From NCBI GenBank assembly GCA_946965045.2, contig OX337230.1:2480001-2544000 (forward strand): DNA of 64,000 nucleotides, written 5' to 3'. The position numbers and the translations under genes are program-made. Below the pieces are notes generated by a model that was not told where the DNA came from, did no database searches, and saw only the letters and a list, made by a program, of their open reading frames with translations. Every line of letters starts with the position of its first letter. Positions within the stretch are counted from its first letter, which is position 1. Positions 1-64,000 of this stretch are shown here, piece by piece. This stretch comes from Epithemia pelagica. Its lineage: Eukaryota; Protista; Bacillariophyta.

Positions 1-109
1 TGCGACAGACGATGGTGGTGCCGGTGGTGCGGCTGATTCCCACAGCACAATTTGAGTGGAAGAAGGAGGGGATGCCGTGAAGCTGATGGGCGGTGGTCGA
101 AGAGCCTTG

Positions 110-900
110 CGAGTCGACAACACTCGGCAACAACAACAACAACCCAAAACCCAAACACAACAATCAACTACTCACTCCTCGCTGCCACCGAACGAACAAC
201 AACAACACTCGGCAACAACACTCGACAACGACACTCGGCGGCAAGACTCGGCGACAAGATGGTGTGGTCGTCCTCCTTCTTCTACCGTGCGACGAAACAA
301 TCAACTCCTCGTCTTTTCGTTGCCCTCACCCAACAAATCGAAGCCTCGTCCACTGGTGGTAACAAGCGACGACAACGACAACCACAAGCGGCTCAACTAC
401 AAATGGCGAAACAATCGGCGACGATGTCACAGCTGATCGATCGAATGAACGAACGAACGAAAGAACGAATGAACGACAACAACAACACTCGGCGACAACA
501 AAAATCCAAACACAACAATCAACTACTCACCGCCACTGATCGAACGAACGAACGAATGAACAAACAACAACAAAAACAACACTCGGCAACAACAACAACA
601 ACAACAACAACAACAACCCCCACGCAACAATCAACTATTCGCTGTCAGCGAACCCTCTGCCCGAGACTGTGCCCTTCAACAACAGCAAGCGGTGACAACG
701 ACAAGCGACGACAACGGCATGCGACAAGACAGCAAGCGGCAACAACGACAAGCGGCGACAACGACAAGCGACGACAGCGACATCCGACGACAATGACATA
801 CTCAACAATCAACTGCTCGTTTCGGCCAAACGGCAAAACATTCGGCGACCACGGCACGGCAACAGCACCATACTCAACACCGAAACGATTGCCTATTGTA
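110..900. repeat. AAC/GAC-rich degenerate low-complexity repeat region
   Basis: About 10 CAA units at 587-617, (GAAC)n runs near 447 and 541, and recurring motifs CACTCGGC(A/G)AC and ACAATCAACT (about 5 copies); strong A/C strand bias. Confidence 0.8.
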
Positions 901-2479
901 CGACCTACGACACAGAGAAGCATGTACTAAGCTAGATAGATGTTCTGTACTAGTAGCTGTTTATATGCATACTCGTAGAGGAGGCGGGTTGATTATTGTG
1001 CTAGCGCCGCCTCACCATGGTGATGGTGTGGGTGCAGTTGGTGAGAAGAATCTCGCAACAACATGAGGGCAATTCATTTTACTTTAGGAAAATGTATGGT
1101 GTAGTGAATCTCGTAGGGCCGGAAGTTCAACCGAGTATCGGAAACGTGAAGCACGGGCCACTACGGTTACCCATATCGATTGATGGAGCTCGTACTGTAA
1201 TATTAGGTGATCATTTAACTTTTGTCTTAGGGACGTCCCAGCCAAAAGTCAAACGTCAAAGGTCAAAGTCAGACCTACAACTCACAACTCACACCGTAGT
1301 CGGCAAGGACGGTGACTGGCGCATATCGCCCATTGCTCTTACCACCCAGCTGGTGTGAGTACAGGTCGCTCATGAGTCGAATGCGCGATGCGCATTCTTA
1401 TACTCAATGCATCGAAGATGCTGACCAGCCTGCGACCTGGAATCACCCTCTCTGGGGAATACCATTGCTCACAGGCTTTGGTTTTTCTTTCTGTCCCGTC
1501 TCCCGTCACGCACGACTCCTCCATCATCATCATCATCATATCCATAATCCATAGAGGAAAATGATGTAGAAATTAGAAATTATCGTGGGGTAAAGGTAAA
1601 GAGTAAAGAGCCCTCGATTTGTCCAGTCAGAATCCCGATCACGTCGCACGTCTGTCGTTGTGTCTTCTTTGTTTCTCCACATCGATCGACCCGAGATACG
1701 ACAAAAGCGAAATTGTCCGAACGACAGATCCTACAGATGGTAGTTTTTACGCGGGTGTCTTTGGATTGCTACAGCGACGCACCGTCTCGCTACAAAGTGT
1801 CTTCTAGAGCAAGCCACAAAAGTACCAGCTAGCTTTGCTCTTTTGCCCCTAGGAGTCGGTCTAGGCGTACTCCTAGTTGGTAGTTGACCCCGTTGTTGAA
1901 CATGTTTACAGCTGACAACCTTCATTCATTCCGCTTTTCCGCTCCATACTCGGCTACAAGTATATGGTTGTGGTTTGTGGTTGGTTACTTGTCGCGTCCC
2001 GCACACTTTGGGGTTTGGGGTTGTGTGGGTCGGCCAACAACAATGGTCCTTTCTACCTGGGCCGCCTCCTCATAGCGAAAGCAATCAAGTTTCATTCGTC
2101 TATTCTCTAGTAGGAGTACGATCTAATCACGCCCATCTTCTCCCATGACAATGCAAGTTGTCTTCATGATCTTTTAGCAGTCGTTGTCTGATCAACTCCC
2201 GGACTGAGTGGGAGCGACATCGATGGAGAATGCTGGGAAACCCAGGATCGCTTTGATCGGTCGTTTGCGTTGTCTTAAATGGTGCGAGAGACTCTTATTC
2301 CCATTGAAAAGTCGAGCAAGAGCGCAGAATTGGCGGGATCGTGAAGGGGATATGGGGCAAGCAAGAAAAATGAGGGGTAGTTTTTTATCACACATAGTTT
2401 TGGTCGCAGTACGCTTCAGCATTGGTTTGGTGGTCGCGCATGATGATCGTTTCAGATTTGATGTACCCATAACGAGACC

Positions 2480-5400
2480 ATGGCTTCATCCTTGTCGTCA
2501 TCCAGTGGAAGTTCTCCTTCTAAACGAAGCACTCTTCCAGAGTCCTCGATGGATGGCGATAATGAGTCGACTTCAGGTCCCATGACGACGGAACCTGTGC
2601 GACATGCACGCATGTCCTCATCTGACCAGGAAGTTGCTTCTCACGTTGCGGTCGCCCTAGATCCTTTGACAACAAAACCCACAGACTCTTGCAGAAAAAG
2701 CATGCATCGACTACCAGAAAAAGAAGACTTGAACGAGGTATCTCTTCAAGCATGGACATGGTTTAGTCGACGTCGGCATACCTCCACGTCGTCGTCGTCG
2801 TCGCAGCAACAGCAGCAACATGTGACACCTCAGCTCGTAGCAAGTCAATTGAAATTGACGTCCCTCGCTTCCTCGAAAGAGATCCATCAGCCCCTCCTGC
2901 CATCCGCTTCTGTGGCTCTGTCGATCTTGGAGCGCTGCAGAAGTTTCTGCAAGCCAACCAACCAGGAAGACGACAAAGATACGTCACAGAAATCTCAAAC
3001 ACCCATCACGAGCAACGACAGCAAAAGCATGTCGACTAGCATTCGTGTGGCGCTTCGCTTGTTAAGAGCTCCGACGGGGTATGAAATTCCATGGGAGACT
3101 GTCACCCTTCTCTTGCATATCCTGGCAACAATCACAATGGGCGTCTCATCCGCAGACCCAACAAGTCGGTCCACCCAAAACCAGGACTCTCGCGATTCCA
3201 ATCCTACCTCTTATACGACTGCTGTTCGAATTGTGTTGGAAGTTCAAGCCTTTTGGTCGGAAACCATGGCCGATTGGACAGAGGTGGCATCCGCACCCGA
3301 AACACCTCTTTCAAGCAGGGTTTCTACGTCCCTACTATCGCCAAATGTGAACAACGGAAAGTCGCAACCTCCGAAAACTCCAGCGGATTACATAAGAGAT
3401 TGGGTTCCCCTTATGTTGCGTCTTCATCAACAGCAAACTCAAACACCTTACTTGCCAGTGGATGCAAATTCGCAGGGTTTGCAGTTGGTGGAAAGTCTTT
3501 TTCTGGTACTCTCTCAAGTGGAAACCAATTTGGATTGGATTCTCGATGGTTTGTTTTTTCTCGTGGCCTCCGTGGAGGACGACCAGCTCCGAGTGGAGAC
3601 AATTCGAAATTTGCAATCTACTGGTAATGGAAACCATCCTGGATACCACCAAGAATGGATCCTTTCATGGGCGTGTACATTGGCGCCATGGATGCGAGCA
3701 TCGGATTGGAACGTTTGTGTTCAGTCTTGGATGAAGCTCTCCGCCAGGGAAGCAGATCTCAAAGAAGAGATGAGACCCAAACGTTTTGACCAAAGAATTC
3801 AAGTGCATTTGTACCACTTTGTCTTGTGCCTCCTTCATGTACACGCTCTTGATGAGAATAATGATAATGGCGTTGCCTTCCGAGAGTCTTTGGAACAAAA
3901 CTTGTGGAACGCAATGGTACGCCAAGGTCATGGAACCCTTCGTCCCCATGTGTATCGTCAGCACGCCGTAAGCGCTGTGAAACGAGCATGTCGTCGTTCG
4001 AACGCCATCAACGGACTCGACGCATGTCTTGATCACTGGATGAATCTCTTGCTTACCGTCCAGAGGGGATTGATTGCGGTAGCTTCGAACCAGCACCAAC
4101 CACAGGACCCGTTCGAGGCACCATCTCAAGGCGAGCTCCCCTTGGACGGGGCCATGGACCTTGCCGAGGCACCAAACGATGCAGAAAATGACAGTCATCA
4201 CTTGGCAACGCTCGATTGGCTATTTGTTCTTTCGTCCGTGTTGGAAACGAATGCTCAGCTGATCTATCCTACTTTCAACAGTGCTCCAACTCGCCGTGAC
4301 AGTGGTTGCCATTCCTGGAGGGCGGTTTGGAACTTTTTCGAAAGCATTTCAGACGATTCATCGCATTCTGATCTACGGCCGCATGCCTTACCCGAGACAG
4401 ATGACTTGGTTCATGCTTCTACGTTGGATCCTTGTGAGTGGTTGGAAAACTTCGTTGAGCATAGAAGAGTGTTGTTTTTCGGCGAGGGAAGCTTTGGTCA
4501 GGATATTGTCGACAGCGAGCACAACTCTACTGATGAACCAATGGTAGAAAGAATGACACGAATAGGACGATTTGTGGCAAAATCGTTCTCCAAGGAAACG
4601 ACTTTCGAATCTAGTGAAGGAAGCGGTGACAATCATGGATTTTGGCTGGAACTGTTGGATCCTCGAATTCTTTCATTCGTTTTGGACCAACAACACCAAC
4701 ATGTTCGTCGTTCGGCCCAAGTCTGGATTGTATTGTCCGCGCTCGTTACGGCATTAGTAGAACTACCCGCAGCGTTTCGGGTGACATGGTGCAATCGATT
4801 CCACATGTTCCTGCGGCATCCTGCCACATCCCCGCAAGACATCAACGACAATGCTGGTCCTGTATCTCCACGTCTCGTCACAGTGCTTGGATGGACCTCG
4901 CTTTACATGACCAATGTCTTCTTGGCACAGCAAATGAGCCTTAAAGACACAAACCGTCAAACATTTTGTCAGGGAAAGGAGAAGGAATATGAAGACTGTT
5001 TGGTGCGATTCATGACCCCTTGTCCAGAGATGTCCCCATCCCACCATTTGGTGCGATCACTTCTTCCATGGCCAAATTTGCGCCCAATACTACTAAAAAA
5101 AGCACAGGCGGAATGGTTTTCAGAGTGTCCCACATCCATGCTATTGACTTCACAATCGATGGACAAGTTCCTCTCTCCTATTTGGTGGGGTGGAGAAGAT
5201 TGCGATAACAAGGAAGTTGCGTTATGGACTCTAGTTCAGTTAGTGGTATATGAAGAAGCAGACAAGGACAGGGGATTGTCTCAAGATTCCACTCGCTACT
5301 CTGACTCCTGGTACCCTCTCCTTGAGTTCATAATGACAGGTCTACCACCTGTTTTGGTGCCCTTGCGATCATGGTTTTGGGAACAAGCTCTGGACATTGA

Positions 5401-8400
5401 CTTCGTTCCCGACTGTCCTCAACTGAATAGCACCGATAAGAACGCTGTTGGCAAAAAGGTAAGGGACAGGATCATGCGAGCTTTGCTAATCCGATTCTTG
5501 CAATTTACAGAACATCAGACTCCCAGTGGAACCGAAGAAGACACTGCACCATCTATCCACCATTCCAATAAAAAGCGGACGAGCGGAGTCTCTTCGTATT
5601 GTTCCCTATCGCTTGACCGTATTTTTGTTTCGTCCGCTCGTAAGGGGCAGCTTGCCGCACCGACCGAAGATTTGGCAACCTTGTTTTTCCGAGTTGTGCA
5701 TCTGCATTCATTCTCTTCTCGCGCACCTGTACCGAAGAAACCACCAATTACATTACTGTGGATTGAGGAGCTTGTGCATCTACTTGGAGTGGCCCAACTT
5801 TTCTCACTGAGCAACAATGATAACGCAACCAATTCGGCACCATCTCGTCCCATCACTTCGACTTCTGGCGAGGAGTTCACTGAACGGTCTATCTTGCTGT
5901 GCGCTCGAATCGTGATTCACTTTATTGCAGGAACATGTGGAGTGGAAGAAAAATGCTCCCTTACGCATCTCCGTAAATCAATTTGCGGGAACGGTCACAA
6001 TAGGCTTGATGCAACAATGATCCAACTCAATGCGAAGGCGCAAAAGCATTTGACCAAAGGCGAAATTCCAGCGGAAAACATTGAATTCTTACAGTCTCGG
6101 TTAAGACATCATCTGGCAGATGGATTGGTCCACTTGCTTCTATCTCTTCCGAACGGTCCAGGTCCAGACTTGGTGGTGGCAAGCGTTTGTGCGTTGGTCG
6201 CCTTACAGCAACGCCTTCATGGAAACATACGTGAACACGGACAAGGGCCAAGGCAACATGAATCCCGACAAGACGCTACTTTTCCAGAGGCGAGCGATGA
6301 TGCATGGCCGGTCTCGGTGGGTTTTCAGGATACAGGAGCGCGAGACATTCGCTTTCTATCGCAAATTTTTCCAAAATACATAGGCGTTTGTCTTCCTATT
6401 CTCTCTTCAATCATTGATGGGAGCAACAGTGATGGCATTCTGACCCGGTACCCCGACACCACGATATCCGAGCGACGACAGCTATTACTGAAACGGACCA
6501 ACCTTATCGTTCGTTCAATTGTTTATTTTTGTAAGGAAGCCCAGTCTTTTCTTCGAGGATTTATGGACACGTCTCACAGCGCCAAGGACTGGAATACCCC
6601 TGGCTTTCGTGAGAGCCTCGTGGGATTGTACAAACTTTTCTGTACGAAGAAATCGTTGGGCGTGTTTTTCGTCTTATTAGAGCAATGTGTTGAACCAACA
6701 AAAAAAAGGTCAATGTCGCTTGGGGAAGACTCGGCCAAGGATCGAGCGCCCACGGAAAAGTCGTGGTATGACTTGCTGCTGGGACTTGAGAGCTCGGCTG
6801 AAATTGATCGTGTTTGTCGCCATCTTCGACAAATCGTCTTATGCACAATCCAATCGTTTCTCCAAGGCATAGCTGAAGGAGTTTCCTCTGGTGAAAACAT
6901 TGGTGACCCATCGTTCTACGATTTCAGCAATTTCGTCCTTTTGCAGAGCGGGCATGATTTACGTGAAGGTCTACGAGGGGACAGCGGTGGCCTCTCAATT
7001 GAAGAGTACTGGTCATTTCTCGAATCCATTGAAGCGGCATGCGATTGTTTCATGTCCATTGTGGATAGCTTCCCACCAACACTGGTTCGATCAATGAAAC
7101 AGCTCGTCGAAACGTGTATTTCAGTCAGCAAGCAGGCGGAAGATATTGTGTGCTCCATTGCCATCCGGAATCGTTCCATACTCAAGCGAACTCTGAATTT
7201 GTACCATCAAACATTACCCGAAATCGTGGAACGAATTATTCGACGCTTGGGAACATTTTCTACTTCGAGTGGTGAAACAGGCATCGTGATGGACCTTTAC
7301 GATGAGTTTGCCAAACAACGTTTGCACACATTCAATCAGTGTTGTACAATCCTTTCGTCTTGGTCAAAATCGATGGACGAGTCACCTCCTGTGGCTTGGG
7401 TTGATGTTGTCGATCCCGCCCATATGGAAGCACAGCAAAAACTTGGTGATGTCGACGCAGACAGCGACAGCAGCGACGGTGATATGAGAAACTCTGAGCG
7501 GCGGCCTGGATCAAACTTCGAGAGACAAACCAGTCGATCGAGCCATAAACAGCGTAAGACAAAGCAAAAACGTGAAAAGGTTCTCCAGCTAGAATCTTCC
7601 AGACCATGGACTTGGACGTTCTGCTTTGTTCTTGACGCGTATGGTGCTCTGATGGATGATTCTTTCAAGGAGATGACAAGTGGTGAAGCTCCGCCACTAC
7701 GTGCTGGAGTGGTGAGGAGGATTCCATTTCTCAGGGTTGATAGAATTGAAATGTATACTGACCATCGTCTGAAGGTCATTCGAGAAGTCCTGCAAGGCTG
7801 TGAAGAACTGCTATCAGGTGGCACTTCCGTTGCGTCTTCCTCAAAGAATATAAGTTGCAAGACTGACACCCTCCTCGCTCAGTTGCTCCCACGATCGACC
7901 AAATCAATGTTTCGCTTCACTGTAGAAAAGAGCTTGAGAGCACTTGTTCGTGCTGTCAACGTTCTTATCACAGAGCTCAAAACAATCCAATCCGGAAACG
8001 TCAGAAACAAAGATGAAAACATGTACTCCTCCTTTGTTGTGACAGAAGCTCTTTCCTGTGTTTTGGCGTGGATCCATTCTCCAGTGGTCGAGTCAATAAA
8101 CTGGGCCCCGCATGACATATGCATCGGCGTTCGCCTGTGGCTGTGTTCCGAATATCGGACCGAAGCTCCCTCCATGTTAAATAGAGACAATGCAAAAATT
8201 CTTTTGTCCGACAAGGGTGAACACAACAAACAAGGCAGCATGGCAAAGAAACTTGAAAAGGCAGTTGGTTTAGCAAATGATGCCGAACATGGTCTGGAAG
8301 GACTGCATGAATTACTGAAAGAACGCGATCAAAGAATGGAGCAAGAGCTTCAGTTTTGGAACGATCAAGTCTCGAAGTTCAAATGCAACGGGCCGACGGA

Positions 8401-8836
8401 AACGGAAAACAAAAAACTTTCTTTTGAGAGAGCCGTCGAAATGAAAATACAACAGATCAATAGCCAGAAGTCCCTCTACGTCGACGAGTTCCAGAAAACC
8501 TCTCTACCAGTGAATCAGCGCCGACGCAAATCCATTCATAGTAACGGACAAGGAGCAAAGGGCGTCGCCAAAGGATCTCGAAAACGTCGAGTCCCATTGT
8601 CTTCAAGCATAGTTTCTGCATCCGCAAATGGTAAACCCACAATCATGCCCAAAAGTAGAGTAGTGACTCGAGGCAGTCATGCATCGACAACCGGGAACAC
8701 CAGCGAGTTCCACAAAATCCAAAGTCGCAACAGTCTTGTACAAAGCTGGATGGAAATGGACCGCGAGACCGGGCGGGACGAAAGTTTCCAAGAGGACGCC
8801 TACGCGGATCTAGAAGACTTTTTGGTGGAAGATTGA
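2480..8836 (+). CDS. Large uncharacterised, probably alpha-helical protein (2118 aa, single exon)
   Basis: 6.36-kb stop-free ATG-initiated ORF; Ser-rich N-terminus, Leu-rich amphipathic body, basic stretch (RRRKS, RKRR) and acidic C-terminal motif YADLEDFLVED. No catalytic motif recognised. Confidence 0.85.
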   Translation: MASSLSSSSGSSPSKRSTLPESSMDGDNESTSGPMTTEPVRHARMSSSDQEVASHVAVALDPLTTKPTDSCRKSMHRLPEKEDLNEVSLQAWTWFSRRRHTSTSSSSSQQQQQHVTPQLVASQLKLTSLASSKEIHQPLLPSASVALSILERCRSFCKPTNQEDDKDTSQKSQTPITSNDSKSMSTSIRVALRLLRAPTGYEIPWETVTLLLHILATITMGVSSADPTSRSTQNQDSRDSNPTSYTTAVRIVLEVQAFWSETMADWTEVASAPETPLSSRVSTSLLSPNVNNGKSQPPKTPADYIRDWVPLMLRLHQQQTQTPYLPVDANSQGLQLVESLFLVLSQVETNLDWILDGLFFLVASVEDDQLRVETIRNLQSTGNGNHPGYHQEWILSWACTLAPWMRASDWNVCVQSWMKLSAREADLKEEMRPKRFDQRIQVHLYHFVLCLLHVHALDENNDNGVAFRESLEQNLWNAMVRQGHGTLRPHVYRQHAVSAVKRACRRSNAINGLDACLDHWMNLLLTVQRGLIAVASNQHQPQDPFEAPSQGELPLDGAMDLAEAPNDAENDSHHLATLDWLFVLSSVLETNAQLIYPTFNSAPTRRDSGCHSWRAVWNFFESISDDSSHSDLRPHALPETDDLVHASTLDPCEWLENFVEHRRVLFFGEGSFGQDIVDSEHNSTDEPMVERMTRIGRFVAKSFSKETTFESSEGSGDNHGFWLELLDPRILSFVLDQQHQHVRRSAQVWIVLSALVTALVELPAAFRVTWCNRFHMFLRHPATSPQDINDNAGPVSPRLVTVLGWTSLYMTNVFLAQQMSLKDTNRQTFCQGKEKEYEDCLVRFMTPCPEMSPSHHLVRSLLPWPNLRPILLKKAQAEWFSECPTSMLLTSQSMDKFLSPIWWGGEDCDNKEVALWTLVQLVVYEEADKDRGLSQDSTRYSDSWYPLLEFIMTGLPPVLVPLRSWFWEQALDIDFVPDCPQLNSTDKNAVGKKVRDRIMRALLIRFLQFTEHQTPSGTEEDTAPSIHHSNKKRTSGVSSYCSLSLDRIFVSSARKGQLAAPTEDLATLFFRVVHLHSFSSRAPVPKKPPITLLWIEELVHLLGVAQLFSLSNNDNATNSAPSRPITSTSGEEFTERSILLCARIVIHFIAGTCGVEEKCSLTHLRKSICGNGHNRLDATMIQLNAKAQKHLTKGEIPAENIEFLQSRLRHHLADGLVHLLLSLPNGPGPDLVVASVCALVALQQRLHGNIREHGQGPRQHESRQDATFPEASDDAWPVSVGFQDTGARDIRFLSQIFPKYIGVCLPILSSIIDGSNSDGILTRYPDTTISERRQLLLKRTNLIVRSIVYFCKEAQSFLRGFMDTSHSAKDWNTPGFRESLVGLYKLFCTKKSLGVFFVLLEQCVEPTKKRSMSLGEDSAKDRAPTEKSWYDLLLGLESSAEIDRVCRHLRQIVLCTIQSFLQGIAEGVSSGENIGDPSFYDFSNFVLLQSGHDLREGLRGDSGGLSIEEYWSFLESIEAACDCFMSIVDSFPPTLVRSMKQLVETCISVSKQAEDIVCSIAIRNRSILKRTLNLYHQTLPEIVERIIRRLGTFSTSSGETGIVMDLYDEFAKQRLHTFNQCCTILSSWSKSMDESPPVAWVDVVDPAHMEAQQKLGDVDADSDSSDGDMRNSERRPGSNFERQTSRSSHKQRKTKQKREKVLQLESSRPWTWTFCFVLDAYGALMDDSFKEMTSGEAPPLRAGVVRRIPFLRVDRIEMYTDHRLKVIREVLQGCEELLSGGTSVASSSKNISCKTDTLLAQLLPRSTKSMFRFTVEKSLRALVRAVNVLITELKTIQSGNVRNKDENMYSSFVVTEALSCVLAWIHSPVVESINWAPHDICIGVRLWLCSEYRTEAPSMLNRDNAKILLSDKGEHNKQGSMAKKLEKAVGLANDAEHGLEGLHELLKERDQRMEQELQFWNDQVSKFKCNGPTETENKKLSFERAVEMKIQQINSQKSLYVDEFQKTSLPVNQRRRKSIHSNGQGAKGVAKGSRKRRVPLSSSIVSASANGKPTIMPKSRVVTRGSHASTTGNTSEFHKIQSRNSLVQSWMEMDRETGRDESFQEDAYADLEDFLVED

Positions 8837-9154
8837 GGTCTGTGAGATTTGCACGAGAAGCTTCTCATTCGTATATCGCATTCATGAATGCGTTGCCGGC
8901 AAGAGGCACGCGAAGAGGACAACACAGCCCACCGTCATTTGATACGGTGCGCGCAGATGGTCTTTTGCGGTTCCATGGTCGATAAAACAAAGTTCGCCAT
9001 AGAGGGTAAACCATCAACACCTAATAGGCTTATTTAGGAGCACGTTAAACATTGGCTTGACCTCAACGGATATAAGGATGTGGGTAGACAAGGTAGATTC
9101 AAAAGTCCAGTCGCAGAAGTTTGGATTCGAACCACAACAATATTATGCGTGACA

Positions 9155-10933
9155 ATGGATCCTCGATCATCACGGTCGAAAAGGACGCAGGTAGTAAACA
9201 GAAGAGGACATTACGAGACTTCTCCACACTTGGTGCTGATTCTGTGGTGTTGCATTGTACTGGTTCGAATATTGGTGGGATATCAACCTTATTCTGGTCA
9301 AGACAATTATCATGGTCGTCGTGTTGGTGCCTACGGAGGTGATTTTGAAGCTCAACGACATTGGATGGAGGTGACATGGAGTCTTCCCATTGCCGAGTGG
9401 TATCGTCACGACTTGGAATATTGGGGACTGGATTATCCACCACTGTCGGCCTATCAATCCTGGCTGTGTGGAGCCCTATCTCACATTTTGGTGGGCCCTG
9501 AAACGGTGGCCTTGCACACCTCTCGATTTGGTGCACTGGAGGGTCATGTTGCACACAGAGCCTTCATGCGAGCCTCAGTTCTTGTATTGGACATACTCTG
9601 CTATGGAAGTGCTGTCTATTACATTTCAATCATGGTCTTCCAGCAGAAAGAGAAAAGAAAGAGCTCTTTTGTGGCTGTTGTCTCGGGGGTAACGGCAATG
9701 TTACAACCCGCCTTGATTTTGATTGATCATGGACATTTTCAATACAACACGGTAGCCTTGGGACTAGCTCTCTGGTCCTTTGCTATGGCAAGCGGGGGAA
9801 GCAGTGATGTCAACGAAAATAACAACAACCAACGCTTCACTTTCCTTCGTTCCATATGGCCTGACCTAGTGGCCTGTGTCCTCTTTGTTTGTGCCTTGTC
9901 CTTCAAGCAAATGACCTTGTACTATGCTCCGGCAATCTTTGCCTTTTTGTTGGGAAAATGCTGCAGTGGTGGTGGAGCCCCCGAAAAGGATCATTTGTTT
10001 TGGAAGGTGTTTGGTCTAAGTTTTGTCAGTTACGGTCTCACCGTGATTATCACTCTGGTGGTTGTTTGGTGGCCCTTTTTGACAAGGTGGGAAACTGTGG
10101 AACAAAATGACATGCAAGAGGAGGACGATACTATTAATGGTCGTCGATGGCTGTTGTGGCAAGTCTTGCATCGTATATTCCCGGTTCATCGGGGATTGTT
10201 TGAAGACAAGGTCGCCAACATATGGTTTGTTCTTTCGCTAGGGCCCATGCGAGTGACCAATCGTATACCACCCAACCTACACCCGGTGGCAGCTCTCGTA
10301 TTGACACTTTTCATGGCCATGCCAGCTTGTTTGCGACTGTTTCAATTGGGACGGCATCATCATCACGTTCCACGACACGACCAATTATCGGTCCTACTCT
10401 TGGGCACTGCGTGCACGGCCTTGTCCTTCTTTCTTGGTGCCTTTCATGTTCACGAAAAATCCATTCTTTTGGCCCTGGCACCAGCAAGTCTCGTGTTGCA
10501 ACCGGACCTATTTCGAGATTGGTTTGCCCTCGTGGCCACGTGGAGTTTATGGCCCTTGCTCATTTTAGATCGACTTCAAGTGGCGTATGTGTGTACCATT
10601 ATCCTGTACGTGTGCGCACGTCGTATTCTGACCCTTCTCTTGGTTGAAGAGGAGGAACCACAGGAAGAGGACAAAGCCAAACGAGTGGTGAGGTGGATCC
10701 AAATGCTCCTTATTTTCGGATCCGGCCTCATCATGATCGGATTGCACGTATTGGAATTTGTGGTGACGCCACCGTCTCATCTACCACATTTGTTTGCCGT
10801 GTTGTGGAGCATTTCCGGGTGCGGGTTCTATGTTGTAGCATGGATCACCATGGTGTGGCAGCTCTACTATGCACATGATTGGAAACCTATAGGCTCACTT
10901 TCCCCTCACGACAAACAAACCAAGTTGGACTGA
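9155..10933 (+). CDS. ALG6: Dolichyl-PP-Man9GlcNAc2 alpha-1,3-glucosyltransferase
   Basis: Motifs YGGDFEAQRHWME, YWGLDYPPLSAY, LIDHGHFQYN, FKQMTLYY, RIFPVHRGLFEDKVAN and HVHEKSIL; multi-TM. First in-frame ATG is at 9155 (the track start at 9080 is GTG). Confidence 0.95.
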   Translation: MDPRSSRSKRTQVVNRRGHYETSPHLVLILWCCIVLVRILVGYQPYSGQDNYHGRRVGAYGGDFEAQRHWMEVTWSLPIAEWYRHDLEYWGLDYPPLSAYQSWLCGALSHILVGPETVALHTSRFGALEGHVAHRAFMRASVLVLDILCYGSAVYYISIMVFQQKEKRKSSFVAVVSGVTAMLQPALILIDHGHFQYNTVALGLALWSFAMASGGSSDVNENNNNQRFTFLRSIWPDLVACVLFVCALSFKQMTLYYAPAIFAFLLGKCCSGGGAPEKDHLFWKVFGLSFVSYGLTVIITLVVVWWPFLTRWETVEQNDMQEEDDTINGRRWLLWQVLHRIFPVHRGLFEDKVANIWFVLSLGPMRVTNRIPPNLHPVAALVLTLFMAMPACLRLFQLGRHHHHVPRHDQLSVLLLGTACTALSFFLGAFHVHEKSILLALAPASLVLQPDLFRDWFALVATWSLWPLLILDRLQVAYVCTIILYVCARRILTLLLVEEEEPQEEDKAKRVVRWIQMLLIFGSGLIMIGLHVLEFVVTPPSHLPHLFAVLWSISGCGFYVVAWITMVWQLYYAHDWKPIGSLSPHDKQTKLD

Positions 10934-11652
10934 TTCTCTGTCGGAACATCAAAATAGCCGGGAAAACGAAACTGCACGAAGCCACTTGTTTCGAAGTGAC
11001 ATAGCGCGACCGTGCTCGATCAACTTCTGTAGAACATCATTCGTTTGACAAAGTGGACTGGCCCTATTGTGAGATCAGGTTGCGCTGATGCTTACCGTTT
11101 TCAGACAAGATACGATCCGGCTCGAGTGCCTCAACAACGATGAAAAAAGGAGAGGTTATCATGATTTGAGCTTATCTTTATGTTTGCCACGATCTCTACT
11201 AACGTGCTCCTACCAGATGTATTCCTGCCCTTCGTTTTTGTAATAGGCAAAGAAGATATACAAAGTGTATTCTTATCTTCGTGGGGCTACTTCTCTTGTC
11301 TGTGTAGCCTGAGGACTGAATGAAGGCATTGACATGATGTCCATTCCGTTCACGTTCTGTAGTAGATCATTCCAAACGCAACGCAAAAGGAAGGAACTAT
11401 ATGGTTGCACCCGGCATTGTAGATTGGAAGGTTAGTATTGGAAATCTCATGCTCCACTTTAGCCTTGGGGCAAAATGTTGTTGCTGTGCCACTGCTGCTC
11501 GGTCGTAGACGTTCAATCCTGGAAGCGAACGCTCGAACGATCGTTCGTGGCATTGATGTAGGTTCGGCGTGAGGCACCAAACCAGAACCATCGCGGCATG
11601 ACCACCACCACACGAGCCATTTGGATCAATTGAACACACTCGCGTTCTATTA

Positions 11653-14010
11653 TTACAAGGTTTCCAAGAGTTGCAATTGATACTTCCAGGGACAGGGTGC
11701 GTTTCGCAAAGTGTATTCGGGTGCCGAGTTCAACAAGGCATTCGGGTCTTGATACTCCGGCTGCAAGAAGTGCTTCATCCATCGCATGGCATTGTCTCGA
11801 AGAACCTCAAGACCTTGAAGTTCGGCCAATTGAACATGGGCCATCATCCATTCTTGTTCCAAAGACCGATCAACATTCACATCTTCGTCGTCTTCTGCTT
11901 GTTGTTGTTCCATGGTATGCTTTTGGAGGTTCAAGGACCGGACTAACTTGGTTTGTTCCTCGACAGTCGTTTTGTACACATCAAAGGCCATTTTACACAA
12001 TCGCAAAATACACATAATCTCTCGATATTGCAAGGCGTCCTTTTTCGTCGGAGGCGCATGAAAGGGGGAGGAGGACGAACCCAAATTGGTTCGCAACAGG
12101 CGGGTAGCCGTTTCGTTGTAGTCATGGTGTGTCATTGCGATTAACCGACACGTGGCCATGATGGGATTGGCATCCACCTTGACTTGAGAGGATACAAAGT
12201 GGGGAATTTTGGTCAGCGAAGAAGCAGAGACTGATGTGTGGTTCAAGGGAGGCGTTGCTCGGGGATTCCGTGGAGAGAGGAACATCATCCACCGTTTGGG
12301 AATTTTGGCAACTTGCATCAAATGCCGCAACTTTAGCTTCTTGAATTCAAAGGCCGTCTCCATTTCCGTAGGATCCACCGCAGTGCCTCCATCCTCCTTC
12401 TCATTGGTCACAGTCGTGGCTGGTGATTGAATACAAAAGTCGTATCCATCGTCATTGTGCAAATATTTGATCATGCGTTGGGCTTGGATTCGTTCCTCCC
12501 TGGTGGGGTCCACGTCGTCTGGATCCATGACATGCCAGGGCAATCCTCGGGAATAGACGGGATGAAACAGAGCCAAGGAGGCTTGAGAATGGTCACTCCC
12601 ATCGCCATTGACAAAGCCATATTTGGCCAACAAATGCGCTTCGGTATGTTTGCCATAACTGTCTCGTACCTCTTGACCGGTGGCCAGGGTGCGAATCGTG
12701 GAAACTCGAAACACTTGAGTTTGTGCGTCGTACTGGAACTCTACATTGGGATTGGCATGATGATTGTACAAATCCAAAATCGGCACCATGGAAAAGGATC
12801 CCTTGGACAAATCGACGCCTGACACTTGGCGGATCCATTCCAATTCGTCATTTTCCTCCTCTAGTGTTTCACTGGATGGATTCGTGTCCTGGTTGTTGGT
12901 TTGTAGCGTCGAGGCCAATGGCGGTCCCGTTCCAAAACTGCGGGTCCAGACATGAAGAAGTGCCGTGGCAAATTCTGTGTACGACACGTCTTGTTCAAAC
13001 CGCATGGAAACGCGCGTCAAGGCATGATAGCTATTGGTAATCAATTCTCGATGGTAATTCACCATATCGTACGTGGCCAAGGATACCTTGCGCAAGGCCA
13101 TGGCTTGTGTGTCATTCCAATAAATGGGATGAAAGGCGACATAATCCTCATGACGAGGCAACACGCGAGCCAAGTACTGTTTCATAAAGTCAGACATGGC
13201 CGGTTTCGTGGACGCTGCTGGGCTGTCCGAATAGCCCAAATCGTCAAAGTTTGGCTTCTTGTTCTTTTGGTTGGGAACCGATGGTGGGTGACCGTCCAGA
13301 CCTTGCTCGTCATGGTCATCGGAAGATGTCTCAATCTCCAGCTCCTGCGTGGCATAGTGAATGAGCCTCGCTAAATGGGCCGCCAAAAAAACATCGGCCG
13401 TCAAGGGAATGGGTTCAAAAGAGCCATCCGTGGGCACGAGTCGAGCATCCACCAATTCTTGTTGGACAAACGAATTGCGAAAGGCATCCAGGTCCCAAAT
13501 CAACTCGTGCCGGGGAAGGGTCAAAATCGTGGTGCGAGCAGGAATGGGCCGAAGGGCCGTTTGCCGACGATGCCCCGTCGTTTGCACATTGGCATGATAA
13601 TCCAACAAGGAGCGGTCCTCCGGGGACTCGCTGCCGCTGCTGCGGGCCAGTTGCACCAAGCGTTGCACGTGCGGATCCACAAAGTCGTCGTCCAGCAGAG
13701 TTGTCACTTGATTCCACACGAGGGATGCCGCCATGGCCACAAACAAGACCATCAACCCTTGCCAGGTGGTACGATCCAATCCCAACATGTACCATGGCCG
13801 TTTCATGGACAAGACTGGATCCTTTTTTGGTTTTCGACTCTTGTTTCCTTTCTGACTTGTCGTCGTTGTGCGCTTGGATTCATCATCATTCGCATCACCA
13901 GTGTTCTGGTGGCTGCTGTCGCGCTTGGTTTCGCCTTCCACCGCTTCCTTCTTGACGGATTTTCGGGAAGCGTTTCTTCGTTTACTCGTTGTGTTCTTGC
14001 TGCGTGTCAT
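11653..14010 (-). CDS. SET-domain lysine methyltransferase (SETD3/Rubisco-LSMT-like) with an N-terminal TM segment
   Basis: MVPILDLYNHHANPNV ... GQEVRDSYGKHTEAHLLAKYGFV is the SET NHS and post-SET signature; hydrophobic stretch GLMVLFVAMAASLVW. First ATG at 14010. Confidence 0.88.
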   Translation of the reverse strand: MTRSKNTTSKRRNASRKSVKKEAVEGETKRDSSHQNTGDANDDESKRTTTTSQKGNKSRKPKKDPVLSMKRPWYMLGLDRTTWQGLMVLFVAMAASLVWNQVTTLLDDDFVDPHVQRLVQLARSSGSESPEDRSLLDYHANVQTTGHRRQTALRPIPARTTILTLPRHELIWDLDAFRNSFVQQELVDARLVPTDGSFEPIPLTADVFLAAHLARLIHYATQELEIETSSDDHDEQGLDGHPPSVPNQKNKKPNFDDLGYSDSPAASTKPAMSDFMKQYLARVLPRHEDYVAFHPIYWNDTQAMALRKVSLATYDMVNYHRELITNSYHALTRVSMRFEQDVSYTEFATALLHVWTRSFGTGPPLASTLQTNNQDTNPSSETLEEENDELEWIRQVSGVDLSKGSFSMVPILDLYNHHANPNVEFQYDAQTQVFRVSTIRTLATGQEVRDSYGKHTEAHLLAKYGFVNGDGSDHSQASLALFHPVYSRGLPWHVMDPDDVDPTREERIQAQRMIKYLHNDDGYDFCIQSPATTVTNEKEDGGTAVDPTEMETAFEFKKLKLRHLMQVAKIPKRWMMFLSPRNPRATPPLNHTSVSASSLTKIPHFVSSQVKVDANPIMATCRLIAMTHHDYNETATRLLRTNLGSSSSPFHAPPTKKDALQYREIMCILRLCKMAFDVYKTTVEEQTKLVRSLNLQKHTMEQQQAEDDEDVNVDRSLEQEWMMAHVQLAELQGLEVLRDNAMRWMKHFLQPEYQDPNALLNSAPEYTLRNAPCPWKYQLQLLETL

Positions 14011-14287
14011 GACGTCTTCTTCTTCGTTTTCACTCAAGTTCCACTACGGCTCCAGTTTTGCCATTTGCCATAGTGCCCAAAAAGATTCTCCTTGTCTTGC
14101 ACGCGTGCACCGTCCGCTGTGACACAAAACGAGCAGTTTGGGCAATACAAAATAAAAACATATGCCCCGTGACTCATCCAGTCGCTGGAAAAGACTGGGA
14201 GTCGCACGTTCGTTCGTCGCAACCGTCTCATGTCGATCTCACGACGACGAGGACAATTGATGTAACAACGAAATCACAGTAGAAACA
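14011..14287. promoter_or_regulatory. Putative bidirectional promoter (SET gene / NDUFAF3)
   Basis: 277 bp between two divergent ATGs; inferred from gene geometry only. Confidence 0.5.
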
Positions 14288-14959
14288 ATGTTTGCTCGTT
14301 CCCTGTCGTCACGAAGACCCTCTTTCTTGTCTTCCTCTTCTTCCCTGGAAAATGTATGGAGGAGGAGGCAATCTTGGACCCATCACCACCACTGGCCCTT
14401 GCTATCATCATCCTCCAACTTGGAGGCAGATGGGCCTCCCTCGTGGAATATGATGGGTCATGCCAAACGATGGGCCGGAGGGTGGAATCAACGTGGATAT
14501 GACATTACGGAAGAATCCCTCTATTTTTCCTCGGGACGACCCAAGGTGGTGTTGGACGGCTATGGACCCACGGGATTCACCGTGTCCAACATTGTCAAAA
14601 ACATGGGGGAACACTCGAATAAGGATGGCAGCATCTTTTTCTTTGGGAGTATCATGGCCTTTCCCAATGGTTGTTTTCTGTGGAATGTGGAAACCGCCAA
14701 GGATATTACCATGGAATCCTTGACCCCCATTTTGTTGCATCGACCCAAGATTGATTTGCTCCTGATTGGCAGCAATTCCCGCATTCCCCACAAGCAATTG
14801 CATCAAATTATTGAAGACATGAGGGAACTGTATTCCATCTCGGTCGAACAAATGGAAGTCTTCAATGCCATTGGGACCTTTAATTTTTTGAATGCCGAAG
14901 ATCGAGAAGTTGCCGTGGTCCTCTTGCTCGATCCCAAAACCAAAATACGGTCGGAATGA
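14288..14959 (+). CDS. NDUFAF3: NADH dehydrogenase complex I assembly factor 3 (Mth938-like domain)
   Basis: LDGYGPTGF, GSIMAFP..FLWNV, PKIDLLLIGS, VEQM..FNAIGTFNFLNAEDREVAVVL; Arg/Ser-rich N-terminus resembling a mitochondrial presequence. Confidence 0.9.
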   Translation: MFARSLSSRRPSFLSSSSSLENVWRRRQSWTHHHHWPLLSSSSNLEADGPPSWNMMGHAKRWAGGWNQRGYDITEESLYFSSGRPKVVLDGYGPTGFTVSNIVKNMGEHSNKDGSIFFFGSIMAFPNGCFLWNVETAKDITMESLTPILLHRPKIDLLLIGSNSRIPHKQLHQIIEDMRELYSISVEQMEVFNAIGTFNFLNAEDREVAVVLLLDPKTKIRSE

Positions 14960-15147
14960 ATAAACGTCTTGTCGTCGTCTAAGTCGATGATTTGGTTTCT
15001 TCCAGAGAATTGTAGAATATATTGGACAGTCAATAGGAGAAGCCAAACCATTGCCCAAGATGGATACGAATAGGCTACCTATTAGCTGGCTGCCTGCCAT
15101 CCGTCATCTTTTGGACGGTCGCAGATCATCATCGTCGGTCGCGCTTT

Positions 15148-16692
15148 ATGTGCCCCAGCACCACACCGAACAGAGTCTCATTCATTCTACGGATAAGGTA
15201 TCCAACTGCATCCGCTATCATGGTTTGGGGATCATCTTCATCGTCCATGCGTTCCTGCAAAGGCTTGTTGGATCGTCTGGAACAAAGCACTACGTCTTCT
15301 CCAGCAGAAGCCCGCCTGGAAGAATTGGTCTTGTTGTCCACCAAACAAGTGACACGGTCGGATTGGCAACGATTGATACAGATTCTCCTGGGACAAGGAT
15401 CTCAACGAACCCTTCATACCTTACGAGCTTCTGGTCATGCCATTCCCAGTCCAGAGATTGCCTTGGAGCTGGGACGTGCGATTCATAAATCCAGTGAAAC
15501 TGTGCCGTGGAGATTGGTGGCCCTCGGCGACTGTCAGTTTGGCAGCCACAACAACGACAGCAAGACTACGAACTCACTGGATCAGTTCATGGCTGGATTG
15601 GATTCTCCTGCCGAGACATTACAACTTGCTTCCCTAGATTTAAGCTACAAGGGATTGTCTCGAACCAATTTGGAGTCCATTTTGGTGGTTCTGACGAAAT
15701 GTTTCCATCTCCAAGAAGTAGATCTTTCACGGAATCCCAATTTATGGACTCTTCCGGACAAAGCCAACGACAATATCAGCAACAATCCTACGACACGGGC
15801 TTGGTTTCCCCATGTTGAAACACTGAACTTGTCCTCCACAGCCATGACAGGGAATTGTGCTCAGAGCTTGTTGCAACAACTTTCTGGTTCTGGAAACTGT
15901 GTCACACTGACACTGGCCGAGAATCCAATTGGTCGTGAGCCGTTGGATGTACTTGGACGTTGTCCATGGTCCATTCAAGAGCTAAGTTTGGCCCATTGCC
16001 ATTTGACCGATGCCTCCTTTCCATGCCTACAGGCCACGACCGTGTTGTCCTTGAAACGTTTGGACGTGTCCCACAATCAATTGACAGCCGAGTCCATGAC
16101 AACCTTGGCGTCCTGGTTGGCCTCGGACCAGTCACGGAGCTTGGAGAACTTGAATCTGTCCTTCAATCCTCTCACCGCAGCAGGCGTCGAAACACTGGTC
16201 CGACAAGGGTTGGTTCCCCGTCAAGCCGCCTTTGGTAGTAGTAATAGTAGCAGTACAACCACTGACGGGGCCGCAGCGACGAGCTCTGCCTTGTCCGTGT
16301 TGGATCTCAGTCATACTCAATGCGGCGTGGATGGTGCCATTATGGCCATGGACAAGTCTCATGTAGCATCCTTACGCTTGTTTGACAATCAATTGGGTGA
16401 TGCAGGCTTTCATGCTCTCAAACCATATCTTTGGGAACAGGCCCATGAGACCCTGGAGACTCTGGATTTGGCAGGCAATGGGGCCTCACAAGAGGCCGTG
16501 GTGGGACTCCTTCAATCTCTGGTGGTAACGACAGACCACAACTCGAGTGACCATGAGAAATCGTTGTCAATGCGACTTCGAACGATCGTAGTTGGTGGCA
16601 ATGGTGGAGGACCCGAGTTGGAACGTGTGGTGCAACAGATTCAAAAAGCACATCCCAAGCTGGACGTAGCAAGGGACCGACCAAGAGCCTGA
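15148..16692 (+). CDS. RNI-like leucine-rich repeat protein
   Basis: Repeated LxxLxLxxN units (LASLDLSYK, LQEVDLSRN, LKRLDVSHN, LENLNLSFN, LETLDLAGN). Confidence 0.85.
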   Translation: MCPSTTPNRVSFILRIRYPTASAIMVWGSSSSSMRSCKGLLDRLEQSTTSSPAEARLEELVLLSTKQVTRSDWQRLIQILLGQGSQRTLHTLRASGHAIPSPEIALELGRAIHKSSETVPWRLVALGDCQFGSHNNDSKTTNSLDQFMAGLDSPAETLQLASLDLSYKGLSRTNLESILVVLTKCFHLQEVDLSRNPNLWTLPDKANDNISNNPTTRAWFPHVETLNLSSTAMTGNCAQSLLQQLSGSGNCVTLTLAENPIGREPLDVLGRCPWSIQELSLAHCHLTDASFPCLQATTVLSLKRLDVSHNQLTAESMTTLASWLASDQSRSLENLNLSFNPLTAAGVETLVRQGLVPRQAAFGSSNSSSTTTDGAAATSSALSVLDLSHTQCGVDGAIMAMDKSHVASLRLFDNQLGDAGFHALKPYLWEQAHETLETLDLAGNGASQEAVVGLLQSLVVTTDHNSSDHEKSLSMRLRTIVVGGNGGGPELERVVQQIQKAHPKLDVARDRPRA

Positions 16693-16939
16693 AAAGCGAA
16701 CGACAGGAAGGTTCACAAGTACCTTTACTATGGAGCTCACAAGTTGTGGTTCATGTTCTACAATATTCTTGCCAAACTCATCAATCCGTCTGATAAGTGA
16801 GAAGTTGACCACCCATAATGCAAGCATTGGAGGACTGTTGTCACGAGAATAACATACTTAGCCCCTATTGCAGCGGCTCCTACCATGCCCGTTGCTAGCT
16901 GGATAAGGCTTGATCATGGCTTGCTTTTTCAGTTACTCT

Positions 16940-19546
16940 TTACTCATTGTCATCATCTGACCAATCCACGCCTTCCTGGACATCGTCCTCTTGTTCCAAA
17001 ACATTTGGATCCTCCTTGGCCTTGTGATTTTGAGCCGGCCGGATGGTGCTCTCGACCTGCTTTTTCGATTTCTTCTTTTTCTTTGCCTGTTTCGTCTCGT
17101 TTTCCTCCGACACTTTGTCATCAGGTTCAGAGCGAGTCTCTTTGGTGGACTCTTGCTTCTTCCCAGTTGGGGTTGGCCCTCCAATCCGCTTGGCTTCCTT
17201 TTCAATCGCTGCCTTGTGACGTTCTCCCATGGAAGGAACGTTCACTGGACGCAAGCACTCCAGGCGGGTCACATCCTTGGGAGCTTGTTGAAGTTTGGAT
17301 CGCTTTTCCACGGCATTCGACGTGTGTTTTTCACAGAGATCCAAAATACCATCGGCAAATTTACGCCATCGCGGTTGTCGAATGGCACGACGAAAGGCAT
17401 TCATTCGACGACGGATCCATGTACTAAACTCGGGAAACCCAGCACTATATGCATACAAATCCACCTCTCGTTCCAACAAGACAAATATGTCGACAATGGC
17501 GGCTTCTTGTTGTTCATGTGTTCGCAAAGAGTCGTCTTTGGGAAGCTTGAGAATATGTAATAAATTCAACCCAGCTGTGGTACTCTTTTTATTGGTTTTC
17601 TTTGGCTTTTGATACCACTCTTTCCAGTCCAGACAGTCCAGCAACAAGGACGTTGTTGGTAAAAACATTTCCGTGGAAGCTGCTAGTTGTTGCAAAAGTC
17701 GGACACAGTGTAGGCGAAAGGGGAGGAAACGAACATTGGAGGGAGCCAATCTTGCCACACCAAAAATAATTTCCGATAATGGGTAAATGAGGGATCGCAT
17801 TGTAGTACCATCCTCTTCGGAAACGATACCCGAAAGGACCGAAACCCACAATTTAAGACAGTTCATGAACTGCCACCGGAACAACTGTTGCATGGCATCT
17901 TGTGATGTTTTATGAAGAGCGGATCGAAGCTGCAAGGCCAGTTGTCGAATATAAACAAAGGCATGTTGATAGGACGAATGAAGATCCAAGCTGTACATTT
18001 CTACCACCGAATTTCCCATGAACGTTAACGTTGATAGAACTTCAACGGTTGGTGTCGAGCTCCCCAGCTTGGCGCGACGAGCATAGGCCAAATAAACTTT
18101 GCGTAAACATGTTTCAATGAATGGAAATGGTTGAGTTTTGGCCATTTGTCGAATCCGGAAAAAGGCATTCATTCGAACCACTTGAAAGTCCTCCGATGAG
18201 TCCAGGGGTGAACTCCATTTCTCGACTAGATTTCGAAGCATGGATTCCGCCAGTCGAGGAAAGGGGGACAAGAATGCCATGTATTTGGACAGAGCTTTGA
18301 GCACAAAGGTAAGCAATTCAGGTTCTTTTGCTTCGGTCATGAGGTGGAGCGTCGACGAAAAGAAGGATTTCATAACACGGCTGACATCCTGCCATCGTTC
18401 CGCATTTTCCATTTTGTGTGGACTTAGTGGTTGGTTTTCCTCCAAATCGTCTTCTTCCTTTTCATCTTCTTCCTCCATATCTTCCTTGTCTCCGTCTCCT
18501 TTCGGAAACAAATGATGCCGAAAAATTTCATGAAAGTTGTTGAGACAGGTAACCATGAGTGCATCATAGACCTTTGAAGAGTCAATAACATAGTGAATGC
18601 CACTTTCTCCCGCACGACTGCCTTTATCTTCGGAAGTGTCGGCCAAGTGACACGCACACCGGTAGGCTGTCACCAAACGTTTGAGACTCTTGATTCCATG
18701 TCGTTCAAACACACTTGCTTTCAGATTACGGAGCTCCTCCATTGTCAAGTGCACCGTGGCAGGAGCCCCTGCGGATTTTTCGACAGTTTCTTCATCCTCG
18801 TCGTCCATTCCTTCTTCGTCGTCTTTTCCAAACTCCAAGAGAGAGTTCTCATTCTCTTGAAGAAATTCATGGAATTCAGGATCAGACTTGTTTAACTTTG
18901 CCATTTGATCCTTCAGCCGTTGTTCTGCGACCTCAATGTCATCGTCGTCACTGTCACTGTCATCGTCGCTTCCGCTGGAATCTTTTTCGTTTGAGGATTT
19001 TGGCTGGCCCTTTGTCTTTGATACCGGTGGATTGGACTTCTCGACAGTTTTCTTTTTGCGGTCCTTTGGCGAATCTTTGTGTCGAGTTTTCTCCGCCTTT
19101 TCTTCGTCTTCTTCTTTCATGTCTTCGTTACTTGAAGCTTCAATGTCTTTATCGCTGTCGCCCTTGGTTTTGTCTCCTTTGCCAGATTCTTCTATTTCCT
19201 CTTCCTCTTCTTCTTCTTCTTCTTCTTCGTCGTCGTCCTCCATTTCTGCAAGATGGGTCGGATCGGCACTTCCCAGTGCCTCAGAGGCCTGCGTAAAGAA
19301 ATCGTCCAGATCTAAACCAGCAAGACTTTTGGGGTTGGGGGCTGCAAAATCATTGGCAAACCGTTGGTTGGACGTTGACTCCTCCGTTTCGTGAGGGTCT
19401 CGAGGTTTGGTGTTGGGTCCATGATTGTGGTCGGTTCGTTTCCGTTTGCGAATCTTTCCTTTTTTCGAAATGGTTCCCTTTTCGAGACGACCCTTGACGC
19501 CTCCCGTCGACTGAAACTTCCTTTGCCGTTTGCCTACTTTGCCCAT
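16940..19546 (-). CDS. NOC2: Nucleolar complex protein 2 homolog
   Basis: DPEFHEFLQENENSLLEF, YQHAFVYIRQLALQLR, WQFMNCLKLW, LIYPLSEII, FLPFRLHCVRLL; acidic/basic N-terminus including a (GAA)n poly-Glu tract near 19200-19230. Confidence 0.93.
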   Translation of the reverse strand: MGKVGKRQRKFQSTGGVKGRLEKGTISKKGKIRKRKRTDHNHGPNTKPRDPHETEESTSNQRFANDFAAPNPKSLAGLDLDDFFTQASEALGSADPTHLAEMEDDDEEEEEEEEEEEIEESGKGDKTKGDSDKDIEASSNEDMKEEDEEKAEKTRHKDSPKDRKKKTVEKSNPPVSKTKGQPKSSNEKDSSGSDDDSDSDDDDIEVAEQRLKDQMAKLNKSDPEFHEFLQENENSLLEFGKDDEEGMDDEDEETVEKSAGAPATVHLTMEELRNLKASVFERHGIKSLKRLVTAYRCACHLADTSEDKGSRAGESGIHYVIDSSKVYDALMVTCLNNFHEIFRHHLFPKGDGDKEDMEEEDEKEEDDLEENQPLSPHKMENAERWQDVSRVMKSFFSSTLHLMTEAKEPELLTFVLKALSKYMAFLSPFPRLAESMLRNLVEKWSSPLDSSEDFQVVRMNAFFRIRQMAKTQPFPFIETCLRKVYLAYARRAKLGSSTPTVEVLSTLTFMGNSVVEMYSLDLHSSYQHAFVYIRQLALQLRSALHKTSQDAMQQLFRWQFMNCLKLWVSVLSGIVSEEDGTTMRSLIYPLSEIIFGVARLAPSNVRFLPFRLHCVRLLQQLAASTEMFLPTTSLLLDCLDWKEWYQKPKKTNKKSTTAGLNLLHILKLPKDDSLRTHEQQEAAIVDIFVLLEREVDLYAYSAGFPEFSTWIRRRMNAFRRAIRQPRWRKFADGILDLCEKHTSNAVEKRSKLQQAPKDVTRLECLRPVNVPSMGERHKAAIEKEAKRIGGPTPTGKKQESTKETRSEPDDKVSEENETKQAKKKKKSKKQVESTIRPAQNHKAKEDPNVLEQEDDVQEGVDWSDDDNE

Positions 19547-19859
19547 GGTTTTGTCGACACGAGGTGATCCTTACAAGGAGTGCGATGCAATAGGATCTTT
19601 CTGTGAAGCGTGTACATCGTTTGGTTGGAGGTTGGAGACCGGAACGGAAGCGACGTACAGACGCCTGCTGCCATCAGGGAATGGTCGCAGAAGAGTCGTC
19701 GCTAATTGCCACCGCAGAACTTCGCTTCGATCGAAGTCTTTCATCGTTGCATTGTATCTAGGAGTAGGTAGTTGTGATTGTTGAAACGTTGTTGGTGTTT
19801 GCCCCATCGACCTCCCGAATCGATCAAATCAAACGCAGTGTATTGAAAAGGGACAGAAA

Positions 19860-20198
19860 ATGGGACAAGGACAATCCGCACCGATACCTGTAAGAGCTTC
19901 GCCGTAACTCGAGTTGTGTTGGAGTTGGTAGTCGTTCGGCGATCTACCCGTCGACGGCATGGCACGTTGTTCTCACTCAGATTCATCATATTATGGAATA
20001 CTCTTGACTGTTTTACAGGAGAAACCCAAGCAAAAGTTGGGCATCAAAACCGGCAAACCTATATGCTGTTGTTGTCCAGATACAAAGAAACCACGCGATG
20101 AATGCATTGTCATGAAAGGGGAAGAACACCCCGATTGTATAAAGTTGATTGAAGCCCACAAAATGTGTTTGCGCGAGGAAGGGTTTGACGTCAAGTGA
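19860..20198 (+). CDS. COX17: Cytochrome c oxidase copper chaperone; predicted exons 19860-19889 and 20019-20198
   Basis: KPICCCCPDTKKPRDECI...CIKLIEAHKMCLREEGF (twin CX9C). A phase-0 GTAAGA...TTACAG intron (19890-20018) joins ATG 19860 in frame. Confidence 0.9.
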
Positions 20199-20484
20199 TG
20201 GAACTATCCTAACTGGTTTATAAAGAACACGCTTTGCTACAACGGAACCTTCCCAAACTCGTCAGAAAGCGATTTACCATGTGATAGCTTTCCACGACGA
20301 CAGAGTCGAATGCGTCGTCGATTGGCATGACAGTCTACCGTTACCGTCGTCTCAATTCTCAATGCTCAAAGTTTTCTGAACATACTGCGTAGATCCGTAG
20401 TTGAGAATTCCGTCAACCATAGATCGATCGGACATGCCAGTCCTGTCATTGTCTAAAGGTTTTCGATGACAGTTGTGTCAATTT

Positions 20485-21261
20485 TCAAACCTCCTCTGCT
20501 TGTGTGTTGTCATTGTTTGCTGCTGCAATGGCTGGAAGGCCTGGAGGCGGTGCCACTTGCGCCTTTTTAAATTCCATCAACACGGGATGAAGTTTGGTGA
20601 GAGCGGCACTCAAATCAGATTCCTTCTTGGCACCGGTAATGACAATTTTGCCCGACACAAAAATCAAAAAGACCACTCGGGGACTGACCAGTCGGTAGAT
20701 TAATCCGGGAAACAATTCCGGTTCGTAGGAGGCAAAGGCGGAATGGGCATACACCAGACCTTCCAGACGCACAGGGAAGCCCATATCGGCCGTTCCCACA
20801 ATGTTTTGTACTTTAAAATCCACAAATTCATTGGGTTTGAATCCGACTCGTTCAATTATATAAGCGAATTTCTTGGCGGCCAGATTGGCATTGTGTGTAC
20901 TCTTGACACCGGTTACCACCATTTTCCCACTGGCGAAAATGAGCGCCGTGGCCCGTGGTTCGCGCAATCGCATAATGACGGCCGCAAATCGACGGGGATT
21001 GTATTCGGTATTTCGACATTTTAGAGCAATCTTTTTCAAATCTAAGCGAATTCCCAAATTGGCTGTACTGGAAATATTTTGGATCCGTATCAACAGTTTC
21101 TTGTCACCACCCAAGCCGTCCGATGCTTCCACGACAGAACCCGCCAAAGAAGGGGCATGCTGGGAAGGTCCAGCGGCGGCGGCGGCCGCTGCTGCTGTCG
21201 TGAGAGCAGCGGATGTCGAGGATGCTCGAGTATCAGACTGAGAGTCTCCCAGTGATGCCAT
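20485..21261 (-). CDS. TBP: TATA-box binding protein
   Basis: Two TBP repeats: [32 protein letters not shown] and [32 protein letters not shown]. Confidence 0.97.
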
Positions 21262-21515
21262 GGCCCAAATATAGGAATATAGATGTCTAACAGTCGTCTC
21301 TGTTTGTTGTCGGATCTGTGGACGCCGCTCCGTCCCTCCAGTCGCTCTTATTATACGCTTTTAGGTCGCTTCGGAAGCATTGAAGTTTTCGATTTCCGAT
21401 CGTCACTTTTTTTCTTCATCTCAGTTTTCGAGATGGTAAACGACGAAACGACGGCGTTCTAGTGTGCAAACCCTGTTCCAACAAGCCCTCGCAACTTGAC
21501 TTTCCATTAGCCAAT

Positions 21516-22558
21516 ATGGGAAGACGCATTTCTCTTATACGACCACCAATTCTTCATCTGGCATTGCTCTTGTCTGGCTCGGCAGCATTTCATGCCAATC
21601 ATTGTCCATTTTACGGAACAAAGCCCTTGCTGTTGGATTCGACGGGGACCTGGAGACGTTCCATCGAATCGATCGGTGATGATTCCCACAATGGTGCCAG
21701 ACTGTGTTTATCAGAGGATGGACGACTGCTCCACAAATTCCATCCACAAAAGAGAAGTGTTCGCCTCGACGGTTCGGTGGTTTCGACACACGACAACACG
21801 ACCCACCGAGAGCCTCCCGTTCCAACCACATTGAGGGAAGCACTGAATGTCTTCTTTTTGGATCAATACAATGGGCCTCGATTGATTGTGGCCATATTGT
21901 GTGGTCTTGCAACCTGCCGAACATTCATGAGTGAGGTCCCTGTCACGACCATGGATGCTGTCGTGGCATCCTTGGCCATTGTATTTTGGTGGTTTCAAGA
22001 ACATTTTCTACACAAATACCTTCTTCACTCCAAGTTGGATTGGTATGGCAAGGAGATCCATGAAGGCCATCATTCGAAACCCTATTTTCACATCTCAATC
22101 GATCCTGGTAGGTGTCGGCCAAATGGCGCGTCCATCCAAATTATCGTTGTGACAATGGATGATGCAACGACGGTCTGCATGAATGGATTATTAAGACGAC
22201 AATCTCACGCCATTGTTTCATATTGACAGCTGGTCTTATGTTTGGTTGGCTGTTTGCTGTTTTGATGGGGTTGCAAACGCTGTTGCCACTCCCATTGGCG
22301 TTGAGTGCCACTCTTGGCTACGCCCTCGCCGGTCTTTGGTATGAATTTCTTCATTTCATTGTTCATACCAAGGTCCGATTTCAACCTCACTCGTACTTGC
22401 AGAAAATGAAACTTCACCACAAGAAGCATCACCTGATAGACAAGGAAAATTGGCTGGGGTTTTCGGTTCCTGCGGTCGACACATTGTTTGGAACAAACCC
22501 AACAACCATGTCGAAACAGTGCAAAACGGCCACGACACTTGCACAAGCCGACACGTGA
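21516..22558 (+). CDS. Fatty acid hydroxylase superfamily di-iron enzyme (FA2H/Scs7-like), probably plastid-targeted; intron 22108-22229
   Basis: Four His boxes: EHFLHKYLLH, HEGHH, YEFLHFIVH and HHKKHH. The GTAGG...TGACAG intron restores frame (DP-A-GLM). N-terminal LHLALLLSGSAA-F resembles a bipartite presequence. Confidence 0.85.
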
Positions 22559-23070
22559 CAATCAGCATGAAGATTGTATCAGAGGAGAAAACACTTTCTT
22601 GTTGGTCAGTTGTGAAGGGTTGTTTCAAAACATTGAGTGAGAGGTTGACTGCCTAGGAATTTTTGTCATCACATTTTGACTGGGAACGGCCACAGTCTCG
22701 AAACCACTACGATATCGCTTCTACTGAACACGAATAGTCTCCAATACATTCAGAGAATCGACAATACATTCAGAGAGTCGACACATATTGGGATGCGGAA
22801 CATGCTCCACCATTCCTACACAAACGTGTCTTCATTCATGAGGAAGAATGACAGCTCTGACTTGTCGTTTGGAGGAACGAGTCCCTCCTTTGAAAACCAC
22901 CGATGGACCAGTTCTTATGCTACGTTTTTGCTCTCTCGGTCGATTGGATTGTGTCAAGAGGATCAACAAGTGAATAAGAAATCATGGAATCATTGCCTTT
23001 TCCCGGCTTGTATCTAACAGTTCTTTATCTAAACTCTGTCCTGATGTGTGATTGCATAATGATATAGCTA

Positions 23071-24111
23071 TCAATTGCTTAATGAAACACGGTTTCGCTC
23101 CTGTCGAACAGACGCAATACTGAACGTAGCCCAGCTATCCACTGGAGTCCCATCACTTCGCCTCGTGGTCGATATACTTTTAGGAGGGAGATATCGTGCA
23201 GATGCGTTTTGTCGATTGGCGCTTCCACTCCCTTGTAGTTGGATACGATCCCGCGGTACTCTGTTCATTATTTCCCGAAAGGCAATACGTGCAGGATCAT
23301 AGGTCAACGCAGTCCCCGAACTTGCGCATGACCGAGCGTGACTTTCCCCATCCTGTGCCCAGCTATCGACGGCTTCCGAATCAGAGTCGTAACTAACAGC
23401 TTCATTCGCAATCCTTCTAAAGAACTCGGATGGGCCATCGTCAAGGTCTGATTTGTCGCTATCATTGTCGTCGTCCTGAAACGTGACAAACGTTTGAGGT
23501 TCCTCCACCTCTTCCACAACATGATCTTCTGAATCCGAAACAGTTTGCTCCTCATCACTCGGTAAATCATCCGAGTCAGAAGTATCGTGACTCGAACTAA
23601 CATCATGACTACGAGAAGAGTCGGTTTCCGTGGCCAAAGGAACGTTTGTTTGAGAGTCCCCCTGGAATCCTGAAAACGACCACCCAGTGAACTCTTGCCA
23701 CTCTGTATCTTCCATATCACTCTTTGAGCACGACGAAAAGTCCGCAAAACCGGATTCATCGTCGGCTTCGGAAGAGGATGTAGAAACGTCGTCTGGCAAA
23801 GGGTCGAAATCCATTGTTATGTAATTGTTCAGGTACTCCTCATCAATTTTCAGGGCCAGTGCATCCATTTCTTCTTTCAACCATTCGAGCTGTCTCTGAC
23901 TCTTGGTCCGAAGTTGAGCCACGTTACTTTTTCTGTAGTTTGGGTGTTGTGGCAAGGCTTTCCCCAAGAATGCCTTTAACCGATGACCCACCACATACGT
24001 TTCCTCAATGTTGGATTTGGGATCTCGACATTTCTTTTGAAAGTCTGTAATGGCCTGTAACCATGTTAAAATTCGAGGATATAATGGGTGAGTATTCGTC
24101 CTTGGTTCCAT
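23071..24111 (-). CDS. USP8/AMSH N-terminal dimerisation (MIT-like) domain protein with a long acidic tail
   Basis: EETYVVGHRLKAFLGKALPQHPNY followed by a coiled coil (LEWLKEEMDALALKIDEE) resembles the AMSH/USP8 LPxHPxY motif; the remainder is D/E/S-rich. Start uncertain. Confidence 0.7.
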   Translation of the reverse strand: MEPRTNTHPLYPRILTWLQAITDFQKKCRDPKSNIEETYVVGHRLKAFLGKALPQHPNYRKSNVAQLRTKSQRQLEWLKEEMDALALKIDEEYLNNYITMDFDPLPDDVSTSSSEADDESGFADFSSCSKSDMEDTEWQEFTGWSFSGFQGDSQTNVPLATETDSSRSHDVSSSHDTSDSDDLPSDEEQTVSDSEDHVVEEVEEPQTFVTFQDDDNDSDKSDLDDGPSEFFRRIANEAVSYDSDSEAVDSWAQDGESHARSCASSGTALTYDPARIAFREIMNRVPRDRIQLQGSGSANRQNASARYLPPKSISTTRRSDGTPVDSWATFSIASVRQERNRVSLSN

Positions 24112-26091
24112 ATTAATGCACCATTGGAAGACAAGCACATCCATCACTGACCTTATCGGTGATCCGAAAGTAACGCTCAATTTGACACTTTTTGTGCATC
24201 TCAAAACTTGTCCCTCCCTGGACTTCATCCTTTGCCACAAGTTCTTTTCTTCTGGCTGCCCCATACCGACGCCATTCCTCTCTGCGTTTCCGCCTCGACA
24301 ACGACGACCCCACTCGATTGCTTCGATGTTTCTTCTCCATGATAACTTGTGACAACAACGGCTTGGACACTCGTATCGAACGCGGACTTTCCAACTAGGC
24401 AAGTAGTCTCCAAGCAAGGGTCGATTTGTTTCGGAGTCTCCAGAACTTTATTGGAGCGAGTTGCCTCACAAACAAACAGGGAAGAAGCGACAAAGAGAGA
24501 GTACGAGAAGAAGGGCGCTCAAATCGACCGAAAAATCTGTGTCTCTTCACCAACACACAAGGGGCACGACCGACGATTCCGATTGGCACAGTTGGCACAC
24601 GGGCGCACCTTGGTTTCCGTTTCACCGCACCCCAAGCGACATGGGGCCTATCAAACGGAATGTCTCATGCAGTCTTGAATCTTGTCACGCAATGCTAGTA
24701 AAAATTGACGGAACCGTTCTTTCGTCCCACCACGATCGGCATGCTCTTCTAAGACACCCTATTTTGGTCTTGATCTGGACGATTACATAGGAGTAGGAGT
24801 GGGTCACTATCGCGGGAACTGCCAACCACAATCTCCAACCACTCTTCCGAGGATGACGAGTCTTCTGGACATCCTGTTCGAGCATTCGTTCATGTTTTTT
24901 GGAGAGCGAATTTCGGCCGACTGTGCAATTTTATCTTCCTCTCTACTCGCGAGTCGTTTCCCTCACCGGACGCTTGCAACGAACACCACAGGGCACACTT
25001 TTCTTCTGTACTTACGTGAAGGATCATTCTTCTCCTTACAATTACGTCTCATTGTTAGAGATGTGGGGTTCTCGCCTTTTTACAAATCTTGTCCCTGCCC
25101 ATCATTGCATCCACTGCTGACTTTGTTTACACTCTAGAGATCATAACTAGTCTCGCGTCACTCTCGCAAACTACGATAGATTTTGAGCAGGATCTGGACT
25201 AACGGTGGACTGACAATCCGCGAATGTCCCAGGGCTTTTCCCATTCGTCATCCCTTTATTCACAATTATTTGTCCGTTGCCAGTAGTACAAATAATGAAG
25301 CAACCAATCGAGTGCTTCTGCCACACCATCCCGTATGACGTCCAGGAGCGAGGTTCAAGAGTTCCAATATGACTGAATGGTTGGGAATAAGAGTATCCTG
25401 TTGTACTGCTCCAGTTATGGTATTCCTGGAATGATGCAAAACGAGAGACGCAAATCGACGAGTCCAACGAGACTGCCTTTGTGGAGGAGAATGTTGCAAC
25501 CAGCCATGGAATGGATCAATGAGATCTTAAACGTTTTCAACGGATAAAAAATGACACTAGGAGACAAAGGCGTTTGATCAAGGACCATTCCTGATTGGAT
25601 GCCCTTCTTTGAGTAGAGTGGCTTTGGATCATATCTCAAGTGAAAAGCAAATCAAATTGCAGGCTTGGAAAGAAGTTGCAATTGGGCGAAGCTGGTCGCA
25701 AGGGGCCGGCTTCGATTGTCATTCGGGATCCTTGAGTTTGAACTACTCGGACAACTTCCCGCGATGCCACTAACAGCACCAATGGGGTGGTGACAGCAAA
25801 GAATCGAAAACAGATAGCTTTGAAAACATGCGGGCCTGTGGCGTGGGCGTCATTGATGATGTCTTTCGGCCAACCTCAAGGTGCCCTACTTATGAAGGGT
25901 CTTGCAGAAAAGCACAGCGTCAGCCATCCGCTGCTAAGGGCTGGGTCATCGATTCGACTGCACGTTTTAATTTTCACTGGGGTTAAAGTTATAAATTTTA
26001 AAATCACCACCTCACCACGACGCTCAGCATTTGATGCCGCCGTTCTTCTTTCGACCCAGCCTTCATGCATGCGTTCAAGGCTGGAGGGTGT

Positions 26092-28221
26092 TCAGAACTG
26101 CGAGGAATCCTGTAAGTGTGGAGGGTGTTGCCCGACGGGATTGTTGGGCTCAGCAGGTTGCAACGGGAGGGCAAAGAACGGGGATTGCCCCGACAGTAAG
26201 GCCAGAGACACGGTCATAGTTTGAAATTCCAAAGGAAAAGTGCATGGTACGTCATCGGTCATCGTTGAAGGCTCGACGGAGGACCATCCTCCGTCCAGAG
26301 ATTCATCGTAAGATACCACCTCTGAAGCCTCGGTGTCCATGTCCATCATGCTAGTTGGTTCGTGGACGTCCATATCAGCTGGTCCGTCTTCTGTCCCCGG
26401 GACGACAACGGTCTTAGGGATAGAAACCACTTTGGACTGTCTTGGTCTCACATACTTCACCTTGGGTCCTGATACTTGGGAAGGTCTCGCGGAACAGTGG
26501 CTCTCGATAAGTGGCTGTTGCTCGATTGGAACACGGACGGCGGAGAATGTGACATCCTCGGGAACCACGAAGGCAATCTTTATCGTGGAAATCTTCTTCT
26601 GTACTTCTCCAGAGATGTTGTAAACAAACCCGTGCAGGAAAGATCGGATGTCAAAGGCATGTTCGTCGCCCACAGTAAACTGAAGGCACAGTAGAGTCCC
26701 ATCTTCAAGAAGAATGGCTGCGTCAATATTCGCAAAGTTCGGAACGCTTGGTTTCCAATATAACCAAGTGGTGTTGAGCGCCGCAATGCCATTCATCCCA
26801 GTTCCAGTTGCTTGAGTATAAGCTGGCCAAGATGCATTGAATCCAGTGCCGACGATACTTCCAGATGTCACGGTAGCGTCCACACCTACAGTTCCAGTGG
26901 CCATAGTAGCAGCCGATATGCCACCAACCCCTGCTGCAGCTTCGACAGAAGCTACCGGAAACTTCCTTGCGGCGGCACTTTGGGCCTGCTGGCGCCACTG
27001 GTCAATGGCTGTTTCCGACAGCTTGTGACACCAGAGTTCGAAATGCCAACCAAAGAGGCTTTGGTTCATGGTGCTCTTTGCGAACATCATTCCTCGCTGC
27101 ACTTCATCTATGCTGAGCTTGAACCACAGCTTGCGAGCAATATGGGCCGAACCCAAAACTAAAGTAGTTTCGAAAAACGTTCTGCCGCCATTTTCTTCAG
27201 GATCTTCAGTCACCATCATGGCGCGAAGTCGATCCAAGCTCTTCTTGTCGGCACTCAACTGAGAGCTGTAGTACGCCATATTGACGACAGCATCATTTGC
27301 TTGCCTGGTGACTATACCATCTATCCACTTTTGCTTTTGCATAAGGATTGCCTCTTCTACTTTTCCGTCTTTGGAGCAGCACTGGATGGCATGACGGATA
27401 CAACCGCCAGTCGTGTCGAAAATTTTTTCGGTTGTACCTCGATTGCACTTTTTGAGAATCTTGAGGGCTAAGGAGAGCTCGTCAAGACTCCACACTTTCA
27501 TCGGAAAATGCCATTCATCCATGTTTTCTTGTTTTGTCGGCGGGCACCCTCCGCTTGTGACTAGATCGGATCCTGCCACTTTATCACTGGTGTTATCGTA
27601 CCTTGGACCGTCCACGATACATTTGATACCAAAGTCCGTTGGACTATTGGACTTATTTATATCGCCGGTGAAGAAGCGATAAGCGATTGCTGTGCAGAGA
27701 GAAGGAACTGTGTAGTTGGCATAAATGTGACGACACGCCACAATATGGACTGTTTCGTCATCGGTCTTGGCCATCCAAAAAAGGGAGGTCGCGGCTTCCT
27801 TTTGATCACGAATTTTCCTTACATAGAGCACGGCCTTGTGACGCCCAGTCAAAGCTAACGCGATTGCGGCCAAAAAAGAAAAGATCGACTTGCCGATGCC
27901 GGGTGATCCAAAGACAACGGTGGGATGGGCGTCATGGTTGAGTCGGAGATCCAGTGCGTGCTGAAGGTACTTGCGAACGAAAATAGTTTTTGGCAAGAAT
28001 CTCTCTTCCTCGACTCCCTTACGCAGGTCATCTAGACAGGACAAATCAAGGGCATCATCGGAGACCTTGAACTCAATTTTGTTGGTTGTCGATCTTTGAA
28101 ACAAATCCTGTAATTTTACGGAGCAAGCTTTGTTCATGACGAACTGCACTCCTAGCATTGCATGTTGGATGACATCTCCCTTTTGGATTGGTATGACGGT
28201 TTCGGTTCGTTCGGCGCTCAT
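26092..28221 (-). CDS. Crinkler/RHS-like effector: P-loop NTPase plus PD-(D/E)xK restriction-endonuclease domain
   Basis: Walker A GSPGIGKS, Walker B-like CIVDG, VTSG, MKVWSLDEL, TGGCIRH, GWHFE, YWKPSVPNFANIDAA and LQFTVGDEH, in the order known for CR-NTPase+CR-REase proteins; intact 709-aa ORF. Confidence 0.8.
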   Translation of the reverse strand: MSAERTETVIPIQKGDVIQHAMLGVQFVMNKACSVKLQDLFQRSTTNKIEFKVSDDALDLSCLDDLRKGVEEERFLPKTIFVRKYLQHALDLRLNHDAHPTVVFGSPGIGKSIFSFLAAIALALTGRHKAVLYVRKIRDQKEAATSLFWMAKTDDETVHIVACRHIYANYTVPSLCTAIAYRFFTGDINKSNSPTDFGIKCIVDGPRYDNTSDKVAGSDLVTSGGCPPTKQENMDEWHFPMKVWSLDELSLALKILKKCNRGTTEKIFDTTGGCIRHAIQCCSKDGKVEEAILMQKQKWIDGIVTRQANDAVVNMAYYSSQLSADKKSLDRLRAMMVTEDPEENGGRTFFETTLVLGSAHIARKLWFKLSIDEVQRGMMFAKSTMNQSLFGWHFELWCHKLSETAIDQWRQQAQSAAARKFPVASVEAAAGVGGISAATMATGTVGVDATVTSGSIVGTGFNASWPAYTQATGTGMNGIAALNTTWLYWKPSVPNFANIDAAILLEDGTLLCLQFTVGDEHAFDIRSFLHGFVYNISGEVQKKISTIKIAFVVPEDVTFSAVRVPIEQQPLIESHCSARPSQVSGPKVKYVRPRQSKVVSIPKTVVVPGTEDGPADMDVHEPTSMMDMDTEASEVVSYDESLDGGWSSVEPSTMTDDVPCTFPLEFQTMTVSLALLSGQSPFFALPLQPAEPNNPVGQHPPHLQDSSQF

Positions 28222-28466
28222 CGTCCTGTTGCTTTATTGGGTGTAAGAGGAGGCTCTCCGTAGTGTACGTCATCTTGTATAAGTGGCAAAGAGGAGACCG
28301 CCGGGGTGTGCGTAGAGGGATATGGATGCAGAAAATAAATGTCAGTAGACCAGTCACGAACACAGATAGGGGAGAAACAGACAGTGTCGTCAGTAGATTG
28401 GCGATGACTTCCCGTTGGAAATGTGAGATGAAGGAGGACGTCAGGCGGAATGTAAAGAGGAGTGCG

Positions 28467-28498
28467 CTAGGAAATAGGACATCCCATTTCTGTGGGAT
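28467..28498 (-). terminator. Candidate Helitron 3' end (hairpin plus CTAG)
   Basis: Minus strand reads ATCCCA-CAGAAA-TGGGAT (6-bp stem, 28481-28498), 10 nt, then CTAG (28467-28470), 63 bp past the RepHel stop. The next base is C rather than the canonical T. Confidence 0.35.
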
Positions 28499-28532
28499 AT
28501 TTGGTCCGAAGTCTTATTCAATAATATTTGTA

Positions 28533-31500
28533 TTAGTGGAAGAGAGACTGTATTATGGCTTCATTTTCACCCTGGAGTAAGATGTTGTAGTTGTCATTGG
28601 AAATTGGTTGAACCTCTTTTGTTTTCATGAAATTGATCAGGTTCTTGTAGACTTGTGGTACATTATTCAAAATTCTCAGGAGTCTCTTTTCCAAAGGTTT
28701 TCTCAGATAAAGTCCTGTTATTGTGCGTACTCTTGAGAGAACGACATAGGACCAATTTTCAACCATTGACCAGGTATGTACAAACAGTGATGCAACTGAC
28801 GCACCCTGAAGTTTATGACCCGTTGTTGCATTGTTGCAGACGAAGGGGAGCTGAAGTCCTTTCATGTGAAGTTTCAGCCGTGATTCCTTTTTTAATGAAG
28901 ACATTATTTGGAACCCAGGCAAGATGAGGACACTTTCTTTGTCGCAGGACTTGAAAACGACGTATTTCATCATCCTCGCCGATTGTTTCTCGAGCGGGGT
29001 GCGTAAAGTGTTCAGTGTCCTCAAACTCCAGAAAGTTGTCGTCTTTTCCTTTGTGTCTCTGAATTATTTCATATTGTTCATAGAAGTCCTTTGGGCATAA
29101 GTCGTATAACGACTGTGGTCGACAAAGGTAATGAAGTGCCAGAATATCTGCATATGGTTTTCCTTTGTGCGATCGCAACTGTGTTCTTGTGATAGTTTGG
29201 TTTGTAATAAGTTTCACAAGGTCTGTGACAGGCACATAGGCAAAGTCATGAGAGAATATGAATCTTGAATGATTCCTCGTAAGAAAAGATGCCTGTGACG
29301 CTCCAATGATATTGGTTTTATTGGCAGCAAAACCAGCCCTGATTAGGAGGCTTAGTGATTGGGATCTGCTTGTGCGATCGTCCTCCACCTTTGATTGAGC
29401 AGCTGTTAAACTTTGAATCACCATTTCATATGGTTCAGCATTTTGATCCTGTGTATTTTTTGTTGGATATTTGATGGTGTACATACCAATTGGACCAGGA
29501 GACACAATCCGAGCATTTGAGTTACCGCCGATCATTGATTCAGAAACTGCATTGACATATGTGTTGACAAATACGTCGTATTCTGAACGCTTTGGAATAA
29601 CATGAAAAAACCTTCTTCCCTCCATTGTACCATGCCATTTGTAGAACTTTGATCTGTTAAGACAGCCTTGAAGCATATTCTGTGTCGTTGTATGTTTTTG
29701 CGGTAGTTGTGGATAACGCATGCGACACTATAATCCATTAAAATGATTGTCGGATTTTGCGCCAGGCTTTTTCCACGGCTGATTCTTGAAACATGATTTT
29801 GCATGTCTGGAATTGTGTAGATCGGTAGATGCATGTTGAAGAGAGGGAAATACGTTCACCTGGCTGCGATCCGGTTTAGTGTATTCATAGCATATGTTGG
29901 AAAGCAAATGTGTTGTATCCGGTAATCCACGTGGCAAAGAAATTGAAGTGACACCTTCCAAATAATTTTCAACCAACTCCTCACTCGTCCATTCTTTGTC
30001 ACAGTGCTCACAATATGCAATTGTTAATGATTTCTTATGACAGTCTTTGTGCCGCAAGTTTCTCAATTGTTGTATATCAACCAATCTTGGTCGCTGTCGC
30101 CTTCCAATTCGTTGCGGACAACCATCATGATCAAAAATTTGGTGTATTGTTCTTTTTTGTCGGTATAATGTTTCGCGAGAAAGATCCACAAGAGACGTTG
30201 AAACTGCATTATCCAGAACATGAGCAATATGGACTCTGGCTTGCAGTTGAGTTTTTGTGTTATCGTCATCAAGCAAATCAAGATAGGTGTCAAAACCACG
30301 TAGTCAAATAATGAGATGTACATGCAATGTCGATCGGCCCTGTTCTTCAATGGCACCTCCAAATGCAAGTGGAAGCCCAAATAAACCAGGTTTGCCTGTT
30401 GGTCTGTTGTGTTTTATGTCCCATCCAACTACTTCTTCAAGAACAATATCAAGAACATATTGGAATGCAAGAGATGTTATGCCAGGAAATTTTAACCGAA
30501 TCTGTTTCCGTAGACGGCCTCTGTTTTCAAGTTCATCAGTGGATAATTGCTGAACATTGATAGCGACACCGTTTTTGTCATGCATGGAATAGGTTGTCAC
30601 AAGAAAGGAATTTTCATCATCTGGCGTCACAGTGAGAAATATACCTCCAAGGCCAAAATGATGCTGTAATGAATTCATCCAACCTCTGGCTCTTTTAGCA
30701 GCCTGATCAGTGTGTGGTAATGCTTTTGCTATGCTGTCGACGCTCTGGAATAAATTTTGAGCAGCTTGGTTCTGAAGAGTTTGATTGCCATTGTTATAAG
30801 CTTGTGCAGCAGCAGCGAAGTTTAGTCTATTCAGAGCACGAGGCAAATCGTGGAGATATCGGTTACCATTCAATATTTGGCAGGAATTTTTGAGGACAGT
30901 ACTCCGGATTTTCATATTAAATAGTTTAAGAACAAACATAGGTGTATGGAAGTCGGGGTTGCTAATATACGATAGATGTTTTGCATATTGAGGTAGAGCA
31001 AGATTCATACATTCGCCATTTGAGGTTGGTCGCTCTTCATCTGGACCACCTTTTCCAATGGCATCTGTAGCATACAGCTTAAAACAAAGTTGTTGTCGAT
31101 ATAATCATTTGTGAACTTGCGTGTAAGGTTGGAGACGACAGATGCATCAAATCCCTGTTCCTGAGCCTGTAGCACAATTTTCTCAAAGTCAAATGCCGAA
31201 GTTTGACCACCGTATACGGGCGTAAGAGAACCGTCCGGAAAATAAACAGCATACGATTCTTGTGATTCAATGTCTCTCAAGTACCTCCTTTGATCTTCTG
31301 TTTGATTCGCACTGTTTGGATCTTGCGGTGCAGTGGTCGACAGATCAATTAATTTCGGTTCAAATTCGACCAGTGCATTGTGTAAATCAACCAAATCAAT
31401 GTCTTTCCATTCTGTATTATTGTCAATTAACCATTCAAGAGCAGCTCTAACTCTATATGGATTGATCGTACTTCTATGACGAACAATTCTTGCCTGTTCT

Positions 31501-31921
31501 TGAGTAAATTCACCATGCATAATATATACTATATTGGTATTAAGAATATCGGCTAGTTTTGTCCCAATAACGACACTTCGACTAACAGATAGTGGGGCGA
31601 CCTTATAATAACCCAGTGTTCCCTTTAATTTGGTACTGCGTCCACCAGTATACGTAAAACAGTAACCGAATGCGACCAACTCCTGTATATTCATAGTCTT
31701 TATATAGACAATCCGGTATACTTGTGTTCTTTGGTACAAAAAAAATCACGATGCTTCTTTAATGTGCAAGGACGTGTCTTCTTATAATTTGTTCCAGTGA
31801 ATTGATCACAGACAAAGCACACCCAGGGGGATATGGTTCCGTTGTCAGAGCAGTGATATAGAGCCGACATTCTTTCATTAATTCGATTCTTTACATCAGC
31901 GGTAGATGCTACAGATGTCAT
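28533..31921 (-). pseudogene. Decayed Helitron Rep/helicase (HUH Rep plus Pif1 C-terminal remnant)
   Basis: Ordered motifs CFVCD, RVRAALEWLIDNN, FLTVTPDD, EEQGRSTLHVH, HNSRHAKSCFK, YTIKYPTK, then ATTGHKLQG and YVVLSRVRT. Broken by frameshifts (~31740, ~31058), in-frame stops (30304-30306, 29728-29730) and deletions. Confidence 0.9.
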
Positions 31922-32239
31922 GTTGAATAGGGTTTAAGTTGAGATGGATAAAGACTTAAGATAGATGGATAGATTTGACTTTGAGTAAAGATATTGAGAT
32001 AGATTTGACTTTGATGGACTGGACGAACAAATGGACTTCCTGTTTGATGTTTGAACATGGAAAAAGTGGGAGGTAAGAGGTGAGGCATTCATAGTATGAA
32101 ACGATATATGATGAGGACGAGCAGCATCATACTTACCAAACAGTTCCAAGCGATCGGTTTGATTTTTGCTTGAATCCAAATTATGAAAGGAGCGCAACTC
32201 TCTTCTGTCTAAAAGAAGTCATATCGTTGCAGTTTTAGC

Positions 32240-33900
32240 TAATGAAGATCTCCATGTCATGAAGCGACATCGACATGATAAAAATAGTGACGTACTACAT
32301 TTGACAACACATCGCAGAACATAGACCATCATGTCTGAAATCTATTTCATTGGAAGGCGGAATCTCATTCCATGTCATGTCAACGTCATTGGTGAAAGGT
32401 GACATGTGATAAGAGAGTTCAAACCTAGAAGGCCTCACCAATGACGTTGCATACATAGGTAGACCTCTTACTAACTTGACAATACAAAGCTCTGTTCTAT
32501 GCGTGCGACAGTCAACAAACCATCATGTCTGCCATCTATTTTTTTCAAAGGCCATATCTCATTCCGTGACATGCCAACGTCATTGGTAAAGGGTGACGTG
32601 TGGAGACATAGCTAGATCGCTTAGTATTTGCCCAAACATAGTTTTATGTTCTATGCGTGTGACAGATCACCTACGCAAGAACCATAATCGTGTCTGACAT
32701 CTATTTCATTGGAAGGCGTGATTTCATTCCATGAACTTGTGGAGAGAGTCCCAAACTAGTAGGCCGCACTAATGACGTTGCATAGCTACCGAGACCTTTG
32801 CGCTGGGAATTAAAGTCCATTTGGTCACGGGTGTATCTAACACACAGCCCCAGGCTCTATGTTCTATGCGAGCGACAGCCCACCTATGCACGAACCATGA
32901 TCTCTGACATCTATTTCATTGGAGGCGAGATTTCATGCCATGACATGCCAACGTCATTGGTGAAGGGTGACGTGCAAACTGTTTAAACAGATCCATAGTC
33001 CTAAGTTCCATGCGTGCGACAGACCACGTATGCACGAACCATCATGTCGGACATCTATTTCATTCAAAGGCCATATCTCATTCCGTGACATGGCAACGTC
33101 ATTGGTGAAGGGTAACGTGTGGAGAGAGTTGCATACATAGCTAGATCGCTTAGTATTTGCCAAAAAATAGTTTTATGTTCTATGCGTGTGACAGATCACC
33201 TACGCACGAACCATAATCGTGTCTGACATCTATTTCATTGGAAGGCGTGATGTCATTCCATGAACGTGTGGAGAGAGTCCCAAACTAGAAGGCCGCACTA
33301 ATGACGTTGCATAGCTACCGAGACCGCTTACTACTCCTAATTTGACAATACATCCGCCTCGGTGTGTGTTTTGTTGTCCGTATCACACATGCGCTGGGAA
33401 TTATAGTCCATTTGGGCACGGGCGTATGTAACATCATAGCCCCAGGCTCTATGTTCTATGCGAGCGACAGCCCACCTATGCACGAACCATCATCTCTGAC
33501 ATCTATTTCACTGGAGGCGAGATTTCATGCCATGACATGCCAACGTCATTGGTGAAGGGTGACGTGCGAACTGTTTAAACAGATCCATAGTCCTAAGTTC
33601 CATGCGTGCGACAGACCACGTATGCACGAACCATCATGTCGGACATCTATTTCACTCGAAGGCGAGATCTCATTCCGTGACATGGCAACGTCATTGGTGA
33701 AGGGTGACGTGTAGAGAGAGTCCCAACCTGGAAGGCCGCACTAATGACGATACATAGCTACCTTGTCCTCTTACTAATGTATTGTGCGACACACCACTAT
33801 GCATGAATCATTATGTCTGAAATCTATTTCATTGGAAGACGAGATTTCATTCCATGACATGCCAACATCAGTGGCAAAGCGTGACGTGGGAACTGTTCAT
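32240..33900 (+). repeat. Tandem array of 9 ~115-bp-core monomers with a duplicated 3-monomer higher-order unit
   Basis: Core TTCTATGCGTGCGACAGACCACCTATGCACGAACCATCATGTCTGACATCTATTTCATTGGAAGGCGAGATCTCATTCCGTGACATGCCAACGTCATTGGTGAAGGGTGACGTG. The ATCTATTT part of the core lies near 32340, 32530, 32700, 32910, 33050, 33230, 33500, 33640 and 33820; 32608-33136 is duplicated as 33137-33720. Confidence 0.92.
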
Positions 33901-34255
33901 TCGATAATCAATGGTAATGACAACAAGGCCATACTTGTCAGTCGGATGTTACAAATTTCATGTCATGAAATGACAAGTGATGGCTTAACATAACGTATCA
34001 TCATTCCATGATATGATACCCTGCTTCAGGCTATCAGCATCATTTCTAAGTACGTTGTTTTGAGGCTACACAGGACTCAATCACTGTAGTAGACGATGAG
34101 TTAGGCCTGTTGGAAGTGGTTACAGGAGGGAGCGTGAGGTTATGATGGTCGGTTGAGCGATGGTGGGCTGTGCAGACAAATCTCATGTCATGGAAGACTC
34201 CACCGGCCGTGTATAATATTTCATATGCAGAGTTCAGGAACATGCACACGTGACA

Positions 34256-34894
34256 ATGGACACATCAAAACCGAAGAACATTGGCTTATTAAATTTTTTT
34301 GATTTTGTTAGCAGGACTGCTACAACCTCAATTGAAGATGGTCCAGCAGGCGTTTCCTTCTGTCATATTTGTGAAGAGTACATTCTGTCCGCCAACGACG
34401 AAGAGCATTACCAGTCGCAATGTCACCAACGCAGCTGGAATGAATTTTGTAGTCGAATCGAAAACATTTTGGAAATCCGAGATGATGCGGTGAATACCAC
34501 AAGAACAATACCACAAGTCCATTGGCAAAACAGGATTTACGAGAGTATTGGAAGAGCTGTGGCCACAGATGACAAAACACTGATGGAACGTGCGAAGCAG
34601 CTTCGCTCCTGGTACAAGCATTTGGAATGCATTTCCTTGTTGGAACTCGCGTTATGGAAGTTCTGCTGTGTACCCCTACAGCAGCAGCAAAAACAATCAA
34701 GGAAGCATGACAACCATGAACACAACATCGGCCTCAAATCCTTGTTGGAGTGGAAATTGTGGGAAAAGAGTGGTTGGAAGGTCTACAAAAAGCTACACTT
34801 TCGTTGTAATGAAGTCGTCATTCACATGAATGCCATTCTTCCGTTTCTTCCGTACCAAGAACAACATCAGGGAGACACCTATGAGCTACCTTAA
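34256..34894 (+). CDS. Small protein with a U1/matrin-like C2H2 finger and a diatom-type LLELALWK...ILPFL C-terminal domain
   Basis: CHIC-x12-H-x5-H; SLLELALWK and AILPFL resemble a C-terminal module of diatom ankyrin-type families (recalled, not searched). Confidence 0.6.
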   Translation: MDTSKPKNIGLLNFFDFVSRTATTSIEDGPAGVSFCHICEEYILSANDEEHYQSQCHQRSWNEFCSRIENILEIRDDAVNTTRTIPQVHWQNRIYESIGRAVATDDKTLMERAKQLRSWYKHLECISLLELALWKFCCVPLQQQQKQSRKHDNHEHNIGLKSLLEWKLWEKSGWKVYKKLHFRCNEVVIHMNAILPFLPYQEQHQGDTYELP

Positions 34895-35473
34895 GTGTGA
34901 AATCAAACACTTTCGGTACTTCTGGGATTATAGACTACCGCTTTTATGATTTAGAATCCTCCTATGTTTTCATGCCGGTACGTAGATGATGTGAGCAACC
35001 CAGATGTCAGATTCCGGTAGGGCCTCAAATAGAATACTATCGGTTATTTCATCTTCAAACAAAATGATTCTCCTTGGATAACTACCTAGACTGCCGCGGA
35101 GTGTACTGGATTGTCTCTAAGAAAAAAATACAAAAAGTTGCCGAGTGTAGTCAACCTGCAGGCAATGGGTAGTCTGACATAGGAGTAGCTAGTAACTATG
35201 TGCTGTTGAAATGTAGGGAATCGCTTTAAGTCATGCACCCTAAACATGACACTACCACAGGTAGTTCTGCTCTATTTCAACATGAGATCGAATCGACCCA
35301 TCCTTCGACTCAAGTCCGCTTAAAGCAAACCTCTCAGGACCAGTATCGATGTGCAAACCTCACACATTGGTTGGATTATCATCTAAGCTATAACCACTAG
35401 GCCAAGATGTACCTAAATGATCATGGAATTACTGCATTCTATTCCATAGAACGAGAGATCTCCCAACACCTAT
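34797..35473 (+). repeat. Segmental duplication copy A (~677 bp)
   Basis: Near-identical (estimated >95%) direct copy at 38082-38757; weaker homology continues to ~35900 versus ~39190. Confidence 0.93.
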
Positions 35474-36971
35474 GGAATACGGAAATATACCAGGGGCTCA
35501 AATATGGTTGCATTCTATTCCATACAAGAGATCCCCGAACGCCTATAGTAATATAATACTGGAATACGCAAATATACCACAAATATATGTTCATCGATAC
35601 AGGATATAATGAAGATTCTGTATTGAGGCTCAAGTTAGAATGTATATTGTTGTATGGGAATTCCAAATATGGTATGGTAGGAAATGACACTGGACATGCA
35701 GGAAATATTCCATCTTATGAGATGAAAACGTCATGACTTTGATGGTGTCGTTAAGGTTGCACTTTGATCTCTAGCCTATCTCCCACTCTAGTAACCAGAA
35801 TAGTTAGAACTCCACCAATCATCAAGCGTCTGACAACGTCAAACTGTGGGTGGCGAGTGGCGAGGCGTCATACGTCTATAACAATCGCTGACGTACTAAG
35901 TATTACCCATCAGTGTCGGCGATATCTCATGGCATGACATGGAAACGTCATGGATGAAGGGTGACGTCAGAACTGTTTGCACTGCCCGACCTGGCATACA
36001 TAGGTACGCAACACAAGGACTGCGATATCTGATGTGATGACATGGTGCGATGCGAACTGTCTGCACAGCCGGCCGCCGATGAAACGTGTAACATATGCTG
36101 ATGGCATGCATCTAATTAGGTACTAAGGTACCTATCAATCATCATTACCGTCTGCATCGCTCTTCCTTGGAGAGGGTTTCATCGCCTTTCCTGATTTCAG
36201 TTCCTTTTTGGCTTTCTCGCCTTGTCTAACCACGCTCTTTAAACTCTTCGTCCGCCTCGTCTTCTCTGCCAATTCCGCCTCAGAGTAGCGTCAGCATAAA
36301 ATAATGATTCATGCCATGAAATGACATCACCATGCTTGGTGAGTTTACTTGGAATGGGGCAACTATGATCATAGGAGTAAGGTAGAAGTAGCTACGGCTG
36401 GTAGTAAAGTCTATTCTTCCAGCTGCCGCGCGTACCCGCTAGGGTACGGGCGACCGACCGCGCTGGCGCCATGACACTGGAATCATGGAGCGGGGGGACA
36501 GCCGCGTGTGACAAGGCGCCACATAGACGAACCGCTTTTTGGGCCCCATAACCACCTAATCACAGCTACGCCTGGTAGTAATCTTTAGTTACTAGAAGGT
36601 CACGGTCGCTGTTTGGTCAACCAAAGGTTAGTCGCACATATAGAGTGAGAATGGAGGGGGCGGGGTCGTGTTAATTTGACAAAGGTGGAGTCAAGTACTG
36701 GTTCTCATCCCGTGAAATGACATCACAGCCCGCCATCGATGAAATTTCGATGGATGGTTTGGTGAAATGTTGGGGGCAAATTGGGGGTGGGACAGGCTCT
36801 TATACCAGCTTCATGGGTCGCACTCCTACAAACAACGTTGAACCTAACACAGCATTCTATTGAAAGTTGAATTGGATCATGGAGTCTTCTTATACATTCG
36901 GCCGTAAGTTCCTGACATCGCTACGCTGTTGGCATGCATCGGTTTGTGTGCGCAATCCCTCCAACGTTCAC

Positions 36972-38054
36972 ATGGAGCATGTTGTTGTATTCGGAGGAGA
37001 TGTTGATCGCTCGAGATCGAGGGACTCCCGAACACAGCCAGATTACGAAGCAAAGGACGAAGTGTTCCATCTCGCCACTGTGGATGACCATCAGCTGTGG
37101 ACTCCCGGTCCAAGAATGAACTATGCACGATCGGAACATGCTGGTGTTCTTTGCAATGGTAGTGTTTACGCCATAGGCGGGGAAGACACTCACACCATCG
37201 AGAGGATTCAAGTTGCGGACCTCCTCAATACTACAATCAACAAAACTTGGACAACGTTGGCATGTAAGGTGTCAAAAGGCCGAGGCCTTACTGCTACAAC
37301 TGTGAAGAATCGATATATTGTTGTAAGTATTGGTTATGGAGAAATTGATATTGTCGACACAGAGGCCGAGGCTGTAACTAAGTGTCCAAAGAAGATGAAT
37401 AATGGCTGGACGACCTGTGGACTAGCATCAATTGGAAGCCGGATTTATGCTGTCGGGCCGTGAGTATAATCCTATGGAATCTTTTGAGTTCGAAGAGCAT
37501 CCAACTCTTTCACGAAAGGCGATGAAACCCTCTCCAGAGGAAAGGAAGTCAGAAGACAATTCTACGGATGAAGATGCCTCTGAGGCAGAATCGGTAGAGA
37601 CAACTACGGAGGATGAAGATGTCTCTGAGGCAGAATCGGTAGAGACGACTATGGAGGATGAAGATGTCTCTAAGGCGGAATCGGTAGAGGAAACGAGGAC
37701 GCAGATGAAGAGATTTCAGACACACTATGATATCTTTTTTGACGATGTCGAGTTTACAAATGCCATACGAGTTGGCACATGTCTACTTGCGGTAAATGAC
37801 CTGGGTGTATGGTCGGTTAATCCAATGAAAGAACAACAATGGAAGCATCTACAAGAATCACCATCGCTTTTTGGCCAAGCATCTTACAGCTGTCACGAGG
37901 AGTGGCTGTGATTGGAAGTGACCTAGGCGGCAAGAAAGAGTTTCAGATCCATGTTCTTCCCATCACAGACAAGAACTCTGCAGTGTTTTCTATGCTGAAA
38001 AAGTCAAAGTCAGACGAATCCGGATCCAGCACCACTAGTATTATTCTAGAGTAA
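36972..38054 (+). pseudogene. Kelch-repeat protein pseudogene
   Basis: VVVFGG, WTPGPRMNYARSEHAGVLCNGSVYAIGG and IGSRIYAVG; coding continues across frameshifts at ~37455 and ~37870. Confidence 0.75.
37564..37695 (+). repeat. 45-bp coding minisatellite, 3 copies (EDEDVSEAESVETTT)
   Basis: GAGGATGAAGATGTCTCTGAGGCAGAATCGGTAGAG is repeated; the first unit is 42 bp. Confidence 0.9.
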
Positions 38055-38081
38055 TGTCCAAGTAAGAGTTCATCAGTCGTT

Positions 38082-38757
38082 ACTTTCGTTGTAATGAAGT
38101 CGTCATTCTCATGAATGCCATTCTTCAGTTTCTTCCGTACCAAGAACAACATCAGGGAGACAGCTATGAGCTACCTTAAGTGTGAAATCGAACACTTTCG
38201 GTACTTCTGGGGTTATAGACTACTGCTTTTATGATTTAGAATCCTCCTATGTTTTCATCCCGGTACGTAGATGATGTGAGCAACCCAGATGTCAGATTCC
38301 GGTAGGGCCTCAAATAGAATACTATCGGTTATTTCATCTTCAAACAAAATGATTCTCCTTGGATAACTACCTAGACTGCCGCGGAGTGTACTGGATTGTC
38401 TCTAAGAAAAAAATACAAAAAGTTGCCGAGTGTAGTCAACCTGCAGGCAATGGGTAGTCTGACATAGGAGTAGCTAGTAACTATGTGCTGTTGAAATGTA
38501 GGGAATCGCTTTAAGTCATGCACCCTAAACATGACACTACCACAGGTAGTTCTGCTCTATTTCAACATGAGATCGAATCGACCCATCCTTCGACTCAAGT
38601 CCGCTTAAAGCAAACCTCTCAGGACCAGTATCGATGTGCAAACCTCACACATTGGTTGGATTATAATCTAGGTATAACCACTAGGCCAAGATGTACCTAA
38701 ATGATCATGGAATTACTGCATTCTATTCCATAGAACGAGAGATCTTCCAGCACCTAT
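38082..38757 (+). repeat. Segmental duplication copy B
   Basis: Direct copy of 34797-35473 at an offset of about 3285 bp. Confidence 0.93.
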
Positions 38758-39716
38758 ACCAATATAATATGAACTCAAGTTGGTATGTATATTGTCGTAT
38801 ACAAATTCAAAATATGGTATGGTATGATATGAAAAGGACGTCATCGAAATATTCATCTTATGATATAATAAATGATAATCATCTCAGAAGGCTGACGTAC
38901 TTCTTAGATTCTTGTTAGTGCTAAAAGACCACCTACGCACTTGCTGAGCCCCATCACATCGCTCCGACACCTATTCATCGCATTGCGATATCTCATTCGA
39001 TGACATGGAATCGTTGACAAGCCCGCCATCGATGAAGCCCCTGACATATGCTGATGATGGGCATCTAGTTAGTTACTAAGGTTGCACCTGGATATCTAGC
39101 CTATATCACAGTCAAGTAATCAGAATAGCTAAAACTCCACCAATCATCAAGCGTCGAGATATGTCATACGTCTATAACAATCGCTGACGTACTTCATCGC
39201 ATTGCGGTATCTCATTCCATGACATGGAAACGTTGCCAAACCCGCCATCGATGAAGCCCCTAAAATATGATGATGATGTGCATCTAGTTAGGTTCGTTAC
39301 CTCTCAATTTCACGATGTGTCATGATTTGGTGGTACGTTTATAACAGCAGCTAAGGCACTCACTCCTAGTATTTAGTACTCCTAGCATCACCATAAAGCA
39401 GTCGCGAAAACTTACAAATCTTAGTGTGATTCGTTCTGTCACGATTCGAACGTCACGGTACATGGTGTTATTATCCATGATGTCTGGACGTCGACCCACT
39501 TCAGCACCATTGCCTGTCGTTTTTATCATCGTCACTGCTCAAAAGGGATCTACCGCCGACATCATCAATTATTGATATTAAGTAGAGTACTGGAACGATT
39601 CTACTTTAAACTTTGCAAGTTACAACGCAACCCAAATCTGTATAACAGTACTTGTACAGGTAGAAGAATTACAGATTCCGGCAGGTGATTGACGCTGATC
39701 TATTACATCTATTACA

Positions 39717-40580
39717 ATGGCCTTCGACATGGCTTGTATAAGCGTGGAAGAATTTCACCAACGCTGGGAGAGAGCCGCTCACAATATCACTGGGTTTCAC
39801 TCAACACAAGAAATTGAGTGCCAACCGGATGTAACTCGAGCCAACAACCGTCTACATGGATCCAAAAATAAGCAGAGAAACGCACAGTACGGTCGTCTCT
39901 TACCAGGGGCTACCGACGAAATGCTGTCCGAATGTCTTCAAGTACGAGAAACCGACATTTTCGTTGACATCGGCCATGGTTTGGGGAACGCAGTAATGCA
40001 GGCGGCCTATACCCACGGTTGTACAAGTCGAGGTATCGAGCTTGTGACAGAGCGGTACGATCTTTCTCTCAAGTTTCAACGGGAATTGGAAGAATTTGCT
40101 GGACGAGTACCGGTGGAGCTTAGAAACGGTCAACTACAAGAGGTCAAACATCGGAATTTTCTAACGGAGTCGGGAAAACATGTCATGAAGGTATTCTGTA
40201 ACAATGATGGCAACGTGTTTGGAGCACGTTCGGCGTTACAAGCTCCATATCTAAATGATTTTGTCGCAGGGCTTTTCGCTTCCATGAAGGAAGGGTCGAA
40301 GATTGTTACGTTTGATCCATTAACTTTTCAGGTTGGTCCACTGGATGACGTCAACAAAGAACGGAACAAGTTCAAAATGAAAACCTCTGAACATTCATCG
40401 TTCTATACAATGGAACGGAAAGTTCTTGGACCACAAAATCAGTGCGTATCATGGTCGGAAGGTGGAGTTAATGACTCTCAGATGACAATGTTTGTGTACA
40501 CGAGAGTTGGACAGGACTCTACTTTTATTTACAGTGTGCCAATGTGTCGCAAGAACTTAAACAACACTACCCAAATATAG
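39717..40580 (+). CDS. DOT1-like (H3K79-type) SAM-dependent methyltransferase, possibly C-terminally truncated
   Basis: QYGRL, FVDIGHGLGN (SAM motif I), RGIEL, KVFCNN, KIVT, VSW and YTRV match DOT1 core order; a Cys-containing frame continues after the TAG to 40652. Confidence 0.8.
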   Translation: MAFDMACISVEEFHQRWERAAHNITGFHSTQEIECQPDVTRANNRLHGSKNKQRNAQYGRLLPGATDEMLSECLQVRETDIFVDIGHGLGNAVMQAAYTHGCTSRGIELVTERYDLSLKFQRELEEFAGRVPVELRNGQLQEVKHRNFLTESGKHVMKVFCNNDGNVFGARSALQAPYLNDFVAGLFASMKEGSKIVTFDPLTFQVGPLDDVNKERNKFKMKTSEHSSFYTMERKVLGPQNQCVSWSEGGVNDSQMTMFVYTRVGQDSTFIYSVPMCRKNLNNTTQI

Positions 40581-41499
40581 TATGTTGTCAACGACAATAA
40601 CGAGATGCTTGTAAAGGGATGCCCTTGTAAGCGGACGATGCGGTCACGCTGACTGGTACCCAAGAATATGGCCAGTAAAGACGGGTCGAATTCAAGCAAC
40701 GTCGAAGACAAAACGTCTTGCCAAAGATCAGTCAAGAAAGCTCGTTATGAATACAAACTAACTCTCTAATATGGTCGACTGTCATTTGCACCTGAATAGA
40801 CTGACTATTGTAACAATCCTTCTTGCCTTCTACCCACTTAGTTTCCGCATAGTCTCGATTCTGACTACACTTTTCGTCCTTGATGTTTCATGTCATGAAA
40901 TGACATCGATCATGTCTCGGAGATATCTCAAGTCATGACATGGAAACGTCATCGATGAAGGGTGGCTAGCCTGAGTTAGGTTAACAACCAAGTTTCCACA
41001 GTAACACTAGCTAAAAATAATGTTTTCGCGCGTAATCGGCTTCCCACCAACGGGTAGTAGCCCTAACATAGGTAGTAACTATGTGCTGTTGAAATGATTA
41101 CGCATCGCTCTAAGTTATGCACCCTAAAGTTGACACTCCCAAACACTACTAGCTTGCAAATAAGAGTCCTATCCCGCGTGACTCGTAACCTTATACCTAA
41201 TCAAGCAACTACGGCCTCGGGACTCGTGGTCGTGAGCGCGCTAATCTAGCTATGAGCTGTTTTTCGTCCTATAAAATATAGGAGTACTCCCAGTTCTTCG
41301 ATAGTTTGTACTGTGCAAAGTCCATGTTCTAGCTCCCAGTTCTCTGGTGTTGTAGACGCGCCTTCAGTCAGAAGATAGTTTGTACGTCACCTATATGGGG
41401 CAACTCATAGATTAGTGTTTACGAGGTTAATTGTTGATGCTGTGCGTAGGTGTGGACGCTTCGTAACTGTTTACCTGTTCCTCGTCAATCGCGTCTATT

Positions 41500-41995
41500 G
41501 TTCTATGTTCTATCCGTGCGACAGACCACCTATGCACGAACCATCATCATGTCTGACATGTATTTCATTGCAAGATGCCATCTCATTCCGTGACATGCCA
41601 ACGTCATTGATGAAGGGTGACGTGCGGAGGGAGTCGAAACTTTTTCATTGAAGAAGAGATTTCATTCCATGACATGACAACGTGATTAGTCAGGGATGAC
41701 GTGTTTGGAGAGTCCAAACCATGATGTATCAGTGCGACAGACCACCTATGCACCAACCATCATCATGTCTGACATGTATTTCACTGCAAGATGCCATCTC
41801 ATTCCGTGACATGCCAACGTCATTGATGAAGGGTGACGTGCGGAGAGAGTCGAAACTTTTTCATTGAAGGGGAGATTTGAGAATACATAGCTTGATGTTC
41901 TATGCGTGCGACAGACATGTCTGACATCTATTTCATTCGAACGCGGGATCTCATTTCGTGACACGCCACAGTGATTGGTGAAGGGTGACGTGTGG
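41500..41995 (+). repeat. Second array of the same monomer (4 copies)
   Basis: Same core as the 32.2-33.9 kb array; 41516-41652 is duplicated at 41732-41869 with few differences. Confidence 0.9.
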
Positions 41996-43187
41996 AGGCC
42001 GCTTCTTGACGTCAGAATCGGATGACGAATCAGCGGTAAATCTATAACAGAGAAACACGATTCCACATCAGATAGCTTGAATAACCAGATGCATCTTGAA
42101 TCTTGAACCCCATGTGCAAGGTAGCAAGGACGACTCTGTTCAAAAGCATACTACAGGCAATAGCAATAACTTGAGATCATCAGAGTTGGAATTTTATCGT
42201 CTATAAACTTTGCTATCTACAAAAGATGGGTTTTAGTAGGTTCTCACATATGCATGCGTCCATGTTCACACGTCTTTGAGATCTTGGAAGTCGAAATAAC
42301 ACTATTATTTCTTCCCAGTCAACTTTCCACTAAATCAATGTCGACTTGGCATGATAGCTATATAGAACATTAGCTAGCACTGCTAGTCCTCTATCTTTGT
42401 CTAGGTTAACGTCCACCTACTTCAACAACCATAGGCAGTATAGGTAGCACTCGTGAGTCCGGTTTTGCAATGCCGGAGGATATATCTCAGAAGGCTGACG
42501 TACTACTCCTCAGAATTTAGTTCAGTGAGATTCTCATGCCATGAAATGGCATCGACATCAGCATCATAAAATAATGATGTTGAATACAAAGCTACCCATT
42601 CGACAGGTCGTGACAAGCGTTCTCTCCAACATGTTGAGAGCTTCAACACGTCTGCGACTTGTCCGCCATAATTCTACTATAAATAGCTGTACTATGATGT
42701 GTCAAGATTATGTAGTAGACCTGCATAATCATTGATGTCCCATGTCAAAAGATCTCATCAAGGATCTCGCATGTCATGACATGGCACAGTACTTTGACAA
42801 CACGTACCCCCGTCTTCTATGGATGCGACGACCACCGTATGTCTGGCATCGATTTCATTAGAAGGCGGTATCTCATAACATAACATGGTAAAATCATCAG
42901 TGAAGGATGACGTGCATAATGCAATCAAGCCCAGGTGCAAACTGGGTAGCACTGGCAGGAAACGAAACTGCCGTATGAGGTGATGAGTCTGGTTGGGCCG
43001 GAGGTGCCACAGGTGCAACTACTGGATCTTTGCTCTAGCTAGTAGCTAGGCTCCCTAGACTGGCTCCGCTGCACTTATTACGGAGGAGAGACTACCTGTG
43101 CTACCATGACAAAAACAATGACTGATATTATGGATCACATGCTTTTACGAGTAATATTATTACGTTATATCCGAATACCACCCAACA

Positions 43188-44660
43188 TTACCAACACAAA
43201 ATGGCCAAGCAAAATTTATTTATGCCTGCACCACCTCGTCCATTTTCGGGATTCTTTTCATAATTGGTAAAGACTTTGCGGACTTCCAACAGTGAACTTT
43301 CACCTCGGGAGAAAACATCCTTATGAAAGCCCACTGCATGTTGCACCAGTGTCAATTTGTATTGTAGAGCGCAATGAGTGATCCATGTTCTGTTCTTTCC
43401 GAACGCAAGCTTCATCACATTGAGTTCTCGTTGAATAGCAGCCGATAAAATTGGAGGGATAATACTCCAAAACTTAAAGTTGATGACACGTAGGACCTGT
43501 ACCGCAACAAATTTCAATGTCGTCATTTCCAACACCCGACGACAGTTCTGAAAAGCCTTCAGATTCTTCTGGATTCTCCCACCAACAACAGGTTGCCCAT
43601 ATCTCATTTTGCAGGTTTGACTAGTCCAAGGAGAAATATAAAAGCCATACCAATCCAGCTGATTCTGCACAAGCTTCACACCAGGGCTTTTTTGTGGGAA
43701 AGTAATCGGTACATTCAAAAACTTACTCATGTTTCCATTGAATTCTGTTCTGCCTGATGATCCTGCGCTTCTAGCGCAGTTGAAGCCTCCATGTGACAAC
43801 ATACCATCTTCAGACATGTGGTTGTAGAGACGGGTTGTTTCACTGTGTTTCATCAGACGCTTTCGGTTATGAATACGAAGAAGAACAAGAATGCAAACAT
43901 TACAATTCTCTGGCTGGTAAGCAACCACAGAGACGTCAGATTCCGGTAGGGCCTCAAATAGAATACTCTCGGTTACTTCATCGTCAAACAACCTGTTGCT
44001 TCCCTTTCGTTTTTCATCGAACAGTTTTCTTTTCTGCTTAATAATGTACAGATCAACCGTATATTTTTGTATTGCCCGACCAACTTGCACCTTTTTCACA
44101 AAACATTCGGTGGATAGCTTCGTATAGAGGTACCTACACTCTTACCATTTCTTGGGGTACAATCCTTTTTCCTGCGCCTTCAAACAGCACTCAATATCGG
44201 GCACTGCATGCCACAAGCCTTCATATCTGCCATTGTCTTGTCCCAATGAATGAATATCCGTCTCATTCGACTTCGGAGGGCCAATAAAAAGCATAATCTC
44301 CGGCAAGAATAGCAACCCATCAATACTAGCCGTTGTAGATATAGGCAGGTTTCGTCCATCCTTCTTCTTCTCATGTACATTCAACTTATATTCACAACAA
44401 TGGCCAATGAAACTGGCAGGCTGTAGTCCATTCTTCACGAAGGGTAGAACTTCATTATACCATTTGTCGTGTTCACATCGCTCGGCTTTCATTCGCTTGG
44501 TTATCTTCTTTAAACAATAACCACATACCACCCTCCCACAATTTGTACACATTAGAGTGTTGCTTCCTCCACGCAACGGATCATCTGAGCATTCCAAATT
44601 TTCTCTTCTCCATCTGTGTTTACGTTTTTCCTCGACTGTATGACGTGAGCAAAACAAACA
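43188..44660 (-). pseudogene. Cys-rich (PHD/ADD-like) finger plus uncharacterised HxD-containing domain, ~490 codons with one in-frame stop
   Basis: Track ORFs 44142-44657 and 43188-44099 share a frame and are separated only by TAA (44142-44144). Motifs CLFC, CTNCGRVVCGYC and GHCC; C-terminal AVGFHKDVF. No in-frame ATG seen. Confidence 0.65.
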
Positions 44661-44804
44661 TTCCTCCGTTTTTCATGTTTTATGACGAAACGATCCCGGT
44701 TAATGAAATGCGATCTCCCATGTCAAGAAATGAAAACTTCAAAATGTGGGTGGCGAGGCGCCAGGATTCATCAATCCTGTCACTCTTCATGGCAAGCTGC
44801 GCTG

Positions 44805-45260
44805 CCAGTACTCACCTCACCCTTCATCGATAACGTTCGACGTCAGAATTGGATGAGGAATCAGCCCTAAATCAACGTCAGCGAACAATGAGACCACATC
44901 AGATAACCTGAATAAGCAGATGCATCTTGGATCGTCGCCAGCTAGCTGTAACATGCATAGGGTAGCTAAACTCATCACTAGTACGATGCTTGTCATCTCC
45001 CATGTCATAAAATGACATCTGCATCATAAACTAGGTGGCACAGTCATTAGACACATATATACGTGACACAAACCACCTACGTTCGCACGATATGCTACTT
45101 AACCCTAAGTGCGTCTGAGGGGGGACTTGGGTCATACCTAGATGCGTGTCATCAGCATATTATGTTAAGGGTTTCATTGCTGGCAAACTGTGCAAACAGT
45201 TCTCATGTCACCCTTCATCGTTGACGTTTCCATGTCATGACATGAGATATCGCAATCCCA
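44805..45260 (-). repeat. Inverted copies of the array monomer
   Basis: 45188-45255 reverse-complements to GCGATATCTCATGTCATGACATGGAAACGTCAACGATGAAGGGTGACATGAGAACTGTTTGCAC, matching the + copy at ~35920-35980; partial inverted copy at ~44810-44835. Confidence 0.8.
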
Positions 45261-47687
45261 TGAAATTCATCTCAGACACTATGGTTTTCAGTCGCTGCGA
45301 AGTATAATACTAAGTGCGCCCGCCGCTCTTCTTGACACTTCGTATCTATTTACTTTCACGATTAACGAACCCGGATATGTATGCTTAACTTTCTCAGTAT
45401 TTCTTCTTCTAGCAGTCAGCCAACGTTTCTATGTTTTGTGACTATGGCACGCCGAGCTATCATCTATCTACTAGAATCTATAGTTACTCCCCATCACTGT
45501 TGTTCATTATTTTTGCCGCTTTTGCTTCTTTCATAAATTCCCTATCGGCTAGCGTCATATCTTTGGTCCACCAACCAGGATGGTGGCAAAATCTACGTCT
45601 AACTACCACTAGAGTGTAAAAAATACCGGGTAATCCCTCAATTCCAGGAAATCAGTGGAAACCCGGAAAACTCCGACACCATTTTTGAAAAATTCATCTC
45701 TTTTTTATATAGTGGTACAGCTTACCCCCAAAACAGTCGGTGACACCCATACTACCTTCACCCCGCCACGTTTTTTCCCTATATTCCCCTTCTATTTATT
45801 TAAGGGCAAACGGCGCCGTTATTTAATTTTTTTCCATCAACCTTACACTGCGGAATTGTATACTAATCTCTCCAATGTCGTTACGCTGGCAATGTGGTAA
45901 GCGTTCTTCCCCCTGCCGCAAATTCCCGGGGGGTCTGGTTACACCACAGTAAAACGCTTGTTTGGGGGCAATCAAAATTTGGACTTTCTATGGTTTCACC
46001 CCGACCTAATACTACTACGAGAAACATATTGTATTATTTGGAATCATCATAATCAACAACAACAACGAAAAAACAGTGCTGCCGCACGTACCTGCTAATC
46101 ATCAAAGCGAAAAGGCTACCACCTCTAAATCGTACGTACGTCGTCCGCAAATTTTTCTTGGCTTGTGTGTTTTCTTGGGGGGTCCATTAGTACTACCCCC
46201 CAGCGGGGGTGAGAATTTTGCAGTCTGTCCGTCAATCATTTTCGTGATTCTCCTTCTCACCCCCAAGGCGCGACGTAGCGATTTCCCGAGGTTGATACAA
46301 AAGCCATCGAACCGCTCAACACATTCAACACGGAGCCAAACTTGTGAGATCTGGTGCACCCCTTCTTGGCGTTGTAAAACCCTCCGAGTTGTTTCATTTA
46401 CCTATCCTTATATTCAACAAGGTGCTACCGTGTTGTATTTGCCTCCGAACGGTCCTGTCGTATCTCCGCTTCACCGTGTTATAAGCAACACGTCCACCGC
46501 AACAGACCAAAGGCAAATTGTGACCGACATCACCCATCATCAACCTCTTTTGTCCCCTGGAACCTCTCCCAAATCCCTTTCCGATGGAACCGATGCCCCG
46601 GGCAACAGCACATCCCTTCGCTCCCTTCAAGAGGCAGTATAGCGAGAAGCTCTGAGTGTGCTCTGGGTGTGTCATTTTTGCCTCGGCCCGTCCCTGTCAT
46701 GTTGTTGCACCGACACATTCGAGCCGAGCACAAGTGCCATGACAATGAAAGGCATGGTTTACTCCTTCGTGACATTTGTGTGGGTCTGTGGGTCCAAGGC
46801 TCCCTACCTATTGTTGGCTCTCATTGCTCTGCTTGTTTCGTTGCCTACCTAGATAATGACAAGGATGAAAGTATAGAAACTGTTTGCCATTTTTTATTCT
46901 TTCTGCGCATACTGTTGGAGTTTAGTGTAGCAACTAGCAACCGGAGCATTATTGGGGATGGATGAAGCATTGCCTTGTTGGGAGAAATGCATTGCCAGGC
47001 TTGTGGCGATGCTTCCATTATCATCTTGATTGCGCGTTGTGGAAGGTGGCGCCGAGGCACTACGGTAACCGGATGCTCCCTGACAGCCGTTTGACATAAT
47101 CGATGTCGTCGGTGGGAAGACGACGACATTATAGACTTGATATCCAACCACTGCACCTCCACCACCGCGATGAATGTATGTGTGGTGTTGGAGTTTTGTA
47201 TCAACCTCGGGGACTTTCCGTCGCGCCTTGGGGGTGAGAATACAGATTCTTTTTTTGTGCGACCAGATTCTCGCCCCTGCTTGGGGGTACCATTAGTACT
47301 CTCTTTATCGTTCTTCTATTTTATATTGATGTTTTTGTTTCATACGGATCTGAATATGGGACTCTGGAGAGTATTACCACCCCCAAATGTACATACACTC
47401 CTGGAGTCTGTTGAGTTGAAAAGTTCAATATAAGTTCATTACATTTACAGTCTGAGAACTCTGGAGAGTGAGGAGCGACAAGTCTTGCCATGTGTGACTG
47501 AAATCGCCCCCAAAGCCCCCATCCGTGAACCTCAATGAACATCACGCCCATCATCGCATCGCCAATAGTCAACATAGACATTGTGGACATATCCTCATGT
47601 TCTTCTAGATCATCGCCCTGGCAACAACACAAACGAGACGAAGCAACGACCTTTTCGGTACCCAAACCGAGCAGCAGCAACAGCAGC

Positions 47688-48944
47688 ATGACCATGTCTC
47701 CGACGGTGCTTCGATATCAAGCCCGACATGGCTTTTCCGGCGTGTCGGCACAAAATCAATTGTCCTTTGGACCAGGAGCTATGTTGATGGTTCGCAATGA
47801 TACCGCTTCCAATCCAGGCAATGGGTGGCTGTATGGGACCCTCGAAGGCGGCACGATGGCAGCGGGATGGTTCCCCCAATCCTATGTCCACCCTCTCCCC
47901 TCTGCTTCTACTACTATACCAATGGCGGGTCCACCATGCTCCTCCCCGTTTCCGTCGCCAGGGCAACCACAACCACCCATGGTCATGGCACAAGCTGCAC
48001 CTGTATTGCATGGTGGGTCCCCATATCCTTCGCCACTGGCACATCATCAACAACAACACCAACAACAACCACCACAGGTGTCATACAACTATCCGACGGC
48101 CACACTCGTCCACGAGGTAACCGAGGAAGAAGGGAGTTTTGATGGACCCATTATGGGAGGAGGTGACAAGGACCACAAGAAGGATTCAGGACCCCCACCA
48201 CCACAAGATACTGGAACAGGAACGGCATCCTCGTCGTCGTCCCCGCGTGGAGGACGCTTCTTGTCCAAAACTGGATCGGCACTCTCGCGGGCCGGTTCCG
48301 AAACGGGTTCCGCCATGTCCTCGGTCGCCTCCTCCACGGGTCGATTGGTATCGGCACCCTTTCGAAAGACGTCCTCGTCCAGCAATCACAACAGCAATTC
48401 TCCCCAAAAGACGGTTGCGATTCAATACAATACCGGAACATCCTCGTCGGCGTCCTCTTTCGGTGGAACGAATGCGGGGGGCACCACTCCACAAGCTGCT
48501 GGTGCGGCCAACAACAACCAGTCTGGTGATGGATGGTTTGCACGAGGAATAAAGAACTCGTCCATTGGAGCCTATTGTGGGGGTTCCAACAAGGGAACGG
48601 CCACCGCACCCGTGCCCGCCACCACTAGGACGACAACGACAACAACAACGACAACACAACAGTCGCGTGGTGGTGGGTTGTTTGGACGCGGTGCTCCACG
48701 GTCGTCCACCACTGTTACCACAGTGGAACAAACCGCACCACCACCCCAGCAGCAGCAACAACAACAACAACGATCCAGCAACAATATCAATGTGGCGGGC
48801 AGTGTGGGAACCTATGCCACCTTTGGCGCCGCCATGAGCTTGGTAACGGGCAATGTTGCGGGAGCGGCTCGGTATGGAGCCGTGGCAGCCACGGCCTTTG
48901 CGGTAGAAGGCAATCAAAATGTCAAGCAACAACAACAACAATAA
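47688..48944 (+). CDS. SH3-domain protein with Pro/Gln/Ser/Thr-rich disordered tail
   Basis: ARHGFSG..QNQLSFGPGAML...GWLYG...GWFPQSYV is an SH3 signature (ELSF, WW-like, GxFPxxYV). Start could be 47535 or 47688. Confidence 0.85.
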   Translation: MTMSPTVLRYQARHGFSGVSAQNQLSFGPGAMLMVRNDTASNPGNGWLYGTLEGGTMAAGWFPQSYVHPLPSASTTIPMAGPPCSSPFPSPGQPQPPMVMAQAAPVLHGGSPYPSPLAHHQQQHQQQPPQVSYNYPTATLVHEVTEEEGSFDGPIMGGGDKDHKKDSGPPPPQDTGTGTASSSSSPRGGRFLSKTGSALSRAGSETGSAMSSVASSTGRLVSAPFRKTSSSSNHNSNSPQKTVAIQYNTGTSSSASSFGGTNAGGTTPQAAGAANNNQSGDGWFARGIKNSSIGAYCGGSNKGTATAPVPATTRTTTTTTTTTQQSRGGGLFGRGAPRSSTTVTTVEQTAPPPQQQQQQQQRSSNNINVAGSVGTYATFGAAMSLVTGNVAGAARYGAVAATAFAVEGNQNVKQQQQQ

Positions 48945-49668
48945 GAAGAAGAACAAGACGACGATGCGTGGTGGTCGCAGCAAGCTACCCGAGAGACAAC
49001 GATATCGGTCCTGATGGATTCCACCATGGTCGTTCGAACTGCCCTGCTGCCCATTCTTCCCCACGTCTACACAACAGTTTGTGAGCCTTGGTAGACCCGA
49101 GGCTCCCTAAATTTTTACTCTTAAAAGTTTGGTTTTCCTGCAATGATCAGTCGTTTTCGAATCAATCCGCATACAAGGCAAAGGGCCGAGTCGATACGAA
49201 TTCCATGTTCCTAAGAGAGTCTTCTACCGCAATAGATAGAACAGACTTATACTTACCATTCGCACAAGAAGGCTTTCTCTAGGTAGAGGTGGGTAGGTTC
49301 TATACTAAAGAATCCATGGTCAATGGAACATGATGAGCTAGAGACTTCGACTCTCGGCTTTTGGGTTGTCCGCAAGTCTATTGTACAGTCTTGGGTCTTG
49401 GGTCTCAGCTGTTGCTGTCTTTTATCTCTTACTTGCCAATGCCAATGGCCAGAACGAGAAACGGAAAGGGTTCGGACGATGGGAGATGCCACGTTGGACC
49501 ACGTCTGCTCCGTGAGTTTGGCAATGATCTATAGCGATACCATTGATGAGCTAAAACTGTTTAAAACCTCTAACATCAATATGCACTTTTCCCGTCTTCA
49601 ACGTTTTGTACTCCCTAGCGAAACGTCGAGTCGTGCTCGTGAATGAGTAAGCGTGCACTAATATACTA

Positions 49669-50207
49669 CAAGCTGAGTTCAGACAGAATGTTCCTGTCGT
49701 AGCGCTCCAGTAGGAAATCTACGTAATACGCGCCAGCCATCTTTGTTAATATAGCCCTTATAATTATGCCTCTGTTGTGCAAAGTGCTTCCGAAACTCGA
49801 CAATCTCGCGTTCCCCCAGAAAAACTTCGTTTTGTACGAGACTATCGTGCGTGGGGTGCGTCCGATGATCATGTTGTTGTGGATGATGCCAACCGCATAC
49901 CTTGTTGCCCCATTGGTGGCGGTCCAACAACACCCTGAGGGAGATGGATGCAGCTCGGCAACATCGTTTGCGGTTGGGATGGCCCTCCACCATGGTCAAC
50001 ACAGTCGACTGTTTTTTCGTAATTTTTGATGAAATTCTAGCGTTCGGAAGAAATCACACATAACACTAAAGTTAATAAAATATTTATTTCAGCCACTAGG
50101 AAGTCGTTAGTCGGACACTAATAACGCAGAACGCTTTCCAGGATTACTCCTCTGGTACAAATTCTACAGGAGTCTACGACAGGAACACACTCCCTGAACT
50201 CAGCTTG
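49669..50207. mobile_element. 539-bp MITE, Tc1/mariner-like (TA target-site duplication)
   Basis: Perfect 14-bp TIR CAAGCTGAGTTCAG (49669-49682 / 50194-50207), extending imperfectly to ~50 bp (shared TGTTCCTGTCGTAG); TA on both sides (49667-68, 50208-09); no transposase. Confidence 0.85.
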
Positions 50208-50781
50208 TATCAACCAGGACTCACCCTTATGCTAGGGGTAAGCGTTCTGGGTGAAAGTGTGAATGGCTTCACAAATCCCGTCTTTTTTCCGTGTTTTGTG
50301 TTTTGCGTTTTTTGTTTTTTGTCGTTCGGAATACGGACGACGGACATTCTAGCTAGCTAGGTAGAAGCTGTTCTGTACTTGTAGTTGTCGAGGGATAGTT
50401 CTTTTTCCTGACCCGATCGATTGACCTTTGACCTGTGCGTGTCGAATCTATCGGATTCTGTACACTACTTATTCATTTTTCATTATTAGGGTACAGTACA
50501 GAGCTGTATGTGAATCCCTTTCCCAATATAAGATCAAGTTGTAGAACTATGAGATAAAATGTACTCTTGTAAAAATCAAGTCGTCAGCTGCGCTCCTCTC
50601 TTTGGTTTGCACCATCTACCGTTGTTCTTCTTGGAAGATGGTAGATGAGCTCTTGTAAACCATCCATCGTTGCAATAGAGGGAGCGAGCGTAATCTCCTC
50701 TGTGTTCACCTTGACGCCAAATCCAGCGAGGATCGAAGGATAGCAATCTGCGTTCCGCCTTGGCTGCTATTGCCTTGATCC

Positions 50782-52541
50782 ATGACTTCGTCGTGTGCCG
50801 CTGCTGCGTCTTCCGGTCCCAAAGCACCAATAGCATCCTCCTCGGAACCAACGCCAATACCACAGAGTCGCCGAGAGAAAGAAATCGAAGCTACAAAGAA
50901 ATTACTTCAAAATGCTGATGATATTGTTAAAGAGGCCGAAGATTCTTTCCTTCTCAACGGTTACAAGCCTCGTGAATACCCTGCATTTCACCGCGGTGAA
51001 ATCAAGTTTGGTCCAGTGCTAGGGGTGGGAGGATTTGGGATTGTGTTTGAAGTAAAAGACATATCCCTAACATTACCCAGGGAGGTGGAAATATTAGAAA
51101 ATTCATCGGGGGATGATCAACAAAACAACAGCACAACAATTTCAGACCACACGGAGGAGTCACCAACGCATCCTCCCCGAGAGGAAAAAGACGTTTCCGC
51201 TGCGGTTGGCCCAGAAATGGGAGGGGTGACGTTTGACAACACGGCTGCCGTCTCCTCAGAAAGAAATGGTAGACCGCGTTCAGATGCATCTCAAACAACC
51301 ACAGCAACAACCTATGCCGACGCGGAACCCACTTCAGGATTAATCAATTCGCACAAAAACTCCACTGGACTTGGAGTAGGACAAGATGATTCTCATTACG
51401 ATGTTACAAATGCGCGACAATATATGGCCGAATTTGTGCGTCGAAACGGGGAAGCACGATATGCAGTTAAGAGATTGCATCGTGATTTGAACGATTTGGA
51501 AAGAACACGGGGGATGATAGACTTGGCTATTGAAGCCAAGATTCTTTCATTTGTATGGCATCCGAATATCAGTAGGTTTTGCATCTCTGCGTTCCCCTGC
51601 TTCCCACCTTGAAACAATTTGGTCTCTCATATCAAATCATTTGTTTTCGTCTCTCCAGTAAAAATGCGTGGAGTTGCTGCAGGCCCAACGCTGAACCCAA
51701 CTTTCTTTATCGTTATGGATCGTTTGCACGTATCCCTACCCGAAAAAATGGAAGAATGGGCGCAGATTCAATCGGAACATCAGGGCTCTATTTTTGGAAT
51801 CGGCTCTAATAAGCCTGAAATGAGGCAATTGCTGCAAGAGCGTCTAAGGGTGGCGTATGATCTCGCAGCTGCGTTCTCGTACATGCATGACAAGAAGTAA
51901 GTGATGATGCTGCTGTACCTCGATCCTCGATATACCATCGGAACATATTTTGATCTCAGTGTCTCTCTTTGTAATCAGGCTTGTTTACCGAGATATCAAG
52001 CAGGAAAACATTGGTTTTGATGTCCGGGGTGATGTCAAAGTGTTTGATTTTGGGTTGTGCAAGGGTTTGTTGCCATCAAGAAAGACCAAAGACGTTAATG
52101 GTCGAGATTTGTATGGGTTTAACCTGACTCCTCGAACTGGGTCCGTACCCTACATGGCACCGGAAGTCGCCGAATGTAAACCTTATGATTGCAAAGCAGA
52201 TGTCTTCTCTTTTGCCATTCTCCTCTGGGAAATGCTGGCCCTTCGGACAGCGTTCAAAGGATACTCGAGGAAAGAGTTCCTGGATCGCGTTGTCAGACGA
52301 AGAGAAAGATTAATAGTAAACCGATTATGGCCATCACTGACAAGAACAGTGATCAAGGAAGCATGGGACAATGACACACAAAAAAGACCCGACATGAAGG
52401 TAGGTTCTGGTTATCTGCTTTGGTGCTTCAATCTGTCTACGGAATCTCACCACTTTTCTCTTCCTCCAGATCTTGGCCCTAAAGTTGAAAGGTGATCTTG
52501 ATACTATGTCCTCGTATTCCAAAGCTCGTGATAGAGTCTGA
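50782..52541 (+). CDS. Protein kinase (diatom TKL-like family), 4 exons
   Basis: LGVGGFG, YAVK, LAIEAKIL, YRDIKQEN, DFG, YMAPE. GT-AG introns 51572-51658, 51897-51978 and 52400-52469 all restore frame. Confidence 0.9.
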
Positions 52542-54457
52542 CTGACGCGACAAAGATCAGGCGATAGTTGTTCCAGAGGTGGAGAAACGGTGTCATCTTT
52601 CAAATAAGTTTTATTTCTGTGCCATTTCCTTTCGCGTTGGCTCCCGAAGTGGGGTCACGTTCCCACACACTGTTTCTATTTAATTAATGTTCAAACCAGG
52701 ACCGCTGCCATGCAGGCCGCGAGTACTTCCTGTCAACCACAAACTGTTACTGTAACAATACCTCTATACATCCAGGCAATTACAATTCTTGACTTTTCCT
52801 GTTTCGACTTGAGTGTGTGCGTGCTACCACATTTGCCATCGGTCTCCATTTGGTCAACGCGCTTGAGAATTGAAACTCCAACTCCCATTCTTCATCTAAA
52901 ACTGAACCTGTCACTCAACGCAGTGTACGAATACGAAACAAACCAGCTCCATCCCATTCATGTGACTTCAAAAGGCAACGTCGACACTCGTGAAGAGCGG
53001 GTGTAAGTCTTGTTGGCCAAGCCATCGACAACGCCATTAAAAACCTTCGGACATGAGGGAACGCATAGCTCCCTACAGTCTACAGTACTCCCAAAATAGA
53101 AGTACTGCCAAATTTTTGCTCAAATGACACGACAGCTGATCAAGGAAGCTTTTCATACTTCATAGATAAAAGAAGAACTTATATTTTGGGTTAGTTAGGA
53201 CTTTTGGTCAAGTAGCTGGATGCGATAACACTTTTGAAATGCCTTGTTGATTCATTGAACATGCTAGAGCAGTAGCTATTGTCCACCCAACGGTGGTGTT
53301 CCTACTGGGAACTGTAGTCCCGCTGGTTTTCAACGCGGGACTAAAAATTGAGTTTCGGGTTTTTCGGCAAAGAGAACATGTCATTTTTTCTCAAATCCTA
53401 CTTCCAACCAACAACAATGAGACACAGCGTAACGTAACTGCTGAATACAACCAAAATTGGAAAACCTGGAGAGGTGGCTCTCGCCAGAAGTGATACCGGA
53501 CCAGAGAGCAAGTCGTGATGAAAATAAATGGAGAAGCAACGTCGAGCACAGAAACAGGCCAAGTACATGTTGTCCGGCGTTTTGCAGCAAAATCGGCGCA
53601 AACATTCACAAGTCAATGGAGGGTTTGTGTTTACTATAGAAGGCCCAAATCCGGGAAAAGTTTCCGCTTCACGATCATTGGTGGAATCTGCAGGGACGAG
53701 ACAAACGGGGATATTTGATATTTGTCACAAAACGCCAACAAAACCCTCACTCAATAAAAATCGAAAAAGATGTGGGACCTCCAGGCACCGGCTGTTTTGG
53801 CTTACTGCCAGGGCGAAGCTCTCCGACCAGTGGTAAGCTGGTCGATAAGGCACTGCCGCGACGTGAACACGATTGAGAAATTGAGAAGTCGGAATCATAT
53901 CCCCCAGTTTGCACGCAGCGCAGCATTATCAAAGATCGAGTTTAAGGAGCATGCTGCAGGATGCAAACGGATATGGTTCGAATTGATGGAATCCATGGGT
54001 GATGCGGTTGTCCGACGTTTCCAATTTCCAACTAGAAGTACTCCTACTGCTAGAGGAGTAAAGCTATGGAGAGGGGGTGGGTAGCTGCCATAACTATGCA
54101 TCGGAGAAATAAGTTCTTAGATCGCGCGAATCTTCTCCCAATCAGATTCATGCATGTTTGACGTGTCGCTCTATTATCTAACGACCACAGCGAAGCAGCA
54201 AATTTCCAATTTCCTGCAACTTGCAACGGCATACAGCATAGACAGCACGACAAGCCGCTCAACACTCAACAGCACACAGTTGATGACACTTATCCTTGAC
54301 TATCATCCTTGATTAGAAATGGGAAGTACGTGTCAAGCTTGTCGTCAAGATCAATCCGAGCCTTGGATGCTTGAACTGTCCTCACAATTTTGTAAAAATC
54401 GGCATGGATGTCGCTCGCATTGCCACATCAAGGTAGCTTGATTGATTACTCGCAACT

Positions 54458-55743
54458 ATGGATAAACGTGCACAGAAAATCGACGGTTACGACGTTGGAC
54501 ATCTTCTGAAGACGGCAGCCAAGGCAGTGCTAAACAAGACTGCTGACTCACATGTTTTGGACAAAGAGGCAGAAGATCGAATCCCCAAATTTGATATACA
54601 AGGTACGTTGCTACTTATCAGTTTTTTAAAGCTGGACTAATGCGATCGATTGTTCTCATTGAATCGGTCAATCTTTCCTTCGATTTATTGGACACAGAAT
54701 TGACCGTTGGAAAGGTTTTGGGAAGGGGAGGTTTTTGCGTCGTACGTGAAATCACTGAAGTGGTATTGCATGCGACGGAAGAAGACATAATAGAAGACCA
54801 AAAACAGGATGATGAGGATCTTATTCACAATATAATACAGGATCGTGGCTTCATGGCGACTCATTACCTTCGTCAGGGTAAAGACTATCGTTATGCCATC
54901 AAGACTGTCAAGGAAGCATCGAAGAAGTCGGCACAGCTCTATGTTAATGCGGTTGTTGACTTGGCGATCGAGGCCAGGTTTCTTGCGGTTATTCGACATC
55001 CAAATATTATAAAGATGAGGGCCATGGCGACAGGTCCAGCATGTCATGGAAACTTTTTTATTGTCCTCGACAAATTGTACGACACCCTCTCTGTACGCCT
55101 GCGCAAATGGAAAAAGAGATTGAATAAAGGAGTTTTGGCACGCATTGTATGTGGCGGCAAAAGGGAAATTGAATTTTGGGGAGAGAGATTGACGGTTGGC
55201 TACGATCTGTCTTGTGGACTGAGTCATTTGCATGACATGAACATTATCTATCGTGACATCAAGCCAGACAACATTGGTTTTGATGTTCGCGGAGATGTCA
55301 AGATATTTGATTTCGGCCTTGCTAAGGAATTCAAAAAGAAAGATAGAGGTGCTGACGGCACTTTCCATCTTACGGCAGAAACTGGAAGTCCTCGATACAT
55401 GGCGCCAGAGGTGTTTTTGGGCAAGCCGTACAATGAAACCTGTGATGTCTACTCCTTTAGCATTTTGCTATGGCAAATACTAAAGGCAGAGGTTCCTTTT
55501 GATGAGTATACGGAAAGTATGATAATCAACGATGTTTGCAAGGGTGGCGTCCGCCCCAAACTGGATCCTTCATGGTCTCAAAATGTTCAGCACTGCTTAA
55601 TTGCTGGTTGGGCCAGTGAAATTTCAAGGCGTGCGAGCATGGAGCAAATTTCGGATAAGCTTCGAGAAATCATCATGGTCGAGACCGACGAAGAAGTTGG
55701 TGATGACATGGGTTTCTCTCGTAAGAGCGAACTGTCGGCATGA
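54458..55743 (+). CDS. Protein kinase (same family), 2 exons
   Basis: LGRGGFC, YAIK, LAIEARFL, YRDIKPDN, DFG, YMAPE; intron 54603-54697. Confidence 0.92.
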
Positions 55744-56027
55744 GATGATGTGGAAAGCCATTGAATGGCTCGTTTCCGTCACAAAACTCAACGCTTGCTA
55801 CTCTGTGGTGTGTAGGCGAGTTTGGCTGCCTTTGGGTATCTCCCTGCAAATTCTTTCAATAAACGTGCATGGTCGAGGTCGCAGAGCCGACACAGATATT
55901 TGTCCCCATGGATTGACGATGATCTTCTTTCGATGGAACAATTTTAGAGAAACGTGCATTAGCCATTGCGGAAGAGACGACAGCAGACTTAGATAAAAAT
56001 AGAGACTATGCAATGGAGCAAACTACG

Positions 56028-56885
56028 TTACGGTATTCTGCCCCGACTTGCTATCCATACTGTCGTAGCCATAACAGCGACGGCGGCATTGAGAGGTTTG
56101 ATTTCAGCTAGTAATTGTTGAAAGGTGTTTGCAGGATCACCTTGCTTTCCTGTCATGATTGCCAAAAACGGAATATTGCTGGTTAGACTGTCTCGGACAG
56201 GATCTAGCTCGCCTCCCATCCCTCTCCGAAATCTGGAATCCGTGTGCATTCCTCCCAGCCATGCGACTGCCGCAGGGCCCATCCACCACAATCTCAAGGC
56301 CGGATTCGACTGCACCATGGCATTTCCAGCCGATACAAGACCAAAACTCCACAAGCCAGGGTGCCGACTGACACGTTCCAATCCTCGAATGTCACTGGAC
56401 GATCCCTCCTTGTGTTTGTCTGAAAAATCAAAGGGGCATCTTACTTGGAGACTGTATCCAGTTCTTTGAGGAGCTTCTGTCTTTGATGCTATTGCTGATT
56501 CCGTAACGTTGTCTTCCATTTTGCTTGATACCATAGCCACAGGAATTTGAAGCTTGGGCAGCGTCTGCGAAGCAAGTACGAGGCCCACAGAGGCCAATCC
56601 CCAAGCTGCAACCAAATTCATGGCGGGAATGGTGGAACCAAATAACGAAGGCGTCGCGGATTTCAGATTTTTTAGTTTGAAGTACGAATAGCCAATGGAA
56701 CCCATGGCCACTGTGGATATGAAACCGTACAGTCCGTGGTATTGTTCATCACCGAATACTTCTCGTAAATATGTCCGGTTTTCGGATAAAATTGCATTTT
56801 CGGCAATGAAGAATGACCAACCGAGACCGCCCCATCTTAATTCATTTGACGTTAGGAACCGACCAGCCCATGTCGTCATGGTCAT
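56028..56885 (-). CDS. NnrU-family membrane protein
   Basis: Multi-TM; GLERVSRHPGLWSFG, HTDSRFRRG and TSNIPF resemble NnrU/Z-ISO family motifs (RHP, TSxxPF). Confidence 0.8.
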   Translation of the reverse strand: MTMTTWAGRFLTSNELRWGGLGWSFFIAENAILSENRTYLREVFGDEQYHGLYGFISTVAMGSIGYSYFKLKNLKSATPSLFGSTIPAMNLVAAWGLASVGLVLASQTLPKLQIPVAMVSSKMEDNVTESAIASKTEAPQRTGYSLQVRCPFDFSDKHKEGSSSDIRGLERVSRHPGLWSFGLVSAGNAMVQSNPALRLWWMGPAAVAWLGGMHTDSRFRRGMGGELDPVRDSLTSNIPFLAIMTGKQGDPANTFQQLLAEIKPLNAAVAVMATTVWIASRGRIP

Positions 56886-57209
56886 GGTACTTCACGCAGT
56901 TAGCGGTGGACCTTGGATCTTTTCTTTAACATCATGGCCATGGCGCCATGTCATACTCGCTGTCGTGGCATTCGGGAATCGGGAATCGGGAGAGACAGAC
57001 AGACCGCGGAGAAGCCAGTACCGACGACGGCCGGACTCTCATGTTTACCGCTTTTCCCGCTTACTATTATGATCCTCAATGAAATGCCATCAAACGCAGA
57101 GCGAGAATAAGATTGTTTGGGTGCCGCCGTTGTTTCTCGTCGAAACCAGTGTGTCCGGTTCTCCATATCTCCCTGATCTGTACGTCAAGCAAACAACAAC
57201 AACAACAAG

Positions 57210-57611
57210 ATGCCGTTCACCCGATTTATGGAAGTAGGACGAGTTGTCCTGGTCAACTACGGACCTTTGGAGGGAAAGCTCGCCGTTGTTGTGGATATTG
57301 TGGATCAAAACAAGTGTTTGATTGATGGCCCCAAGGATGTTACAGGAGTGGACCGACAAGTAATATCCTACACAAGAATTGAATTGACAGATCTCACTGT
57401 GAAGATTGAAAAGAATGCTCGCGCAGATGCTCTCAAGGAAGCCATGACGGAAGCTGACACTATGGCAGCCTGGGCGGCGACTGCGGAAGCCAAGAAATTG
57501 GAATCCAAGAAGAGACGCAGAAATTTGACAGATTTTGATCGATTCAAAGTGATGGTTGCCAAGAAACAGAAGAGTGCAATCATTCAAAAGAAATTGGCAG
57601 AACTGGACTAA
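57210..57611 (+). CDS. RPL14: 60S ribosomal protein L14 (eL14)
   Basis: RFMEVGRVVLVNYGPLEGKLAVVVDIVDQNKCLIDGP and LTDFDRFKVM. Confidence 0.97.
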   Translation: MPFTRFMEVGRVVLVNYGPLEGKLAVVVDIVDQNKCLIDGPKDVTGVDRQVISYTRIELTDLTVKIEKNARADALKEAMTEADTMAAWAATAEAKKLESKKRRRNLTDFDRFKVMVAKKQKSAIIQKKLAELD

Positions 57612-58073
57612 ACCCTTCGTAATAGACACTGAATCTCTTCATTTGAGTTCCCCGGGTTTACTTGTGGTTGGTGGTGTCTAAATGGATACTGGAGATGGCC
57701 TGATCTGGGGCCATTTGCGCGTTATTCATGGTCGACCTGTCCCGCACAAGTTTGTAGCCATCCATGTTGGTCGTCATTAATCGTTGGCCACCTAGAATGA
57801 ATGGAAAGATCATAGGTCGGACCATTGGGTTGCTTCCTAAATGTGTTTTCATTCGAGAGTCGGTCGTAGACGTTTGCTCGTTTCCGGTTCATGGCGATGG
57901 TTTAGCTTAGACTTGACCTACAGCTTTGACTTGCATGAAATGTGAAAATCATCTACCCTAACTAGAGGGTAGCTCTCTCTCCCTAAATGGTCGGAAAGGC
58001 GGATAGGTGCAGGTACGTGGTTCTTGCTTCAAAGAAGAACAAAAAAATCCCACAAATCCTTCGTCACTTCAAG

Positions 58074-58425
58074 AGGCAGCCATGATGAGAGAAAAGGGGC
58101 TCTCTGGGCTCAAGTGTTGGCGCTGAGTTTGTCGTCTGTGGAAGGATGGATCGCCCGTAACTTGCAGCATGGATCTCCAGTCCGATCGACCGCCATTCAG
58201 ATGGCCTCCTCCGACAGGAACGTCGTCTTGGCTTCGTCCGACAACCCATCAGCGTTTGACTCTTTCAAAATTGGTTATGCCCGAGTGCATCGGTATAGCC
58301 GCGAAGAAGACCCTGAGTGCGAAACTGAGTACGTTATGTGGTATCATGGAAGATCGAAGGAACTGGACGGTGCCAATGAAAATAAGCTTCCCCCTCTTTC
58401 GACGGGACGGATTGGCTCTGGTTAG
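58074..58425 (+). pseudogene. 5' part of a probably plastid-targeted protein gene (beta-propeller/glycoside-hydrolase-like), truncated
   Basis: VLALSLSSVEG-W presequence-like segment, then FDSFKIG..VHRY..YVMWYHGR..LPPLSTGRIG; the frame stops abruptly and the CRN-HNH gene ends ~100 bp downstream. Start codon unresolved. Confidence 0.5.
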
Positions 58426-58527
58426 CAATCATGCCTGCATTCTAATTCCTAGGGTATAATAATAATTCGCAAAATACGGAAAGTTGAAAAGCATTGTTGA
58501 TGCGCCACTTGCGTGAAACGAGCAATA

Positions 58528-59748
58528 TCACGAGACTGTTCTCCACTGCCCACGTGTTTCATTGTAGTTCCAGAGCAGAAGCTTGTAGATAATTTCATAC
58601 ACATCAACAGTCTGCAACTTTTCCTTCCACGATGCCAAACTGGCAAGGTCGTCAACACCTGGAATGGCGGTGACACACACTTTCTCAATTGATCCACCGG
58701 GGTTCTGCTGTTCTTCAAAGAGAAGTTTATGTGTCCGGTTCTTTTCGCAAAATATGTAGATTGGGCCATGAAAGTAGCAGTGGCCTTCAGCGTTGGTATC
58801 ACCAACGTTTTCAGGCAAGAACGGTCGCCAGGACTCCAAAATCACCCTATCGCGGCACCAAAGTCGGATTGAAATTCGATAGAACTGCTTATGGTCCATA
58901 TTGATTTCATCCGTTGCAACAGGTTCAAGGGCCACTTTTGGTTGAGTTTCGGCTTTTACCACACTACCCTTTCCCGTACCATCGAAGTTTACATGACCAT
59001 CTTTCGACAGAGCCAGACGATTAAACTCGTGTTTATCAAGCCAAGCGTAGTGTCCCTTGCACTTGGCCCTTGGGAAAATATGAGCACCATCAGCCTTGCT
59101 TCGAGCAAATGCCCGGTCTGTTTCAATCCGTTGGTACTTGAATACTGTATCGTCCATCCCATAGCTTGTTGCCTTCGACGACAGTTCAATCGCCGAGAGC
59201 TCGACATCCCAAACAGGCGAGTCGTTTGGCGGTTCACCGTCTCGTTGACAGGGAGTGTAGTCACTCGTTTGTACAAGATCAGCGGTAGCTTCGAAAGGTG
59301 CGGTTGTGGAGCGATGGAAACGTCCAAGGGAAGTGACTCCACTTGTCGTGGTGATGTAGTCGTCGACGCTCGTGATAAAGCTGTTGGCACTGCGCTTGTC
59401 TTCAAAGACGACCGACATCGAAATCAGGCGTTTGTCATCGTCGGTCGAATGATTCTGTACCAGAAAAGAGTCGCCAACATCTTTTCCTTGGGGGTAGTAG
59501 CCACCAGCGCCAATGGCAAGCCGCATTAGCTTGAGGCGCACTCCCCCAATGTTTTTTCCTCGTTCGACCGTGCCCTCAACAAGAAACCAAAAAATCTGCC
59601 GCTTCTTCCACTCCTCGAATTCAGTCAAAAGATTGCGACGAATTTGGGGGGCACACAAAGAATTGTCATTGTACTCCTCAATTGTCATGGCCCGTAGAAG
59701 CCACGATTTGAAGGTTTCATCAGTAATCCGTTCCCAAGCAGTCGTCAT
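58528..59748 (-). CDS. Crinkler-like effector with HNH (His-Me finger) nuclease domain
   Basis: FKYQRIE..ADGAHIFP..NRLALSKDGHVNFDG matches the pattern of CRN C-terminal HNH domains (AHI...NRLALS...H..FD); intact 406-aa ORF. Confidence 0.72.
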   Translation of the reverse strand: MTTAWERITDETFKSWLLRAMTIEEYNDNSLCAPQIRRNLLTEFEEWKKRQIFWFLVEGTVERGKNIGGVRLKLMRLAIGAGGYYPQGKDVGDSFLVQNHSTDDDKRLISMSVVFEDKRSANSFITSVDDYITTTSGVTSLGRFHRSTTAPFEATADLVQTSDYTPCQRDGEPPNDSPVWDVELSAIELSSKATSYGMDDTVFKYQRIETDRAFARSKADGAHIFPRAKCKGHYAWLDKHEFNRLALSKDGHVNFDGTGKGSVVKAETQPKVALEPVATDEINMDHKQFYRISIRLWCRDRVILESWRPFLPENVGDTNAEGHCYFHGPIYIFCEKNRTHKLLFEEQQNPGGSIEKVCVTAIPGVDDLASLASWKEKLQTVDVYEIIYKLLLWNYNETRGQWRTVS

Positions 59749-59909
59749 GGTAGGGTTCAGGCTTCAGGCTTCAGGGACACCCGGCATTTTGGTTCCCCCA
59801 GCCAGGATGACTTTACCTAAACTCCTTTTGGGTAGCTAGGGCTGATCGCTAATTTTGCGAGGGCTAGCTATTTTATTTTATGCACAATAGGGTTCGGGTC
59901 AAAGACACG

Positions 59910-60150
59910 TGTTCAAGACCAAACGAATTGTTTTGTGTCACATCTGAGTCTTGTATTATGACGATCGCTAAAGCTTCTCCTTTTGAGTCGTGTTGGTTTC
60001 GGGTTGGTCCCGTTTTTAACGTCTGGTTTCGAGTTGGTGTCCACTGGTTTCGAGTTGGTGTCCACTGGTTGAACGAAATCTCCCCTACTTTAGTCTAAGT
60101 CTGGGGGTGACCCCTTATAATTTTATCTTTTATCGCTCTACTTTTGTTCA
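59910..60150 (+). mobile_element. Candidate 5' LTR of a Copia element
   Basis: Begins TGTT and ends TTCA, followed by GTTTATCAGACC (PBS-like TATCAGA core), 450 bp upstream of gag; no partner LTR in the window. Confidence 0.4.
60023..60070 (+). repeat. 21-bp tandem duplication
   Basis: CTGGTTTCGAGTTGGTGTCCA x2 plus CTGGTT. Confidence 0.9.
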
Positions 60151-60599
60151 GTTTATCAGACCCAATGTTTCTAAGCACCATGGAAATGGCAAGGCCTGGG
60201 AAGGCAGAGAATCTCCAGGTTGACCCTCATTTCATGACACATGAATCGACCTCCGTGCGGCTTGGGTTGGAAGAGGGGCCACGGAATTGATGCACCATGG
60301 TCTTGTTTGCGGAAACAGACCGCTCATTCCGGGACGCGTTGTCTGATACTACAGAGCGTGTCACAGTCACGGGAACCACGGTTCATGGACGCATGATCCT
60401 CTCTACTCCGCTAGGGAAAAACAGAACGCAAACGGAACCGCCAAAAGATACTACTCCCGAACGGACGAATTCCTCAATTATACACAAACCGCCATTGTCC
60501 ATCCTAAAGAACCCGGTGCAGGTAATACGCGCAAAGATCATCTTCGCTCATTATTCTCACTTTGCGTTGCATTTCATCCATTAAAGCGTTTCGTCGACA

Positions 60600-61560
60600 A
60601 TGGCAGCCGTGGCGCTTCGACAGGCCTTCCAACGGCTCGGATTCCCGCAGGATACAGCCAACCATATGACAGATGCGGCAAATGGCGAAGGAATGGAGTT
60701 GGAACACCTCCAGGATTATTCAGACAACGATGTCGAAACCTTGTGCTCGGCATTAAAGAAACCAGGCGGATTGATTGCTGATGCGGCAGGAAACATGATC
60801 GTCAACCCTGGACTAACAGTACCACATCGTGCCGAGCGGAACTTAAAGTTGTTGTGTTACCTTTGTCGTCACTACAGTCGTACCAGTCGTACCGTTGACT
60901 CCGGATCCATCCAATTGGCACTGTTGAATCCCATGGTGGCGTTGAAAGCCGAAGAGGATGACCATGAGGACCCCAGTACGCCCATGACACTCGCACGCGC
61001 AGTACCCGAGGCAATCACAGAATTCATGGCCAACTGGCCTGAGCATCTCAGCCAATATCGTGGCCAGACTGGTGTCCCTCTTTCATATGTCATTCGTACT
61101 GAACAAAACCCGAAAGCCGAAGGAGACGATCCGGCATACGGACAAGCTAACACCGTTTATCATTCGGCATTGCAAGAAATGGAAGCACGAGCCCCAATTA
61201 CGGGCGCTACCTATGATGCAGAAAACTCTCGCGTGTGGGTTTTATTGCAAGCGGCAGTTATCGAACACCGCAACGTCTACAATTGGATTTCCTCACATGC
61301 ACGGAACCAGAATGGATATGCAGCTTGGACTGCATTTGTTGCGCATTATCGTGGTTCGTCAGCCGTGGAAAATATCGTTACTTCGTCCAGAGCTAAATGC
61401 CTCCAACTCCGATACACGGGAGAGAAACCTCGCTTTACTTTCGAACACTATGTCTCATTGCACCAAAAGTACCACAATGACATTCTCACAGCACGACCGG
61501 CAAGCGCATGGGATGATTGGACTCGTGTCCGTCAATTGACCGATGGCATCCATGCAAACC
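60600..61560 (+). mobile_element. gag: Diatom Copia (CoDi-type) gag, 3'-truncated
   Basis: LGF..., VETLCSALKKPGG, NPG..V...AERNLKLL, GVPLSYVIR, QNGYAAW and YTGEKPRFTFEHYV; breaks at ~61560 before any CCHC knuckle. Confidence 0.82.
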
Positions 61561-64000
61561 ATAGACACGGGTCAATGTGTTCCTGCGACTTGAGTCCGAC
61601 TTGTTCCAATTTGCTTTTCAGATGAAGGAAGAAGTTGCGTGGTGCCTGCTTGAGGCCATACAATGATCGAGTAAGTTTCAAGACTTTCCCCGGTTGCGCA
61701 AACCCTCTCGGCATCTCAACATACACGCCACTTTTCTTTTGTTCTTCTTCTGTCATCTTGTCCCAATTGGGATCCTTGTCAATCGGCGCATGTACAAATG
61801 CTGCCGTGTAATCAACTTGTACCGTGGACAGACTCAAAATGATGGAAAGAATCATCATCAGGCGCACAGTCGTCCAATTCACAACGGGTGCAAACGTGTC
61901 AAAGAAATCGACTCCTTCGACTTGTTTGTCCCCCCGTGCACAAAACCGTGCTTTCAATTTGCGTACGGATCCATCGGGATACCGTTTGCACTTGAATGCC
62001 CACGTGCCAGGTAAGACATTCATCCATGTCTCTCTTGCCACGACTTCCCATGCTTTCATCTTCTCATGAAGCGTGTTGTATTCTTTCTTGCAAGTCTCCC
62101 AGTACCCGTCTTTGTCGGGACCGTTCATGGCTTGTTCCCATGAGGGATTGTCTGCAGCATCGGCCTTGGTTGCCAATGCAGTAGGATGCATCTCTTCAAT
62201 CCAGCGTGTGTCCGGATCTGTATGACGATCCAGCCACAGATCCATGGCCAATAGGTCTTTGGATTTGGACGCGATTGCGCTGGTCAGAGTGTCCCAGGTA
62301 AGGGATTGGAGGAACTGTGCATTCAACAGCTCTCGTCTCACTTTTTGCTTTGGCCTTGTTGACCCACGAGGAAAGTAAGCAGTCGATGCCCACAATCGCT
62401 CATCGAACAAGTGACGATTGGGACGACGTTCTCTTTTGCCTCTCCCATGTGATTCTGGATCGGGTTCGGCAAAATGCCTATTACGGCGTTCAATCTCTTC
62501 TTGTCTTGTCGTGCTGTCATCGTCTGAGTCGTCTTCAAAAACGATCTCATGTTCTTCCTCGTCGGCTTCTCCCTCTGGAGGCAACAATTCACTATTTGGA
62601 GCTCCCTCTGGAGGTAACAATCCACCTGTTTGATCTTGACTTGGAATTTCACCGGGTTCTGCAGGTGGTTCTGGTCCTTGCCCTGGCTCTGTTGGCTGTT
62701 CCAGTGGAGGTTGGAATCGAACATGGTTCCTTGTAGCTCGGCCTCTCCCCCCGTCAACAGACGTTGGAACAGGAACAATGGGTAAAGGTGGAGTGGGCAA
62801 TGGACGAGGAGGACGTGACTGACGTCGGGCATGCCGTTCCGCAATCTCGGAATCGGTCATCCACTCGTCTCCAAGCTCCAATTTACCATCATCATCATCT
62901 TCGTCAGGCAGGTTAGATTCAGTGCCCGCCGCTAGCAGGCGTTGCCAAAAGTCACCGTTCAAGTTTGGCTCATCTAAGAGCCCACCAGAATCGGCATTAG
63001 GGACCGTAGAGAATAAATCATCGTAGACCACATGATACTGTGAGCTGATGAATCCCGAGCGAAGATTGAGTATACGACCAACAGTAGTAGAATGGTCGGG
63101 CGAAATCCCAAGAAACTGACCACGTCGTGCCTTGGCTTGCCATTTAGGCAACTTCTTTCCGTCTTGAAGCTTGGGGTCCAGGACATACACAGGACATCCC
63201 CATACGTGACTCCGCTGAAGGTGGTGAAAATCGGAGAATGTGATGCCAGAGAAGATTTCGAGTGGAGCGATGTTCGTCCGGCGATTCGGAAGGTGGTTCC
63301 AGAGCCAGACGGCGTGCTCAACGGCAAAGGGCCAAAGATGCAAATGCATTTGCTCAGGCCAGTGAATGGTCGCGTGTAGTAACATAGTACGGGCCCAAGA
63401 CATCGTGGTCTTTACTGCCCTTTCCGCGACTCCATTCTGGTGATGTGCCCCAACACCTGAGAAGCTGATACGTTGACCACTTCCGTGTACGTGGTTCAGA
63501 AATTCTTCTCGGCCAAACGGCGCATTATCGGCGCGGTACTCTCGTATCTTGACACCGTATTCCTCCGCGAACCGCTCAAACTTCTTCTTTGAACTGAGCG
63601 TCTCACCAACTCGAAGGGACACTTGGTTCGCCAAGAAGATCATGCCAGAGGCATGGTCGACAAACAGAGTTCCCCCTCGATACTGTTCTTCGGTCCTCTC
63701 TTTTCCGTACGTGTGCGGAAGACGTCCACGAATCGTTGATTCGTATTGATCAATCGAAACACAATCTCCTGGTTGAAGGTGCTCCCTCTTGAGCATACTG
63801 TCTTTCCCATCCACCAATCCACCGTGATTCGAATGAGGCGTCCGACGATGTTGCTTCCCGAGCATACAAGCTGCGCATAAAGGTATGACGCAACTTGTTG
63901 TCTTTGCTTCTTTTGTCTCCAGCACTAACCGTCGACTGTTTGCTTTTGGATCTCGACAGAGCGTCTGAATCCATTGCATGTTGGCATGGCCAAGCTTCCA
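61561..64000 (-). mobile_element. pol: Copia pol (GAG-pre-integrase, integrase, N-terminal RT), truncated before YVDD and open at the window end
   Basis: KLGH, CAACMLGK, SIDQYES, HHQNGVAER, WGCPVYVLD, WAFKCKRYPDGSVRKLKARFCARG, TFAPVV, LYGLKQAPR and IDPCL; integrase precedes RT, which is Copia order. Confidence 0.95.

Follow-up and report, generated by a model that had tools for sequence, protein, structure and literature searches.

What is the conspicuous island in the genome of the diatom Epithemia pelagica in which a RepHel pseudogene is followed by unrelated open reading frames (ORFs) separated by copies of one repeat? The island lies within 64,000 nucleotides of contig OX337230.1 (assembly GCA_946965045.2, positions 2,480,001 to 2,544,000), hereafter called the window. 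The original prediction, made from these letters alone, held that it is a composite rolling-circle element whose repeat is an iterated Helitron or Helentron end signal, with cargo arranged like an integron cassette array. All repeats and ORFs were located where they had been placed (Table 1), and the analysis supports a single composite element of rolling-circle type, which contains a RepHel relic and passenger genes, has defined ends, and belongs to a family of copies. The role proposed for the repeat was not supported.

Table 1. Features of the element, in window coordinates.
Feature	Position	Strand	Evidence or remark
Whole mobile element	28236-46024	.	17,789 bp; single copy of a Helitron-like family
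Terminal region A	28236-28407	+	Begins ATTGGGTGTAAGAGGAGG
RepHel pseudogene	28533-31915	-	Pfam; tblastn against intact RepHel genes of the same genome
RepHel relic, helicase C-terminal tail	28692-28928	-	
RepHel relic, N-terminal region, DUF6570 and HUH Rep domain	about 29065-31915	-	
Helitron_like_N	30304-31008	-	Pfam
DUF6570 (PF20209)	31005-31739	-	Pfam, E 1e-5
Monomer array A	32324-33902	+	9 HMM matches; higher-order repeat of about 530-590 bp
Zinc-finger ORF	34250-34894	+	214 aa; one CxxC...H...H motif
Internal duplication, 677 bp	34797-35473 (+) and 38082-38757		98% identity
Single monomer	35891-35989	+	HMM, E 9e-20
Kelch-repeat fragment	36867-37463	+	Pfam; open frame of 199 aa
Two partial monomers	38966-39037, 39189-39256	+	Inside second copy of the duplicated module
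DOT1-like methyltransferase ORF	39717-40580	+	Intact, 287 aa; Pfam DOT1, E 8e-16
Inverted monomer match	40865-40908	-	HMM
Single monomer	40888-40986	+	HMM
MBD-like gene remnant, 5' part	41141-41280	-	blastn, 84-91% identity
Monomer array B	41541-42003	+	4 copies
Three further monomer matches	42527-42932	+	Last at 42838-42932
Cys-finger ORF	43188-44657	-	Two pieces (44657-44142, 44099-43188)
Inverted monomers	44801-44837 (partial), 45185-45286 (full)	-	HMM
Terminal region B	45305-46024	+	Ends ACTACTACGAGAAA

Extent, Termini, and Copy Family

The island had rightly been delimited as one element, but its proposed bounds (28467 and 45260) were too narrow. Both ends of the larger unit are abrupt: beyond them the window copy no longer resembles three other large copies (16.5-27 kb), the flanks are unrelated, and the left flanking sequence occurs nowhere else in the genome. 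The family thus comprises four large copies, including that of the window, and about 15 short copies (~470 bp) that carry the same ends. The termini were defined from about 20 copies; both are common to the four large and about ten sequenced short copies, again with unrelated flanks. The first 23 nt of terminal region A were found at only five places in the genome, and the short copies start with a related variant, ATTGGGGGTGGAGG. At the opposite end, the final 165 nt of terminal region B are 98-99% identical to other copies, and the 3' 14-mer has 19 exact genomic sites versus one for its reversed control. No internal copies of either terminus exist within the element, the ends of the family lack long inverted repeats, a comparison of flanking sequences from about 14 copies showed no target duplication, and no empty insertion site for the element was found. 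Most inspected copies read A/TTGGG...GAGAA/A, which equals T^T on the other strand only if the outer A's are host bases; the exceptions are one copy (L012) whose left position is T and the copy on C7, whose right end is a variant.

Weak inverted matches occur near the termini. One covers 13 nt with one indel (positions 3-15 from one end versus 20-32 from the other), and a second covers 8 nt (positions 5-12 versus 24-31). Both are kept in two subfamilies, with P values of 0.02-0.4 per copy that are not significant alone. A terminal stem-loop was not found in either subfamily, as the terminal 65-70 nt of both ends and both strands fold at z values between -1.1 and +1.1 relative to shuffled sequences.

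RepHel Ancestry

In HLE2-type elements (Helitron2/Helentron), a RepHel protein composed of an HUH Rep and a PIF1-type helicase nicks the ends, the element is copied in single-stranded form, and insertion causes no target duplication. The RepHel gene of the window is a pseudogene, as predicted: it retains the HUH motif, has lost the helicase core (~740 codons), and contains two in-frame stops and at least two frameshifts. With this damage to both halves, the window copy is unable to move itself. Its tail region (28452-28893) shares 92-95% DNA identity with the end of the helicase ORF in sister copies. The other large copies have retained only the helicase, as an intact helicase-only ORF (a PIF1-helicase ORF of 862/901 aa in the C7 and C10 copies). 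RepHel-derived sequence occurs in all four large copies and in a related relic, L031. A sister locus on C7 encodes a Rep with 64-74% amino acid identity to the window relic and a DUF6570 match (E 2.5e-14), followed by a helicase with 67% identity to the C7-type helicase. Judged by their sequences, the Rep relic of the window and the helicase-only ORF of the other large copies derive from one RepHel gene: since the C7 sister locus pairs Rep with helicase, both halves can be assigned to one RepHel lineage. This common origin supports the view of one Helitron with cargo. The assembly yielded no intact RepHel of this lineage, and none with these termini, so the ends are linked to the enzyme by association only. 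RepHel lies on the minus strand in the window copy versus the plus strand in sister copies, and the canonical orientation of the window element, based on the sense of this gene, is probably the minus strand.

Passenger Genes

The cargo had been described as chromatin-related. This holds for the DOT1-like ORF and the MBD-like remnant, but not for all cargo. The DOT1-like ORF has a SAM-binding motif, matches yeast Dot1 in the PDB (E 5e-9), and has five full-length paralogues (65-69% identity) relative to which dN/dS is about 0.21. The C3b and C10 copies carry the MBD-like gene in intact form (341 aa); the Pfam assignment of this gene (E 3.6e-4) falls just under the cut-off, and 21 of 23 PDB matches are MBD proteins. 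The Cys-finger ORF belongs to a family of 490-519 aa proteins with intact paralogues on C8, C16, and C5 (31-35% identity), and on C7 a closer homologue (47-52%) precedes the sister RepHel by 4.3 kb on the same strand. These three genes are old passengers of this Helitron lineage. The remaining two ORFs derive from large host gene families, as copies that have diverged or been truncated. The zinc-finger ORF comes from a host family with a cluster of about 30 genes on contig C5, from which it has diverged (30 matches in the same genome, the best paralogue being 49% identical). For the Kelch fragment, the genome search gave 800 candidates with a best identity of 52%; typical members of its family are 370-500 aa long, compared with its open frame of 199 aa. 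Neither the zinc-finger nor the Cys-finger ORF matched a Pfam family. By position, the cargo paralogues elsewhere in the genome sit away from any monomer, and none was detected when five loci with DOT1 paralogues and one with a Cys-finger paralogue were scanned with the monomer HMM. DOT1-like, MBD-like, or Cys-finger genes recur in the window copy, the C3b and C10 copies, the L031 relic, and the C7 sister locus.

The Internal Repeat

A monomer HMM (nhmmer), combined with repeat finding, gave 23 matches in the window at E<=0.01. As predicted, the repeat is confined to the island, with no match in the remaining 46 kb of the window. For a 36-nt core, seven matches were obtained versus none in 100 shuffles. 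The expected link to RepHel also held genome-wide, with the monomer present only in the four copies of this one family and in one 70-nt fragment. All 29 core matches fall in the four large copies, and the HMM matches all lie inside elements. The 677-bp duplication is part of a non-coding module of about 1 kb that is common to sister copies and ends in a monomer, and homology between copies ends about 130 nt past the monomer. Each monomer contains two inverted TGACGT hexamers, 11 bp apart, and CATG palindromes.

The ~100-nt monomer is most plausibly an internal satellite specific to this family. According to the original prediction, it is instead an iterated Helitron/Helentron end signal, and the island arose by successive captures or as a cassette array. 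Such a model would account for the monomers in every spacer between the ORFs of the window, and for the segments shared between the window and C7-type copies, which mostly are monomer-bearing modules with differing genes in between. Moreover, 23 of 90 breakpoints between copies of 95-99% identity lie within 50 nt of a monomer versus 7.9 expected, an enrichment to be read with the caveat that the events are not independent and that repeats themselves tend to end BLAST alignments. However, the monomer gave no nhmmer match to the true termini even at E<=100. The supposed hairpin stem (ACGTCA/TGACGT) shows no compensatory changes in 35 distinct copies and pairs no better than shuffled sequences (16% unpaired cells), and for five of six monomers, folding is indistinguishable from that of shuffled sequence (z about 0). 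By these comparisons, the monomer is neither a terminus nor a structured recombination site. The apparently strict alternation with ORFs needs no explanation beyond chance (P = 0.10-0.38 for all gaps being filled when 6-9 repeat clusters are placed randomly in five non-coding gaps), two of its clusters belong to one duplicated 677-bp module, and a spacer holds anywhere from 1 to 9 monomers, which is satellite-like. For a cassette array, a conserved folded site and a recombinase domain are missing, and relatives have the same genes side by side but no monomers: in L031 (C3:4.0146-4.0198 Mb), helicase, MBD, and DOT1 form a block colinear with that of the C3b copy, the C7 sister RepHel locus has the Cys-finger gene, and neither locus contains the monomer. 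The end-signal and cassette model is thus largely refuted, and we regard it as extremely improbable. Since the repeat is neither a hairpin nor an end signal, the island represents an ordinary gene-carrying transposon and not an integron-like cassette system. Monomers might alternatively be cis-regulatory modules, such as promoter or enhancer pieces, of the genes in the element, which would be compatible with a satellite-carrying Helitron and would give the repeat a function. The TGACGT hexamer is a candidate bZIP-type half-site, and across 37 copies conservation is highest in the core together with the right-hand TGACGTG. All four cargo ORFs of the window have a monomer of the same orientation 350-950 nt upstream, and the only cargo gene on the minus strand is the one with inverted monomers upstream. 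Yet the numbers are small, the nearest upstream monomer in the other three copies often is oppositely oriented or kilobases away, and arrays of up to nine copies with higher-order structure resemble a satellite, so that a regulatory role appears doubtful.

Might the family be no Helitron at all, but sharp-ended copies produced by some other, unrecognised mechanism, with the RepHel pieces as nested or captured debris? The missing intact RepHel with these ends, the lack of a terminal hairpin, the weak terminal inverted repeats, and the inconsistent RepHel orientation between copies would be in line with this scenario. It is nevertheless very improbable, given the shared ancestry of the RepHel-derived sequences in the four large copies and L031. 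In addition, a Pfam search of the large ORFs of the four large copies revealed no other transposase and no recombinase or integrase domain. The absence of target duplications and long inverted repeats, together with the same termini on short deletion derivatives, also fits Helitron-like elements (PMC11417382, PMC5148889), and HLE2 copies with an oppositely oriented ORF have been described (PMC5148889, PMC11417382).

Comparison with Known Elements

We consider it likely that the element is a degenerate, non-autonomous HLE2 copy with passengers and an internal satellite. DUF6570 upstream of Rep is a reported HLE2 marker (PMC11417382). Like HLE2 elements such as FoHeli of Fusarium oxysporum and the HELIANO-annotated families (PMC5148889, PMC11417382), the family combines DUF6570, HUH Rep, and PIF1 helicase in RepHel (here as relics only), shows no target duplication, and includes short non-autonomous derivatives with the same termini. 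Its short, asymmetric terminal inverted matches, of which the inner one lies at 20-32 nt, would also correspond to HLE2 ends, and its flanks would agree with T^T insertion if the outer A's are host bases. The family differs in having no demonstrable terminal stem-loop, inverted matches of only 8-13 nt, and no autonomous copy found. Helentron-type non-autonomous elements are known to contain internal tandem repeats (PMC7492417, PMC4067079). As in DINE-1 of Drosophila (PMC4067079) and in oyster elements (PMC7492417), a rolling-circle element here carries a family-specific repeat that expands or contracts locally; unlike in these short elements with one central array, the repeat occupies many spacers, in both orientations, of a gene-carrying element of 16-27 kb. 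Host-derived genes or fragments are also found in maize Helitrons, which capture gene fragments, and in a Phytophthora proto-Helentron with SET and TIR domains (PMC11417382), the latter being a case of a chromatin-type enzyme in another stramenopile. In contrast to these carriers, the DOT1-like, MBD-like, and Cys-finger passengers recur in several relics of the lineage, beside truncated copies of expanded families. The likeness to bacterial integron arrays is superficial and consists of genes separated by copies of one repeat: the element lacks a structured recombination site and a site-specific recombinase, and the repeat number per spacer varies.

The window element would have been inserted by a rolling-circle mechanism, and copies of the family may have been mobilised in trans. 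The monomer is dispersed over the non-coding spacers, with local amplification, and its main evident effect is to offer repeated homology at which copies were duplicated, inverted, and reshuffled, presumably by recombination. A more far-reaching proposal is that a diatom Helitron lineage keeps a chromatin toolkit (DOT1-like, MBD, Cys-finger) that affects how its host marks or silences the element, with TGACGT monomers as shared regulatory and recombination modules. Gene segments might then be swapped between copies via the monomers, for example through template switching during rolling-circle copying. We regard this scenario as improbable.

Implications

These results explain a conspicuous 18-kb island and remove the analogy to a eukaryotic integron as unsupported. 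They define a new Helitron-like family in E. pelagica, with its termini located exactly and with four large and many short copies. This definition helps repeat annotation and guards against taking DOT1-like, MBD-like, Kelch, and zinc-finger ORFs as ordinary host genes. The DOT1, MBD, and Cys-finger passengers add a stramenopile example of transposons with chromatin-type genes, and rearrangements clustered at the internal repeat illustrate how elements of this kind turn mosaic.

Element boundaries and copy family

Sequence similarity starts and stops sharply in all four large copies, namely the window copy and its three sister copies on C3 (C3b), C7, and C10, and the flanks are unrelated. These sharp common ends indicate that the island is a single copy of a mobile family. 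It is slightly larger than originally delimited: one end begins with ATTGGGTGTAAGAGGAGG, and the opposite end finishes with ACTACTACGAGAAA. The sister copies are 95-99% identical to each other over many kb, and their similarity to the island is patchy, at 75-96% identity. The same pair of termini, or a variant of it, is also present on about 15 short copies of some 470-500 bp (e.g., C1:3115018-3115515); genome-wide, the 14-mer of the 3' end occurs at 19 sites and the 23-mer of the 5' end at five. Neither a target duplication nor a long terminal inverted repeat was seen in the compared copies. The element ends 14 nt upstream of the start codon of a flanking ORF. Paralogous flanks gave no empty site: the left flank occurs only once in the genome, and on the right another repeat sets in after 168 nt. 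This separate family of ~310 bp has 31 genome matches with up to 96% identity, and one of its copies, on C8, directly adjoins a truncated end fragment of the Helitron family.

Features of the island, its copies, and related loci (plain ranges are window positions)
Feature	Location	Strand	Size
Window copy (island)	28236-46024		17.8 kb
C3b copy	C3:2896934-2920267		23.3 kb
C7 copy	C7:2592510-2609040		16.5 kb
C10 copy	C10:2152789-2179915	minus	27.1 kb
Flanking ORF	26092-28221	minus	709 aa
Helicase tail	28452-28893		
Helitron_like_N (Pfam)	30304-31008	minus	
DUF6570 (Pfam)	31005-31739	minus	
Kelch (Pfam)	36867-37463		
DOT1 (Pfam)	39717-40580		
MBD-like remnant	41141-41280		125 nt
Separate repeat next to the element	46193-46500		~310 bp
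Separate repeat, copy on C8	C8:2779428-2779844		
C7 sister Helitron	L036:9509 to L026:7083 (G000:C7:1579509-1597083)		
L031 relic	L031:643-5835 (G000:C3:4014643-4019835)		
Patch in C3b helicase ORF	L002:4255-4608 (G000:C3:2909255-2909608)		354 bp
Insertion in C3b terminal region	L023:4056-5228 (G000:C3:2919056-2920228)		1.17 kb
Private insert of C10 copy	L006:3553-8881 (G000:C10:2163553-2168881)		5.3 kb
Lone monomer fragment	L008:4860-4929 (G000:C4:3914860-3914929)		70 nt
Duplicated segment on C2	L033:2519-9647 / L034:2869-10000 (G000:C2:2.2015-2.2086, 2.2339-2.2410 Mb)		at least 7.1 kb
Tandem-repeat ORF	L003:2833-4764 (G000:C7:2592833-2594764)		643 aa
Inverted piece of tandem-repeat ORF	36151-36285		135 bp
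ZnF gene cluster	C5:143-311 kb		
Kelch gene clusters, examples	C9:3.1-3.58 Mb, C13:3.06-3.30 Mb, C17:2.95-3.16 Mb		

RepHel gene and assignment to the Helitrons

The original reading as one composite rolling-circle element with a RepHel relic (HUH Rep plus PIF1-type helicase) was supported by the shared ancestry of the Rep and helicase parts. In alignment, the Rep relic covers residues 423-1051 of an intact 1901-aa RepHel from the same genome and shares 64% protein identity with an 899-aa Rep ORF on C7; its HUH motif is kept, and it contains two in-frame stops and frame changes. After a further 137 nt or so, only the last ~75 helicase residues follow, in a tail with 92-95% DNA identity to the end of the sister copies' PIF1-type helicase ORF. 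The C7 copy has this ORF intact at 862 aa and the C10 copy at 901 aa; in the C3b copy it is interrupted, and the Rep domain is absent from all three. Both halves are joined at a different C7 locus, the sister Helitron, where a Rep with 64-74% amino acid identity to the window relic is followed by a 6.5-kb insertion, the Rep remainder, and a helicase 67% identical to the C7-type helicase. The window thus retains the Rep half, and the sister copies the helicase half, of what was once a single RepHel gene, and this common descent identifies the family as a Helitron lineage. In the sister Helitron, whose RepHel is split by the insertion (~6.5 kb), the helicase portion retains an open frame of 576 aa and is followed about 2 kb further on by another helicase fragment, and a Cys-finger homologue contains stops. 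Another relic of the same lineage (L031, on C3) retains a truncated ORF for the helicase N-terminus together with an MBD-like gene and a DOT1-like gene that one in-frame stop interrupts.

Within the Helitrons, DUF6570, reported as a marker of the HLE2 (Helitron2/Helentron) group (PMC11417382), assigns the family to that group, whose remaining features are only partly present. The flanks A/TTGGG...GAGAA/A correspond to T^T on the other strand only if the outermost A on each side belongs to the host. Between one terminus and a position 20-32 nt in from the other there are inverted matches of 8-13 nt; these are placed similarly to the asymmetric terminal repeats of HLE2 elements (PMC5148889), but they are weak. 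In contrast to what is expected of HLE2 elements, no terminal stem-loop is detectable in the window family. Taken jointly, RepHel sense and the T^T rule point to the window minus strand as the probable canonical orientation, which would put RepHel beside the 3' end; relative to the termini, the helicase of the sister copies runs the opposite way. A further intact RepHel family of the genome (L024, L027) was considered as the source of the ends, but its termini are unrelated to those mapped. A search for another transposase in the copy-specific inserts of the C10 and C3b copies gave no Pfam domains.

Cargo genes

Pfam confirmed the predicted identities of the Helitron Rep (with DUF6570), Kelch, and DOT1 (E 8e-16) ORFs, whereas the ZnF and Cys-finger ORFs match no Pfam family even at E≤5. 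The DOT1-like ORF is intact, keeps the D-x-G-x-G-x-G motif, and matches yeast Dot1 in the PDB (E 5e-9). It has five full-length paralogues (404-aa and 975-aa forms) with 65-69% identity and a dN/dS of about 0.21 relative to them. One 404-aa paralogue lies in a C2 segment that is duplicated with 99.7% identity 32 kb apart. An MBD-like remnant is located 560 nt downstream of DOT1; the C3b and C10 copies have an intact version of the gene (341 aa). The proposed chromatin-related cargo holds for DOT1 and MBD, two genes with recurrence inside the lineage; it does not extend to the Kelch and ZnF ORFs. For the helicase and MBD ORFs, dN/dS between sister copies is near neutral (0.65-1.1) and gives no sign of selection for their maintenance.

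The Kelch ORF is truncated (199 aa vs. about 400; family members have ~370-500 aa). Its family has at least 800 candidate loci genome-wide, and among the 150 scored the best match to the window ORF is 52% identical; Kelch genes are packed in clusters on several contigs. About 30 genes clustered on C5 form the family of the ZnF ORF (best match 49% identical). The Cys-finger ORF consists of two pieces equivalent to members of a 490-519-aa family, which has intact paralogues elsewhere in the genome and a closer homologue adjoining the sister RepHel on C7. The sister copies open with an ORF of diverged 162-bp (54-aa) tandem repeats that has no Pfam match; a piece of it is inverted in the window.

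Nature and distribution of the monomer repeat

A repeat search of the window, which spans G000:C3:2480001-2544000, found 14 copies of a 69-nt monomer core at 32.3-42.9 kb plus inverted copies near 45.2 kb; a 36-nt core has seven matches vs. none in 100 shuffles. An HMM trained on 14 monomers (E≤0.01) gave 23 matches, all at 32324-45286, and none in the other 46 kb. The repeat family thus lies where it had been described and, within the window, is confined to the island. Its genome-wide distribution, proposed as a check, is equally narrow: in 60.5 Mb (23 contigs) all 29 core matches (reversed control: 0) fall into the island, C3:2.90-2.91 Mb, C7:2.597-2.605 Mb, and C10:2.155-2.175 Mb. Scans of public metagenome contigs, which may exclude this genome and close relatives, matched neither the core nor the 3' terminus. 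The spacers of each large copy contain 12-15 monomers in both orientations, and the arrays form higher-order units of ~530-590 bp with 96-97% identity. A lone fragment on C4, 100% identical to window 32328-32397 in unrelated surroundings, suggests a recent templated insertion (filler DNA) for which the element was the source.

The monomer had been interpreted as a hairpin and an iterated Helitron/Helentron end signal that brackets cargo genes in an integron-style cassette array. Among 37 aligned monomers from all four copies, the ACGTCA/TGACGT stem shows no compensatory changes, leaves 16% of cells unpaired, and pairs no better than column shuffles do; for five of six monomers, folding as single-stranded DNA does not surpass that of shuffled sequence. 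The hairpin is therefore not borne out. A copy of a terminus was ruled out for want of similarity, as the HMM matches neither the terminal 200 nt of any copy nor the short elements (E≤100, all filters off), and neither terminus has internal copies. Moreover, the L031 relic retains a helicase-N-terminus/MBD-like/DOT1-like block colinear with the C3b copy and the window and has no monomer match at E≤1, and the C7 sister locus, with its Cys-finger gene 4.3 kb upstream of RepHel, also lacks monomers. That relatives keep the same genes without the repeat, together with its dissimilarity to the termini, shows that the monomer is neither an end signal nor needed for the gene arrangement. The strict alternation with ORFs is expected by chance, because 6-9 random clusters fill all five non-coding gaps (P 0.10-0.38), and the monomers at 35.9 kb and 39.0/39.2 kb are parts of two copies of one duplicated module (677 bp, 98%). 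The cassette array is accordingly not supported. A DNA transposon with inverted monomers (e.g., 35919-35982/45190-45253) as terminal inverted repeats and the Cys-finger ORF as transposase was rejected, since the true ends map outside the monomer pairs and the Cys-finger family is intact away from such repeats. Most likely, the monomer is a family-specific internal repeat that was amplified and dispersed in the spacers. Non-autonomous elements of the Helentron type are known to carry internal tandem repeats (PMC4067079, PMC7492417).

The monomer might also have a regulatory role, albeit with low probability. Each monomer contains two inverted TGACGT hexamers, and every one of the four window cargo ORFs is preceded, at a distance of 350-950 nt, by a monomer in its own orientation; this pattern fails in the sister copies. 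The conserved 1-kb module contains no Rfam non-coding RNA (E≤0.1) and no tRNA. When the C3b, C7, and C10 copies are aligned with one another, 23 of the 90 breakpoints are no more than 50 nt away from a monomer (7.9 expected; the events are non-independent), which fits ectopic recombination or template switching at the repeats. Recombination at monomers would account for duplications and inversions such as a 699-bp inverted duplication in the C3b copy.

Further sequence changes distinguish the copies. A patch with short junction microhomology interrupts the C3b helicase ORF and is 96% identical to window 43797-44147 inside the Cys-finger gene, which makes it a sequence exchange between two copies that 390 kb of one contig separate. 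An insertion, probably a Tc1/mariner-type MITE, splits the C3b terminal region; it has terminal inverted repeats and what looks like a TA duplication. The private insert of the C10 copy is flanked by 758-bp direct repeats (99.3%) and holds ORFs of 198-565 aa without Pfam match, in an LTR-like layout with no recognisable reverse transcriptase or integrase.

Taken together, the island is quite probably a dead and rearranged Helitron copy of HLE2 type that carries genes and an internal satellite. That the lineage maintains a chromatin toolkit of its own, with modules exchanged through the repeats, is suggested by recurrence and has a low probability. The Helitron family of the island is new, and its kind is already known.
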